Shown here: piece after piece, positions 1 to 64,000 of the stretch
Layout: every line of letters begins with the position of its first letter
Numbering within the stretch: position 1 is the stretch's first letter
Source of the DNA: Octopus bimaculoides
Taxonomy: Eukaryota
Length of the DNA stretch: 64,000 nucleotides
Assembly (NCBI RefSeq): GCF_001194135.2
Contig: NC_068993.1
Coordinates: 10,340,665-10,404,664, forward strand
Direction of reading: 5' to 3'
The notes under the pieces: generated by a model
The model's database searches: none
Seen by the model: the letters and a program-made list of their open reading frames with translations, nothing else
Told to the model about the DNA's origin: nothing
Made by a program: the position numbers and the translations under genes

Positions 1-115
1 ACTGGCAACGGCCACGCTCAAAATGGTGCATCTCATGTGCCACCCGCACAAGAACCAGTCCAGGGGCACTGGCAACGATCTTACTTGGCTTGCCGGGTCT
101 TCTCACGCACAGCCC
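1..115 (-). mobile_element. SINE family A (RTE-type tail), partial
   Basis: Reverse complement of 525-610. Confidence 0.8.
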
Positions 116-286
116 ATTTCCAAATTACCCTACATCATTTCAGTTCACTCCATCGTGTTGATGTTGTTTTTTTTTTGTCCCAAGTCCACCCTGGCTCCAG
201 CGAAGACCATCCATATATTTTCTTTTTTCTTCTGACTTAGTACGTCTAGGACTACAATATCTAATGTACTTTTATTATTTTTTAAG

Positions 287-359
287 ACAGTATGGTGTGG
301 TTCAAAGATGATTTAGCTGCTATTTTTAGCAGATTGAGCAAATATCTGAAGACTCTCTT
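287..359 (+). CDS. Candidate upstream TTF2 exon (SMVWFKDDLAAIFSRLSKYLKTL)
   Basis: T-rich tract + AG at 285-286, GTAAGT donor at 360, open frame phase 1 to phase 2. Joins the next exon in frame only via the alternative acceptor at 998/999. Confidence 0.3.
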
Positions 360-467
360 GTAAGTATTTTCAATAGACTGGTCTTCAATACATTGGAAAA
401 GTTCTGTCTTATCCACTTCTAAAACAATAGAGGTAAACATTGTTTTCCAAAAGGTCACTTCCAGCCT

Positions 468-810
468 AGGTGCCATCGCCTTTCTGGCACTTGTGCCCGC
501 GGCATGTGTAAGGACATTCAAGTGAGATCGTTGCCATTCCCCCTGGACTGGCTTTTGTGCGGGTGACACATAAAATACACCATTTTGAGCGTGGCCGTTG
601 CCAGTACCTGCCTGACTGGCCTTCGTGCGGGTGACACGTAAAAGCACCCACTACACTCTCGGACTGGTTGGCATTAGGAAGGGCATCCAGCTGTAGAAAC
701 TCTGCCAAATCAGATTGGAGCCTGGTGTTGCCATCTGGTTTCACCAGTCCTCAGTCAAATCGTCCAACCCATGCTAGCATGGAAAGCGGACGTTAAATGA
801 TGATGATGAT
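468..810 (+). mobile_element. SINE family A (RTE-type tail, ends in (GAT)n)
   Basis: aaaagcacccactacactctcgga...aggaagggcatccagctgtagaaactctgcc...catgctagcatggaaagcggacgttaaatgatgatgat; many near-identical copies in the window. Confidence 0.9.
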
Positions 811-994
811 ACACACATACATACATACGCCATCACGTATGTGCTCACACACTTCCACGCATGTATATAAATACATCGTTGATCTTGCTATTTGTTTTCT
901 TTTTCTATTTGTTGTGCTTCCCACTTATCGAACATGTTCAAGTAATCATGCTAAAGCCAACACCGGATTTCTTCTGTTTCTTTCTTTCACATAG

Positions 995-1148
995 ACAGCA
1001 GACGTGTAATAAAGAGTAAAGCCACCCTGATCATCACACCTGCTTCCCTGGTACACCAGTGGGGAAAAGAAGTTGAGGCCAGGTGCAAAAGCGGTTCGTT
1101 AGATGTCCTTATATACCATGGACCAAAACGAGAGAAGAATGTCAGTGT
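995..1148 (+). CDS. TTF2: TTF2 exon ([20 protein letters not shown]...LIYHGPKR; motif Ia)
   Basis: tttcacatag acceptor, GTAAGT donor at 1149; phase 1 to 2 (alternative start 999 gives phase 2 to 2). Confidence 0.9.
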
Positions 1149-4100
1149 GTAAGTAATGCTATCAGTCTCTTCTACTCTAGGCACTAGGCCCGAAATTTTT
1201 GGGAAGGGGACCAGTCGATTAGATTGACCCTAGTTTGCAACTGGTACTTAATTTATTGACGCTGAAAGGATGAAAGGCAAAGTTGACTTCGGTGGAATTT
1301 GGACTCAGAACGTAAAGACAGACAAAATATCGCTAAGTATTTCGCCCGGCGTGCCAACGTTTCTTATTTCTTTACTGCCAAAAAAGGCTAAACATAAAGG
1401 GGTCAAACAAGGACAGACAAATGGATTAAGTCGATTATATTGACCCCAGTGTGTAACTGGTACTTATTTAATCGACCCTGAAAGGATGAAAAGCAAAGTC
1501 GACCGTGGCAGAATTTGAACTTAAAACGTAACGGCAGATGAAATACCGCTAAGCATTTCACCCGGTGTGCTAACGATTCTGGCAGCTTGCTGCCTTAAGT
1601 AATCCTATCATTATCCCCATTATGATGATGATGATGATAATGATGGTGATGGTCATTATTATCAGTTCTCATCATTGCAATCACAATCATCACCATCAAT
1701 ATTGTGGCTATCTTCTTTGCCATTGACATAGTCTTTTTTATCATCATCATCGTCGTCATCATTATTGCCATCATCCTCATCATCCTCCTCTTTGCTGTCA
1801 TAAACATAGCCATCAACATCATTGTTATCATCATTATCATTATCAATATTATTTTAGGATGGATCACAGGTTGACAAATCTTTGAATTTACAACATCTTA
1901 TAATCTTTGTCTTCTTCCTGAAGTTTGTACTAATATATATCTATAAAATTCTTTCAGGATAACTTCTAAGGATGTTGTTCTCACTACATATAAGGTTGTT
2001 AGTTTGGAAATTGGACGGAAGGAAGACACTGCAATTGCTGACCGATCTCTCACTGAAGAAGAAGAGAATGAGGCAGAAAATGAGCCAGTAAGTAGAAATT
2101 TTATACTATTGTTGTTGCCAACCACTCCGAGAGTGTAGTGGGTGCTTTTACGTGCCACCGGCACGAAGGCCAGTCAGGCGGTACTGGCAACGGCCACACT
2201 CAAAATGGTGTATTTTACGTGCCACTCGCACAGGAGCCATATATATGTACTGTTTATACGTATTCCTATTTGTATATATATATGTATATGTATTTCTCTT
2301 CCATTTCAGGAAAGTCAAGGTAAATTGCCGCTGCTGTTGCAAATACATTGGAAGAATGTAATTCTTGATGAAGCTCATGATATTCGAAACTATAAGTCCC
2401 TCACTGCAACATCAGTTACTCGATTAAAAGCTTCGTCCAGGTGGATGTTGACAGGTACACCCATCCAGAATAAATTGTTAGATATGTATTCTCTACTCAG
2501 GTGAGAATTTTGCTTTCTTATATTTTCTACTTTTTATTTGCCTTGAAAAGCATTTGGAAATTTTTGAAGAATTTGGTTGGTGGAAAGAAGTAGGGCAGCT
2601 TATTCTTCTTGCTCCTCCCCTTCTTATTCTTCTTGCTTTTCTTCCTTCCCTTATTCTTCTTCCTCCTCTTCTTTTTTTCCACCTCTTATTCCTCTCTTTC
2701 TTATTCTCCTCTCCTCATTCCTCCTGCTCCTCCTTTTCTTGTACACCCTCTTCTTTCTCTTTTTCTTCCTCCTGTTCTTAATCCCCTCTTCTTCTTGCTC
2801 TCCCCTTATCCTTCCCCCTCTTATTCCTCCTTCCCTCATTCTTCTTTCTCCTCTTCTTTTTTTCCACCTCTTATTCCTCTCTTTCTTATTCCCCTCTCCT
2901 CATGCCAAAACAGACAGTGAAGCCTGGTGCAGTCATCTTCTGGCTTGCCAGCTCTTGTCAAACCTTCCAACCCATGCCAGCATGGAAAAAAGATGTTAAA
3001 TGATGATGATAATATGAGAATACATTTACATATCTCTACATGTATGCACACAGATATGTGGGTACATATCTGAAACTATAGTAGGAGACACCTGAGATTG
3101 AACTCAAAACCATGTATTTGCAAAGTGCCCTTCTTAACCATGTAACCCAAGTAAAACTCTGAATGTAAGCTGCTGGAACACATGTCTGGTTTCCATTCAT
3201 TTACCATCATGTGGTAACTTATTTACTTGTTTCCATTATTTTCCTCTTGAATTCAGATTCCTACGTTTTAGACCATTTGATGAATATAAAGTATGGAAAA
3301 ATCAGGTTGAAAGCAACGAGAGCAAGTATTTCCTTTCTTTTATCTTCTACCTTTTTTCTTCCTTTTTTTTTAAAGTTTGGCACTTATGGCAATCACAATG
3401 AGAGTGATTCAGACAATCAAACTGATGAAAATGATAAGAGAAGTTGTGATTTTGGGTGAACAAATGGCAGTTAAGAGATAGGCTTCTTTATCTCCTGAAT
3501 TATTTCTGTGATTCTGTCCATTAGTCTACTTGCATTAAACAAATGTGGTAGTTGAGAGAAAGGTCTATTATTGTTATTCTCTTGGAGTTTTTGTGATTCT
3601 GTCCATTCGTTTACCTGCAATTGTTACTCTTCACCTGTATTTACAACGATTTATATTTTTGATCATAAGTTCAAGTGGAGGTTAAAGTCAGACACAGGGG
3701 CTCAGGTCTGCGAGGGTTAATAGTGATGATGATAATGAATTTGATAATGATGACAATGGCAATTTGATACTGTTGACAATGATAAGGATGATATTGATAA
3801 GGATGGCAGTGGTGGTGGTGACGATAATGATTTTACTGATCATGATGATAAGGGTGTTGATGATGATGATGATGATGATGACAGTGACAACAGCATCCTC
3901 ATCATCTGCTTCTGGTTTTTCTCTTTCTTACTCCCCCTTGAAAAGGAAGGGTTAAATGTGTTTAGTACAGGATTTAGAGTTGAAAAGTAGTAAGGATATA
4001 GAGAAAAAGATCAGGTGTAACAGGTGACTTGTTTTTAGAGGATGAAATACCATTATAATAATGTAGATCATCATTATCGTTTAACGTCTGCTTTTCATGC

Positions 4101-7100
4101 TAGCATGGGTTGGACGATTTGACTGAGGACTGGTGAAACCAGATGGCTACACCAGGCTCCAATCTGATCTGGCAGAGTTTCTACAGCTGGATGCCCTTCC
4201 TAACGCCAACCACTCCGAGAGTGTAGTGGGTGCTTTTACATGCCACCGGCATGAGGGCCAGTCAAGTGGTACTGGCAACGGCCATGCTCAAAATACTGTT
4301 TTTTATGTGCCACCTGCACAGGAGCCAGTCCAGTGGCACTGGCAATGACCTCATTCGCATGTTTTCTAACGTGTCACCGTGTTCTCTGCTGTTTGCTTTC
4401 TTTTACAGTGTTTGTCAAATAACCGTGATCTCTTTGCTTGACTTTTGTTACAGGAATGGGTAAAACTCGCTTGAACATCATTGTGCAATCTTTATTGTTA
4501 AGAAGAACCAAAGATCAGACTGTGAATGGGAAACCACTGGTAAATAGGATCTGTTTCCTTTTCTTTCTTTTACCAATTTTCTTACAAACTGCTATGCTAC
4601 TTGGCAGTGAGACATGAGCTGAGACTACTGGAGGCTTGAAAGAAATGAAGCCAGTATGCTCCACTGGATGGATAATGTCAGAGTGCATATATGACAGTGT
4701 AAGTGATTTTAGAGCAAAACTGGGTATATGAGGCATTAGAATAGTGTTCAAGAGAGAAAACTGCACTGGTATGGCCATATGTGTATGAATGAAGACAGTT
4801 GCATCATGAGGTGCTGATCTCTAATTGTGGAAGGGGTAGACCCAGGAAGATGTAAGATGAAGCGGTGAGAAAGGATCTCCAGCCTTTGGGACCCAAAAGG
4901 AATGACAGGACCAAGACACCCGATTGTCCTTGTGTACAGGCATGTCCCCTGCATTTCTCTGCAGCTGAGCTTTCCTAATCTTGCAGGCTTGTGGGTACTG
5001 GTGCCACATAAAAAAAAAGCACCCATGCCAGTGTCATGTAAATGCACCCCTGTCTAAAGAGGTTGGCATTAGGAAGGGCATTCAGCCATAGAAACCATGC
5101 CTAAGCAGGCATGGAGCTTGGGCAGCTAGCCTGCTCCTGTCAAACCATCCAACCCATGCCAGCATGGAAAACAGGCGTTAAATGATGATGATGAAGTAAT
5201 AAGTGTCACACAAACTGAAACTGCAATTCAGGTTCAATGCCAGATGTTGTGGTCACTTCTCTTTTACTCTTCTAATGGCCTTGGAAAAGTTATGAATGTC
5301 AGCTATGGCACAAGAAAGGCATTCAGTATAAACTGGAAAAGTTGGTGTTAGGAAGGGCATCCAGCTGTAGAAACCATACCAAAGCCTACACTGAAGCATG
5401 ATGCATCCATGATGATGATGATGATGATGCTGCTGCCACAACTCCAAATTTCCTGACTACGCTGAAATCAATGAGGATTGTTTAATCCATCATCATTATC
5501 ATTTAACATATGTTTCCATCTGAAATGGGTTGGACGGTTTTACAAGATCTCAATTCTGTGGTAGTAGGCGGGTCTTCTCAAGTACAGCAATGTGTCACAT
5601 GACACAGACCTCTATCATCTCCTTTGTAAGGTTCCGTATTAATTACTAAGGAAAATAAAATACTATATGATTTTGCCCTAGAGACAGTATTTCTGAACAA
5701 AAGATGGGTTAGTCAAGAAGGAAATGTCTTGGAATATAGTTCAGCTTGATAAGAGCGTGGTCTAGACAACAACGCTGACAAAAACAACAACAAAGAACTG
5801 ATTTAAAGAAAAATATTTATTTCAGATTAAAATGACCAAGAAGAAACTATTGAGCTACAAGCTGAAGTTGTCACCCAAGGAACAAGAACTGTACAATAAG
5901 ATTTTCAAAAGAATTCAGTGAGTATAGTTTGGAATTAGTTTCAGCTGCCGATTCCTTATTACTTTACCAATATTCGCACTCTTTTTTTTTCCTCTTTTTC
6001 TAAGTTTATTCATGCATATGGAGTTGATAGAAAAGGAACAAGGCTTACAATCAGTCGATGAGAAACTGAAAGAAGCCCATCATATGTGTGTGTGTGTGTG
6101 TTTGTATTTGTGTTTGTCTCCACCATCACCACTGCTTGATAATAGGTGTGTTTACGTCCCCATAACTTAGTAGTTTGGCAAAAGGGACTGATAAAATAAG
6201 TACCAGACTTTAAAAAAAAATTCAGTGCCCCAGCATGGCCACAGTCTAATGACTGAAGCAATTAAAAGAATAAAAGATATATACTCTTTTACTTGTTTCA
6301 ATCATTTAACTGCGGCCATGCTGGAGCACCGCCTTTACTCTAGCAAATCGACCCCAGGACTTATTCTTTGTAAGCCTAGTACTTATTCTATAGGTCTCTT
6401 TTGCCGAACCGCTAAGTTACGGGGACGTAAACACACCAGCATCGGTTGTCAAGTGATGTTGGGGGGACAAACATACACATACACATATATACATATATAC
6501 ATACATATACAACGGGCTTCTTTTAGTTTCCGTCTACCAAATCCACTCACAAGGCTTTGGTTGGCCTGAGGCTATAGTAGAAGACACTTGCCCAAGGTAT
6601 CACGCAGTGAGAATGAGCCCAGGAACCATGTGGTTGGTAAGCAAGCTACTTACCACACAGCCTCTCCTACGCCTATATATATATATGTGTGTGTGTATAT
6701 AAATATAGGGATGGTATTATTAAAATACCATCACGAGTACAGGCAAATTAATAAAGTATATACATACAATATTAGATATGTACATATATACACAAGAGCA
6801 CTACATGAGCACCTAGATTTGTGACTATTCGGTGGTACGGAAGTATTTTTGACTTCTATTTTTTAGTGATGTAGGTGCTCATGTAGTGCCCTTGTGTACA
6901 TATGTACATATCTAATATTGTAGGTGTATATTATAGATTAAAAGGGCTGAAGACAGATACTTTCCTCTTTGGCCAAACCCTCAACATTTTCAAGTTTCAC
7001 TTGGAAAAGAAAGTGAGAATTGAGAAGAAAGTTCTGCCCCACCCCGCCAGCAATTTTGTTAAAAGGTGGATGAATGTTACAAGAATGGGCCTACTCTAAG

Positions 7101-10100
7101 CATGTGCCTATAAAGTGGAAAGGGTGCTGGTGGTCAAGAGTATCGTAGACTTGTGGGGGTTTCATGAGCAGTCTTAGGAGGTCTCCCTCTTTTGGGGAAT
7201 TTTGTTACGTATTATTGCTTCTTTCATTGTTTACATGACTTTCAGGAAACCCTACATCGTATTTGTCCTGTGTTGTCCACAATGTTTTTTTATATGTAAA
7301 CCCTTTGTGGTTAATAAAGAAACCATTATTATAATTAATTAATCAATTATTATTATTATTATTATTACAACAGATCAGTGGTCCAAGATTACATTCGCTC
7401 ACATATGGACAAGGATTCACTTCTTGCAGATAACTCTTCATCCTCTAAGAATCATCACCAAAAACAAAGCACTTCTTCTCAAAGTAGATCCACAACTACA
7501 AAGAAACCGACTGGTAAAGATGTCTTGGTGTTTCTACTCAGATTAAGACAGTGCTGTTGTCATCTTAGTTTGTTGAGAGAAGTAAGTGACTGCAGTTTCA
7601 AGCCTTGCTTACACCAGTGTCTTGTTTTTTTTTTTTTAAATTTTTATATGAGGGTGGGCTGGAAGTTCATATGTTGATTATAAAGGAGTGATGGTTAGAG
7701 CTGTGAAATCTTGCATGCTTTAATTTCAACTCCTTTTATTAATAGCTGCATTTTATTTACATTATTTACATTTGACAGATATTTGTCCTCAGCTTGTTTG
7801 TTGTTAACACAACATTTAGGATGATATACCCTCCAGCCTTCATCAGGTGTCTTGGGGAAATTTCAAACCTGGGTTCTCGTTCCTAAGGTATTTTTTCAAT
7901 GTTGCTGTTGTTAAGGTCACTGCCTGGATGCACATAAAATATGTACCAGCTGAGCACTGGGGTTGATGTAATTGACTAGTTCCCTTCCCCGGTATTTCAG
8001 GCCTTGTGCCTAGAGTGGTAATTATTATTATTATTGTGGTATTGAGCAGAATATTTGCTGTAGCCCATCTTTTATACCAAGACAAAACATGTTTATGAGA
8101 GCATTTCCAATCAGTTAAGAACAGAAGCCATGAGAACCGCTGCCTATTAGATCTATGAAACCTTATTACAGATGTTATTACCTTGTTGTTGCTTTGTTTT
8201 TAAATTTCTTTTTCTTTTGTTTCAGTCAATTGATAAAGAGATGACTGAAGAAATTGGTCTTGACTTGTCTCTGACTGAGCAGCTGAACGACCTAACCTTA
8301 CAAGAGAATGATTTAAAGGGATATCTTGATGAAGATTGTAAGAATGAAAACAAAAACCAACAGGATGTTAAACAGAAACACAGTGATATCTTCTGCCTCG
8401 AATCTCAGAGTACAAAAGTGAATAATACTTTTCAGTTATATGTATTGTAGAGAAAAAAGTAAAAGAGAGGTTGAGTTTTTAAAAAATCTTTTCAGCAATA
8501 AAAGGCATGGGTGTGGTCGTGTGGTTGAGAACCTCACTTTGTAACCATTCGGTTTCGGATTCAGTCCCATTGTGCAGCACACCTTGGGCAAGTTTCTTCT
8601 ACTATAATCCTGGGATGACCAATGCCTTGTGAGTGAATTTTGCAGACAGAAGCTATGGAATTCGATCATACATATATATTGTTGTGTTCTCATCCAAGAT
8701 GAAGACGAGCACCAATGTTACACATGACAGGCTAGATAATTGCTGAGATTTCTCTTTGTATGAAACCAATGGTAGCCTTCATAAACCCACAAATAAAGTG
8801 TGTATGTATATATATATATATGTATCATCGTCGTCATATCATTACCATTTAGTATCTGTCTTCCATGCAGTCATGAGTTGGATACTTTGACAGGAGCTGG
8901 CAAACCCCAGAGCTGCGCCAAGCTCCGCTATCTACTTTAGCATGATTTTTATGGTTGGATGCCCTTCCTAATGCCAACCACTTTACAGTGTAGTGGGTGC
9001 TTTTTTACAAGGCACCAGCACCAGTGGGGCCACCAAGTAACTTGCAAGTGTCCTCAACTGAGATGGGGAGTGGTATTCAGTGAGGTAGTTATATGTATGT
9101 GTGTGTATATGTTTGTGTCTGTGTTTGTTACCCCAACATCGCTTGACAACCGATGGTGGTGTGTTTACGTCCCCGTAACTTAGCAGTTCGGTAAAAGAGA
9201 CCAATAGAATAAGTACTAGGCTTACAATGAATAAGTCTTGGGGTCGATTTGCTTGGCTAAAGGTGGTGCTCCAGCATGGCCACAGTCAAAAGACTGACAC
9301 AAGTAAAAAGGAAAAAAAAGAGTGTTTTGCTAGTTTTCAGTGCACACATGCACACAACCTATGCTCCCTTATATACAACCATATACACAGATTTATTATT
9401 TATTCATTATTTTGTTGTTTTTTTTTCAGATCAAAGCACTTATTGAGATGCTGCAAGAAATCTATAAGAACACAGAAGGCAGTGTCAAATGGTATTTATA
9501 TTGTTTTGTATTTTTGTATTGACTTTGTGTAGATGCAGGCATGGCTTTGTGGTTAAGAAAGGTGCTTCACAACCACATGTTTTCAGATTCATACTCACGC
9601 AGTGAGTATGAATATATATATGTGTGTGTGTGTATATATGTGTTGATCATCATCATCATCATCTGCTTTCCATGCTGGCATAGGTTGGATGGTTTGACTG
9701 AGGACTGGCAAGCCAGAAGGCTGCACCAGGCTCCAATCTGATCTGGCAAAGTTTCTACAGCTGGATGCCCTTCCTAACGCCAACCACTCTGAGAGTGTAG
9801 TGGGTGCTTTTACGTGACACCGACACAAGAGCCAGTCAGGCGGTGTATGTATATGTATTGGTGTGCATGTGTGTGTATGCATATGTGTACCTGTACATGT
9901 ATATACATATATGTGACAGTTCTCTCGTCTATTTATCTCTAGTTATCTGTCTGGTCCCATTTAAAGAAATAAATTTGTTATGGTACTATCTGATGATTAT
10001 TTTATGGCTCACTGACTTCTGAAACCATAGCCGTTTAAATCTAGTTAAGGCTTGGTGTTTTCACTCTCTTCAAGGATGCGTAGTTGGGAGGGTCAGTCAT

Positions 10101-13100
10101 ATCTTGTGGCATTTTTTCGTCCAAGCCAAACTTTTAAAAGGTTTTTTTCATGATGCTGTTGAACTATGCATCAATAAAAAATGTGTGTGAAACAACTGTA
10201 GTGAACCTACAACCCATTTGTGTTCTTGTTTTATATATATCTATATATAGTTATTTTTTTAACTATAGCTTTTGATTTGTATGGATTCTTAACCCCTTTT
10301 CAACTAGATGAGAGGCGTTACTGAAAAGTTCTTGGCTTTGAGTAAAAGAAAATATTCCCCTCTCAGAATCACACACTTATTGCAGCAGTCCTTCTGTATT
10401 TCTAAGCCCTGTAAAAGAACTTGGACAGTTGGGCCTCCAACCAGGGATTTCATGATATCCTTAAAACCAGGAACTTTACAGTGCCTCCTTGTATGTGTGT
10501 GTATGCGTGCTCACACACACACACACACACACTGTGATTGCCTCAGTAAACAACTCTTCCTGAAAGCAACCATACTGCTTTCACAAATCTCAATATAAAA
10601 TGAATAAATAGGCGCAGGAGTGGCTGTGTGGTAAGTAGCTTGCTTAGCAACCACATGGCTTCGGGTTCAGTCCCACTGCGTGGTACCTTGGGCAAGTGTC
10701 TTCTACTATAAGCCTCAGGCCGACCAAAGCCTTGTGAGTGGATTTGGTAGATGGAAACTGAAAGAAGCCTGTCGTATATATGTATATGTATGTATGTGTG
10801 TTTGTGTGTCTGTGTTTGTCCCCCCCCCCACCATCGCTTGACAACCGATGCTGGTGTGTTTACGTCCCTGTAACTTAGCAGTTCGGCAAAAAGAGACGAT
10901 AGAATAAGTACTAGGCTTACAAAGAATAAGTCATGGGGTCGATTTTCTCGACTAAAGGCGGTGCTCCAGCATGGCCGCTGTCAAATGATTGAAACAAGTA
11001 AAAGAGAAATAAGATAATTTTTGTGCAGTATACTCAGCCAGTTGTTCTATTTTTCCTTTCTTTCCCTTGTAGTGTTGTTGTATCACAGTGGACAAAATTG
11101 TTGATGATTGTAAAATACCACATCACGCAGGCTCATTTTACGTATCATCTCATTGATGGGGCCATTCCTCCAAAGAAACGGTCAGAGATTGTTGATGACT
11201 TCAACACAAATCCAAACGGTGCAAAGGTAAGTAACTTTATATCATCATCAAGCATCTGATTTCCATGCTGGCATCGGTCAGACGGTTTGACTGGAACTGG
11301 TAAGCTAGAGAGAAGGACATCGTTGTTATAATGTTCACTTCTCCATGCTTGCAACGGTCAGATGGAATTTGCTGTGCCAGATTTTTAACAGCTGGATACC
11401 TTTCCTGTCATCAACCTTTACCTCGTTTCCAAGCATGGTAATATTTCCCTATATCTGTCTTTTACTTGTTTCACTCATTTGACTGTGGCCATGCTAGATC
11501 CCTACCTATCTAGACATATTCTTCATAGAAGACTGGAAAACTAACAACACTGCTTGTATAACAGTGACACTCATTTACGACCATCACATGGTATCAAAGC
11601 AAGGGTACAACTTTGCCTGGACTTGTATTTTCGAGGGAAACTTTCTAGGTTCAATCCCGTTATTCACGACAGATAGGAGTCTTTACACAAATATATATTA
11701 AACTAAAGTCTTATATTCCAGATATTACTTCTGTCATTGAAAGCTGGTGGTGTTGGTCTGAATTTGATCGGCGGCAGACATTTGTTTTTACTTGACAATC
11801 ACTGGTAAATATTTTTATTCTTTCTGTTTCTTTTCTTCTTCTGATGTTGAAACTAGAATGTTCAATCAGCCAAATTACTTGCTTATTGAATTAATAAGTG
11901 GCTGAGTATTTTTCAGGTACACGTACCTTTTAATGCAATTTTCAGATAGAATTTACCTGTTAAAATGCACGACAAGGGTATACCTTTGAATTGCAGATAT
12001 AATCCACTCAATAGGCTTCTATGCAGTTTCTATCTTCCCAGTTTCACTCTGAGAGTTTTGTTCAACCTTGGTCAAAAGAAAATGACATTTAACCAAGATA
12101 CTATACAGTGTGATTGAACCTGGGACATTGTGGTTTTAAAGCAAACTTCTTAACCATTCAGCCATATTGCATACCTGCATTATACAGGCATGCATACATG
12201 TCATCATCATCACCATTTAACTTCTGTTCTCTGTGCTGGCATTGGGCTAAACAGTTCGACAGGAGATGCCAGTGAGTTGTACCAGACTCTAGTTGTCTGC
12301 TTTGGCATGGTTTCTACTGCTGGATGCCCTTCCCCGTGCCAACCACTTTACAGAGTGGACTGTGTGCTTTATAGAAGACACGTCAAGCCATAGTCATGGC
12401 CAGTGACATGTAAAAGACACCCGTGTTGGTGACATGTAAGAGGCACCTGTACTGGTGACATGTTAAAAGCACCCCTCCTGGTAACACGTAAGAGGCACCT
12501 GTGTGAGTGACATGTTGGAGACACCTGTGCCAGCGACACATAAAAAGGCATCCAGCCTTAGAAACCAAGCCTGGTACAGCACTCCAGTTTACCAGTTCCA
12601 GTCGAACCATCTAACCCATGCCAGCATAGAAAATGGACAGTAAATGATGATGATGATCGACTCATGTTGTAGATGAAAGATGGGAGTTCTACAATTCCTT
12701 GTTGAACAACCTGCATACACAATATGTTTATTGTGATTGAATATTAGTGCTGAAATTATAGCTTACACCCTCCATCAAATTAACATTACCTGTACGGGTG
12801 CACTAAGATGTTTTGTTCATGAACACAATATACTGCCAGGTCTGGTAATTGAAACTATGGTCTTGCAGCTGTGAGTGCAACACCCTAACCACTCGGCCAC
12901 TCACCATCACTCCATTTATACATTATGCATCTTTTCATCATCATCATCATCGTCGTTTAACGTCCGCTTTCCATGCTAGCATGGGTTGGACGATTTGACT
13001 GAGGACTGGTGAAACCGGATGGCAACACCAGGCTCCAATCCAATTTGGCAGAGTTTCTACAGCTGGATGCCCTTCCTAACGCCAACCACTCAGAGAGTGT

Positions 13101-15937
13101 AGTGGGTGCTTTTACGTGTCACCCGCACGAAAACGGCCACGCTCGAAATGGTGTCTTTTATGTGCCACCCGCACAAGCCAGTCCAGGGGCACTGGCAACG
13201 ATCTCACTCGAAAATCCTACGGGAGCCAGTCAGGCGGTACTGGCAACGGCCATGCTCAAAATGGTGCATCTCATATACGTAATATACGGTCATTCATTCA
13301 ATAATGTCTTTTTTTTTTTTGCAGTTTTTTAAAATTTCTCTTTTTACTTCTCGCAGGAACCCAGCTTTGGAAGAACAAGCCAGCGATCGTATCTATAGAG
13401 TTGGTCAAAAACATGATGTTGAGATTCATCGGTAAGTTTTGAGTCTTTTATTCCATAATTCCACATCATGCCAGTCGTTCCTTTTATGATTTAGTCAGAG
13501 AAGTTCAGCTACTGTGACCTGGACATGTTTTTTACGGTTGAATGGAATGGAACAACACTGGTCGTATGAATGGGGATGTTCATTTACTAATGTCATGACA
13601 AGGAGACATTAACACATACACAATCGCATGCGCATACACACACACACATACCTTTTTTACGTGTTTCAGTCATTTGACTGTGGCCATGCTGGAACACTGC
13701 CTTTAGTTGAAGAAATCGACCCTGGGACTTATTTTGTAAGCCTAGTACTTATTCTGTCACTCTCTTTTGCTGAACCACTAAGTTTTGGAGACATAAACAC
13801 ACTAACATTGGTTGTCAATAAACACACTAACATTGGTTGTCAATAAACACACACACACACACACAAAAATATATATATACGTATATCTATACACACGATA
13901 GGCTTCTTTCAGTTTCCATCTACCAAATCTGCTCACAAGGCTTTGGTCGGTCTGAGATTAAGTAGAAGGCACTTGCCCAAGGTGCTAACGCACTGGGATT
14001 GAACCTGGAACTATGTGGTTGGGAAGCAAGCTTCCTACCACACAGCTACGTCTTATACACACATGCAGTCAAGATTGGATGAAACTTGTGAAAGAGGGAG
14101 ACCCAAGAAAACATGGAACGATTATCAGGACACTGAACCTTATCGAGGAGATGACAAAGGGCTGAGATGTCTGGTGCCTTGTTGTACTCAAGAAGACCCG
14201 TCCTCCACAGCAGAAGTATTAATGTTGTTTCACTTGCTGAAGAGGATTGGCCTGTAAGAGCCCTGTGCTGGTGCCACCTAAAAGGCACCCAACAAACTCT
14301 GTAAAGTGGTTGGCATTAGGAAGGGCATCCAGAAACCAAACCGAATCGGACTGAAACCATGTGCACCTTTCTGGCTTGCCATCTCTGATCAAACTCTCCA
14401 ACCCATGTCAACATGGAAAACAGACATTATAGGATGATGATGCTGTATATATACACAAACTATGGGCTTCTTTTACTTTCTATTTATCACATCCACTCAA
14501 AAGGCTTTTGTCAGGCTATCTAGAAGACATTTCCCCAAGTTACCATGAGATGAAACTGAACCTGAAATCAGATGGTTGAGAAGCAAACATTTTAATCTTG
14601 CAGCCATGCCTGTGGCTAAGTTTTATTATCATCATCATCGTCGTTTAAACGTCCACCTTCCATGCTAGCATGGGTTGGACGATTTGACTGAGAACTGGCG
14701 AATCAGATGGCTACACCAGGCTCCAATCTGATTTGGCAGAGTTTCTACAGCTGGATGCCCTTCCTAACGCCAACCACTCCGAGAGTGTAGTGGGTGCTTT
14801 TACTTGCCGCTGGCACGAAGGCCAGTCAGGCGGTACTGGCAATGGCCACACTCAAAATGGTGTATTTTACGTGCCACCTGCACAAGAGCCAGTCCAGCAG
14901 TACTGACAACGCCCTCGCTCGAATGTTTGAATTTTATTTTGTTAAAAGAAAGCAGAGTTTTATCAAGGCAGAATCTCAGACAAGTTTTTATTTATCTTTT
15001 TCTAAGGTTTGTCTGTCAGGACACAATTGAGGAGAAAATTTTAACATTACAAAATCAGAAACGTAAATTGGCCAAAGATGTATTGACAACGTAAGTTTCT
15101 CTTTACATGTGTTCATATTGTTTGACTATTTCATTTTTGCATGCTTCTTGATGTGAACTTATTTTTTATTGCTATTTGTGACCACATCAACAACATGCCC
15201 TGAAACAGACTTGGAATAGAGAGGGCATGTTATTGATAAGGTTGTGAATGACAACGAAAGGACTTTTGACAACCTTGGCTGATTGATTGACTAACTGAAC
15301 ATTAAAAGCACACTGTGTAAAGTGGTTGGTATTGAATGGAGGCATAGCATTGTCTTGTGGGTTACTTGCTGAGTTGTACTGGGGCCACATAAAAAGCACC
15401 CAGTACACTGTAAAGTGGTTGGTGTGAGGAAAGGCATCTGTTGATAGAAAACTCACCACAACAGACATGGATGCAGTCCTCTGGTTCACAAGCGCCTGTT
15501 GAACCATCCAGCCCATGTCAGCATGGAAAATGGACATTGAATGATGATGATGATTCAAACAACTGAAAAGTGCATTATTACTATTCGGTTAGATGTTGAA
15601 TCGATATTTGGTCCTTGTATATAAGATGTCCGCTGTTGGAATCTCTGCGTGAGATGTCTGCAATTGACCAGCATGGTCGGCTTCTTGTGAAACTGGATTC
15701 ACTTGCTGGAATGAGTTCATTTCCTCCGAGGGTCGAATACCAATACAAGTACAATTATTTTGATACTCCGTCTGGGGAAAAACGGGGAAGAATCTATAAA
15801 CATTGCCTTTTCTTAAACAAACGCATCAGTAAAGGTTGAAGAAAATTTACTCTCCTTTTCTTTTTGTTAACAGGTCAGGACAAACCAATAGTCGGTTGCA
15901 ACTTAATGACTTGCGAATGCTGTTTGAGATTAAATGA
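995..15937 (+). CDS. TTF2: Transcription termination factor 2 (TTF2/lodestar, SNF2-family ATPase), 3' part; 14 coding exons, 5' end outside window
   Basis: Spliced translation gives SNF2 motifs in order: [91 protein letters not shown]. No RING insert; the C-terminus [14 protein letters not shown] resembles the TTF2 terminus as I recall it. All 13 junction phases are consistent. Confidence 0.9.
1165..1600 (-). mobile_element. Two tandem copies of SINE family C (tRNA-type head)
   Basis: Recurrent aactggtactt...gaaaggatgaaaggcaaagt...gaatttgaact; B-box-like GAGTTCAAAT on the - strand in intact copies. Confidence 0.85.
1958..2087 (+). CDS. TTF2: TTF2 exon ([17 protein letters not shown]...)
   Basis: ttctttcag acceptor, gtaagt donor; DVVLTTY motif; phase 2 to 0. 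Confidence 0.9.
2310..2500 (+). CDS. TTF2: TTF2 exon (Walker B ILDEAH, motif III TGTPIQN)
   Basis: ccatttcag acceptor, gtgaga donor; [14 protein letters not shown]...[21 protein letters not shown]. Confidence 0.95.
2560..2900. repeat. CT-rich low-complexity tract with internal duplication
   Basis: (CTT/CCT)n; tcttttttttccacctcttattcctctctttcttatt occurs twice. Confidence 0.9.
3257..3321 (+). CDS. TTF2: TTF2 exon ([21 protein letters not shown]), ends at a GC donor
   Basis: aattcag acceptor. Only the GCAAGT donor at 3322 gives the phase 1 needed by the next exon. Confidence 0.85.
4070..4370 (-). mobile_element. SINE family A
   Basis: Reverse complement of 468-810 at high identity. Confidence 0.9.
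4454..4539 (+). CDS. TTF2: TTF2 exon ([21 protein letters not shown])
   Basis: ttttgttacag acceptor, gtaaat donor; LLRRTK motif. Confidence 0.92.
4570..5195 (+). mobile_element. Degenerate RTE-clade LINE 3' fragment (RT C-terminus plus family A tail)
   Basis: Broken translation TAML.GSET..., [11 protein letters not shown]...[20 protein letters not shown]...MNEDS...GRPRK, followed by the family A tail and (GAT)n. Confidence 0.8.
5826..5917 (+). CDS. TTF2: TTF2 exon (IKMTKKK...[13 protein letters not shown])
   Basis: atttcag acceptor, gtgagt donor; phase 0 to 2. Confidence 0.88.
6060..6672. mobile_element. Two SINE family B copies tail-to-tail (6060-6270 +, 6281-6672 -)
   Basis: Shared ccagcatggcc(a/g)cagtc...actga...aaaagag end in opposite orientations; embedded (TA/CA)n. 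Confidence 0.85.
6950..7368 (+). mobile_element. 3' end of an L1/Tx1-like LINE with AATAAA and (TTA)n tail
   Basis: Frame [22 protein letters not shown]...FVKRWMNV resembles an ORF2 C-terminus, followed by UTR, aataaa at ~7313 and (TTA)n. Family assignment is from memory. Confidence 0.5.
7374..7581 (+). CDS. TTF2: TTF2 exon (...[21 protein letters not shown])
   Basis: acaacag acceptor, gtaagt donor; LLRLRQ motif; phase 2 to 0. Confidence 0.92.
7765..7900 (-). mobile_element. Penelope-like terminal fragment with decayed hammerhead-like core
   Basis: Minus strand: cCTGATGAaggctggagggtatatcatcctAAAtgttgtgttaacaac...atatctGTC. Confidence 0.5.
8226..8417 (+). CDS. TTF2: TTF2 exon (SIDKEM...SQSTK)
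   Basis: ttttgtttcag acceptor, gtgaat donor; ends in the STK motif preceding the HELICc domain; phase 0 to 0. Confidence 0.88.
9430..9491 (+). CDS. TTF2: TTF2 exon ([20 protein letters not shown])
   Basis: poly-T + cag acceptor, gtattt donor; phase 0 to 2. Confidence 0.88.
10611..11006 (+). mobile_element. SINE family B, full length (tRNA-like head, internal (TA/TG)n)
   Basis: ggcgcaggagtggctgtgtggtaagtagcttgc...gggttcagtccc (A/B-box-like)...gggcaagtgtcttctactatagcc...gaaacaagtaaaagag. Confidence 0.9.
11073..11226 (+). CDS. TTF2: TTF2 exon ([11 protein letters not shown]...[18 protein letters not shown])
   Basis: ttcccttgtag acceptor, gtaagt donor; helicase motif IV. Confidence 0.93.
11722..11804 (+). 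CDS. TTF2: TTF2 exon ([28 protein letters not shown])
   Basis: attccag acceptor, gtaaat donor; helicase motif V. Confidence 0.95.
12200..12660. mobile_element. Fold-back of family A copies enclosing a ~26-bp minisatellite
   Basis: Minus copy 12200-12375, about six gtgacatgtaa(a/g)aggcacc units 12400-12550, plus-strand tail 12545-12660. Confidence 0.7.
12945..13270 (-). mobile_element. SINE family A
   Basis: High identity to the reverse complement of 468-810. Confidence 0.9.
13357..13431 (+). CDS. TTF2: TTF2 exon ([17 protein letters not shown])
   Basis: ttctcgcag acceptor, gtaagt donor; helicase motif VI. Confidence 0.95.
13655..14052 (-). mobile_element. SINE family B
   Basis: Reverse complement of 10611-11006; internal 22-bp duplication aaacacactaacattggttgtca. 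Confidence 0.85.
14065..14440 (+). mobile_element. RTE LINE 3' fragment (ERGRPKKTW) continuing into family A tail
   Basis: GRPKKTW motif, then aaaggcaccc...aggaagggcatcc...gatgatgat. Confidence 0.75.
14630..14930 (-). mobile_element. SINE family A
   Basis: High identity to the other family A copies. Confidence 0.9.
15007..15090 (+). CDS. TTF2: TTF2 exon ([27 protein letters not shown])
   Basis: tttttctaag acceptor, gtaagt donor. Confidence 0.93.
15874..15937 (+). CDS. TTF2: TTF2 last coding exon ([20 protein letters not shown])
   Basis: ttttgttaacag acceptor; TGA stop at 15935-15937. Confidence 0.9.
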
Positions 15938-16960
15938 ACAGAAGGGAGAAAAAGAAGAAAAAAAGGAAATTTTTTACTTGCATGTCCTTTTTGCTATGGT
16001 TTATGCTTTTGATAAGATTATATTTTTATATTTGTGAAATATCCAAAACGACTAGACTCTAAATTGAAATGATCTAGCGTTGTAAGAGTTTTACTTCATT
16101 CCTGTTACTTGTTAATTATTAAATAATTATAATTACAGAGAAGAAAGTAAATTTCGAATACAGTATGGCTGGGAAAACAGCAGAAAGATTGGCTATTTTA
16201 CTCTTATAAGATAAGATAGAAAAGAAGTTGCCAGAAGGTGACTGACAAATTTTTTTTGTCTTATCTTATAAGGGTTGAAGTACCCAGCCTTTCTACTGTT
16301 TTCTTAGCTATACTGCGTTTGAAATTTACTTTATTCTTTGTAACATACCAAACACATTTGATGTTTATAAAATTATAATTATTATTGTCAGAAATTGTGG
16401 AACTCTGAAAAGCATTTAGTTTCTTTGTTGGCATCTTGAATTCAAATTCTGCAGGGATCAGATGCATGGACATATTAGACAATTTAGGCAGTGCATATTC
16501 AGGAAGAAATGATTTTAGTGCTTTAACCTTTTCGCTTTCAAATTACACCATCGAATATAGTGCCTTTTTATACAAAATGTTTTGACTTAACCCTGCATTA
16601 TCTTATAGCTTTCAGACTTCCATGATATGATTTTAGAATGTTAGTGTAGGTTAGTTGTGAAAGATTAGATGTGGCCAATTTGGACTGGATTTGGCTGGTT
16701 TAAATGCTAAAGGATTAAAGATTATGTGAGACCCAACTTCATTTATAGGACCCAGGGTGATGTTTTATTTTGAGACATGCTAAGTTTTCAAATATGGCAC
16801 TACTAATCAAGTACTGGTGTATAATCTTGTACTTAATTTGTAAGATAATTATTTTTATTAAAATTGTTTTTAATATTTGTTCAAACGTGTACAGTGACTA
16901 TTTTAAAATAAGCAAATTAAAATCATATTCTTATTTTATATTAAGCCACAAACAAACATA

Positions 16961-17080
16961 TAAATATATATATTTATATATATAAATATATATATTTATA
17001 TATATAAATATATATATTTATATATATAAATATATATATTTATATATATAAATATATATATTTATATATATAAATATATA
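16961..17080. repeat. AT-rich 20-bp minisatellite (ATATATATTTATATATATAA)n
   Basis: About six tandem units. Confidence 0.9.
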
Positions 17081-17162
17081 ATTGCAGCGTGGAAGTTGTT
17101 TATAAGCCATTTAAAATCCGTTAGATTTACTTCAACATTTAAATTTAATTTGTCAAAATATT

Positions 17163-17262
17163 NNNNNNNNNNNNNNNNNNNNNNNNNNNNNNNNNNNNNN
17201 NNNNNNNNNNNNNNNNNNNNNNNNNNNNNNNNNNNNNNNNNNNNNNNNNNNNNNNNNNNNNN
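17163..17262. other. Assembly gap
   Basis: Run of N. Confidence 1.
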
Positions 17263-17339
17263 CTGGAGTAGAGGAATGGTAGCGACTTTGGAGAAATTCA
17301 GCAATGTACAACAAGTTAGTGGCTACTTCAGATGAAATC

Positions 17340-18950
17340 ACTTGTACTAATTGTGATCGTAGTCATAGTTCTGGTTGGTTGAGGTTTTATGTTTTAAAAA
17401 TTTTTTTGTGGTTTAAAAAATATATAATATATATATAACAGAGAGAGAGAGAATTCTACAAGGCAACAATGTTGTGATAGCAAAAGTTTGCTTAAGGCAT
17501 ACCACAACACTGGGATAAAAAAAAAGCTACAGAACTCTTTTTCTGCATTTAAAAGTATGGGAATGCTGCCTGGATTTGACTGCTTTTGAAATAGAACCAG
17601 AAATGTTTTTTTTTTTATTGAAAGAAAAAAGGGAGGGGTGGGGATTAATTAACGCCTTGTATAAAAACCAAGCATTAATTCCGAAATTTCTTTGAAGAAA
17701 AACAAACAATAAGATGAAATAGAAATACATCTTTTGAGTTAAACAGAAGAGAGGGAGAAAAGAGAAATTAGATTTGAACAAGCAACTGAAATAAGTATTT
17801 CGGCTGTAAAACAGAGATGGGCGGATATGCAACTGGATAAAGCAAAAAAGAAAATAAATAAAAGGCAAGAAATAATAGAAATGCGTAAAAAAAATAAAAC
17901 AAAGATCTACATTGTCATTACATTATTTTTCACAGCTTAGTATAAAGGTTTGAGAAGAAAAAAAAGGTAAGTTGAAATAAANNNNNNNNNNNNNNNNNNN
18001 NNNNNNNNNNNNNNNNNNNNNNNNNNNNNNNNNNNNNNNNNNNNNNNNNNNNNNNNNNNNNNNNNNNNNNNNNNNNNNNNNNNNNNNNNNNNNNNNNNNN
18101 NNNNNNNNNNNNNNNNNNNNNNNNNNNNNNNNNNNNNNNNNNNNNNNNNNNNNNNNNNNNNNNNNNNNNNNNNNNNNNNNNNNNNNNNNNNNNNNNNNNN
18201 NNNNNNNNNNNNNNNNNNNNNNNNNNNNNNNNNNNNNNNNNNNNNNNNNNNNNNNNNNNNNNNNNNNNNNNNNNNNNNNNNNNNNNNNNNCCATCTTTTT
18301 TTCAGAGGGGAGAGAAAAAACTAAGAAAATATACATCTTAAAAAATAGGAAGTTAAAAAGGTATTTTTTCTCCTTAAGAAAACAAAAAAACAAACAAAAC
18401 TGTAAATTCCAAAGAGAACTCTTGAATGAAAATTTAAATACAAAAATTTAAAAGAATTTTTTTTGTGTAGTCTTTTGTGCTTTCTTTTAAAAGAAAAAAA
18501 AATATATAATATATATATAAAAAAGATTTTAAAAAAGTCCAGGCATTTTACTGCAAAATATAAGTTAGGACATTGTCCATCAAGCGTCTTTTGGATTTTA
18601 TAAAAAAAAAAAAAAAATGCTTGGGCAGAGAGAAACTATGCAAATGGGGAGTGTGTGTGTATGTTTGTGTGTAAGGAGATCCATGTGCCACACTAATGCT
18701 CACACCTAAATGGAGACTTATTTATATTTCACTTCTGATTATTATCATCATCATCATAATTTCTTTTTACATTATAATCAGAATATGTTTCCTCCATCAA
18801 CTCATCTTCCAAATCAAACAGATGGAGTGATAATTTACAAATAATATATATATAAGCCACATCAGATACCATGATGAATTTAAGGTAACAGAGGTGGTCA
18901 GACTCTACATAAAGAGTACACAACCACCATATATATATTATATTGATTTC

Positions 18951-18992
<42 letters not shown>

Positions 18993-19778
18993 GTAACTTT
19001 AGATTTTCATTTTCCTCTAACATTGACATGAAACAGGAATTATTATTATTATTACTATTATTATTAAACATAATAATAATAATATAAAGTACACCCCCCC
19101 AGCTCTCCAACTTTTTACCATTATTATGAAATTTCCAGTATGTGTGTGATTTGTTGTTTATAATTTATGTAACAAAAATCGTTTCATACATATATATGAT
19201 AGAACTAGAATTCATGTGGGAGTCTTTTGAAAGACATTTCCAGACATCATCAAAATGATATCTTTTAGTCTTTACTGCAGATGACAATTATTATTTTGTT
19301 TGTTCCATTTTGTTCTTGTATTTTTACTTTTTAGTCGAAAATTAACCAGAAACTATTGGTAAAAAAAAAATTTAGAAAAAAAAAAATTGAAGTAAAATAA
19401 AATTAAAGATGGGAGAGGGGGTGGAGAGGGAGATGGAGGAGAAAGCCTAGGGTGGCACATCGATGGAAGAGTACAAACAAACAAGGAGAGGAGCAATGGG
19501 GAGAGGGAAGAGTTGAAGATTACTGGGAGTCAGCTATACCAGCAGTTAGAGAGGTGGAGGACTGCCCTAGTCAATTAAGACAAAAGAGAAATAATAATAA
19601 TAATGAGACCGACTAGGAAGTCTGCTTATTTTTTTTTTTTTAAAATGTTTGTTTGTTGCAGTAGTAATAAAAAACAGATGATCGTTTTTCAGCCACTTGG
19701 CTATGGTAATAGCAGGCATCGAGGAAACGATAAAGATGTTGTGAACACTGGTATATCGCACACATTCTCACTGTAACA
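17340..19778 (-). other. Probable terminal 3'UTR exon of 4.1/coracle (3' end uncertain)
   Basis: tttccaatttcttttttcag acceptor at 19779-19781 pairs with the gtaagt donor at 21917, 29 nt after the stop; downstream sequence is non-coding and SINE-free. The poly(A) site was not determined. Confidence 0.45.
17982..18290. other. Assembly gap
   Basis: Run of N. Confidence 1.
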
Positions 19779-19994
19779 CTGAAAAAAGAAATTGGAAATA
19801 TATTATTATTATTATTATTACTATTATTATTATCTGTGAAATATAATAATAATTGCTTCGAATTTCTCGAAAGAGTGAAAAGCTAAGTTGATCTTGGTGG
19901 CATCTAAGTTCAGAATGTTAAGTCAGAAGGAATGCCACTAAGTATTTTGTGAAGTGTGCTAAAGATTGTCAGCTTGCTGCCATAATAATAATAA

Positions 19995-20310
19995 TTCATC
20001 ACCGTTTAACATCTGCCTTCCATGCTAGCATGGGTTGGATGATTTGACCGAGGAATGGCAAGCCAGAAGGCTGCACCAGGCTCCAATCTGATCTAGCAGA
20101 GTTTCTACAGCTGGATTCCCTTCTTCACACCAACCACTCCGAGAGTGTAGTGGGGTGCTTTTACATGCCACCGGCACGAGGGCCAGTCTGGTGGTACTGG
20201 CAACAGCTACGCTCAAATGGTCTCTTTTTTACGTGCCACCTGCACAGGAGCCAGTCCAGTGGCACTGGCAACGACCTCACTCGAATGTTTTTTCATGTGC
20301 CACCGGCACA
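19995..20310 (-). mobile_element. SINE family A
   Basis: Same family consensus in reverse orientation. Confidence 0.88.
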
Positions 20311-20344
20311 AGGATAACAATTTTGAGGGGTGGGGAAGCTGATT

Positions 20345-21005
20345 ACATCAACCTCCAGCTCTCAACTGGAACACGTATTTCATTGACTCCAAAAGGATGA
20401 AAGGCAGAGTTGTGCTCGGCAGAATTTTAACAAAGAATGTAAAGCTGGATAAAATGTTGCCAAGTATAATAATAATCCTTTCTACTAAAGGCGAAAGGCC
20501 TGAAATTTGGCAGGAGGGGACTAATCAATTACATAGACCCCCAGTGTTTCACTGGTACTTAATTTATTGACTCCAAAAGGATGAAAGGCAAAGTTGACCT
20601 CGGCAGAATTTGAACTCAGAACGTAGAGATGGATAAAACGCTGCTAAGCATTTTGTCCAGTGTGCTGACGGTTCTGCCAGCTCACCACCTTAATAATAAT
20701 AATCCTTTCTACTGTTGGCACAAGGCCTGAAATATTGAGGAGGGGGTGAGTCAATCACATTGACCCCAAAAGGATGAAAAGTAAAGTTAACCTCAGCGGA
20801 ATTTGAACTCAGAATGTAGCTACAGGCAAAATGCAGCTAATCATTTCGCCTGGCGTGCTAACGATTCTGCCAGCTCACCGACTTAATAATAATAATAATA
20901 ATCCTTTCTACTAAAGGCGCCATGCCTGAAATTTGTTGGGAGAGGACTAGTTGATTACATTGACAGTGTTTCACTGGTATTTAATTTATTGACCCTGAAA
21001 GGGTT
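20345..21005 (-). mobile_element. Cluster of tandem SINE family C copies separated by (TAA)n
   Basis: Four repeats of aatcctttctact...aaggcctgaaat / ggatgaaaggcaaagt. Confidence 0.85.
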
Positions 21006-21329
21006 AACTAAAAGCCTGAAAACAAGCAATGGAAGTTTTAATTGAGGCAGCAATAATCGATTCTTAACAGTAGCATAATGAGTCAAATGTTTGGTTGATT
21101 AAATTGACCTTCAAAATCGATTGGTACTTTATTTTATCAACCTTGGAATGATGAAAGGTAAAAGTCGACAGCATAAGGATTTGAGCTTGGGGATATGAAG
21201 GTCCTGTAACTAAATGCTGCACTACATTTATCTGATGTTATGAATCTGCCAAAAAGCCATAAGATAAGTCAGCAAGGGTAACTCTGTGCAAACGAACAAG
21301 GCAGCTTGTATATGGTCAGTTGTTAACAA

Positions 21330-21735
21330 TACTCTTTTACTTGTTTCAGTCATTTGACTGCGGCCATGCTGGAGCACCGCATTTAGTCGAGCAAATCGAC
21401 CCCAGGACTTATTCTTTGTAAGCCTAGTACTTATTCTGTTGGTCTCTTTTGCCGAACCACTAAGTTACGGGGATGTAAACATACCACCATCGGTTGTCAA
21501 GCGATGTTGTCAAGGGACAAACACAGACACACAAACATATACACACACATACATATATATATAGATATATACGACAGGCTTCTTTCAGTTTCCGTCTACC
21601 AAATCCACTCACAAGGCTTTGGTCAGCCTGAGGCTATAGTAGAAGACACTTGTCCAAGATGCCACGCAGTGGGAATGAACCCGGAACCATGTGGTTGGTA
21701 AGCAAGCTACTTACCACACAGCCACTCCTGCACCT
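21330..21735 (-). mobile_element. SINE family B, full length
   Basis: Near-perfect reverse complement of 10611-11006. Confidence 0.9.
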
Positions 21736-21946
21736 AGTAGTTAAATTTCCTTTGAATGACGCTTCAGTTGTTTGTTTAACATCCATATTACGATGCTCGC
21801 ATGGCTTGTATAGAAAGTCATTTTGAAGTAGGGTTTTACAACCAGAGTGGAATGCTTTTGAACAACACCAACATAAACAAATTTAAAGGAAGTATAAGTG
21901 AGAGGGGCTATACTTACTGAAGGGTCTCAAACAATACTGAAAGATG

Positions 21947-22048
21947 TTAGTTATCATTTACTTCTTCAATTTCCCTCATGTATTCTATTTTTTCCACAGA
22001 CAAGTCAGGGTTCATCTGTGTTACAGAACGGATTGCCTCTGCAAGTGC
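21947..22048 (-). CDS. cora: 4.1/coracle last coding exon (ALAEAIRSVTQMNPDLSVEKIEYMREIEEVNDN*)
   Basis: ctttgattccag acceptor; TAA stop at 21947-21949; matches the end of the 4.1 CTD (ALAQAI...PD[ML]SV). Confidence 0.9.
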   Translation of the reverse strand, partial: ALAEAIRSVTQMNPDLSVEKIEYMREIEEVNDN

Positions 22049-25000
22049 CTGGAATCAAAGAGCAACACAACAAATAAATCATAGTATTTACTAGTAAATT
22101 AGGAAGGAGATAGGTGAATAGATGGAAGTCGAAATGCTTGATTGAGGAAGTAACAAGCCAACCAGAAGTAAGATGTCAGGAAACCAGAGACAGAGGAAGG
22201 TGTTGTAGTTAGATTGTAACTGCAAGCGAATACTGGCACCTCCAAATAAACCTTATTGGCATGACTTGATTAACTCAACAGCCAAGCATAGAGTACATTT
22301 AGGAGAGGTGGGTCAGACTTCCAAATAAAATTATATATATATAATCTGAACAGTGGATCAGAGGTTCAATGAAACAAATCAAAAAAGATTGAAGATGCAG
22401 ATGTTAATTTTAAATGCCAACAGTAGATTTGAAAAGCTAATCTAGGAGCAGGAAGCCTGTGTGTTTTTATCACTTTGGCTATCTGCTTTTGAATTTTGAG
22501 ATCTTTTCAAAAATGATTCTTCTTCTAAAGGTTCAAGAGTCATCCTCATCTCCATTATCATTGCTTAACGTCTGTTTTCCATGCTGGCAGGCGTTGCAGG
22601 GATTGTCATCCCCAAGAAAAAACACCAATAGGTCACACGCTTCATGTCTTCACCAGATACAATACAAATATATCACAGGTTTTGATCACAAGAGGATTTC
22701 AGCTTAGTACTACAAACTACAAACTTAATAGCTTCCAATTATACATTAAACCCACAACTTAGAACAGATAACTCTAACACCTCCAAATGTTTCTTCATTT
22801 CTTACTTGCTTCCAAAAATGATCACAGAATCTGCCCCCACCCCACAAAAAAAAAAGCAACAAACAACACAAAGGTTTACTCACGGCATCATAATCAATAT
22901 CATCATTATCACTGGTTATGGTCACTTTCTTTTCTACTCGTGTCTCGATCATTCCATCCTTCTCAGTTCGATACTGAAGTTGCAGGAGGTGGAGGGGAGA
23001 GGAGAAAAAATAAAACAAAAGAACATACAAAAATACATGAAGATACTAATCATAGAAACGTGTGCTTATTATGCATTCAAATATTTTCCTCTTCTTTTTA
23101 AAAAAACAATTTTTATATTAGAGCAGAACAATAAAAAAAAATTAAAAAATGAAAAAAACCTGAAGAGACAACAAAATATATTTTTCTTTCAAATACGGAT
23201 AAATTTATATTAAAAAACAACTTAAACATGGTTAAATAAATTTCCACTTGATACAGAAATTTTCCAAAAAGCCTAATTCTATATGAAAGTTCAAAAGAAT
23301 TATTCTAAATCAGCTTGTTCCTAATACTTTTCTTTTCTATGAAATTATATAACACACACACACATATATATGTATGTACTTATTAAGTAAAATGAGGACA
23401 AAAGATTAAGATTTTTGATGTTTCTTTTAAAAAAAGGAAGTTAATCTAATCTAATTCCTAATTAAAATATTATTTTAAGTTTTCACGGAACAAAAATAAT
23501 ATCGATGTCCTAATTATAAAATCATAATATTATCCCTAAAGTCTGGTTATTTCATAAACTACTCTGGCAGTTTCGAACATTTTGCTTTATATCAATTATT
23601 TTTACAATTAAAATTTTAATACCTAAAACATCGAAACAAAACAAAAAGCTTCAGGGTTGAAAAAGACAAAAAAAAGGACCATTCTTAGGAACCTAAAGAA
23701 GTTTTTTAAAAGGACAGTACTTAGCACCATTTTAATATTAATTACATTACATCAAGTCTTCACTGGTTAAGCACAGGTGACATTCTCATATGAGAAAGTA
23801 CACATTTAAGACACAGAGAGAGTTAAGTGTGTTACTGAAACACACATGTTATAGTCAAGTACCACTCAATCAAATCTTTTATTTATTTGAAGCCAGTAAC
23901 TGAAATGAAGATTTTTGTAACTTGAGGCAAACAATGTAATAGTTTTGCCTTTTGAATAGAGGGTTTAAAACTATATATATCTATATCTATATATATATAT
24001 ATATATTATAGTTATTTGTTTCATGATTGCTTGATTCATCAGGCAGACATTATCTGGAAAGAAAACAAAGGTTCTAATCCAAAGTGACACCAGAGTGCCA
24101 CTATTTCATTGCTTAACGCAAGTCCTGAGAGTCACATGTGAAGGGAGGTAATTCTCAACTGAAGAGTTTTCAGAAAAACATTTGGGGAGAGGGCAACTGT
24201 ACTTCACTTGATAATATAATTAGTAAAGAAATGATTCAGCATCATGGAATATCTTGATAGTACTCTAAGGTATCGGTTATAAATTCAACCAGTCTGTAAT
24301 TCAAAGTCCATGAGCATTTTCGAAAGCTGGAAGTTTCTCTTGCAAGTACTCTTTACGTTATAAATGGTACAATAAATATTACTACTTGAATATTATTTTA
24401 ATGTGCATGCTAAATGGAGCATTCTTTAACTCGACAAAGAATGCTCAGTTTAGTAAGTAAAATAAAATTTAAATCACAGAGAAGTAGTAATATTTATCTA
24501 ATAAATATATTCACTCCAACAACATACTGAGGACTTCATTCTGTTCATGAAATCATTTACAAATTATATAACAGATACATCACAACTGAGTTTTGCCATA
24601 AAATGGCTCTTCAGGTAATTTGAGATAGATGAGATCCATTGTTCTGCATGACTTATGTCAATTCTTAAGACAAGAATAGAGGTAATCCATTGTGTTACAA
24701 TGATGGTGTGTTTAAACTATGCAGTGTATGTTTTCATTGCCAGCTACATTTACAGGATTCCCAAGGCATGTGTGTGTGCATGTTTGGTGAATGTGAACAG
24801 GTTTGTTCTATGGAGATGTTTGTGTATGTGCGGATTTATTTATGTCAGTGTTGGTAGTGTTGAATAGCTTATTTTGAGAGTCTGGGTTAAAGATTTTTCT
24901 GCACTTGTGTCTGGAACAAAAGTGAGTTGTAACAAGATGCAGGGATCTTTTGTCCATTTGGTTGTGTGCATATGGTAGTTGTTGGATGTTATTTCACTAT

Positions 25001-26614
25001 AAGATATTGCAAACATTTTCCTGTCAAACTAATAAGTAGATTTCTAAGAACACATTGAGAGCTATTTGAATTTCTATCTATGTACAAGATAGAGTCATTT
25101 GTTATAATATACAGCTGAAATATTTCGTCATTAAAGCTGAATGTTATGTCTAAGAAATTGACTACATATTGTAATTTAAAGTTCAGTATGGTTGAATAGT
25201 TTAGTTTTATGCTTCCTGAACTTATCTGTGAGCTGCTAACGTATCTTTGAAGATTGTCATCTCAATATGTTCCTCCATTAGTAGTATGGAATCTTGTTTA
25301 AGCTGAAAATGCATAATTCAATTAAATTTCCAAAGAATCTGAATTTCATGCTGACATCAAAGAGATTTGTGTTATATTAACTAACACAGCATTAATTATA
25401 TGGGAATGACTGCCAATTAATTTAAGAATAGATTATCAACATAATTACTCATTTTGGATACACAGGCACATACATTAAACCTGTCAAACACTGGCACAAA
25501 TATGTTCACATTTACTGTCAACAGAATTTTATGAATACAACAGCCAATGAAATCACAAACTGCCCAATTCAAATACACTATCACCATAACAGCAGGTCAC
25601 CTCTATTCTTGCCATATGCATATGGTGCTTCTCTCTCATTACCAGAAGTGCTATATTATGCTGTCAACAATATTGTAATATCCACCTATTTATATATAAT
25701 ACAAACATTACTCTGCAAATTAACACTGAGTTTGTTTTTTTAATCATATTGGTACTTAGTTGTTTCCAATGTAATATCACATAGAACAAAATCCAAAGAA
25801 ACATCAACCAATTTTCATGACATAACTAATGAACTGTCCATGGAGGTGACATGATAAAATACATTAGAATTCAGTGCTTGACCAGCAGGACTGAAAAAGT
25901 AGCCAAAGTGATAGAAAAAAAAGATGAAAAAAAAAAAACACACACACACACACACACAAAAGCATTCAGTAGAAATAAAAATGGAAGGGCTAAAATGTGA
26001 AGCAGCGTGAAAGTAAAAATTGATTGAAGCATACCAAATAGATTCCGGTTTAGATAGAAAAAATGGTTATGTAACAGAACATGTGGATGGAATTTGTTAT
26101 TGTAAGAACATTTGATTCCAGTAAACTGATAGCAAAGCTAATCCCCTCCCCTGTGCACACAAACAGAATACTATAAAGTATGATAGCATGCTAATCTATG
26201 ATAAACATGGAAAAAAATTGGACTGGGTTTACAATGGAATAAAGAAGTGATGACATATCAATTCTATTCTTTATGTATTTGATAAAGTTGAAGATAACTG
26301 AGGAGAAGATTATTTATTTTTTTTAATTAGAAAAGATAAAAACTGATTCTGTTATACATTTCCCTCTCTAAAAGAAGACTGAAAACAGATATATAGACCC
26401 CAGCCTCCTATTTTTCAAGTAAAATTATGTCTAATGAGCCTGAAGGATTGCTTGGAGACACAAAGCATGTTATATAAATCTACCAAACTATTGTTTCCAT
26501 AGGATGAAGCTCAGTAGCTTACATTTAAATACTGTGTTATATATCAAATGATATTTACCACTCACTAGATGGAGTATTTTATTTTTTGTTAACTCTACCT
26601 ATAATAGAGCAGCA

Positions 26615-26669
<55 letters not shown>

Positions 26670-28090
26670 ATTTACTTTACTTCTCAAATATAATGTTAAA
26701 TGTTGAGTAAAATATGCATTTATATATTTAAGGAGATTAAAAAGAAATGGAAATATTCTATCTTAAATGTCTCAATGGTTATCAGGAATTACAAAAGGAA
26801 ACAAATAGTAGGGATATTTTAACTAATTACAGAATACAGAAGAAGAAAAAAAATCGAAGTTTGCAATTAACTCATTAGAAAAGAATCATTAAAGAATTAA
26901 ACAAGAATAGACACACATTTAATTTGAGCAATTTCAAGCCAACAGGGCAGCCTCTACAGTGTCATTGCACCTGCTAGAAATAACAGCTAAATCTCACTTA
27001 AATTGCAGCCTGTAGCCGTTTTTTAAAAAATTTTTCCAAGAGGATCTTTGGTTAACAAAAAGACAAGATTGTCACGGATAGAATGCTTCTGATTATAAGG
27101 CTGATATGGGGTGGGGGCTAAACAAGGATAACTATTTGAATTATTCTCAGTAATCAGAAATAATCTAAAGCACTCTTGGAGTAAAAACAACAGACTGACG
27201 ACAGCCAATTCTAAGAATCAGAGACTTTTAAACTAACAGCAAGATGAAGTTGACTGAAACAGCACCAGTCTTTGGTTTATTTTAAAGATGGCACTTGAAA
27301 CGTTTCTGCAGAAGTACTATGGAAGATCTCCCACAAGGTCCTGTCTTGATTGTGGCATGGCGATTTGTGTGTCTCAATGACCTTGAGAACTATGCCAGTA
27401 GAACACAAGCTGCTGATAGAGGACTTCTTATGTTGGACAGAGGCCAGACTAATAGGGACCACTTCTCAGAGGTATAAAAATGGGTCTGTGAAGGCGCAAC
27501 ACTCCTATCTACAAATGGCAAAATTACTGAAGCACTGATGACAATTGAAAACCAACAATACTTGGGATAAGAAGGCCTTCCTTCAGGGACACATATAATC
27601 TGGAATGCACAAAGGGGGCAGAAAAGAAGATGCCCTAAAAATAACTGAAGATAGAGGTGTAAAAATAGGGATACAACTGGAGAGAAGTAGAAAAGACGAC
27701 CCAGAAATGAAAACAGTGGCAACATGTTGTCGACCCAGAGATGAAAACAGTGGCAACATGTTGTCGACAGCCTGTGGTCCACAGGGAGTACAGGGCTTAA
27801 GTTGTAAGCACTATGAAAGGAGACAGTTGTATTTAGATTGTCACTAGAAAGTTACAGAAACAACTGGGACAATAAAACTAAGGAAGAATTTCTTTGGAGA
27901 TTCAGAAAGCAAGAGACAGTTCAGTATTTTACTCAGAGACAAAACAATGTCTGCAGATAGATATGAACTACTAATCCAGTGACATCTGAAGAGAACAGTA
28001 CCTAACTTACATGACCATTGCAGTGCCCCTTCACTTGGAATAATAATGACTTCTCATCCATGCTTCAGAGTGGCACAAAATCAGTTTATG

Positions 28091-28124
<34 letters not shown>

Positions 28125-29375
28125 GAGAGTGTGTGTGTGTATGTCAGTCAATCAGACTGATTTGGTGCTTCATGGTATTTGTTGATTTCTGACTGAGGTG
28201 GGCAAAAGAACAAAGTGATTCAAACACAAAATATAATCAAAATTTAATAATATCACCAGGGTCTCTGATCTGGCATTCTGTGACTAACTTACTGCCGAAG
28301 ATGAAATATCTTTAAGACCAAGTAACAACAATCAACATTAAAACAATGCTGATCCAAAGATCCAAAAAGTCAGAGATCAAACAAATGGAAGAAAACAAAA
28401 AAACTATTTTTGATATCAACTGAATAAACTAAATTTTGATATTAAAAATGATTTATAAACAGAGGACAACAACAATGACAGCCAAACAGAAAAACGATCA
28501 AATACACTAAAGCCGAAGTGAGCAAAACTACAGAAGAAGAAAATAACTACATAAAGAGAACAAGCCACATACATCTTGTATGTGTGTGGCTATACATATA
28601 TCTGTGTGTGTGAGTTTATCAAAGTACTTACCATCAGTTTACTCTGAAGTTATACTTTTTACCAATTTAAAGATCTGTATGAAAACCCATTCTACATCAT
28701 AAAGTAATGTGTGAAGATTCTTGTGTCAGTCCAAGTTAGTAAAGCTACATGGAAAGTCAGCTATGCAGACATACTAACCTATGACTAATTATACACTATT
28801 AGTTCAACTAGAGATAAAATAAATATATTATCCACTAGTAGAGGAATGAATAAGTTAGTTACACTATTTAGATATGAAGAGTAAAAGAAAAACCACTTAG
28901 TCCATTCATATAATATGGGTGTATATACATACATATATACACATATATACAGGGTGATTCAAAAGTCTCCATACATAGGAAAAATTTATTTTTTTTATAA
29001 GAAACAGTTTATAAGATCCCCTGATCTGACCTCCACTTGATTTCTATCTTTGAGGGCATTTGAAAGGCATGGTGTATCGTGGAAAGATAAAAGACATAGA
29101 TCATTTGAAGGAACGCATCACCAACTCATTTGCACACGTTTCACCAGATGTGCTATTACGAGTTCACAGTGAGTGGGGTAAACGTATTACGATGTGTATT
29201 CAAAACAATGGTAACCATATAGAGCCTGTTAAATAAAAAAAAAAACTGTTCTCATAAACTGTTTCTTATAGAACAATAAATTATTCCAATGTATGGTGAA
29301 TTTTGAATCACCCTGTATACACACACACACATATACATATATGTATATATATGTGTGTATATGTATGAATACGCA

Positions 29376-29414
<39 letters not shown>

Positions 29415-32400
29415 TGTTGAAACTAGGAGCAAATGGTTTTTGCTATCACTAAACTAAGGCAACAAGGAAAGAAATAAAAGTAAATTTTTAACTCTTTATG
29501 CGGGACCCTAGCATATGGTAACTTCAACACTGGCAGGATTAAAAAAAAAACAAAAAAAACCTCCTCTATGATGCCTTTTCCTATGAAGCTCAAAATATAT
29601 ATTTATTTTGCTTAATGGTTAACTCAATGCTAACTAACCAGACCAATACATTATTTTATTTCCGTAAAGTAGGTAAACCTGTCACAGCCAGTATACGACA
29701 GTATAAACATGTAAGACTAAAAGAACCGAGTCTTAAGTTGTGTCAGAATAAGCAATCTACTGTCAGTTCTTTTGCTCTGTATAGTCAGTCTAATTGGTCA
29801 AATACTTTGGATATCAATGGTATATTCAACCCTTTAGCATTCAGATTATTCTGACAAATGCAATGCTTATTCATTCATATTGTTTTGAATTAATCAGGCA
29901 TTATCTTGTATTGCATTATGACATTGTTGGGTAGGTGTGAAGATCTGGATCTGACTGGTTTAAATATACAACAGGTAGAAAATTTGGGCTGAATATGGTC
30001 AGCTGAAATCATAAAGGGTCAACCCGTTAGCATTTAAGCCTATTTCATGTTCAAACTGGTCAAATCTAGCCTCTCACACCAATACTACAATGTCAATCCG
30101 AAAATAAACAATCACATCATCAAAGGTTCAAAGCCATGACATAATGCACAATTAATTCAAAACAATGGGGTTAAACAAGCACCACATTTGAGACTGTTCT
30201 AGAAACTCGAGACACTAGTTTGATTCTTAACCATAAATTTATTATAATTTTTTTATAGATTTGTTACTCTTCATTAGAATTTGAATGTTTTATATAATTC
30301 TAGAATCCAATATTTTATTTTTAAAGAAGGTTTAAGATAGAATGAAAAAAAAAAAAAAATGATAGCTATTTTAAAAATAGTTTTAAACAAATGGTCAGTC
30401 ATTTGAATGGCAATAATTAATTGGGTAGGGATTCTGTAAAAGGTGGATAAATTCAGTAAAAGATCTCTAAGTCCTAATAAGCTTGGAGAGAGAAAAAAAA
30501 TAATAATAAAACCTATTCCCCATTAAAATATAGAAGTCAAGCTTGTCAGTAACAACAGTATTAACAATAACAACAACAACAAAAGTATTGACAAATGAAT
30601 AAAGAAAAAAAATAAAATAAAACAACACGCAGATCTTTGTTCTGCCAACCAAAATTGTAGTGGTAAAGTTTGCTGAAAAAAAAAAAAATTTCATTCATTT
30701 ACATGCCATAGAAAAACTAAGTAAAGCAAGCAATAAAAAAAAAGGATTTGAAAAAAAAAACACCCCAAAAGCAGCAAGATGCGGAGAAATGGAAAAAAAA
30801 AACCAAACATGTGGGTTTGGAAGGGAATTCAAAATGAAGAGGCAACCAGTTGGGTGGATCGGGGCAGGGGAAAGAGAGATATTTTATAAGAACCATCCGT
30901 AGCAAGGCAACAACAGCAAGCATTCAAATTGGCTTCTACAGTTTTTTTTTTAATCTTGGTTCTTTTTTTTTGCTTTTTAGTTATAATTTTTCCCATTTTT
31001 TTTTTGTTTTGTTTTTCATGATGAACTTACAGTAGTTGTTTCAATCGTCTGTGTTTTTGAACTATGAGCTTGCGAACTGACCAAGACCCCGTCTTCAGAC
31101 ATAGGCTGGCCTTCTACACCCTCTCTTTGGTAAGACACTTTCCTGGTCTCTGTCTTTACTATGGGCACATTCTTGGTAGATATTGGCATTTCACTTAAAT
31201 CTGGGGTATATTTGATACTTTCCGTTGCAATTGTGGGGGGCTGTAGGAGACGAAAGAAGACTTATTGGAAAAAGGTACAAGGCAAAAGCGTTAAGCAAGA
31301 GGCAAGGTTATGTTTATTGCAGAAAGGAGTTGAACTTTAGGATGTCAGGCACTGAAAGACTTTCTAGGGTTCCAGGAGAGAAAAACATACCAGATAGATT
31401 GCAATATTGAATGGACTCATACTAGGAAATGTTTAGTAGTTACAATGGTTATTGAAGATTTAAACTGCTATCATGATATACGCTTATTCACTCCTCACTA
31501 ATGTGATCTGGTGAGATCTTAGTGCTTAGCAAATGTAATAGTATTGAAAAGAAAAAAAAAACCTCATTCATTTAGTGAATACATAGCTAAAACAGTCCCT
31601 AACACTATTTTAAAAAGTTTGCCTTTTAAATTAAAATAAAACCATCTAAACTAATTAGTGTAAAGTCAATAACAACATAGGCCATGGTGGAAATTGGAAT
31701 AGTTAGTCTTCTGCATGAGCCATTTCCAAGGCCAAATTTCCAATTTAGGAACAGAAACAGCGTGCTTTGCTGATTGGAAAATAGGCACCACCTTCATGGC
31801 TGATTAATTATCATTAACGAAGGTATCTTGGCATTAAAAATAGCCACTTCAAAAGCCTCATATAAATTGATTGAAATATTTAAGCCTTTAGCTTTTAGAT
31901 TACTCTGTCAAATGTAATGCTTATTTATTCACATCGTTTCGAATTCACCATGTATTACCTTGTGGTTTTGACAATGTGGTTGTTTATTTTTAAGGTAACC
32001 CTGTAAGGTAGGGGAGAAGCCAGAGCTGGCCAGTCCGAGCATAAAACAGAATATTTTGGTGGGATGTGACTGGTTTAAATTTTAAACAGCTAAGTCCTAA
32101 TAATTTACAAAAATGAATGCAAAATGTTATGGAGCAGGGTTTCTCAGTTAATTTGCATTTATAGACAGGTTGGTATACATGTTTGTCTTATGTCCATTTT
32201 TCCATGCCAGCATGGGTTAGACAGATTGTTGAGGCATTGGTTTTCAGCCAGATGTCCTCCCTGTTGCTAACCCTTATTTGTGTTTTGCAAGTAAAGTATT
32301 TATTTATTTCACATATCTTTGAAGACATGATACAAATGAATGATTTGTTCACAGGAAGAGTGACAAAAGCAACACTGCTTTCAGAGAGCAACTTTTGCAG

Positions 32401-33492
32401 ACTCCGAAGGCAAACAAGTATGCACACACAAGCATGTGTGTATGTGTATATATATTTCTGCAACTGCAGAGCAAAAGGACTTCAGAGTCAATAAACACCT
32501 CCCAAGGAGATAAGTATTCATTAACAAGAATAAAAATATCAATATATGCAAATGATATTTTTTTTTCTTAGAAGGAGAGGGAAAATAATTCATTCTATCA
32601 AAATATCAGGCATTTAGTAACTTTTCACATGCTGAAGAATGCAGTATAGAAATTAAGTTGGAAGGAAGACTAGAAATTAAAAGTCTTCATTTAAAAAATA
32701 TCAAATGACAAAGAAAAAACACTCCAAAAGAAAGGGAGGGGAGGAGAGAGTGATTAAAATAGTTGAAATCTAAAGAAGTATGTTAGATTGTAACAAATTT
32801 CTAATTATGTTATTATTACTATAAGTGCTATGGTAACATTGATATTATTTAATAGTGTTTCTAAATCTACACAATATTTTCTAAAAATCAATTTATTCTT
32901 ATTCATTGGTTTTGTTTGCATTCAAAATTATTTTTTACTGTTTCCAAGAAAGAAACTAACAAACATCAATAAGTAATTAATTCAATCAATGTGTAAAAAA
33001 AAAAAAAAAATTAAGAATAAAATTATATAAAGTTGATATTAAAGATCGGTAGTATGCATGCAAAGTTAGGTCTTGTTTCTAGAAAACAAGAACACAACAA
33101 CCTCAAATTCCCATCTTGTACAAAGAAAAATTCCCACTACCAAAACACCTTGGTTTTTATACAAGTTAGTTAAAATTGTAATGTATTGTTAATAGAATAT
33201 GTGAAATAAGGTGCAAAAGTATTTTAAAAGATAGAGTGATAAATGGAGCAACTCTTTTCTGCAATGTGCAATTAAAGCAGGGGGGGAAATGTTTGTCTTA
33301 AATTTCTTTTCTTTATATTATTATCGAGTCTTTTTTTCTTTCATGTTATATATTTAAAATTTTTTAAAATTAAATAATGTACACACACACATATATACAT
33401 ACATATACACATATGTATATACACAGACATATACCTATGTACATACTGACAGATATACATATATATTATACAGACACCCACACACACATGCA

Positions 33493-33556
<64 letters not shown>

Positions 33557-35470
33557 GACATTTGCAACAGTCACATAATGCACCTAGACAATAGGGGTAA
33601 TGGGACGGAAAAAAATGCAAATTGAAGTGTTGATCCAGAGAAAGAAAATGTGTACAGTATTAAAAAAAAATGGTAAAGAAACGGGCAGAAAAGCATCCAT
33701 GAAAGGAGAGAAAACATGAAATCAGGACAAAGTTACTTTTAAAAATTGGAAGGATTGAAAAGTTTAGGAAAATGCAAGAAAAATATTTTAAAAGGTAAAA
33801 AAAAAAAAAAAAAAAAAAATTACATGATCACCGCAAACATCACCACCACCATTAAAAAGGTAAAAAAAATACCACCACCACCACCACCACCACAGAGCTC
33901 TAAAATCATCACCATTACCACCACCACCATCAACATTGCTACTACTACTACTGCTACCATTACCATTACCATCACCAGCAGCCAATACCAGCTGTACTTA
34001 CTGGGCTCAGACGACCACCCTGATATGGATGGGTATCAAGCTGGTCCTCAGGATTGCTTCTGGTGTACTTAGGCGGAACGGGTGGAGGAGGCCTTTTGCG
34101 AAGTCCAGTTTGTGGATCCCGGATGCCATTCACTAGGCCGAACTTGCTGCCGAAACCAGCTCTAGTTGTCTGCGTTAAGACAAACATGGACATTTCTGGA
34201 TAGGTTGATAATTTTATTTTTAAGTGCATCGTGTGCCAAAAGTGTTAATAAAAGTTAGTGCCATGTGCAAATCGCTACCGCGAACAAGATGAGGTAAAAA
34301 AAAAAAAAAAGGAGGGAGGGAGAAAAAAAAAAGGCCTTAGCCATTTTTAACTCCCTGCATGCAACCATTTGCACAGATTTTGGCACAATACGCCACAGCC
34401 AACATTCAATGGTATTAACACCCCACCCCATTTGCAGTTACATGGTTCCATGCTTCAAGTTAAATGGCTTTTGCTTTAAACGCAAAAAAAAAAATATTAA
34501 TAAAACCCAGTTAGTCAAATATTTCTTAGTAGCGGAGGGGGATGTGGGGAAACAAATAAAGCAACTAAAATATTGTGGTGTGTAAACTATACACACACAC
34601 ACAATATGTATAAGTGCAGATATCATTATCAAGTGAAACAAGATAAGTTATAAACAAACTTGGAGTGACATTTTAATAAATGATTAAAAAATAAAACAAG
34701 GCAAGAATAGTCTTAGAAGGAAATTGGCAAAACCCATTCTAATATAATTCTAAGACCATGTAAAAAGCACCAAGTTACCAGGTTATGATTTCCATTTACT
34801 TCAACGAGTCACCCTCTGGTATCTAAACTACACTAACATAATACATCTCCTTGACCAAGACTCCCACCACAAATCTAGGGACTAAGTCATAACAAAATTC
34901 AGTTTTGAAGCTGTTGAATCCTAAACAGAATGATAAATTACCTTAATGTAAAATGACGTCACTGCACCCAGAACTAAACAAGGCACAGTTGTGTTAGGAC
35001 AACTCCATTTTACTTTTCTGATGGAAGTATTAAAAAGAATCTTTTGATGAAAATGTGACTATCAACTATGGAGAGGGAAGTAAGGATGGTTTCTGGAGAA
35101 TGAAGTGGATGAGAGGCAAATATTTTTCTGGATAATGGATTGGTTGGTGTATTTTCGGTTAACACAGCCAGAAAACCCTTGCGTTTCCCTTCTGCTCCGG
35201 TCAGTACAATTAAATGTTCTGCTTAATCATAACTAAAATAGTCATAATAAAACAAATTCACAACCAGTGGAATGATGGTGCAACATTTTATCCACTTAGT
35301 CACTTCACAATTTTTGCAGTAAAATCATGTTTAATATAATATGATATTGTTTGGAGGATAAATTACTGACAGGCATCGTGGCACCTTGGGCAAGTGTCTT
35401 CTACTATAGCTTCGGGTCGACCAAAGCCTTGTGAGTGGATTTGGTAGATGGAAACTGAAAGAATCCCGTC

Positions 35471-35514
<44 letters not shown>

Positions 35515-37151
35515 TTGTCCCCACAACATCGCTTGACAACCGATGGTGGCGTGTTTACGTCCCCGTAACTTAGCAGTTCGGCAAAAGAGACCAATAGAAT
35601 AAGTATCAGGCTTACAAAGAATAAGTCCTGGGGTCGTTTTGCCTAACTAAAGGCAATGCTCCAGCATGGTCGCAGTCAAATGACTGAAACAAGTAAATGA
35701 GTATATTCACTGTGGGATGCATCAAAAACTTAACAGGATAGAATTATGCAGTGAAGAATAAACAACATTGGTCTTTTCTACAGCACATCCAGTCCCTTTT
35801 CTCAGTCTATTAAACAATAACTAATAAAGGTTATCTAAGATCAGCCATTTTTGTTAAAAATGGAGAGAGGAATGTCGACTGATTAAATCCTACATGTGAA
35901 GTATCTCCTCAAACTTACCAGCATCATACCGTTGATTGGTAAAATATAGTAAATCAGACTTGCTTCCTAACACCTAATCAGTTGGTTTTGATTAGCATTT
36001 TAATAGGAATGCTGCCAAATAACAATCTGGACAAGGCAAGCTGATGAAAATTTACTCCATCATCTCAATTTTCCATGTGTTTATTTTCTCATCTTGAGAC
36101 ACATTTCATATAAATAATCTAACAGAGGTTCCGTTAATTTTCTAATGTGTATATAAAAATGTCTGGAAATTCTAAGTTTACTATCCACCAACCAAAGGCT
36201 ACACACAGTAACCTGGCTCAAACTAAAATTCATTTTCCAGTTTAGCTGGTCAACTGCCTTGTGGTGAACAAGAGTGCTGATACTTTATGAAGAACTGTAA
36301 AACAGTTTTATGATACCAAAGCAAGCCAAAGAATACAAGAAATTTATACAGGCATCTAAGTATCATACTTAATGTACATACGCTATTTATAGGCCAGTTA
36401 TTGTGGTATTCTCAAAAAGGCAACATTCCCTATGGGTCATGCTGTGTTAAAAACACTATAATAATCTAGTATATGCAATTCAAGCAACATTAAATTAAAA
36501 TAGCTATCTAGGTATCATATCATAATGTAGATACACTGTTGACAGGCCAATTACAGCATGGTATCTCAAGATGAATACTGCAGCAACTGGCCTATCAATA
36601 GTGTATATCAATTAAGTATGGTACATAGATGACTATTTTAATTTAATACTGCCTCAATAACATATACTGGATATATATATTTATGTGTCTAGAATTTGGG
36701 AACTGAAGATAGTCAGTGATGATTATAACAGTTGGGGAATGGTGTAAATTAGGAGGGGTGGGCACAATAAAAGTTAATAGTTTGTTCAATGTTTACTACT
36801 TACGTTTTTGTATTAGTAAAGTGATTTAAAAAAAAAAAAAGAAAGTGGGTGTGTGTTGAGGGGGAAGCCATGGTTAAGTTCTTAGTGCTTTGGTTTCAAT
36901 TTCCAGACAGAAATGTTCTGTTTCCTTTGCAATAAATAAGGGACCTTGAGAAAAGGTGTATATTCCATAAGTTCCAATAATCTCACTGGTAAACTGGGCT
37001 CTTAACAACTTATGTAAGAGAAATCACCATTGTTATTACACCAAGGGTGTTTTTAGAAAGGAATAGCAGCAATGCTACAACTTATATATCTCATTTACCC
37101 TTTTAAGGAAAAGGGGAAGATTTTTCTTGTTTTCCCCACCTTGTCGATAAC

Positions 37152-37183
<32 letters not shown>

Positions 37184-40100
37184 TAATCTGTAATGGAATA
37201 GCAACATCTAAATGGAAGGTGACTTCAGTATAACTCAAAACACACCCAAAAATTAATCTTGGAAATTTAAATTAACAATATTTAATTTTAGCACTATATA
37301 TGTATTAGCATTATCTTTATATTCTTATATAAATACTATGTTATTTTAAAACCTATTGTTATACCAATATGCTATTTTAAAAGTAGTGTTATTTTATATG
37401 CATATTGTTATAAAAATACTATAAAATATTGTTATTATATAAGTATTGTTATAAAAATATTATAATGAAGTGTTATAAAATATCAATTGTTAGAAAAAAT
37501 TTTTTTTAAAATAAAATAAAAAGGAAATTTTTCTTGACATACAATTAAAGATGAAAACAAAAATATAATATTCCATGCAAAATGAAATTATCTGTTACAA
37601 TAAATGTATTAGCATAAAACATGGTCTGAACAGTTAATTTACTAAAGGGAAAAAAAAACAAAAAAAAAACAACAACAACAAAAGAAAAACGTTTTTTTAA
37701 AGATTTGTATAGTTAAAAAAAATTCTATTAACAAAATATCAAATCTTTCAAACTTAGAAATACAACACAAATAATTTCTGAAATATTTCAAAACAAAATC
37801 CATTCTAGCCAAACATCAAATATAAGAATTAAGGCATGGGTATTCTTTAAGTTTTGCTCAAAACAGCAAATGCAGAGAATGTGCCTAGCAATGCAGATTT
37901 CACATGCAAGTATAGATATAGCACATTATTTGGGAAATGTCACAGGATATGCATTTTGTGCAGAAATATTCTAGTATGACAGCCCCCACCACCCTTTCAT
38001 CTTTCTAAAGAGTTATATACAGTTCCTTGAATCTAGTTCTGTCACCTCTATGTTACCTAGTTCATAATCCTGTACCAATCCATAAACCCCTTCCTGGGGT
38101 TTCCTTCTAATGACTAGCCTATAAGAGTTCAGATTGAACCATAAGAGCATCAACGCACCCCAAGTATCTCTAGGCACTAGTGTAGGTTTTTAAAAAAATG
38201 CCAAAACAAAACTGTCTCCTAAGTCTCAAGGGGTTCTTAAAAATCAATATTTAAATCTGGTTTCATGATACTAAAAAAAAAAAAAGAAAACAAAAGAAAA
38301 CTAAATCAAAAAGCAAAAAAATAAACTCGACCCCTTGGATGGGGGGTGCTGGCTCATATCTCAGATTAACATTACCAAATGATCTGAGAACAAAGCATTC
38401 CGTTTAGAAAGCTGAAACATCTGGAGCAGATCTGAATTCATGACCTAAGACCGAGTAATCCAATACCTTATATATCCAGTGTGCTATTCAAATTTTAAAG
38501 TGCTTAATCATTATACTTCCATCCTTAGACATACTGCATGTGTGTGTGCGTGTGTGTATATATACAGATATATTATCATCATTATTTAACATCTGCTTTC
38601 CATGCTGGCATGGGTTAGACGGCTTGACTGGAACTGATAAGTCAGAAAGCTGCACCAGGTTCTAGCTGGATTTGGCATCGTTTCTACTGTGGCTGGACAC
38701 CCTTCCTAATACCAATCACTTTGAGAGTGTAGCAGGTACTGTTTACGTGCCATTTTCATGACACTGGCGATGGCTGTGAATATGATTTCATTCGGCTTGA
38801 CAAGTCTTCTCAAGCTCAGTATATCACGAAAGGTCTCGGTCACTTGTCATTGCCTCTGTGAGGCCTGATATTCGAAGATCGTGCTACTGGCAACAGCCAC
38901 GGCTATGATTTCACTTGGCTTGTAATATGAAACTAGCTATTCAATCCCAGTTACATGAACCATAAAGAGATTTAATTAACGCATGAAAATATATCACAAA
39001 TTGAAAAAATAAAGCTATTTGTTAGATCATAGACTTGATATGCACTTGAGAAACTTTGCATAATAATAATAATAATCTTTTCTGTTATAGGTACAAGGCC
39101 TGATATTTGGGAGGAAGGGGCTTGTTGATTATATCGAGTTCAGAGCTTTACTGAATTTATTTTTTTGACCCAGGAGGGATGAAAGTTAAAGTTGATTTCA
39201 GTGGAATTCAAAAATAGAATGTAAAGATGGACAAAATGCTGCCAAGCTTTTTGTCCAGTAGGCTAATGATTCAGCCAGTTCAGCACCTGAACAATAATAA
39301 TAATAATACTTTCTAATTTTGACACAAGGCCAGCAGTTTTGAGGATGGGGGATTAGTCAATTACACTGACCCCAATACTTGAGTGATACTTTATTTTATC
39401 ATTCCTGAAAGGATGAAAAGTAAAGTTGGCCTTAGTAGGATTTGCACTCACAACATAAAGGGCCACCTCACTGTCTTTAATAGTTCCAAATTTTGCTATA
39501 AGACCAGCAATTTCAGTGGGAAGGGTTAGTTGATAACACTGACCCTAGTACTTGATTTTATCAACCCCCCACTAAACGAGGAAAGATAAAGTTTGCCTTG
39601 GTGGTATTTGAACTCAGAACGTCAAGTGCTGGAAAAAATAATGCAAGGCATTGTTCTGACACTCTAGTGATTTTGCCAATCTATCAACCTAAAGCTAATA
39701 ATAATTGTTTCTAACATAGGCACAAAACCTAAAATCTGAAGGGAAGGGGGTTAGTCAATCATATCAGCTCCAGGGAGCTGACTGGTACTTTATTGATCCT
39801 GAAAGGATGAAAGGCAAAAGTATTTTTGACAGGAGCTGAACTGAGTGTGTTAAGTGACTTAACCCTTTTGATATCAATCTGGCTGAAACTGGTTCTGGCT
39901 CTATAGTACAAATGTTTTGTTTTCATAAGTTTTGAATTAAATTCTTCCACCAAACTTTAGTCACAATTTATGTTCCTAACACTAGCTTAATGATAACTAA
40001 GTTATTTTATTAAATTCTTTTTTATAGTTAAAATAATTGAGAGAAACACAGAGCATCTCAAAAAAAATACGGTAATGAAAGGGTTAACTGAATACCACAA

Positions 40101-43100
40101 AATATTTTGTCTGATGATCAATACTCCCAACCCACCACAAACACCTTTGTCAATAGTATTGATATTACTTATTAGCTGACAACCCCCTCATATTTTGTGA
40201 GGAAGGGGCTAGGCATTTGGATTGAAGCATTCTGAATTAAGCCAAATATTATGGGCAAGTAACAAAGACAAAATAAACTGAAGAAAACATTTTTAAAAAG
40301 AAAAAAGATGCAAAGATCATATTTGAGTGTGTGAATATTAAGTGGATAGCAACCTACCTTATCTGGTTGTGAAACTGGTAAGAAGGACATTTTGTTGTCA
40401 ATCCAATTCTCTTGTCTCGTAGTGCCTGCACCAGCAACACCGGGTACAACACAAATCCTGCTGCCTTCAGGACCATATCCACTAACACCTGGAGCATAGC
40501 CACCAGGAACTTGTACACTGGCACCAGGACCAAAAGTCCTGCCTTCAGAAACAACTCTGTTGTCAGTTGCATACAGTCTGCTGTCGGGCCCACATGGTTG
40601 ATAGCTGGGGCTGTATATTTTACCGTTTGGACCATAGAATCTACCGTCAGGACCAAAATATGCACTGTCAGGACTATATGATTCTCCGTCAGGACCATAC
40701 ACCCTGCCATCTGGACTGTATACTTGTCCTTCTGGGCCATAACCTCTACCGTCTGGACCATACAGTCCACCATCAGGGCCATACAGTTTGCCCTCAGGAC
40801 CATATATAGAGCCACCAGGGCCATGACCTTTGCCATCAGGGGAATAAAATCTTTCGTCAGGACTATACAAGGTGTCGTTGGGACCATACATTTTGCCATC
40901 TGGACTGTACAGTCGATTATCAGGACCAAATATCTTGCCGTCGGGACCGAATAGTCTGCCGTCAGGACCATAAACTAGAACATCAGGGCCATATGGCTTA
41001 CCATTAGGACTATACACCCTACCATCTGGAGTATAAACACTGTTGTGGGGACCATAACCCTTGCCATCAGGACCATGCAATTTACCGCCAGGGCCGTACA
41101 CCTTACCACCTGGACCATACACTTTGCCGTCAGGACCATAATTTCTTCCATTTGGACAACATACGACACCATCAGGGCCATAACCTTTGCCAGGAGAGGA
41201 ATAAAATCTTTTGTCTGGACTGTACAGTTTACCATTGGGTCCCACCATTTTGCCATCAGGAGTGAACTCCCTACCACCAGGACCAAATACTTTGCCGTCT
41301 GGACCATAGAATCTACCATCGGGACCATAGTATCTACTGTCAGGACTGTATAATTCTTTGTCAGGACCATAAACCCTGCCGTCTGGACCATACACCTGTC
41401 CTTTGGGACCATATCCCTTGCCATCAGGGCCATGTGGTTTGCCATCAGGACCAAATATTCTACCATCAGGAGCAACTATTTTGCCACCAGGACCATAACC
41501 TTTGCCATCAGGAGCATAAAATCTTTTGTCTGGTTCGTACAGTTGTCCATTTGGACCATACAATCTGCCGTCAGGACTGTACGCTTCACCATTCGGACCA
41601 TAGCCTTTGCCATGAGGGTCTGGAAGTCCAAAACCTTTCCCTTCTGGAGCTTTGTATCCTTTTCCTTCTGGAAGCCCACACACTCTGCCATCAGGAGTGT
41701 ACAGTCGATTATCAGGGCCACATATCTGGCCATTGGGACCAAATAGTCTGCCATCAGGGCTGAAAACTTGACTATCTTGACTGTATGGCTTTCCATTAGG
41801 ACCATACACCCTACCATCTGGGGTATAAACACTGTTGTTGGGGCCATAACCTTTGCCATCACGGCCATGCAGTTTACTGTCAGGGCCATACACCAAGCCA
41901 TCTGGGCCATATACCTTGCCGTCAGGACCATAATTTTTGCCACTTGGACAACATACGACACCATCGGGACCATACCCTTTGCCGTCAGGGTTGTAAAACC
42001 TTTTGTCTGGACTGTATAGCCTATCATTGGGTCCCACTAGCTTGCCATCAGGTGTGAACAGTCTGCCTCCAGGACCAAATACTTTGCCATCAGGACCATA
42101 GAATCTACCATCGGGACCATAGTATCTACTGTCAGGACTGTATAATTCTTCGTCAGGACCATAAACCCTACCGTCTGGACCATACACCTGTCCTTTGGGA
42201 CCATATCCCTTGCCATCAGGGCCATGTGATTTGCCATCAGGACCATATATTCTACCATCAGGAGCATATATTTTGCCACCAGGACCATAACCTTTGCCAT
42301 CAGAAGCATAAAATCTTTTGTCTGGTTCGTACAGTTGTCCATTTGGACCATACAATCTGCCGTCAGGACTGTACGCTTCACCATTTGGACCATAGCCTTT
42401 GCCTTGGGGAGGATCTGGAAGGCCATACCCATTTCCTTCGGGAAGTGCAAAACCTTCTGTTCCTGGAGACCCACAAACACCACCATCTGGACTGTACAGT
42501 TTATCATCAGGGCCATATATCTTGCCGTCGGGACCAAATAGTCTGCCGTCAGGACCATAAACTAGAGCATCAGGGCTGTATGGTTTACCATTGGGACCAT
42601 ACACCCGACCATCCGGGCTATAAACACTGTTGTGGGGACCATACCCTTTACCATCACGGCCATGCAATTTACCGTCAGGGCCATACACTTGACTATTTGG
42701 ACTACACACCTTGCCGTCAGGACCATAGTTTCTGCTGTCTGGACACCATACAGTGCCTTCAGGGCCATAACCTTTGCCATCAGAGTCATAAAATCTTTTG
42801 TCAGGACTGTATAACCCACCATTGGGTCCCACAACTTTGCCATCAGGGGTGAACTCCCTACCAGCAGGACCAAATACTTTGCCGTCTGGACCATAGAATC
42901 TACCATCAGGACCATAGTATCTACTGTCAGGACTGTATAATTCTCCGTCAGGACCATAAACCCTGCCGTCTGGACCGTACACCTCTCCTCTGGGACCATA
43001 TCCCTTGCCGTCAGGGCCATGTGGTTTGCCATCAGGACCATATATTCTACCATCAGGAGCAAATATTTTGCGACCAGGGCCATAGCCTTTGCCATCAGGA

Positions 43101-46100
43101 GCATAAAATCTTCTGTCTGGTTCGTACAGTTGTCCATTTGGACCATACAATCTGCCGTCAGGACTGTATGCCACACCATTCGGACCATAACCTTTATCGA
43201 GAGGAGCTTCTGGAAGGCCGTAACCTTTTCCTTCTGGACACTTGCATGCATCAGTCAAGGGCACAGCACTGGGATAGAGTTCTCCATTGACACTAGGCTA
43301 GAAAAGAAGACACAAAATATATAATTGTAGTGTAATTTGTAAAATGAGATAACAAAAGAGCAAATACACAATATGTAGTCAGTCAAACAGAAACATCAGT
43401 CTCAACTATCAGATGAATTCATAAAAGATTACCTTCTTGTACTGGTTCTAATCAATATAAGAAAAGTGTAAAAAAAACAACAAAACGATATAGAAGACAA
43501 AGTGACTGATAAATTCAGATATGACTGATAACCAATGTTAACAACAAAAATACAATAATATATATACGGAACAAATTCAACATATATCCGTACAGAAACA
43601 GTACAAGATTTAAACACTGCATAAATATGTAAATAAATACATTGTGAATTTCAAATGTTCTTTTTCTTTATTAATGTATTTACATTTGTTAATGTTAATT
43701 AATTACATACACATAATATAATTTTGTGTGTGTATGTGATAATTTTGGTATGGCTTTATTTGGCTGGGTGCATTACATTGTACTACCAGCACCAGAGTGA
43801 TTGTCTACTATGGCTAAAGTATCTCTCTGTACTGTGTCAGTTTATATTTAGAATTGCTGTTTTTCTCGCTGGATGCAAGTGGTATGGTTCGTGTCTTACC
43901 ACAACACTACTTGAAGGTAAGGTGTTCGCAGTGCAGAAACGTGAGGAAAGATGTGTGCTTAGAGCAAGCTGAGGGATTTGTTTTTGGTTGGGTGGGTGAG
44001 CTTCTGGTAGATATGTGACTAGCATAGAGCACATGAATATCTAAAAGTGGGAGAAGAAGGCTCACAGTAGACTGTTGAGTGAAATAATGGCAATTGGCTG
44101 CTGCTGTGCGAAAGCCATAATTTGAGGCTGAGGTTACCTCAATAAAACCCAACCTGGAAATGTTATGTTGCCTAAACATGATGGAAGGGAAATTTAAGCA
44201 AATATTTTATAACCCTACATCCTCCTTTAGACATATTGAAAAGGGAAAACAAAACAAAATTAGCAGGTGACATCTGACAAAATAAAAAGCTTCAGATGAC
44301 AGCATTAAATGGGAGAACCCTACAAAAATGGAAGCAAATAGTGTTATCTGGGCACAGCAGAGAAAAGGGTAATCTTCATAAACACTGCATAATCAAGACC
44401 TCTGTTTAAACACCAGAGATATTTGGGAAATGTAGACATTTTGAAAAGCATCTAGCATGTTATTGGGAAACACTACCTTCACTAGACTAAATGCTCCCCT
44501 AAATAAAAGGACATTTGAAAAACTGCTTTACATTAGGTTCTCTTCAACTTTGCTCTGCCATCTCTTCTCTCTTCATCTTTCCCAGTCAATTCAACCATAT
44601 TTTTTCTTCCAGCACTCATTTTCCTATTTTGACACTTGCTATTATGTTCTCTCACTCTCCTATCAACTCTCCTTAATTTTGTGTAACATAGAATTATGTT
44701 CTTGATTTTCAGCATTATTTTTTTCTAGAGTCTCTTTAAGTTTACACATGAAATAGCCAAGCAAGAATAACTCACACTCAAGAGTTATTCATCTTAGCAC
44801 AAGTGGAAGTTTTTAGATACAAATTTTTCAAAATATCTCTAAGCACATGGTGATATGTGGGTCTGAATATTCAGTATGAAACTCTTGTTTGGCCAGTATT
44901 TTAATTGTATCTATTTATAAATATAATTAATTACATTACCATATGGTTTTTGAGTTGAACACTATATTTTTGGATACCTTTAATATTTTTACCCAAACAT
45001 AATTCTATATAATCTAGTATTTAAAAATCAAACATTTGGTAACAGAAACACTAAACCTGAAAAGAGAAAGTGTTGTTAGATATGAAAGAAGAATTGTCTG
45101 TTTCAGAAAATGATTACTTAACAAAAAAAAAAAAAAAAAAAAAAAAGGAAAGAAATAAAATCCCCCTCCCCTCTCAATAAACAAGAAAACATCGCTATCA
45201 GATTGGTACCATTTGATCTTGAGAAAAGTTTCTTGCATCTATCTATTTGTTGAACTGCTAAGTTACAGAACATAAACACGGACATACACACTGTTTGGTA
45301 CAGTTTCTATCCATTAAAATTAGCTCAAAAGGTATTGGTTGATGTGAAGTACTGGTACAAGGTGCCACATGGTTGCACATCAAGCTTAATCACACAGCCA
45401 TGCCTGCAGCTTTATACATTATATATATATATATACTCTTTTACTGGTTTCAGTCATTGGACTGTAGCCATACTGGGTACAGCTGCACAACCTTAAATGG
45501 TTTTGGTAATTATATTGACTCAGTACATATTTTATCAATATCTCTTTACTGAACTGCTGATTTACAGGACATAAACAAATTAATACCAGACGTCAAGTGG
45601 TCTTGAACTTGAGCATAATTTTATTGAGTTGAATGCTTGTATGCAGGCAGTCAAACACATATACCCACAAAACCAAGCATTACACAATAAGCTCATGAAT
45701 ATACGTTAGCTTTAGATCAGACCTAACCCACAAGATTTATAATTAAAGTGATTCCAGCTGTGCCCATTTTTTTTCAGACAGTGTATCCTTAACTATATTA
45801 TGATCCCATGCACCTTTTTCTTTTTCAAATATGACAGAATGTGATTTAAGAAATTCAGCCATAATTTCTAGCACAACAAAAGACCTAAAAGCTCCCGGTT
45901 ATGTAATTTCACTGCAGCAGAAAGTGTTCTACGCATGAAACAAAAAATATGCAATAATTACACTTGGGCCCTTCAGAATTATATTAGTGACCCTAATTTT
46001 AAAATAGAGGTTAAAATGAAAAATTCAGTATGTAAGAGAAACAGCATTGGAAAAGATTTGACAAATGCTGGATTTTATTTATTTAAAAATTTTTTTATCT

Positions 46101-49100
46101 AGTGATCTGTTTTCACAATTTGATGCAATTCAAGTGCCATAGAGTCAATAGACATCTATGTGGTACAGCTAAAACATGAATACGTTNNNNNNNNNNNNNN
46201 NNNNNNNNNNNNNNNNNNNNNNNNNNNNNNNNNNNNNNNNNNNNNNNNNNNNNNNNNNNNNNNNNNNNNNNNNNNNNNNNNNNNNNNNNNNNNNNNNNNN
46301 NNNNNNNNNNNATATATATATATATAAAGATTCTATTTGTAAATTTTTTTTTTTGAGACAAACATTTTCAGATCAGTTGTATTTGTGTGTAGATGAAGAT
46401 TATATATAAAGACACAATGTAATGTTTTCTAATATTTTATCATTTCCAAACATGAGGGTGTGTCAGTGACTAAGATGTGATGACAGATGGAGCATGCACG
46501 AAACAAAAGATAATGCTAACATGAAGCTACGATGACATTTCATACATTTTATATATGTGCAGTTGCTATAAAAATCATTTTACACAGAAAGACAACAAGT
46601 AAAGCACAAGAAAATACAATAAATAAATGATTAACAAAATAAAACAAAAAAAAAAAGGATGTTGGTTAAAACAGAAGTGACAACAAAAGCTCAAGGGATG
46701 ACCATGCCTTATATATGGAGGTTTGAAGGATAATGGGATTGAAAGTGTATATGCATTCGGATTGATGAATGACAAGAGAGAGAGAGAGAGAGAAAGTAGA
46801 GAAGAGATGGAAGTATAGTAAAGAGATGGAAGTAGAGTGAAGTTGGTAAAATAACTTCCACATTGGAAAGGAATGCCAACAGGCATTTATAAACATTAAC
46901 TAAACAACAATATAAGTGATATAGTGACGTTAATGACATTGACAGTAACAAGAACAATGGGTTAAGACGCAAAAGGAACAAGAGGAGGACAGGAATACTT
47001 GGATACAGGAGCGGGAGGAGGGATGTTCTACAACAGACACCTGACAACACCGAGGAAAGGTAGAAACACAACACAAAAAAAGAAACAAAGGGTTGATACA
47101 TATGAGGTGTGGAGAGAAACAGGTGAGAAAAGTGAAGATGTATAGGACAGGGTATTAGCGGTGAGGGGGGGGGGGAAATGACTCCACAAACAAGCAGGGT
47201 GACATTTCACAGTAAGCAAGAGGACGACAGGGGTGGGGGAATGGAGGAAAAAAAAAGGTATTATTATTGGATACATGTCTTAGAACATCACTTAGCAGAG
47301 TACTTTCTAGAAATTGGAAAACAGAGATTAGGAGAGTAGGAAACTAACTATACATGCCGAGATTCTATTTCTGAAGATGGTTATGAAACGTAGTAAGCAG
47401 ATGAAGATTATAGGTGGGACTCTAGCTAGAAATAAGTACATCCATGCACAGAGCTGTCAACATTTTTTTAATTATTCAATTTAAAGACTGATCTATATTG
47501 TAGAATAGGTAAATTCAAACAGAATTTGCCCACCTATTTAAACTGATCATATCCAGCCCAAATATTCTTCCTGTTTTTAGTGTTCAAACCAGCCAGATCT
47601 GACCTCTCATACCTATCCTGCAGTATCATTCTATAAGTATACAATCGCATCATTGAAATTTCAAAGCTGTGAGATAATGCCTGATTGATTCAAAACAATG
47701 TGAATGAATAAGCATTACATGTGACAGAATAATTTGAATGCTAAAGGGCTAAATGTAGCTTAGAATAGATACTTTGTGTGTGCATACATGTGTTTGTATT
47801 ATTAGTTTCAGCTGTTGAACTGAGTCTATGTTAGGGCACTGCCTTCAAGGAATAATCAATTATAACAAATGCCAGTGCTTAGTAAGTATTTATTTTAGTC
47901 ATCAACCATGGAAAGATGAAACAAAGTGTGCTATCATAGGATTATTACCTCCGCCTTAGTGAAGGCAGAGATATTCTTTTCAGTCATGTTTGTTTGTCCG
48001 TGGACAAGATATCTCAAGAACGACTGGATGGATTTGGATGAAACTTTCAGGGATGTTTGGCCTTATGACTGACACAAACTGATTAGATTTTGGGATCGAT
48101 CCGGTACCAGACAAGGATTCTGGATTATTTTTCTTGTTTTTTTTTACATAATTTTTGAGAGCGGTCAGGTTCGTATTTAGTATTTTCGTTTGTGAGAGCA
48201 GTCGAGTTTATTTCAGATATTATCATTTTAAAAATCATCTCTGGCTAATCATTGAGAGGATGTTGGTGTTGCCTTGGTGGAGGTTTGCGCTTTCTGAGTG
48301 CTCTTATTATTATTATTATTATTATTTTCATCATTAAATAGGTACAGTCATATCTTCTGAAGTAGATTTGTTTAAAACAAAACTTCAAAAAAAAAAAAAA
48401 AAAAGGTAGAAAAGAAGCTAGCTTATTGATAGAGATTTAATTAGTACCATGGCAGGTCAAGTGACTATATAACTTCTTTCATTAGCTTATGAAGGTTTAT
48501 GTATATTTTTACCAAGGTCACAACCTATGATCCCAGTCATGACCATCCTGCCCTCTGCTTTTCTACCAGTGTATCCATGACGCTATCCCATGTACTGTTC
48601 CCTTTTTAAGATGACAGATTTAAAGGAGATTTGCCGATTTCTTGCAGGTCAGGAGACTGCATAGCAGCATGTGCATTAATGGCTGAATATATGAAGATAT
48701 GTAAATGTAGACCAAGTGTAGGTTAGAATTGCGTAAAATTGAGTATATAATGTGTGTATATCTAAGAAATTAGAACAGCACTAGTTGAACAGCTCTGATA
48801 TAGAAAAAATACATGAGAGTGATAGAGAGAGAGAAAAAGAACCGGGCCATGTTCTTATTAGTAGACAAAGGAGTAGATTGCAGATAAGTATTACAGGTTG
48901 GTGTCGGCAAACACCACCGACAGACAGAAGATGGCAAACCTTCTCTACCAATTCTTGTTCTTCGTCTAGAATAGGGGGCAACTTTGTCTTCATTTGCTCT
49001 GCCTGAGCATCAAATGTTGTCACCTTATCCTTGCCCTCACCTTCATCATCAGAGGAATCGGACGAAGAGGAGGAGGAGGAGCTGGATGAATGCTGTAAAG

Positions 49101-52100
49101 ATGATGAGGTGATAAGAAGCATGAAGGTGCGCACAAAATGATGGCAACTAATGTAAGAGTACGTTTGTTCTTAAAACCAATGAATGAACTGCTAAATTTT
49201 AAGAAGATCACATTTGGGTGGGAGGGATGCTTGTTTGTCTTGTGTTATCTTGCTGTAAATGTCTTATTTTCAAACTATGTAGTTTAGAAAGTTTGGATGA
49301 GATGAATGATAAATTTCGTCTTAGGTTTGATGTTTGTCCAAAGAAATGTGAAAAAAAAATTTTTTTCTTTCTTTTATTCCAGCAGATGATTTGCATCAAG
49401 TGTGAACTATGCAATATGAAAAAAATTTGAATAGAAATAGTCTGAAAAATTAACAAAGCTATCCTTACTTCTATATATTTGTTTGCATCTATGTACATCG
49501 ACACGTCTTTGTATATAAGTATATGCGTGTATGTATGCATTATGTATGTGTACATGCATATTAGCATTATGAGTAAGTGTACATGTATATTTGTTAATAT
49601 ATCTATTGTATATGTGTGTGTGTATTTGTAAATATAGCAGATTAATTAATTTTTAAAACAAAATTATACAAAATACAAGATTAAATACACAAAGAAAAAA
49701 TATAACCATAAACAAATAAAATTTTAAAAACAAACAAAACATAAAATAAACATTAATAATAAAAAAAAAACAACAAAATTTTTCAAAATAAATACAACAA
49801 AATACAAACTGATAAACAAAAATGTCTGATATATAACATGTTTTCTTTCATGAGCATGCATATATAGCAGCGAGAAGTAGAAGTGACAGCATGAAAATGT
49901 TCAAGATGAAGTTAATGGTTAAGCCTTAATGGTAAAACCCACTTCAGGTGTATTCAATGTGGGGTGGTTGATTGGTTGCAATAACTGAAATACTAACAAA
50001 AACGACTCCAGTTCAAATCCCTGCAAAGTCCAGTGTGATACTTTTTAACTGTCTTACTTCACAAACAATATATCCAGATTAAGACATAAATCGTAGTCAC
50101 TAAACTATTTAACTAAATAATAGATTTGGCTACAATAAATAATTGAATGTATTTAATATTAATAACAATTATAATAATTCTTTCTAATTTTGGCACAAAG
50201 TCAGCAATTTTAGGGAAAGGACACTAGCCCTGATTACATTAACCCCAGTATTTAACTGGTACTTATTTTACTGAGGATGAAAAGCAAAGTTGACCTTGGT
50301 GGAATTCAAAATCAAAACCAAGAACCAGCTTGTTGCCTTAATAATAACAATAATCCTTTCTACTATAAGCACAAGGCCTGAAATTTTGGGGGAGGGGGCT
50401 AGTCAATTATATCAACCCCAGTACGTAACTGGTACTTTTTGCCCAGCGTGCATATAATTCTGCCAGCTCACCACTGTAGTAGTAGTAGTAATAGCAGCAG
50501 CAGCAGTTCTTTCTACTATAGGCACAAGGCCTGAAATTTCTGGGGACGGGACCAGTTGATTACATTGACCTCAGTGCCCAACTGGTATTTAATTTTATCG
50601 ACCCCCACCAAAAGGATGAAGAGCAAAGTTAACCTCAGTGGCATTTGAATGTAAAGAGCTGGCAGAAGTGCTAGTAGGCATTTTGTCTGGAATGCTAATG
50701 CATTGCTGTTCTCTTACAATGTGCCAAAAAAAGAAAAAAAAAACCTCTCCTGATTTCCAGGAAGGAGAAATACAAAAGTTGTGACATTCATGCCTTGGCC
50801 AAGTACATTTATTATCAAAGTGAAGTGATTCCAAACGAAAACTAAAAGTTGGGATGCTTGAATTCCAATATTTTAAATCCAGGTTTGTCCCCGTTAAAAG
50901 GGGTGGCTGGATCTACCTCACTCTTACAGCAACCACTCACATCATCTTGACCGGTTTTGGGCGCCCTCCTTCTTCAAGTCAACCCTCCCAATTTCCTCCT
51001 CCACGTTTTCTTTGGTCGACTTCACCTTCGTGGTTCATTCACTTTAAACTTTAGCACTTTCCTCAGAACATGCTCCTCCTCCTTCCTCAACACATGTCCA
51101 TACCACCATGCTCCATTCATCCTTGCCAGCCGTTCCACTGATTCCTCCAACCCCAGTATCTCCAAGTCTTTAGCCTTCCTTTTAGCCAATAGTTTCACAC
51201 CACACATTGCTCTCACCTGATAGTTCAAATTGAAACTGGTATTTAGCTTTTGTTTAGTGACAAAGTTCTTATCGTCATCACTGACATCTATTTTTTCCTC
51301 AAAAGCATTAAGCCAGAAGAATAACAGCTACATTTTCCCAGTTTGAAAACATGTACAAACACAATTAAGATGAAATAAACATACTTGCTGCAATGCAAAA
51401 GTTACGTGAAACACAAAACAAACCAAAGGCAATCATAAAAAAAAAGGCAGAACGCAATAATTCAGTTGAACACGGAAGAATAGTTAGTTGATGATGAATG
51501 ATAATGATGTAAACACATTCCAAATGCCATTGTCTTCCCACAGCCATAATGACCATTATTATATATGGCAACCATTCCCAGCCTCTCCCTTATATCCCTA
51601 ATGATGAGAGGGATTCAACCTGAAAGAGTCATTGAAAGGAACTCTGCAACAAGTACCATACATTAGCTTATAAACGCACACACACATTCACAAAGATTGT
51701 CTGACACTGCATCAATAGACCCTCTCATCAGGTGAGAACAGGAGATGGATGGAAGCAAGGAAGGACTGGCTGTGGGAATTGTAGTGGGTGATAAAGAACG
51801 GCGATAAGTGCTAAGAAAATCTGAAACCATCAAAATATACAAAGCAAAATGCAACTGGTTTTGTTACAGGTGATGCAGGTAGGTGGGATCTGCAGATTTT
51901 ACACAGTATGCGTGATTTAATTTATAAGGGATTACTTTGAAGGGGAAAAAAAAATATTTCTAGCTGGGGTCATGATAGTAAGAAATAAAAAAAAAAAGAA
52001 GTAGCTAGCTGGACAGTTGAATATAATTACCAGTTTACAATATATGCATATACACACACACATTTAAGACTATGTCTGTACAACCCCTGATGGCACTGAT

Positions 52101-55100
52101 TACACACAAAGACAGGTGTAGAGACATCTACTTTCACTGCCTAAAGATATATGCTCAGAAGCCAACATGAATTTAACAGACTATAATATTTACAACTAAC
52201 AGGGGAGCATCTAAGAGATTGGCTTGCTTGAGAATGTAGCAGCCAAAGTCCTCTCAAACCACATCCTATTATCTTAAAAGGTTAATTTGGATAATAGGTC
52301 CAGATGCATTGTCTAGAGAATAGAACAAGATGGCCATAGGGTTGACTAAGGCCTGAACAACAAGCACAAGTGTTGGTTCACTTCATAATTCTTCTCTGAT
52401 TTCTTCAAAACTCAGTATGGATGAAGTATCATGATGTAACTGGTAAATCCATTTAGAAAAAACAATAAAACTCAATCAACCCCCAACATTAAAAAATTGT
52501 TGATTAAGTTTTACACAACAACAATTAAAAGGATATATACAAGAGTTAAATTATGATGTGGTGCAACTGGATCTTCTTGAAAGTCTAAAATGATTTTATG
52601 TACTTTTTTTGTTTTCTTTATCACATTCTTTTGATTAGACATGAGCAATTACACAGTAATGATGATGATCATCATCGTTTAACGTCCGCTTTCCATGCTA
52701 GCATGGGATGGACGATTTGACTGAGGACTGGTGAAACCAGATGGCTACACCAGGCTCCAATCTGATATTTATGATATTTATATTTAAACAGATAGAAGAG
52801 AGGCAGTGGAAATGAAGGCATTAGCATTATATGGTTCACCTGTCCGCTTTTGTTTTCCTTTCTAACACTGATTTCCTTGTGCTTAGTACAAAGCCATAAT
52901 TTGTAGAGCAGAGGGGTGTAATAAAATGTGGTGTATTAAATGGTACTTATTTTAACAATCCTGAAGAACGAAAGCTAAAAATCAACTGGTGAGATTTGAA
53001 CTTCGAAGGTACAACATTGAAAGTGAATACCTTAAAACATTTAGTCAGGATTTTTTTACAGTTTTTGCCAACTTGATCGCCCTACTTCAGTAATCAACAT
53101 TAAAGCAATAGAGAAGTAGCAGAGGGATGTGTGAAAATGAGTACAAGGGAGGTACATTTTACTTTCAGGTTATTATAAGTGACCACTAATCACTTAAAAA
53201 TTTATTAAAATAGAAGCCTTCTTTATAAAGGTATAGATATAAGCGTTTAAGCTTGTATATTCAGAGCATAAATCTTTCAAGTTACAACTTCTTTAAATAA
53301 AGATTTTCCAGATTGCAGTATCAAAAAAGAAATAGAGATCTACAATTTCCAATCCATTTTATAAGCATTTTGATAATAATAATGAAAAAAAAACTTTGCA
53401 CATAGAAGCTAATGAAGTCAGACTGGACATAAGTCTTGCTAAAATATATATTGGTATAATAATAACATGACTATTGCAACGTTTTATTTTCATATTTGAA
53501 TCTTCAGAATAAAACACTGCCCTAAGCCAGCCCATCCCTCCATTATTCCGATAATAAAAATACAAATGGTTGTATCATTTATTATCACAGGGTTAGCACA
53601 TCCCTGGTCCTCTTCTAGAGATGAATCTACAAATGGACTGGTAGAAATCCAGCGATCATCCATGAAGAGGTTGCTATGAAGCAGCTAAACTATAACAGAG
53701 AAGGGTTGAGTGCCTTCATTACTCAACTCCCTGGAATATAAAAGACACACAGTATCAACTGTAGTATCTTTAAAAAAAAAAGAGATAAGTTTGGATTCAA
53801 GGCACCTCAGTTGTTTTTGTTCAATTTTCTCAAAAGCCTCTGTTCTATGTGGAATAACTGGCAATGCATTTCATGAAATATTCAAACAGTCATCTGTGGA
53901 AAATCCCAGATAACAAGATACCAGGACACACAAATGGGGCTGCAATATCAAACTACATCTTCATCAAAAATGATGACTGCAAGCAACAGTAATGGCAGTG
54001 ACTCAGTACAGATATAGTAAAGAAAACTACTATTGGAATATATCTTAAAAATACATGCCTCTGTCAGAGCCGGGATGGGTATGTTGAAAATCTGAACTAC
54101 ATATATATATATATGTAAAATCTTCAATAAATTGCAAGCCAGTTTTGAGTTGGATATGCAGTTACAAGTATAACTGGATATTACTGAATCACTAACTGAT
54201 ATTTGTAGAAAGGAATGTATGAAAGCTTGTTAGGAAACGTAACTTGACAGTGACAATGAAATATGAAATGGAAACAGACAGCAAAAACTAGCAGGAAGGA
54301 ATATGAAAGCAACAGCAGCCTCTTTCTTTTTCTTCTTTTCTTTCTGAAGCTGTATACAAGCAGAAATAACAACAGCAATAACTCGAACAAGAAAACATGA
54401 AAAAGCAAGAATTTGAACAGTTCTTATAATGGTGATAACTCTATCAAGTAGCAGCAGCATGATAGTAACAGTGGACAAACTGAATGTCATAGCAGTGCAC
54501 TTCAGATTGGACTAATCTAAACAGCCCCACCACTTTTCTTCAGATAGATTACTAACACACATGACCATCACACTCACACACAACAATTTTTAAGTAAAAG
54601 CAAAAATAGGGAATAAAAAGATTTATCAAAATTCAAAGAAAGATATTCTTTCTTTTTAGCCTACAATCAGGTTGTAAAATCATAGGAATGTTATAAAAAC
54701 TGAAATAAAATCTCAAAAAAGTTAGCTCAACCGAAAGTACTGATCTAGTTTTATAATATTAATAGTGATTTCTTATTGAGGAATGAAATAAGTTTGGCTG
54801 GGATTCAATCAAAATAACCATGACTGTGTATTACTGCCATTTATTTTATTGAATGGGGAGTGGAGTGGACTGAAAAAAAAAAAAATGAAGTTTGAGATTT
54901 GAAATCAAAGTTAAGACAAGGCAGTGCACTATTCCTATCAACTCACTAAACCTCCCATTTTATTCTTTGACATTATTACTAAGACTAACAATTTTCCTGC
55001 ATCAGATGCAGTTTAAGACATTTTAGTGATTCATCAGGCAGTCTTTACAAAAATCCGAAAGTGGTGCACTACCATGGTTTAGTTATGATGGTTTAGTTAT

Positions 55101-58100
55101 GATGGTTTAGTTATGATGGTTTAGTTATGATGGTTAAAATAAAACCTTCCATGCTGGCATGGTTTGCCAGGAGTTGACCAGGCAGAAGACTGCACCAGAC
55201 TTCTGTGTCTGTTTTGGCAAGGTTTTTATGGCTGGATGCCCTTCCTAACACAAAAAAGTGTTATTTTTTATGCAGGCCTCTAAAATGTATCAGCTATTGT
55301 TGATAATTTTTGAATAACTTTTTTTTAGAGCTATGAAATATATTTATTTTCAAATTTTCTATAGGATTTTGTTTTTATATTCTCTTTCTATTAAAAAAAG
55401 TCAAATTAAATTATTTTTAAAACCATAATTTTATCTCAAGAATAACATTAACTGGTTTAAAAGAGAAAAATAAAACTGCTTTTTATGAACAAAATTAAAA
55501 CTGTTACCTATCTTGAATATTATACAAAATACTGTAAATATGGAACAGCACTTAATATATTAATATATATTTGAACTGCTTTTAATCTCGTTCATAAAAT
55601 TGCCTAAGAAGTGCTTGGAATAATAATAATAATAATAATAATAATGATGATGATCCTTTCTACTAAAGGCACAAGGCCTGAAATTTGGCGGTGGGTGGAG
55701 GGAACTGGTTGATTACATCCACCCCAGTGTTTCACTGGTACTTAATTTATTGACCTCGAAAGGATGAAAGGCAAAGTCAACCTTGGTGGAATTTGAACTC
55801 ACAACATAGCAACAGGCGAAATAACACCAAGCATTTTATCCGGCACGCTAACGATTCTGCTAGTTTGCCACCTTATTAATCATAATAATAATAAAAAATT
55901 TTAAACTGACCGTGCAGGCAATCATTTAAAACCTTAAAACCTCAGAATGCACTTGTTAGACAACAAAGTGATAATTGCGAACCTGGAAGGGCAAAGATGC
56001 CTTGAAATATACCATGATGAGGTGAAGAAAATATTAGCCAAAAAAGCATCATTCAAAGAACAGAACAAATCAGAAGATTGCAGTTTGAAAGATAAACATG
56101 ATAAATGGATTAAAGCAAAAACAGTGATTAGATTTCTGCATCATCTACAACTGCTGAAAATGCAGCAGGGCATGCTGAACAAACAGAAATGTCTGTTGTC
56201 ACCTTTTCGGATCTCTTTTTAAAAGGATTTCGCATAGGACACAGAAGTCCAGACGATGACCTATGGACGCTCTTCTGTAAGACCATGGAGATATTATATA
56301 TACACAGATATATATATATGTAAATGTTTTATATATATATATATATACACAAATACACGCCTTATAAAAATAGTCTAAGGATGTAATAATTAATAAATGG
56401 AATACCTAATTTGAAACATAAGTTCCATTAAAAATCTGAATAAAAATTGATGGAGACAGCTTGACAAATAATTACTGATGCGTAGTTTACAAGTTAAAAG
56501 TTGTAAAGAATTCATTCAAAAATGGATTTTATGAATCTTAAAATATAATTGAAAGATATGTATGTAAATTTTACAGTTAAATACCACACTTAATTTTTGA
56601 AACTTATGACTATATTAAAAATGAAGTTACAAAGAAAAATCGATAGTAAAAAAAAACAAAAAAAACAAAACAAAGATATTTGGTATATTTTGTAAAAACG
56701 AAATTGTAGTTAAAATATAGATGGAAGAGTAAGTAGTAAACACACAAGCTTGGAAGTTAGCAAAAACTATCTAAAAGAAACTTTTCAAGTCATATTCTTA
56801 TTAACAGTTCCTAGACGAACTTCAAAAGCAAAAATATTACAATTATAAAGTCACACTAGCAAAGTTAATTACGAGTTTTGGAAACAAATTTTCTGTTGCT
56901 TGATCAATTCTTAAACCATAATCAGAACACAAATTACATTAACTCAATTCGTAACAACAAAATCTATCCATCAATTATTTTCGAACCAATTTTATTCTAG
57001 CTGTAACTTAACCCTTTACTATGTAAGCCAATCATATCTTGCCCAAATATTCAACTGGTTTTACACTCAAACTAACCAGATCTGGCCTCTCCACCTACAT
57101 ATAACTAAAACAATTGCAGCGTGGAAGCCGTTTAAAAACACACAAAAAAGATTCACTTCAACATTTAAATTTAATTTATCAAAATATTTTTGTCGCTCTG
57201 AAACTGCAACCTGATCACTGACAAAATTCCGTGCTCTAATTTTGGCCAGTAGGGGCAGTTGGTACCAGCAACTTCAGGTTGATGAAATAAAATACTTTGC
57301 TTGTACTTATTTTATTGAACCCAAAAAGATGAAAAGAAAACTGATCTTGATGGGATTTGAACTCACAATGTAAAGGGCTGGAACAAATACTGCAAAATAT
57401 TTTCCTGATATTTTCACAATTCTGCCAATCTACTGCTTTTAGCTGAATTATAAAATTCATAGTAATAAAAGGAAACTACATTTTCTTCTGAATGAAGTGC
57501 TTCCATTTCTTTTTCGAGATACTTAAAGAAAAGAATTGTGTTAATAGCTTCCAAATTGAACTTAGGGCTTCAGCTAATAACCAACTTTCTAAATCAGTAT
57601 TTAACATGTGATCTAAACTGATATTTCTGTTGCATAAGAAGTTATTCAGGTCTTTCTTAGCCTAAAGATTTAAGAGTTAAAAAAAAAATCAATGCAAAAA
57701 ATATACTACAATAATGATTCTTATCTCAAAGACATTAGTGATCACTTGGTTAGGTGAAATATTTATAATGAAGAATTGGAATCAGATATCAGATTAAACC
57801 GAAGATCTTGGTGCCACTACAATTGCCTATGATGTGAAATGTTAATGCAAGCTCAAGTGACATTCAGTAAAATCAGTTGCAATAAATTCCAGCATTTATT
57901 ATGGATATATTATTGATAATAGATAAACAGCTAAATTAATCCCTAAAGATTTTTTTTTTAATGCAGAACCATGAGTCAGCAAAGTTAAACATAAACTATT
58001 GAGGATCAGCTTTCTAACTTTGAATCAACAAGACTACATAATCATTATCCCAACGTATGTCTTCCTTCCCATCTTGAAACTTCTCTAAATGAAAACGATC

Positions 58101-61100
58101 AAGTATTAAAAAGCCAAAAAGATTAACTAAAACAGACAGATTAATAACAGAGACACACAGAAAAATAAATCTACAGCATACTGAATAATTCAATTCTGCC
58201 AATCTACTGCCTTTAGCTGAATTATAACCCTAACCCTAACCCTTTTAAAACTAAAGTACAAAATCAACTTTGCTGGAATTCTCTTTTGCCCAGTTTTCTA
58301 GTTTAATTTAACTTTCTACTTTCATTGTAGAGTTGTTACAATGAAGTTGTTGATTAAAGGTTAAATCAATCTGAAGACCAAACTCTCGGTGCAACATGGT
58401 CACTAAAAGATTTTCTTTTTTCCTCCATGGACGGTGAAATACAATTTAGATTGCAATGTTTAACTACTTAGACTATGGAAATATCTACAAAACATTCCAC
58501 TAACACAAGAAATTACTGGTACGTATTTCAGTATTAAACTATTTAACATATTAATGAACACATTTAAATGATGTAGAATCATCTTTAGCAACTTATAATC
58601 ACGTGCAATAATATCATCCAAAATGTAAGACCAACACCAATGAATTATGACTACTGGGGACTATCATCAATTTAAGAAACACAACAGGGCACCAGGGTTT
58701 TTTTCTAATGTCTACTCTACAAAAAATAATTACAAGCTGAGTTTTAATATCAATGTATTCTTAAATAACAAAGTTGAAGTCTTACTTTTGCAATCATTAA
58801 ACTAAAAGATATACACTAAAACTATTCAAACACCATGCATATCATCATCAACATCCTAATCATTATAATAATAACTATGGTTAGTAATAATGAGAAAAAG
58901 AAATAAAGTACTGAAACAAATGTACAAAAATTTATAAGTGTTAGAGACAGTATACTCTAAACAGAATCAGAGTCAGAAACAAAACTAATTATTTAAGAGT
59001 TAATATCAACTAAAACCACATCTGTTGACACTTCCTAAAACGAACTACAAACACAGAATAGTTTCCTTCTAGAATAATGCTTTAAAAATTACTCAACTCG
59101 AGTAGCTATGCACTGTTGAACAGCAGTAGAGATAAATTTCGGTTGTGGTTATGACAACAGAGTTCTTTTCAATAGCCATAAGAATGAGTTATAAACCATC
59201 GATAGAGAAATTTCTTAAATGAACACAAACTGCTAAGTTAAACAGAAGACAATAACTCAAGCCATGAAGCGGCCTCAAAACAAGAGCAGTTAACAGAGAG
59301 AGACTGAAGGTTAAAGTGTTTTAATTTAGAAAATCTCTTCGACAGAACAGAATTAACTGGCACAAGCGTTGAAGAGTAATTAATTGTTCTCAGCTGAGAA
59401 TCAAAGAGTCCAGCCATTAATCTGAAGAAATTTCTTTTTAAGAGAAAATATTTTGCCAAGAAATACATATTAGTTAAGTCAGCCTAAGAAACATATCCAA
59501 TAATAATTTTCTCTATTTTTGTAATTTTAATTAATGTACTAAAATAAGGATGAGCATGCTGTAGAGCTAATTGAATAAAATCACCCCAAATCAAAAAAAA
59601 AAAACAAAAAAGACCTTTTTGGACTCTTTCGTGTCTGAGACATCTACCTCCACAGATTCCACTTCCTGTTGTAATTATACAGGGGAGTTAGAAAATTTTG
59701 TATTAAAAAATTAACATAAAAAAACCCCCAACTGTTTATGTCAATTTATCAGGTTTTAAATGAAAAATGAAAACCCTCAGTCTGTTTAGTCCATATTCGT
59801 CATCATTTTCGTCTTTTAATAAAAATTTATTTTCAAAATTACCAAAGTTTTCTTTTTCTCCGGTTTCATTTAATATCTTATCAAAAGTTAAGATGATGGG
59901 AGTTGTTTGAGAATTACAGGTATGAATTCTGTCATTTGTTTAGAAATTACGTAAAATTATATGAGAATGACTTGTATTGGAAGATTTACTTGCTGTATTG
60001 CTAGTGAGTATTTCATTGATCTTTTACTAAGAGTAATAAGAAAATTGACTTCGTTAGATTTGCTGTTTATCACTCTGGAAACTTGAGCAGAAACCCAATG
60101 ATAGAGAAATGATTAAAATGAGCACTGAAGAAGACAACTTGTGCCATGAATCTGCCTGAAAACAAAGGCAGATAACTGAGAAAGACTGAAGGTTAAAACT
60201 TTCCAGATTAGAAAATCTCTCCAACAGAACAGAATTTAACTGATACAGGCCTTGATAAGTAATTAATTTATCAATGGTTATCAGTTCAGAATTAAAACAG
60301 GTGTCAATTTAAAGGAGTTTTGAGTTTTTTTTCTTAAAGTGAATATCTTTTGCCAACAAAAAATGCTTTAGATATAGTTAAGTCAGCCTAAGAAACATAG
60401 CCAATAATTCATCTACTACAGTAAAGATCAGCATGCCAGAGAACAAATCGAATAAAAATCACTCAACAACAAAATCAGAAAAAAACCTTTTTGGATTCTT
60501 TCTTCTCAGTTTCTGTAACTTCTACCTCCACTTTTTTCACTTCAACTTCCTGTCACAATTATACAGGGGAGTTAGAAAACTTTGTTAAATAACAACTAGA
60601 AAATTTTAAAATAATATCATCACAAAACTCCAGCTGTTTATGTCAATTTATCTCGTTTTAAGTGAAAAATAAAAAGCCTCAAATCTTTTTAATCCATTCC
60701 CTTTGTAGTTTTTTACATTTTAATGAAACTTCATTAAAATAAATAAATTAAAAAATAAGCTTTTTTTTTTTGTTTTTGTTTCATTTAATGTCTCATTAAA
60801 ATTCAGATTATGGCAGTTGTCTGCAAACTATATAAGTATAGGCTTTGTCAGTTGCTTACTATATTACTAGCAGACATTCGATTGACTTTTAACTAAAAGA
60901 GTGAAAAGAAAATCGACTCTTTTTATCACTCTGGAAACTTGAGCGGAAACTCAATGATAGGGAAATGATTAAAATGAGCATTGAAGACGACAAGTTGTGC
61001 CATGAATCTGCCTGAAAACAAAGGCAGATAACTGAGAAAGACTGAAAGTTAAAACTTCCCAGATTAGAAAATCTCTCCAACAGAACAGAATTCAACTGAT

Positions 61101-62321
61101 ACAGGTCTTGAAGAGTAATTAATTTATCAATGGTTATCAGTTCAGAATTAAAACAGGTGTCTATTTAAAGGAGTTTTTTTTTTAAAAGAGATCTTTTGCC
61201 AACAAAAAAGGCTTGAGACATACATATTACTTAAGTCAGCCTAAGAAACAGAGCCAATAATTTTTTTTTTCAGTATTTTTGTAATTTTAATTTATCCACT
61301 ACAATAAAGATCAGCATGCCACAGAACAAATCAATTAAAATCACCCAACAAAACAAAACAGAAAAAGACCTTTTCGGGTTCTTTCTTCTCAGTTTCTGTA
61401 ACTTCTACCTCCACTTTTTTCACTTCAACTTCCTGTTGCAATTATACAGGGGAGTTAGAACATTTTATCAAATAATAACTAGAAAATTTAAAAAATAATA
61501 TCATCACAAAACTCCAGCTGTTTATGACAATTTATCTCGCTTTAAGTGAAAAAAAAAAACAACCTCAAATCCTTTTAATCCATTCCCTTTGTTGTTCTTA
61601 CATTTTAATAAAACTTCATTAAGATTTATTTAAAAAAAAAGAAGCTTTTTTTTGTTTCATTTAATGTCTCATTAAACTTCAGATTATGGGAGTTGTCTGC
61701 AAACTATAAGCATAGGTTTTATCAGTTGCTTACTATATTACTAGCAGACATTCGATTGACTTTTAACTAAAAGAGTGAAAAGAAAATTGACTTAGATTTG
61801 CTTTTTATCACTCTGGAAACTGGAGTAGAAACTCAACGATAGGGAAATGATTAAAATGAGCATTGAATACGACAACTTGTGCCATGAATCTGCCTGAATA
61901 CAAAGGCAGATAACTGAGAAAGACTGAAGATTAAAACTTCCCAGATTAGAAAATCTCTCCAGCAAAACAGAATTTAACTGGTACAGGTCTTGACAATTAA
62001 TTTATTAATCAATTAATTAATGGTTCTCACCTGAGAATTAAAACAGGTGTCAATCTGAAGAAATTTCTTTTCAAGGGAAAATATTTTGTCAATAGAAAAG
62101 ACCTTAGATATACATATTAGTTAAGTCAGCCTAAGAAACAGAGCCAATAATTTTTTCTTCAGTATTTTTGTAATTTTAATTCATCTACTACGATAAAGAT
62201 CAGCATGCCACAGAGCAAATCGATTAAAATCACCCAACAAAACAAAACAGAAAAAGACCTTTTCGGGTTCTTTCTTCTCAGTTTCCATAACTTCTACCTC
62301 CACTTTTTTCACTTCAACTTC
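21947..62321 (-). CDS. cora: Protein 4.1 / coracle (EPB41-like) gene, 3' part; FERM domain expected beyond right edge
   Basis: Three phase-0 exons spell the band 4.1 C-terminal domain (VPIVKTETRKVSY...QTIETTT / YRTEKDGMIETRVEKKVTITSD.DDIDYDA / ALAEAIRSVTQMNPDLSVEKI). Upstream same-strand phase-0 exons are assigned to this gene by position and phase only. Confidence 0.8.
22884..22973 (-). CDS. cora: 4.1/coracle CTD exon (YRTEKDGMIETRVEKKVTITSDNDDIDYDA)
   Basis: acttcag acceptor, gtgagt donor, 90 nt; ETR[VI]EK..ITSD.DID motif. Confidence 0.92.
28950..29315 (+). mobile_element. Internally deleted Tc1/mariner-superfamily transposon
   Basis: TA target duplication; terminal inverted repeats CAGGGTGATTCAAAA...TTTTGAATCACCCTG with extended imperfect inverted homology; internal broken frame RSPDLT/PLDFYL*GHLKGMVY...HLKERI...W.KRI..CIQNNGNHIE is a DDE/D transposase C-terminus. 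Confidence 0.9.
29830..30200. mobile_element. Adjacent TTAA-type MITE copies (ccctttagcatt...aaaggg family)
   Basis: aaccctttagcattcagatt...aaagggtcaa; related copies near 16520-16700, 31880-32095 and 47510-47755. Confidence 0.6.
31031..31240 (-). CDS. cora: 4.1/coracle exon (PPTIATESIKY...VPIVKTETRKVSYQ...SKTQTIETTT)
   Basis: tctttcgtctcctacag acceptor, gtaagt donor, 210 nt, phase 0-0; N-terminal part of the 4.1 CTD. Confidence 0.9.
33860..33975. repeat. Compound (CAC)n/(TAC)n/(CAT)n microsatellite
   Basis: Directly visible. Confidence 0.9.
34002..34169 (-). CDS. cora: 4.1/coracle exon with proline-rich motif (TTRAGFGSK...RKRPPPPVPPKYT...GGRLSP)
   Basis: tttgtcttaacgcag acceptor, gtaagt donor, 168 nt, phase 0-0, GC-rich coding-like composition; alternative acceptor possible at 34195. 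Confidence 0.75.
35370..35700 (+). mobile_element. SINE family B, 5'-truncated
   Basis: Matches 10680-11000. Confidence 0.88.
38376..38444 (-). CDS. Candidate cassette exon (VMNSDLLQMFQLSKRNALFSDHL)
   Basis: ctcggtcttag acceptor, gtaatg donor, 69 nt, open only in phase 0. Confidence 0.25.
38575..38920 (-). mobile_element. SINE family A-like, diverged
   Basis: tttaacatctgctttccatgctggcatggg...cccttcctaataccaatcact. Confidence 0.75.
39060..39830 (-). mobile_element. Cluster of diverged SINE family C copies
   Basis: Repeated aaggcc...ggatgaaa(g/a)g...aaagttga units with (TAA)n spacers. Confidence 0.8.
39863..40083. mobile_element. TTAA-flanked MITE (piggyBac-type ends)
   Basis: TTAA|CCCTTT at 39859-39868 and AAAGGG|TTAA at 40078-40087. 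Confidence 0.7.
40358..43297 (-). CDS. Giant 2940-nt exon encoding ~980 aa of GPDG heptad repeats, probably a cassette exon of 4.1/coracle
   Basis: Uninterrupted ORF; gtgtcttcttttctag acceptor (in-frame TAG, no ATG start), AAG/gtaggt donor at 40357; phase 0-0; about 120 x-[YF]-[GS]-P-[DN]-G-[KR] units. Confidence 0.85.
43433..43447 (-). CDS. Candidate 15-nt micro-exon (NQYKK in phase 0)
   Basis: cttttcttatattgattag acceptor, AAG/gtaatc donor, 135 nt upstream of the giant exon acceptor. Confidence 0.45.
44066..44153 (-). CDS. Candidate exon (LGFIEVTSASNYGFRTAAANCHYFTQQST), phase 2 to 0
   Basis: atttccag acceptor, gtgagc donor, open in only one frame; an internal GAG/gtaacc donor is also in frame. 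Confidence 0.3.
46187..46310. other. Assembly gap
   Basis: Run of N. Confidence 1.
46999..47027 (-). CDS. Candidate 29-nt exon (NIPPPAPVS-K), or 42-nt version starting at 47040
   Basis: Very long pyrimidine tract upstream, ttgtag (or gtcag) acceptor, gtattc donor. Confidence 0.25.
47944..48305 (+). mobile_element. Non-autonomous Helentron-associated (HINE/DINE-1-like) element
   Basis: 5' acctccgcc with short hairpin (ctccgcc...ggcagag), 3' sub-terminal inverted ggtggaggt followed by the hairpin gcgctttctgagtgc, in T-rich flanks. Family assignment is from recalled architecture. Confidence 0.6.
48940..49092 (-). CDS. 4.1/coracle variable-region exon ([22 protein letters not shown]...LDEEQELVEK)
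   Basis: catcatctttacag acceptor, AAG/gtttgc donor, 153 nt, phase 0-0, Ser/acidic coding-like content. Confidence 0.7.
49943..49984 (-). CDS. Candidate 42-nt exon (LLQPINHPTLNTPE)
   Basis: gtatttcag acceptor, gtgggt donor, open only in phase 0. Confidence 0.4.
50170..50700 (-). mobile_element. Cluster of SINE family C copies
   Basis: Same family motifs, three partial copies. Confidence 0.8.
50860..51230 (-). mobile_element. RTE-clade LINE 3' fragment
   Basis: Frame VRAMCGVKL...LGLEESVERLAR..WYGHVLRKEEEHVLRKVL...RPKKTW is an RTE RT C-terminus. Confidence 0.85.
51692..51820 (-). CDS. Candidate phase 1-1 exon (DFLSTYRRSLSPTTIPTASPSLLPS...)
   Basis: ggtttcag acceptor, gtgaat donor, 129 nt, Ser/Pro-rich open frame. 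Confidence 0.3.
53589..53684 (-). CDS. Candidate 96-nt exon (LLHSNLFMDDRWISTSPFVDSSLEEDQGCANP)
   Basis: ccttctctgttatagtttag acceptor, weak gtgata donor, phase 0-0. Confidence 0.3.
55074..55135. repeat. 14-bp minisatellite (ATGGTTTAGTTATG)x4
   Basis: Four perfect tandem units. Confidence 0.95.
55640..55875 (-). mobile_element. SINE family C
   Basis: Full family motif set, with gaatttgaactc on the + strand. Confidence 0.85.
56203..56274 (-). CDS. Candidate 72-nt exon (KSVHRSSSGLLCPMRNPFKKRSEK)
   Basis: ggtcttacag acceptor, AAG/gtgaca donor, phase 0-0, GC-richer than its flanks. Confidence 0.55.
58225..58242 (-). repeat. Short interstitial (TTAGGG)3
   Basis: taaccctaaccctaaccc on the + strand. 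Confidence 0.7.
59615..59665 (-). CDS. Tandem-array mini-exon, unit 1 (EVESVEVDVSDTKESKK)
   Basis: ctaactcccctgtataattacaacag acceptor, AAG/gtcttt donor, 51 nt, phase 0-0. Confidence 0.65.
60487..60549 (-). CDS. Tandem-array mini-exon, unit 2 (EVEVKKVEVEVTETEKKESKK)
   Basis: ctaactcccctgtataattgtgacag acceptor, AAG/gttttt donor, 63 nt, phase 0-0. Confidence 0.65.
61370..61432 (-). CDS. Tandem-array mini-exon, unit 3 (EVEVKKVEVEVTETEKKEPEK)
   Basis: ctaactcccctgtataattgcaacag acceptor, AAG/gtcttt donor, 63 nt, phase 0-0. Confidence 0.7.
62259..62321 (-). CDS. Tandem-array mini-exon, unit 4 (EVEVKKVEVEVMETEKKEPEK)
   Basis: ctaactcccctgtataattgcaacag acceptor, AAG/gtcttt donor, 63 nt, phase 0-0. 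Confidence 0.7.
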
Positions 62322-62965
62322 CTGTTGCAATTATACAGGGGAGTTAGAAAATTTTATGTTAAAAAAAAAAACAAGAAAACCCCCCCAAAAAACACAGATT
62401 CAATACATCCCTTTCATCATTATCATCATTTTTATCTCTCTTCCTTAATACTTTTTCATAGACAGAATAGAAACCAGAAGTCTTCAATACATCAATGCTT
62501 CTACATCAGCTTCAATGCTTGTAGAACTAGAGAGCATTCCTACATGTTCTACTGACTGCAGATCCCAATGTGTGGAGGTTTTATTGTTTCAGAAGAGGTA
62601 GGCAAGTACATAAATGCATACATACACATATATACAGTCACATATACACTTACATACACACACACACGAAATACATGTATACCCTCATATGCATGCATGC
62701 GTCCATACGTACATATTTAAAGCGTTAAAATCCGGATTAATGATAGAGGACATAACTGTATCTGGAGAATGACAGAAACCTGCTAAACAAGCAGTTTTAT
62801 GTAAGAGGGTATGACCAGGCGTTTAAGTGAATATTTGTTTCTCTTCAATACAAGCCTTTAATTAAAGACATCTGATGCTGTCTTGTCAATAAACTGTATC
62901 CTGATCACAATGAAAACACAACACAAGACCATAGTTAATAATAAATGAATACAACTTTTGATTTT

Positions 62966-63001
<36 letters not shown>

Positions 63002-63221
63002 TGAAGGCATAGAAGTATCTGAAATTAAAATATTAAAAAAGTATGAATTATAATATAAATTAAAATATACTTTCTAGTTAAATTACATAGGAATAAATAA
63101 TTTTCATTTATCAACAAGAATCTTTAATTATTGATACACAGAAAACATTGTATTTTCCCTGAAACAGCAATATTAGTAACAATACAAAGTGCAAGAGATC
63201 AATAGATTTCAACAATTCCTC

Positions 63222-63539
63222 NNNNNNNNNNNNNNNNNNNNNNNNNNNNNNNNNNNNNNNNNNNNNNNNNNNNNNNNNNNNNNNNNNNNNNNNNNNNNNN
63301 NNNNNNNNNNNNNNNNNNNNNNNNNNNNNNNNNNNNNNNNNNNNNNNNNNNNNNNNNNNNNNNNNNNNNNNNNNNNNNNNNNNNNNNNNNNNNNNNNNNN
63401 NNNNNNNNNNNNNNNNNNNNNNNNNNNNNNNNNNNNNNNNNNNNNNNNNNNNNNNNNNNNNNNNNNNNNNNNNNNNNNNNNNNNNNNNNNNNNNNNNNNN
63501 NNNNNNNNNNNNNNNNNNNNNNNNNNNNNNNNNNNNNNN
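63222..63539. other. Assembly gap
   Basis: Run of N. Confidence 1.
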
Positions 63540-63890
63540 CCATTGGACTGTTGCCATGCTGGGGCACCAGTTTGACAAGTCCAGTCAATCTAATCAACCC
63601 CAGTTCTTATTTTAAGTTTGGTATTTATACTATTGGTCGCTTTTTGTTGAACCACTGAGTTACAGGAATGTAAACAAACCAATACTGGTTGTGAAGTTTT
63701 GAAAGACAAACACACACACAACGAGCTTTTGTGCAGTTTCCGGCTATCAAAGTCACTCACAAAGCATTGGCCAACCTGGGGGGAGCCACAGTAGAAAACA
63801 TTTGCCTAAAATGCTGTGCCATGGGACTGAATGCAAAATCATTTGTTTGTAAAGTGAACGTTTCAACAATGCAGCCATGCCTACAGCTAC
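63540..63890 (-). mobile_element. SINE family B, diverged
   Basis: gccatgctggggcacc...aagcattggccaacc...aaaacatttgcctaa. Confidence 0.7.
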
Positions 63891-64000
63891 AAGACACCCA
63901 AAGTGCTGCAGACTGGGCCTATAAAAATTATTGGAAAGAAAATTGTGGAAAACGGGGCTAAAATAAATGCTCTTTGACATCACTACATCTATGAACCTGT

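Follow-up and report, generated by a model that had tools for sequence, protein, structure and literature searches.

A giant symmetric exon of 120 heptad repeats in the octopus protein 4.1/coracle gene

Through protein 4.1 family members, membrane proteins are connected with both the spectrin-actin skeleton and junctions, and giant exons are known from other membrane-skeleton scaffolds, namely from the inserts of 480-kDa ankyrin-G and 440-kDa ankyrin-B and from AHNAK. Repeats with Gly- and Pro-containing turn motifs are a feature of elastomeric proteins such as resilin (GGRPSDSYGAPGGGN), flagelliform silk (GPGGX) and elastin (VPGVG), for which the elastomer threshold of 2P+G lies at ~0.6 or more. 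Within the 4.1 family itself, a long, poorly conserved and alternatively spliced central region is already described: Drosophila Coracle comprises 1698 aa with ~1200 residues between the FERM domain and the C-terminal domain (CTD), and this stretch was not needed for those localisation and rescue activities that were tested (PMC2132682). The octopus gene analysed here belongs to the same family, but its central region is made up of one exon of 120 near-perfect heptads that apparently grew out of an exon measuring 59 aa in another cephalopod.

The window, that is the whole 64-kb stretch of DNA analysed, contains the following features, all of which lie on the minus strand.

40358..43297, minus strand: giant symmetric (phase 0/0) coding exon of 980 codons (~103 kDa) with 120 heptads x-[YF]-[GS]-P-[DN]-G-[KR]
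43193..43297, minus strand: non-repeat 5' lead-in, PSVNGELYPSAVPLTDACKCPEGKGYGLPEAPLDK; acceptor side validated, 97% identity over 36 aa to the O. sinensis cDNA-like fragment L004
42398..43192, minus strand: super-repeat 1, 265 aa, 34 heptads plus LPEG/GLPDP linker
41606..42397, minus strand: super-repeat 2, 264 aa, protein identity of 80-82% to super-repeats 1 and 3
40814..41605, minus strand: super-repeat 3, 264 aa, continuing in register into a partial fourth copy (52 heptads in total)
40358..40588, minus strand: degenerate repeat tail and conserved 4.1 motif ...TTRQENWIDNKMSFLPVSQPDK, matched by tblastn with P0007 aa 129-209 and ending at the donor
34002..34169, minus strand: next 4.1 exon, TTRAGFGSK...RKRPPPPVPPKY...GGRLSP, 56 codons, phase 0/0, acceptor cag/ACA and donor CCA/gtaagt
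31031..31240, minus strand: 4.1 CTD exon, 70 codons, Pfam 4_1_CTD E=9e-6, splice sites seen
22884..22973, minus strand: 4.1 CTD exon, YRTEKDGMIETRVEKKVTITSDNDDIDYDA, 30 codons, from Pfam and comparison with P0007
21947..22048, minus strand: last 4.1 CTD coding exon, ALAEAIRSVTQMNPDLSVEKIEYMREIEEVNDN and stop codon, from Pfam and comparison with P0007

Translation of 43297-40358 yields 980 codons without a stop, and the length of 2940 nt (3 x 980) places both ends in phase 0. The acceptor at 43297 consists of a pyrimidine tract and AG (...tgtgtcttcttttctag/CCTAGT), the 'tag' of which doubles as an in-frame stop, and the donor at 40358 reads GATAAG/gtaggt. No initiator Met was found, the earliest in-frame Met of the exon being near codon 690. 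The probability that 980 codons stay open by chance is ~1e-30 given the composition of the window and ~1e-24 given that of the exon; the remaining five frames of the same stretch contain between 5 and 107 stops. A scan for splice signals detected neither a strong in-frame acceptor nor a GTRAGW donor in the interior, and hence the 2940-nt exon would be spliced as a single unit. As in the ankyrins, this is one very large symmetric exon that can be included or skipped. The initial annotation had described the frame, its acceptor and donor, the phase-0 ends and the missing initiator ATG, all of which translation and splice-site inspection confirmed; its estimates of an isoform enlarged by about 100 kDa and of about 120 heptads agree with the ~103 kDa computed and the 120 heptads counted here in perfect register.

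The octopus orthologue of protein 4.1/coracle contains this stretch as an internal coding exon, which sits between the FERM/FA/Lys-Glu-rich half, whose exons lie outside the window, and the exons of the CTD. The final ~28 codons of the exon (WIDNKMSFLPVSQPDK) have orthologous counterparts in molluscan 4.1 proteins: the tblastn match of P0007 aa 129-209 to window 40588-40358 (E=4e-9) ends exactly at 40358, and bivalve 4.1 proteins carry IDRKMQFIPVTPP at the place equivalent to the tail motif. Transcripts P0007 and P0196 of a related cephalopod reproduce the 40358 to 34169 junction (KPEK/TTRSG), with ...KPEK/TTRSGYEKK... of P0007 mapping onto window 34172-33999. Further downstream, three exons on the same strand match positions 1-48, 53-79 and 79-105 of Pfam PF05902 (4_1_CTD; E=9e-6, 1e-3 and 3e-3), and the CTD exons of the window are 57-89% identical to mollusc 4.1 proteins. 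The exon at 31031..31240 is present in bivalve proteins, is missing from P0007 and P0196, and is probably alternative. No FERM exon was found within the 64-kb window; the orthologous transcript P0196 encodes FERM_N/M/C, FA and CTD.

The upstream side of the exon is seen in a congener. O. sinensis contig VCDQ01003438.1 carries an intronless 4.1 cDNA-like fragment (L004) that begins directly after the FA region (YDRSRSMDD...), reads ...TEKEMTQ/PSVNGELYPS... and joins upstream 4.1 sequence to the exon at 43297. Similarity between L004 5722-6001 and window 43299-43017 amounts to 96.8% and begins exactly at the acceptor AG; the fragment covers the first 280 nt of the exon only. It could in principle be an assembly artefact, but it diverges by 3%, has two frameshifts and lies within a copy of mariner, all of which favours a genomic retrocopy. 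RefSeq model XP_036355969.1, named 'glutamic acid-rich protein-like', is the sole RefSeq protein that touches the array; it excises a non-canonical 111-nt 'intron' that corresponds to a cassette exon, and appears to be a mis-modelled 4.1 retrocopy. The upstream exons joined to our exon in this copy were not found in window 43298-64000, and an open frame at 49093-48941, considered as a candidate upstream exon, occurs in none of the related sequences.

Splicing to 4.1 exons is thus documented indirectly on both sides, through the genome of a congener at the acceptor and through transcripts of another species at the donor, which supports the splice-site positions first proposed and, together with the PF05902 matches and the orthologous tail, the assignment to a 4.1/coracle gene with CTD exons downstream. 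The alternative of a separate nested gene, named at the outset, or of a transposon-derived ORF within a 4.1 intron has in its favour the odd sequence and the lack of the array from database 4.1 proteins, and nothing further. It is contradicted by the missing initiator, by exon ends that are both splice sites used with 4.1 exons and by the conserved 4.1 motif encoded at the 3' end, and we regard it as exceedingly improbable.

The 120 heptads keep their register without interruption through runs of 34, 34 and 52, laid out as three super-repeats of ~265 aa followed by a partial fourth. Within the unit, position 2 is Tyr or Phe in 101/120 heptads, position 4 is Pro in 111/120, position 5 is Asp or Asn in 98/120, position 6 is Gly in 87/120 and position 7 is Lys or Arg in 85/120. 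At the DNA level, TRF detects 21-nt periods that match at 64-80%. Between super-repeats dN/dS is 0.22-0.33 at a dS of 0.25-0.42 (Fisher p 5e-6 to 4e-12), which indicates purifying selection on the frame; diverse synonymous codons are used for the invariant Pro, Gly and Asp residues, and not one register-breaking indel was found across the three runs.

An exhaustive comparison by HMMER with 1.84 billion cluster representatives, standing for ~15 billion proteins, revealed no annotated or predicted protein that matched the heptad array as such; the matches obtained (mucin, AHNAK, mayfly collagen-like proteins and bacterial repeats) reflect convergent period-7 sequences only. None of the other 4.1 proteins reached by the searches contains the heptad module, in line with the initial annotation, which knew of no comparable module in this family. 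Judged from these comparisons, what appears to be new is the heptad array, a long and variable central region being already known for 4.1 proteins. Like the octopus gene, giant ankyrins and AHNAK use a single multi-kilobase exon to add a long, repetitive and probably extended segment to a membrane-cytoskeleton adaptor, and a frog AHNAK protein (P0019, E=1e-50) is among the period-7 matches; however, these matches are periodic and compositional, without sequence homology. Giant ankyrins are defined by tissue-specific inclusion. The octopus exon takes the place of a short exon in common use rather than being an added cassette. The comparison with ankyrins is fair, but as no more than an analogy.

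Among chains of solved structure, only the disordered heptads of the RNA polymerase II CTD align to the array, with Y-x-P heptads in register with YSPTSPS of Rpb1 over >220 residues (E=1e-22). Both sequences are long, turn-rich and of low complexity, with a period of 7, Tyr at unit position 1 and Pro at position 3, but the octopus unit lacks Ser2, Ser5 and Ser7, has Asp and Lys/Arg instead, and stands in an unrelated protein context without common descent. Only Y1 and P3 are common to both, positions 2 and 5 being Gly and positions 4 and 6 Asp and Lys/Arg, and we rejected an assignment to Pol II CTD-like heptads. A collagen triple helix was likewise rejected, Gly being confined to heptad positions 3 and 6 and the period being 7, not 3; the 'collagen alpha-like' names of the mayfly matches are automatic annotations. 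These mayfly GQIYGPDGRP proteins (P0018, with 41% identity over its repeats, and P0020) and elastomeric repeats share Y-G-(A/P)-P-x-G-type turn motifs and high Gly and Pro content with the array, but are secreted and cross-linkable with periods of 15-27 aa, unlike the cytoplasmic, strictly heptad octopus sequence with a 2P+G of 0.52. Bacterial G-P-[DN]-G-x-[VI] hairpin repeats (DotG/TrbI-linked; P0001, P0025) have in common a G-P-D/N-G turn followed by a basic and a hydrophobic residue; since unit length and context differ, the likeness is convergent.

Comparison with other molluscs points to the origin of the exon. In P0196 the homologous exon is only 59 aa long (...EKEHK/ATEDLVKGGLPAGVYGVPAGGQPEYNGEVYPGGIVNAGTPSEEQWIDNKMSFMPVIKPEK/TTRSG...), and therefore the array would have arisen by tandem expansion inside an exon that is commonly included; the heptads are missing from the transcripts of this cephalopod. 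The lead-in of the octopus exon weakly resembles PEYNGEVYPGGI of the 59-aa exon. We infer that tandem amplification within this short conserved exon, which ends in a WIDNKMSF-PV motif, gave rise to the giant exon: a Tyr-Gly-Pro-x-Gly seed may have generated the heptads, of which a block of ~38 would then have been copied ~3.5 times.

The array contains 23.4% Gly, 14.5% Pro and 14% Tyr plus Phe, with a fraction of charged residues of 0.24 and a net charge of ~0, and its hydropathy of 0.38 falls below the Uversky boundary of 0.415, on the disordered side. Structure prediction, which the initial annotation had suggested alongside a beta-hairpin solenoid, was run with AlphaFold2 and gave no confident fold, with a mean pLDDT of 38.9 for 264 aa (3-row alignment) and 38.6 for 98 aa (81-row alignment), a pTM of ~0.2 and no residue above 70; together with the composition, these two runs leave the solenoid unsupported. 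The models show 2-residue strands every 7 residues at low confidence. Such strands and the strict register of up to 52 units, which we counted against a flexible spacer, would also suit an ordered periodic fold, and the 2P+G value below the elastomer threshold was counted against a spacer or spring.

Taken as a whole, the explanation that we favour, at somewhat better than even confidence, is a 4.1 exon that was tandem-expanded from a short exon and provides a flexible spacer. Its product would be a polyampholyte of ~103 kDa without net charge, in which every unit of seven residues contributes an aromatic side chain, a Pro-Asp-Gly turn and a basic side chain. Placed between the FERM half and the CTD, it may act as a long, flexible spacer rich in beta-turns or as an entropic spring, lengthening and cushioning the link from the membrane-bound FERM end to CTD partners, while the regular spacing of Tyr and Arg/Lys could allow weak multivalent association with itself or with partners. 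The array might instead form an ordered rod, the first suggestion of the initial annotation, in which a 2-3-residue strand and a G-P-D-G turn per heptad build a beta-meander or beta-solenoid of one layer, with the Tyr residues forming a ladder, and hence a rigid spacer of ~50-60 nm. Pro-Asp-Gly is a classic turn former, both AlphaFold2 models draw the periodic strands, register is kept throughout despite DNA units that match at no more than 64-80%, and Pfam beta-flower domains occur in bacterial matches with G-P-[DN]-G-x-V-I-G repeats. However, three-residue strands with a single hydrophobic or aromatic position offer little core, disorder is predicted from composition, the AlphaFold2 scores are low, and Pfam Bflower, DUF3659 and other repeat-fold families gave no match to the exon above noise, so that we consider a rod possible but unlikely. 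The bolder version, a new ordered architecture of ~120 seven-residue units arranged as a Tyr-ladder beta-meander or turn-spiral nanospring that would have originated de novo in a linker exon of 59 aa and be present in the main octopod 4.1 isoforms as a lineage-specific re-engineering of the membrane skeleton (e.g. in extremely deformable tissues), seems doubtful to us.

Ranking directly after the rod, and unlikely as well, is an assembly or docking domain, the second suggestion of the initial annotation, in which spaced Tyr (~100) and Arg/Lys (~110) stickers drive condensation or lateral self-association at the membrane, or provide a docking and phosphorylation platform like the Pol II CTD. 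The in-register alignment with Rpb1, the presence of an aromatic and a basic residue in every heptad at a net charge of ~0 and conservation of the motif at the amino-acid level (dN/dS 0.2-0.3) speak for it, but the resemblance to the CTD lies in period and composition and is not homology, phospho-sites Ser2/Ser5 are missing, and an Asp together with a Lys/Arg in each heptad would be expected to promote solubility. Finally, the array could be a tolerated passenger, a runaway in-frame minisatellite in a functionless linker that is kept as the frame is intact and may often be skipped with its symmetric exon. 4.1 proteins show little conservation in their central regions, which also vary in length, the Coracle stretch is dispensable in the activities tested (PMC2132682), and transcripts of the other cephalopod lack the array; yet a dN/dS well below 1 at a dS of up to 0.42, Pro, Gly and Asp that are invariant despite synonymous turnover, and 980 codons without internal stop or register-breaking indel make this reading improbable.

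On the favoured reading of an expanded spacer exon, common inclusion is, as far as sequence comparison can tell, no less likely than a rare, tissue-specific isoform, because the short exon is present in both transcripts of the related cephalopod and its motif in bivalve 4.1 proteins, strong internal splice sites are lacking, and a heritable cDNA copy holds the 5' end of the exon. Since it replaces a commonly included exon, the array is probably found in main 4.1 isoforms with the motif and not in a rare one only. An insert of ~103 kDa between the conserved 4.1 ends would alter the reach and mechanics of the membrane-skeleton link in octopus cells, and the locus offers a clean, datable case of the birth of a giant repeat exon, from short conserved exon to heptads to super-repeats, with purifying selection already visible. 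Given that the array is unmatched in databases and that XP_036355969.1 is apparently mis-modelled, octopus 4.1 gene models may need correction.

On the minus strand, a frame of 980 codons runs without a stop from 43297 to 40358, with an acceptor (...tgtgtcttcttttctag/; the slash marks the splice junction) directly before its first codon and a donor (GATAAG/gtaggt) at its 3' end. The exon comprises 2940 nt and is therefore in phase 0 at both ends, and it has no usable initiator since the first in-frame Met lies at about codon 690; the initial annotation, which had described an uninterrupted frame with these phases, an acceptor, an AAG/gtaggt donor and no initiator, was confirmed on all of these points. 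The chance of 980 open codons is about 1e-30 at the AT-rich composition of the window (35% GC) and about 1e-24 using the exon's own composition, and each of the five remaining frames over this interval is interrupted by 5-107 stops. An antisense gene was rejected, as the plus-strand frames hold 11-46 stops. An assembly artefact was likewise rejected: none of the four assembly gaps (N runs at 17163-17262, 17982-18290, 46187-46311 and 63222-63539) touches the exon, and its super-repeats differ by 11-14% in DNA. Neither a strong in-frame acceptor nor a GTRAGW donor was found inside the exon, which is therefore probably included or skipped as one unit.

The exon encodes 120 heptads in perfect register, in line with the earlier estimate of about 120, which fall into runs of 34, 34 and 52 units and are occupied as follows.

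Residue occupancy of the heptad positions
Position 2: Tyr/Phe, 101/120
Position 4: Pro, 111/120
Position 5: Asp/Asn, 98/120
Position 6: Gly, 87/120
Position 7: Lys/Arg, 85/120

At a higher level, the heptads form three super-repeats of 264-265 aa each that are mutually 80-82% identical. An LPEG.../GLPDP linker closes each of them, and the third is succeeded by a partial fourth copy. The 21-nt period matches at only 64-80% (TRF), and the array is therefore old and diverged rather than a fresh microsatellite. Comparisons between super-repeats gave dS of 0.25-0.42, dN of 0.075-0.092 and dN/dS of 0.22-0.33, with a synonymous excess in each (Fisher p = 4e-12, 5e-6 and 4e-8). Codons vary at the invariant Pro (CCT 46, CCA 21, CCC 12, CCG 3) and Gly positions (GGC 42, GGT 29, GGA 11), with synonymous variety also at the invariant Asp positions, and no 3-nt indel that breaks the seven-residue register occurs in any of the three heptad runs. 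The giant exon is coding.

Downstream on the same strand, three exons cover successive segments of the Pfam 4_1_CTD profile and share 57-89% identity with mollusc 4.1 proteins, consistent with the proposed placement of the exon in a protein 4.1/coracle gene upstream of the C-terminal domain (CTD).

CTD exons, assigned by Pfam 4_1_CTD and splice boundaries
31240-31031, minus strand, CTD exon
22973-22884, minus strand, CTD exon
22048-21947, minus strand, last CTD exon including the stop

The exon at 31031-31240 (minus strand) is found in bivalve 4.1 proteins and is open here; it is skipped in two orthologous transcript products from another cephalopod, P0007 and P0196, and is therefore probably alternatively spliced. 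P0007 (325 aa), encoded by a 1.7-kb transcript contig of a cephalopod-like species (Logan SRR9970002), aligns colinearly with the window.

Colinear alignment of P0007 with the window
P0007 129-209: window 40588-40358
P0007 209-267: window 34172-33999
P0007 268-297: window 22973-22884
P0007 298-325: window 22048-21965

Its first block stops exactly at the proposed giant-exon donor (WIDNKMSFMPVIKPEK against WIDNKMSFLPVSQPDK) and its second opens at the cag/ACA acceptor at 34169, so that the junction from 40358 to 34169 put forward earlier has its counterpart in this transcript product. Where the giant exon has its 3' end, bivalve 4.1 proteins show IDRKMQFIPVTPP. Together, the block end and the bivalve match indicate that this 3' end, and with it the tail of the exon, is ancestral 4.1 coding sequence with a conserved donor junction. 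The motif W-I-D-N-K-M-S-F-[LM]-P-V at 40364-40405 (minus strand) shows conservation between bivalve (IDRKMQFIPV) and cephalopod 4.1 proteins, and skipping the giant exon would also drop this conserved WIDNKMSF motif.

On the acceptor side, an exhaustive HMMER search returned P0074 (XP_036355969.1, 'glutamic acid-rich protein-like', Octopus sinensis, contig VCDQ01003438.1), with 95% identity over the giant exon's first 37 codons. Its locus, L004, contains a continuous intronless reading frame (...YDRSRSMDDVNRDRIASTESF...EVAAEKEKGKEKGRLGLFGKFRKHPKDKDKGKTPPASPTEKEMTQ/PSVNGELYPSAVPLTDACKCPEGK...), the upstream part of which corresponds, in octopus, to the post-FA variable region of P0196 and of the compared locus L001. 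L004 5722-6001 corresponds to window 43299-43017 at 96.8% DNA identity, and the similarity begins exactly at the acceptor AG, so the proposed acceptor at 43297 is reproduced by an intronless junction. The fragment carries two frameshifts relative to the window and sits between the HTH_48 (upstream) and Transposase_1 (downstream) halves of a mariner-like element. We read L004 as a truncated processed pseudogene, the putative fossil of an mRNA with upstream 4.1 exons joined to this exon at 43297. A nested gene was rejected for the giant exon, and its identity as a real 4.1 exon, lineage-expanded and under selection, is well supported.

The L004 sequence upstream of the junction matches nothing upstream in the window (43298-64000); the upstream exons thus lie outside this interval, and the preceding intron must exceed about 20.7 kb unless a small exon hides within one of the two N gaps that fall in it (46187-46311 and 63222-63539). 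The RefSeq model of XP_036355969.1 (L004 5001-6001) looks like an erroneous model of an intronless, frameshifted 4.1 mRNA fragment, and it excises as an 'intron' a 111-nt stretch with non-canonical GG..AG ends, which corresponds to the segment GKEKGRLG...EMTQ. P0007 has a homologous segment and P0196 lacks it, and the 111-nt segment is therefore a cassette exon; the gap in the model may reflect transcripts of the real gene without the cassette. At 48941-49093 (minus strand) lies a Ser/Asp/Glu-rich open frame of 51 aa, flanked by cag/ and /gtttgc and in phase 0/0, which could be an alternative 4.1 exon; neither the O. sinensis cDNA-like copy nor the related transcripts contain it.

P0196 (760 aa), which comes from the species that also yielded P0007 and includes FERM, FA and CTD, reads ...EKEHK/ATEDLVKGGLPAGVYGVPAGGQPEYNGEVYPGGIVNAGTPSEEQWIDNKMSFMPVIKPEK/TTRSG..., and its homologous exon of 59 aa already holds a few Y-G-x-P-x-G-like elements. 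Both the lead-in (PSVNGELYPSAV against PEYNGEVYPGGI) and the tail (VQVPGGYAPGVSGYGPEG...TTRQENWIDNKMSF) of the octopus exon are related to this 59-aa exon, with about 900 residues of heptads between them, which argues that the array arose by tandem expansion within an exon that already existed and was commonly included. In L002, the genome of another cephalopod, the 10-kb flank examined ends about 3.8 kb upstream of the homologue of the 34169 exon, and no counterpart of the giant exon was found in L003, from a more distant mollusc.

When the whole exon was used in a word-indexed protein search, only three weak bacterial matches emerged, as low-complexity words swamped the search and 8000 candidates were scored; a search with the upstream sequence joined to one super-repeat was likewise swamped (8000 candidates scored), and both missed even P0074. 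The exhaustive HMMER search of 1.84 billion representatives yielded 632 matches at E<=1e-3. Those inspected among the best 150 listed of the 632 have a seven-residue period and a Pro-x-Gly or Pro-Asp-Gly turn and occur in contexts unrelated to one another; of these only P0074 shares descent, and none is a 4.1 protein, which agrees with the earlier statement that no such module was known in 4.1 proteins. Rejected as homologues were a gel-forming mucin with GPPGTTA heptads (P0017), a frog AHNAK (P0019), mayfly secreted 'collagen-like' repeat proteins with GQIYGPDGRP (P0018 and P0020), a protein with MIHGPNG heptads and a MYND finger (P0021), many bacterial PDGT[VI] heptad repeats, and DotG/TrbI-type bacterial proteins with Pfam beta-flower domains. 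A collagen identity was also rejected, and the exon's own Pfam matches (Proteasome_A_N, DUF4440, GBD_IRG7_N, NHL and others; about 15-25 residues each) are artefactual, produced by the SPDGR word that recurs in it. Of the chains with solved structures, the Pol II CTD heptads alone gave an alignment, in which Tyr and Pro fall in register (E=1e-22). No record matched the genomic ORF 40175-43264 exactly, and literature searches on the motif and on octopus 4.1 brought up collagen peptides and unrelated papers only. Drosophila Coracle (1698 aa; FERM 1-383, CTD 1585-1698; PMC2132682) is also long between FERM and CTD. What is new is the module and its origin rather than a long 4.1 as such, a large variable centre being already known in the family.

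The exon product has a mass of 103 kDa and a pI of 6.1, and the array contains 23% Gly, 14% Pro and 14% Tyr+Phe, with a charged-residue fraction of 0.24, a net charge of about 0 and a hydropathy of 0.38, below the Uversky boundary of 0.415. We favour a flexible, turn-rich spacer or spring that would lie between the FERM half and the CTD, within which regularly spaced aromatic and basic residues may act as stickers. An ordered Tyr-ladder rod is a live alternative. AlphaFold2 modelled a whole super-repeat at a mean pLDDT of 38.9 and 14 heptads at 38.6 (input of 81 sliding windows re-slid by MAFFT, not a true deep alignment), drawing two-residue strands every seven residues at low confidence only; the repeating beta-hairpin solenoid suggested by the initial annotation was not borne out by the same predictions. 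A condensate or docking role for the array is likewise a live alternative to the spacer, and a functionless passenger is unlikely because of the selection signal.

Elsewhere in the window, the plus strand carries, within 955-15091, exons of a helicase gene of the SNF2 family (Pfam SNF2-rel_dom and Helicase_C), arranged tail-to-tail relative to the 4.1 gene's 3' end. At 59200-62500, a unit of about 850-900 bp is present in three or four tandem copies or more, each with the same open stretch of about 70-90 codons (IDTCFNSELITIDKLIT...QADSWH...) on the minus strand and a matching one on the plus strand. Two SINE-like interspersed repeats, with translated signatures of 16 and 40 protein letters, respectively, are present in many copies on both strands.

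Examples of SINE-like repeat copies (both strands)
20000-21000, 39150-39960, 50270-50720, 55560-55880: SINE-like copies
1-750, 4127-4460, 13003-13330, 14688-15030: further SINE-like copies

One SINE-like copy adjoins the cDNA fragment in L004.

Follow-up and report, generated by a model that had tools for sequence, protein, structure and literature searches.

Tandem exon duplication reportedly gives rise to alternative exons, which are often mutually exclusive (Kondrashov & Koonin 2001; Letunic et al. 2002), and long introns are said to harbor pseudo-exons, whose formal splice sites are never spliced (Sun & Chasin 2000). In the protein 4.1 family, the region between the FERM/FA part and the CTD is noted for its numerous cassette exons and a very large exon; vertebrate 4.1R/EPB41 carries cassette exons around the spectrin-actin-binding region, and Drosophila coracle has a large alternative exon. 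In titin, the PEVK region consists of short E/V/K-rich exons that arose by tandem duplication, and the length of an unstructured spacer depends on their variable inclusion (Muenzen et al. 2019, PMC6469411). Unannotated duplicated exons have been found by repeat detection of the kind applied here, and then need RNA-seq support (Ivanov & Pervouchine 2022, PMC9013439).

Our analysis concerns a tandem array in a window of 64,000 nucleotides of Octopus bimaculoides DNA (the whole stretch analyzed, to which all positions refer). The array resembles tandem exon duplications in that an intron-exon-like unit lies head to tail in one gene, on the coding strand and phase-symmetric; unlike in those cases, no array copy is a demonstrated exon or homologous to a constitutive 4.1 exon. 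Its segments are small, E/V/K-rich and tandemly multiplied, as are the titin PEVK exons, and the titin analogy drawn in the preliminary description stands as far as composition goes (E, V, K and P make up 19/21 residues in the segments of units A to C). It does not extend to the PPAK-type motif, which is absent (one proline per unit), nor to the host, which is 4.1 and not titin-like: the array has four copies in a membrane-skeleton adaptor, whereas titin PEVK has ~100 in an elastic filament. Furthermore, there is transcript documentation for the titin PEVK exons, while the array segments are known from genomic sequence. The array shares family and FERM/FA-CTD region with the linker exons of 4.1R/EPB41 and coracle; however, the 4.1 cassette exons known so far each have a sequence of their own and transcript evidence, and the array consists of near-identical tandem units. 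Pseudo-exons are matched in the very weak donor, the abundance of AG-ORF-GT segments and the preservation of another such segment in all units, but not in the unusual purine content of the patch on the sense strand, the near-optimal branch-point motif or the depletion of changes in the young copies.

The host gene and the tandem array

The host is an Octopus protein 4.1 gene, on the minus strand, as the preliminary description had supposed. Its spliced CTD exons match the Pfam family 4_1_CTD (PF05902; E=1.1e-19, 71 bits, cut-off 25), and tblastn shows homology of the linker and CTD with 4.1 sequences of molluscs and cephalopods. The exons in the window are:

40358..43297, minus strand: giant exon, 2,940 nt, phase 0-0, with YGPDGK-type repeats (1041-codon open frame)
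34169-34002, minus strand: 3' exon, phase 0-0 (tblastn with mollusc and cephalopod 4.1 proteins)
31240-31031, minus strand: CTD1, phase 0-0 (tblastn, Pfam)
22973-22884, minus strand: CTD2, phase 0-0 (tblastn, Pfam)
22048-21950, minus strand: CTD3, then stop, phase 0-0 (tblastn, Pfam)

The giant exon has the acceptor TTTTCTAG and the donor AAG/GTAGGT. Homology to a processed 4.1 mRNA copy of O. sinensis begins exactly at 43297, and the 3' end of the exon is homologous to a spliced transcript. The donors of the 3' exons (21950..34169) are GTAAGT, GTAAGT and GTGAGT. The giant repeat exon is the next homology-supported exon downstream of the array and forms the 3' end of the array-bearing intron, a phase-0 intron of more than 20.7 kb. 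In terms of the protein, the array sits in the variable linker that connects the FERM part with the CTD; no FERM-like frame was detected within the window, the 5' part of the gene lying beyond position 64000. Linker peptides near the array are E/K-rich (...KKREKEQKKREEEERKRREKEEKERKKK..., ...EEPEVAAEKEK...).

The intronic tandem duplication itself is real and comprises:

59245..62385, minus strand: tandem array, ~3.5 units (repeat families; MAFFT alignment; blastn of unit B against the window)
~62385-61480, minus strand: unit A of the array
61479-60590, minus strand: unit B of the array
60589-59700, minus strand: unit C of the array
59699-59245, minus strand: unit D of the array, truncated

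The four units of ~880 bp announced in the preliminary description thus have a period of 883-889 bp (~885 bp; start-to-start spacings of 889, 883 and 884 bp), but amount to only ~3.5 units, since the match of the truncated unit D ends at 59245. They lie head to tail on the coding strand (minus, as the 4.1 gene) with 72-88% identity, the layout of a duplicated-exon cluster. Unit B is 87.9% identical to A, 74.6% to C and 72.1% to D; as a blastn query it found no further copy in the 64-kb window beyond the array. The window is rich in SINE-like repeats. Pairwise divergence is 10-13% among A, B and C, and 22-24% for D, while only ~3% separates the window from O. sinensis over 279 nt; the recent expansion proposed earlier is therefore doubtful.

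The exon-like segments and their splice signals

Each unit contains one segment with exon-like borders:

62259..62321, minus strand: segment A, 63 nt, phase 0-0, EVEVKKVEVEVMETEKKEPEK, 79% purine (read directly); acceptor AG at 62323-62322, donor GT at 62258-62257, AAG/GTCTTT
61370..61432, minus strand: segment B, 63 nt, EVEVKKVEVEVTETEKKEPEK, donor AAG/GTCTTT (read directly; MAFFT alignment)
60487..60549, minus strand: segment C, 63 nt, EVEVKKVEVEVTETEKKESKK, donor AAG/GTTTTT (read directly; MAFFT alignment)
59615..59665, minus strand: segment D, 51 nt, EVESVEVDVSDTKESKK, donor AAG/GTCTTT (read directly; MAFFT alignment)
62322..62349, minus strand: TTCTAAC, weak pyrimidine tract and CAG acceptor of unit A (motif positions)
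61433-61460, 60550-60577 and 59666-59693, minus strand: branch/acceptor stretches of units B, C and D
62227..62258, minus strand: donor GT and U-rich tract (GTCTTTTTCTGTTTTGTTTTGTTGGGTGATTT), common to the four units (MAFFT alignment columns 143-180)

Read directly from the sequence, coordinates and translations agree to the base with those first given. The segments are missing from the ORF track because the ORFs through them span just 36-49 aa. On the sense strand they are Glu/Val/Lys-coding, purine-rich and GAR/GTN-periodic; the 42 kb of the 4.1 gene contain three independent stretches of at least 79% purine, the segment patch included. The patch resembles GAR-type splicing enhancers. Segments B and A differ by 2 substitutions within one codon, C and B by 2 substitutions, both non-synonymous; between D and A-C there are two indels of 6 nt each, and 18-25% of positions are substituted. 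With 51 instead of 63 nt, D keeps an open frame, in accordance with the earlier claim. The junction of the O. sinensis processed copy (...ACT CAG/CCT AGT...) places the host intron in phase 0. Since all four segments (63, 63, 63 and 51 nt) are phase 0-0, they are compatible with this intron, and any combination of them would be frame-neutral. An origin from a constitutive linker exon was rejected, as alignment scores are no better than with shuffled sequence; with no detectable homology to these exons, the segments have no known parent exon.

The branch-point-like motif, CAG acceptor and AAG/GT donor attributed to every unit are indeed present in all four. TTCTAAC is found at 62349-62343, 61460-61454, 60577-60571 and 59693-59687 (units A-D), with the branch A 23 nt ahead of each segment and no intervening AG. 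Across the four units, 83% of the 35 columns of the branch/acceptor window are invariant, which ranks it among the three best windows of the unit. Between D and A there is 1 mismatch in the 35 nt before the segment and the donor core AAAGGTCTTTTT is identical, against a background divergence of ~22%. The donors themselves are weak, as had been noticed: GTCTTT (three copies) and GTTTTT (one copy) combine a pyrimidine at +3 with T at both +4 and +5, and are unlike all nine homology- or frame-supported donors of the window (GTAAGT x4, GTGAGT, GTGAGA, GTAGGT, GTAAAT and GTATTT), which have a purine at +3 in 9/9, A at +4 in 7/9 and G at +5 in 7/9 cases. Measured against the intron-side consensus RAGT, segment donors match 1/4 positions and the supported donors 2-4/4. 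A U-rich tract after a weak donor is an arrangement that lets TIA-1-type proteins rescue weak donors. Two other donors were considered as better alternatives and found unconvincing, i.e. an internal GAG/GTAGAA in the patch, which would yield a micro-exon of 18-24 nt, and GTGATT 25-30 nt downstream, whose frame is not kept between units.

The introns between the copies are ~820 nt long with GT-AG at all sites, and no steric exclusion is expected. Mutually exclusive splicing by RNA pairing was also discarded: unlike in Dscam-type clusters, docking/selector complementarity is absent, and the units share only A/T-rich chance inverted repeats with their flanks.

Transcript and protein evidence

An mRNA isoform without the segments exists. 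In the O. sinensis processed copy, ...PTEKEMTQ is joined directly to PSVNGELY (window position 43297); the upstream exon before the array ends with '...GAAATGACTCAG'. This copy is the only mRNA-derived sequence spanning the intron, and it skips all four segments. Being a processed fragment with SINE-like repeats on its flanks, it does not represent the orthologous locus; hence, the copy number of the array in O. sinensis cannot be read from it.

Database queries consisted of the concatenated mini-exons with flanking exons. The segment peptide has no protein match at E<=10 in a database of 5.8 billion sequences in which Octopus 4.1 is essentially unrepresented; the giant exon and the Octopus CTD are likewise missing from it, and the silence of the peptide is thus weak evidence. 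Array ORFs of both strands, joined into a 392-aa query, also gave no match at E<=10. When the O. sinensis linker protein served as query in an exhaustive HMMER search, only short genomic exon fragments and no full-length Octopus 4.1 isoform came up; the contig of one of these fragments is just 1.4 kb.

Chance expectation and conservation

According to Markov-2 simulations, the pattern of CTAAC, YAG, an open phase 0-0 frame of 45-78 nt and GT has an expectation of 4.65 +/- 2.3 occurrences per 64-kb strand, and of 0.37 +/- 0.64 when the exon must also end in AG. The four segments represent one founding event that was copied, and a single such combination of motifs is thus not beyond chance. Without the branch-point requirement, 279-316 acceptors per strand qualify for an AG-ORF-GT segment. 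Each unit contains ~13 formal segments of this kind, and an unrelated one (RFSNLGSFNLQSFS) is also kept in all four units.

The preliminary description had made its case depend on a higher conservation of the exon portions than of the remaining unit. In the four-way alignment this is not seen: invariant columns make up 60% of the segment and 54.5% of the whole unit, three further 35-nt windows, two of them intronic, equal the acceptor window in conservation, and between D and A-C there are 0.18-0.25 substitutions per site in the segment and 0.22-0.24 outside. Among the young units A-C, in contrast, the segment has 4 variable and 0 gapped columns of 63, as opposed to 160 variable, 144 gapped and 563 invariant columns in the rest of the unit, a depletion of substitutions with Fisher P=0.001. 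The stretch of acceptor and segment is one of just two low-divergence islands among A-C, the second being equally conserved.

Both indels in the segments are 6 nt long, whereas non-exon indels are a multiple of 3 in 0-23%; the segment sequence is GARGTN-periodic, with a match of 0.42-0.46 at lag 6. Substitutions among the A, B and C segments are non-synonymous in 4/4 cases. The counts of segment changes by codon position are 5/2/6 in the MAFFT alignment (P=0.24; 17% of control windows equal this), a third-position enrichment that is not robust; as the third-position count depends on gap placement (4/2/8 in a manual alignment), it is not used as evidence.

Interpretation of the array

The best explanation of the whole, on which we are evenly divided, is that the segments are pseudo-exons or, at most, proto-exons that are rarely spliced in. 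An intron piece of ~885 bp was duplicated in tandem to 3.5 copies inside the phase-0 intron of 4.1. Each unit carries a purine-rich patch of 51-63 nt with a good branch point, a CAG acceptor, an open frame and AAG/GT, yet a donor that lacks the whole intron-side consensus, and the spliceosome would normally skip the entire interval, as in the sole mRNA-derived sequence available. The four 'intact' copies would then reflect copying and limited decay, not selection for coding function. Inclusion of the segments is probably absent or very low. We regard them as candidate mini-exons and not as a demonstrated splice-tunable spacer; that they form a true cassette-exon array is a tentative, minority view.

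In this latter case, which is possible but doubtful, they would be regulated cassette mini-exons whose weak donors are activated in particular tissues, e.g. via GAR-rich exonic enhancers or proteins binding the U-rich tract, with 0-4 additive units lengthening the disordered linker of 4.1 by 17-80 acidic E/V/K residues. This would fit the sense-strand location in the linker intron, the phase of the mRNA junction, the conservation of the TTCTAAC/CAG region and AAG/GT in four units, a peptide composition like that of the adjacent E/K-rich linker, and the rare purine content of the enhancer-like patch with a U-rich tract after its donor. The depletion of substitutions and gaps among A-C points in the same direction, but the added conservation disappears once unit D is counted, a control pseudo-exon is preserved equally and a synonymous excess is absent. 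The two 6-nt indels are consistent with a kept frame, although they could also come from slippage in GARGTN-periodic sequence. Furthermore, the donors differ from every supported donor in the window, and neither the processed mRNA copy nor any database protein contains the segments. Unlikely in our estimation is a specific history of this kind, i.e. exon birth in the octopus lineage from a parentless purine-rich intronic patch, followed by tandem amplification to four additive, frame-neutral cassette mini-exons, with weak donors and U-rich tracts as the regulatory handle.

The existence of several equally conserved windows outside the segment (alignment columns 256-290, 441-475 and 495-529) raises the question of whether the conserved islands, the acceptor-like stretch among them, are non-coding in role or origin and the open frame incidental. 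Candidates would be an intronic splicing-regulatory element for neighboring exons, a mobile-element remnant, or tracts homogenized by gene conversion between units. We judge this improbable. An 8-bp hairpin (AUCUGCCU/AGGCAGAU) is kept in A-C, but it is lost in D without compensation, and fold z-scores are unremarkable. An open frame of 69-91 codons and of no recognizable family runs through each unit; it has no Pfam match, and a mobile-element origin was rejected on this ground and for want of another unit copy in 64 kb full of SINE-like repeats. No Rfam family (snoRNA, miRNA or other) reaches its gathering score in the units, and these show no long-range complementarity to their flanks. Very improbable is a use of the acceptors without the donors, by which alternative terminal exons would give a truncated 4.1 that ends in a short read-through tail and lacks the giant exon and CTD. 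Such exons would be in keeping with the good 3' splice signals, the poor donors and an ATTAAA just past the read-through stop in unit A (62190 region). However, the read-through tails differ per unit in length and sequence (28, 13, 3 and 8 codons), a conserved polyadenylation signal is absent and the database searches returned no supporting sequence.

If the segments are not spliced, as our preferred model of pseudo-exons or rare proto-exons would have it, the array is an ordinary intronic tandem duplication and a warning that AG-ORF-GT segments are common in long AT-rich introns, even when they are kept across repeat copies. If they are spliced in, they would be a clean, young case of new coding modules born from intron sequence, in which tandem duplication creates a combinatorial 'dial' of length and charge in a cytoskeletal adaptor: with exon birth as outlined above, each mini-exon would add 17-21 aa, up to 80 aa in all, and splicing would control how long and how negatively charged the linker is. 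The case would also come from the cephalopods, whose transcriptomes are known to be unusually plastic.

Host gene and array-bearing intron

The 3' two-thirds of a protein 4.1 gene, the host gene proposed in the preliminary description, lie on the minus strand of the window; the FERM-coding part is outside the window edge. The following exons were located.

43297-40358, minus strand: giant 2,940-nt exon, phase 0-0, upstream of the CTD exons
34169-34002, minus strand: 168-nt exon, upstream of the CTD exons
31240-31031, 22973-22884 and 22048-21950, minus strand: CTD exons, stop after the last; the spliced product matches Pfam 4_1_CTD (E=1.1e-19)

The giant exon codes for 980 aa made up of degenerate heptads of the YGPDGK/R type (21-nt period), grouped as three higher-order copies of ~795 nt. 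None of its Pfam matches (Proteasome_A_N and others) has a significant stretch, and they look like artefacts of low complexity. An SNF2-family helicase gene (exons ~985-8450, plus strand; Pfam SNF2-rel_dom, E=6e-37) is in convergent orientation to the 4.1 gene.

Window positions 43299-43021 are 97% identical to an O. sinensis contig (VCDQ01003438.1), in which positions 10001-10998 form a stretch without introns, with SINE-like repeats on both sides. This stretch codes for the 4.1 linker (...KKREKEQKKREEEERKRREKEEKERKKK...EEPEVAAEKEKGKEKGRLGLFGKFRKHPKDKDKGKTPPASPTEKEMTQ/PSVNGELYPS...), and P0005, an independent spliced 4.1 transcript from a cephalopod, aligns to this linker part (44% over 90 aa, E=2e-12). 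Homology to the window sets in precisely where the acceptor of the giant exon is predicted (43297). With its two 1-nt deletions, the stretch is a processed pseudogene fragment of a 4.1 mRNA. At NCBI it is labelled 'glutamic acid-rich protein-like', which is probably a pseudogene artefact, since the model drops 111 nt without GT-AG boundaries and enters a shifted frame.

The processed copy shows a phase-0 intron 5' of the giant exon, and the frame logic previously proposed for the array (phase 0-0 segments, frame kept) is right. This intron extends over more than 20.7 kb within the window and holds the array; as the processed copy also shows, at least one mRNA isoform skipped everything inside it. 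The exon directly upstream was not found in the window and may lie beyond position 64000 or within the last of the assembly gaps, 840 nt upstream of the array.

17163-17262, 17982-18290, 46187-46311 and 63222-63539: assembly gaps (runs of N)
49092-48940, minus strand: second candidate cassette exon of the same intron, phase 0-0, 51 aa, CAG acceptor behind a good pyrimidine tract
6083-6511, 9094-9315, 10781-11022, 21330-21670, 35377-35703, 1213-1597, 20518-20692 and 55708-55876: copies of two SINE-like repeat families

The donor of the second candidate exon (AAG/GTTTGC) is also weak; the exon has no database homologue and is not in the processed copy. The O. sinensis contig shares the SINE-like repeats (70-87% identity).

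Anatomy and age of the units

The array and the exon-like anatomy of its segments are real. A direct reading of the minus strand (58800-62800) reproduced every coordinate and translation that had been reported for the four segments.

62321-62259, minus strand: exon-like segment A, 63 nt
61432-61370, minus strand: exon-like segment B, 63 nt
60549-60487, minus strand: exon-like segment C, 63 nt
59665-59615, minus strand: exon-like segment D, 51 nt
59241-59483, 60057-60308, 60892-61164 and 61795-62001, minus strand: unit open frames on the sense strand, 69-91 codons, containing …LYQLNSVLLERFSNLGSFNLQSFSVICLCFQADSWH…

Each segment is preceded by TTCTAAC...CAG, with the branch-point A 23 nt upstream of the exon and no AG between; the 3' boundary reads AAG/GTCTTT (A, B, D) or AAG/GTTTTT (C). 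In a repeat search of the window, unit starts are 889, 883 and 884 bp apart. Blastn with unit B gives 87.9% identity to A, 74.6% to C and 72.1% to D. Since the match to D stops at 59245 and no further copy occurs in the whole window, the array spans ~62385-59245, i.e. ~3.5 units. The unit open frames have no Pfam match, and their amino-acid divergence in D is what neutral change predicts.

The array had been described as recently expanding. Units A, B and C diverge from one another by 10.5-13.4% and D from the others by 22-24%, against ~3% over 279 nt when the window is compared with the processed copy of O. sinensis. By this crude yardstick the duplications are older than the divergence of these octopus species, and a recent expansion is thus without support.

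Are the segments exons?

The proposal that the segments are spliced, tunable exons is unproven, and the balance of the sequence evidence is slightly against it. In its favour, only 4 of 63 exon columns vary among A-C and none is gapped, compared with 160 variable, 144 gapped and 563 invariant columns outside the exon (for substitutions, Fisher P=0.001). A sliding-window scan shows acceptor plus exon as one of two low-divergence islands in A-C, the other lying at columns ~457-595 of the MAFFT alignment. The branch-point/acceptor stretch and the donor core AAAGGTCTTTTT are almost unchanged even in D. Both exon indels of D relative to A-C are 6 nt, whereas outside the exon there are 7-13 indels per pair, 0-23% of them multiples of three; however, the patch has a GARGTN periodicity (lag-6 self-match 0.42-0.46), and slippage without selection could therefore yield such indels. 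Purines make up 79% of the patch (69% in D); in the gene's 42 kb the sense strand has just three independent patches of this kind, this one included.

Against these points, four-way conservation in the MAFFT alignment is 60% invariant columns for the exon versus 54.5% across the part that the units share, and in comparisons with unit D the exon carries 0.18-0.25 substitutions per site, no different from the remainder of the unit (0.22-0.24). The 35-nt acceptor window, moved by one column to agree with the window scan (columns 46-80), has 29/35 columns invariant, which is equalled or surpassed at columns 441-475 and 256-290 and nearly so at 495-529. All four A-C exon substitutions are non-synonymous, and the codon-position pattern of variable sites in the MAFFT alignment (5/2/6; P=0.24) is matched by 17% of control windows. 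As an internal control, all AG/open 3n frame/GT segments of 39-90 nt in one unit were looked up in the remaining units to see whether they are kept; an unrelated segment of 42 nt (RFSNLGSFNLQSFS) is likewise preserved in all units. By chance, 4.65 +/- 2.3 occurrences of the full motif combination are expected in a 64-kb strand, and 0.37 +/- 0.64 when a terminal AG of the exon is required too; the four copies represent a single event that was copied. No similarity to the constitutive linker exons, hence no parent exon, is detectable.

The donors also speak against use. Nine donors in the window are backed by homology or reading frame, four from the 4.1 gene and five from the plus-strand SNF2 gene: GTAAGT (four times), GTGAGT, GTGAGA, GTAGGT, GTAAAT and GTATTT. 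All have a purine at +3, 7/9 have A at +4 and 7/9 have G at +5; in the mini-exon donors, +3 is C or T, and +4 and +5 are both T. By U1 pairing rules the mini-exon donors would pair with U1 across AG/GU only. A point in favour of use is the U-rich tract that comes after the weak donor, an arrangement that may permit TIA-1-type rescue.

The second island (columns 441-595; e.g. 61007-61030, minus strand) is present in every unit and contains several acceptor-like TTTTCAG/G motifs, with no apparent function. Its 8-bp hairpin in A-C (AUCUGCCU-N8-AGGCAGAU) is gone in D, and fold z-scores are ordinary. No Rfam family reaches gathering score within 58500-63000, and the selector/docking complementarity that mutually exclusive splicing via RNA pairing would need is absent.

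Word-indexed and exhaustive HMMER searches of the protein collection found the mini-exon peptide in no protein. The same searches returned no Octopus protein with the 4.1 CTD or giant exon except the model of the processed copy (P0010), so Octopus 4.1 is effectively missing from the collection; the result is silent, not negative.

Taken together, the segments may well be unused or trace-level pseudo- or proto-exons, a reading to which we give about even odds. That they are genuine regulated cassette exons is possible but doubtful, and non-coding or terminal-exon readings take up the remainder. Even if true, regulated inclusion of these segments in octopus 4.1 would be a known kind of phenomenon, with precedents in alternative splicing supplied by tandemly duplicated exons (PMC9013439) and in the tuning of PEVK-like spacers (PMC6469411).
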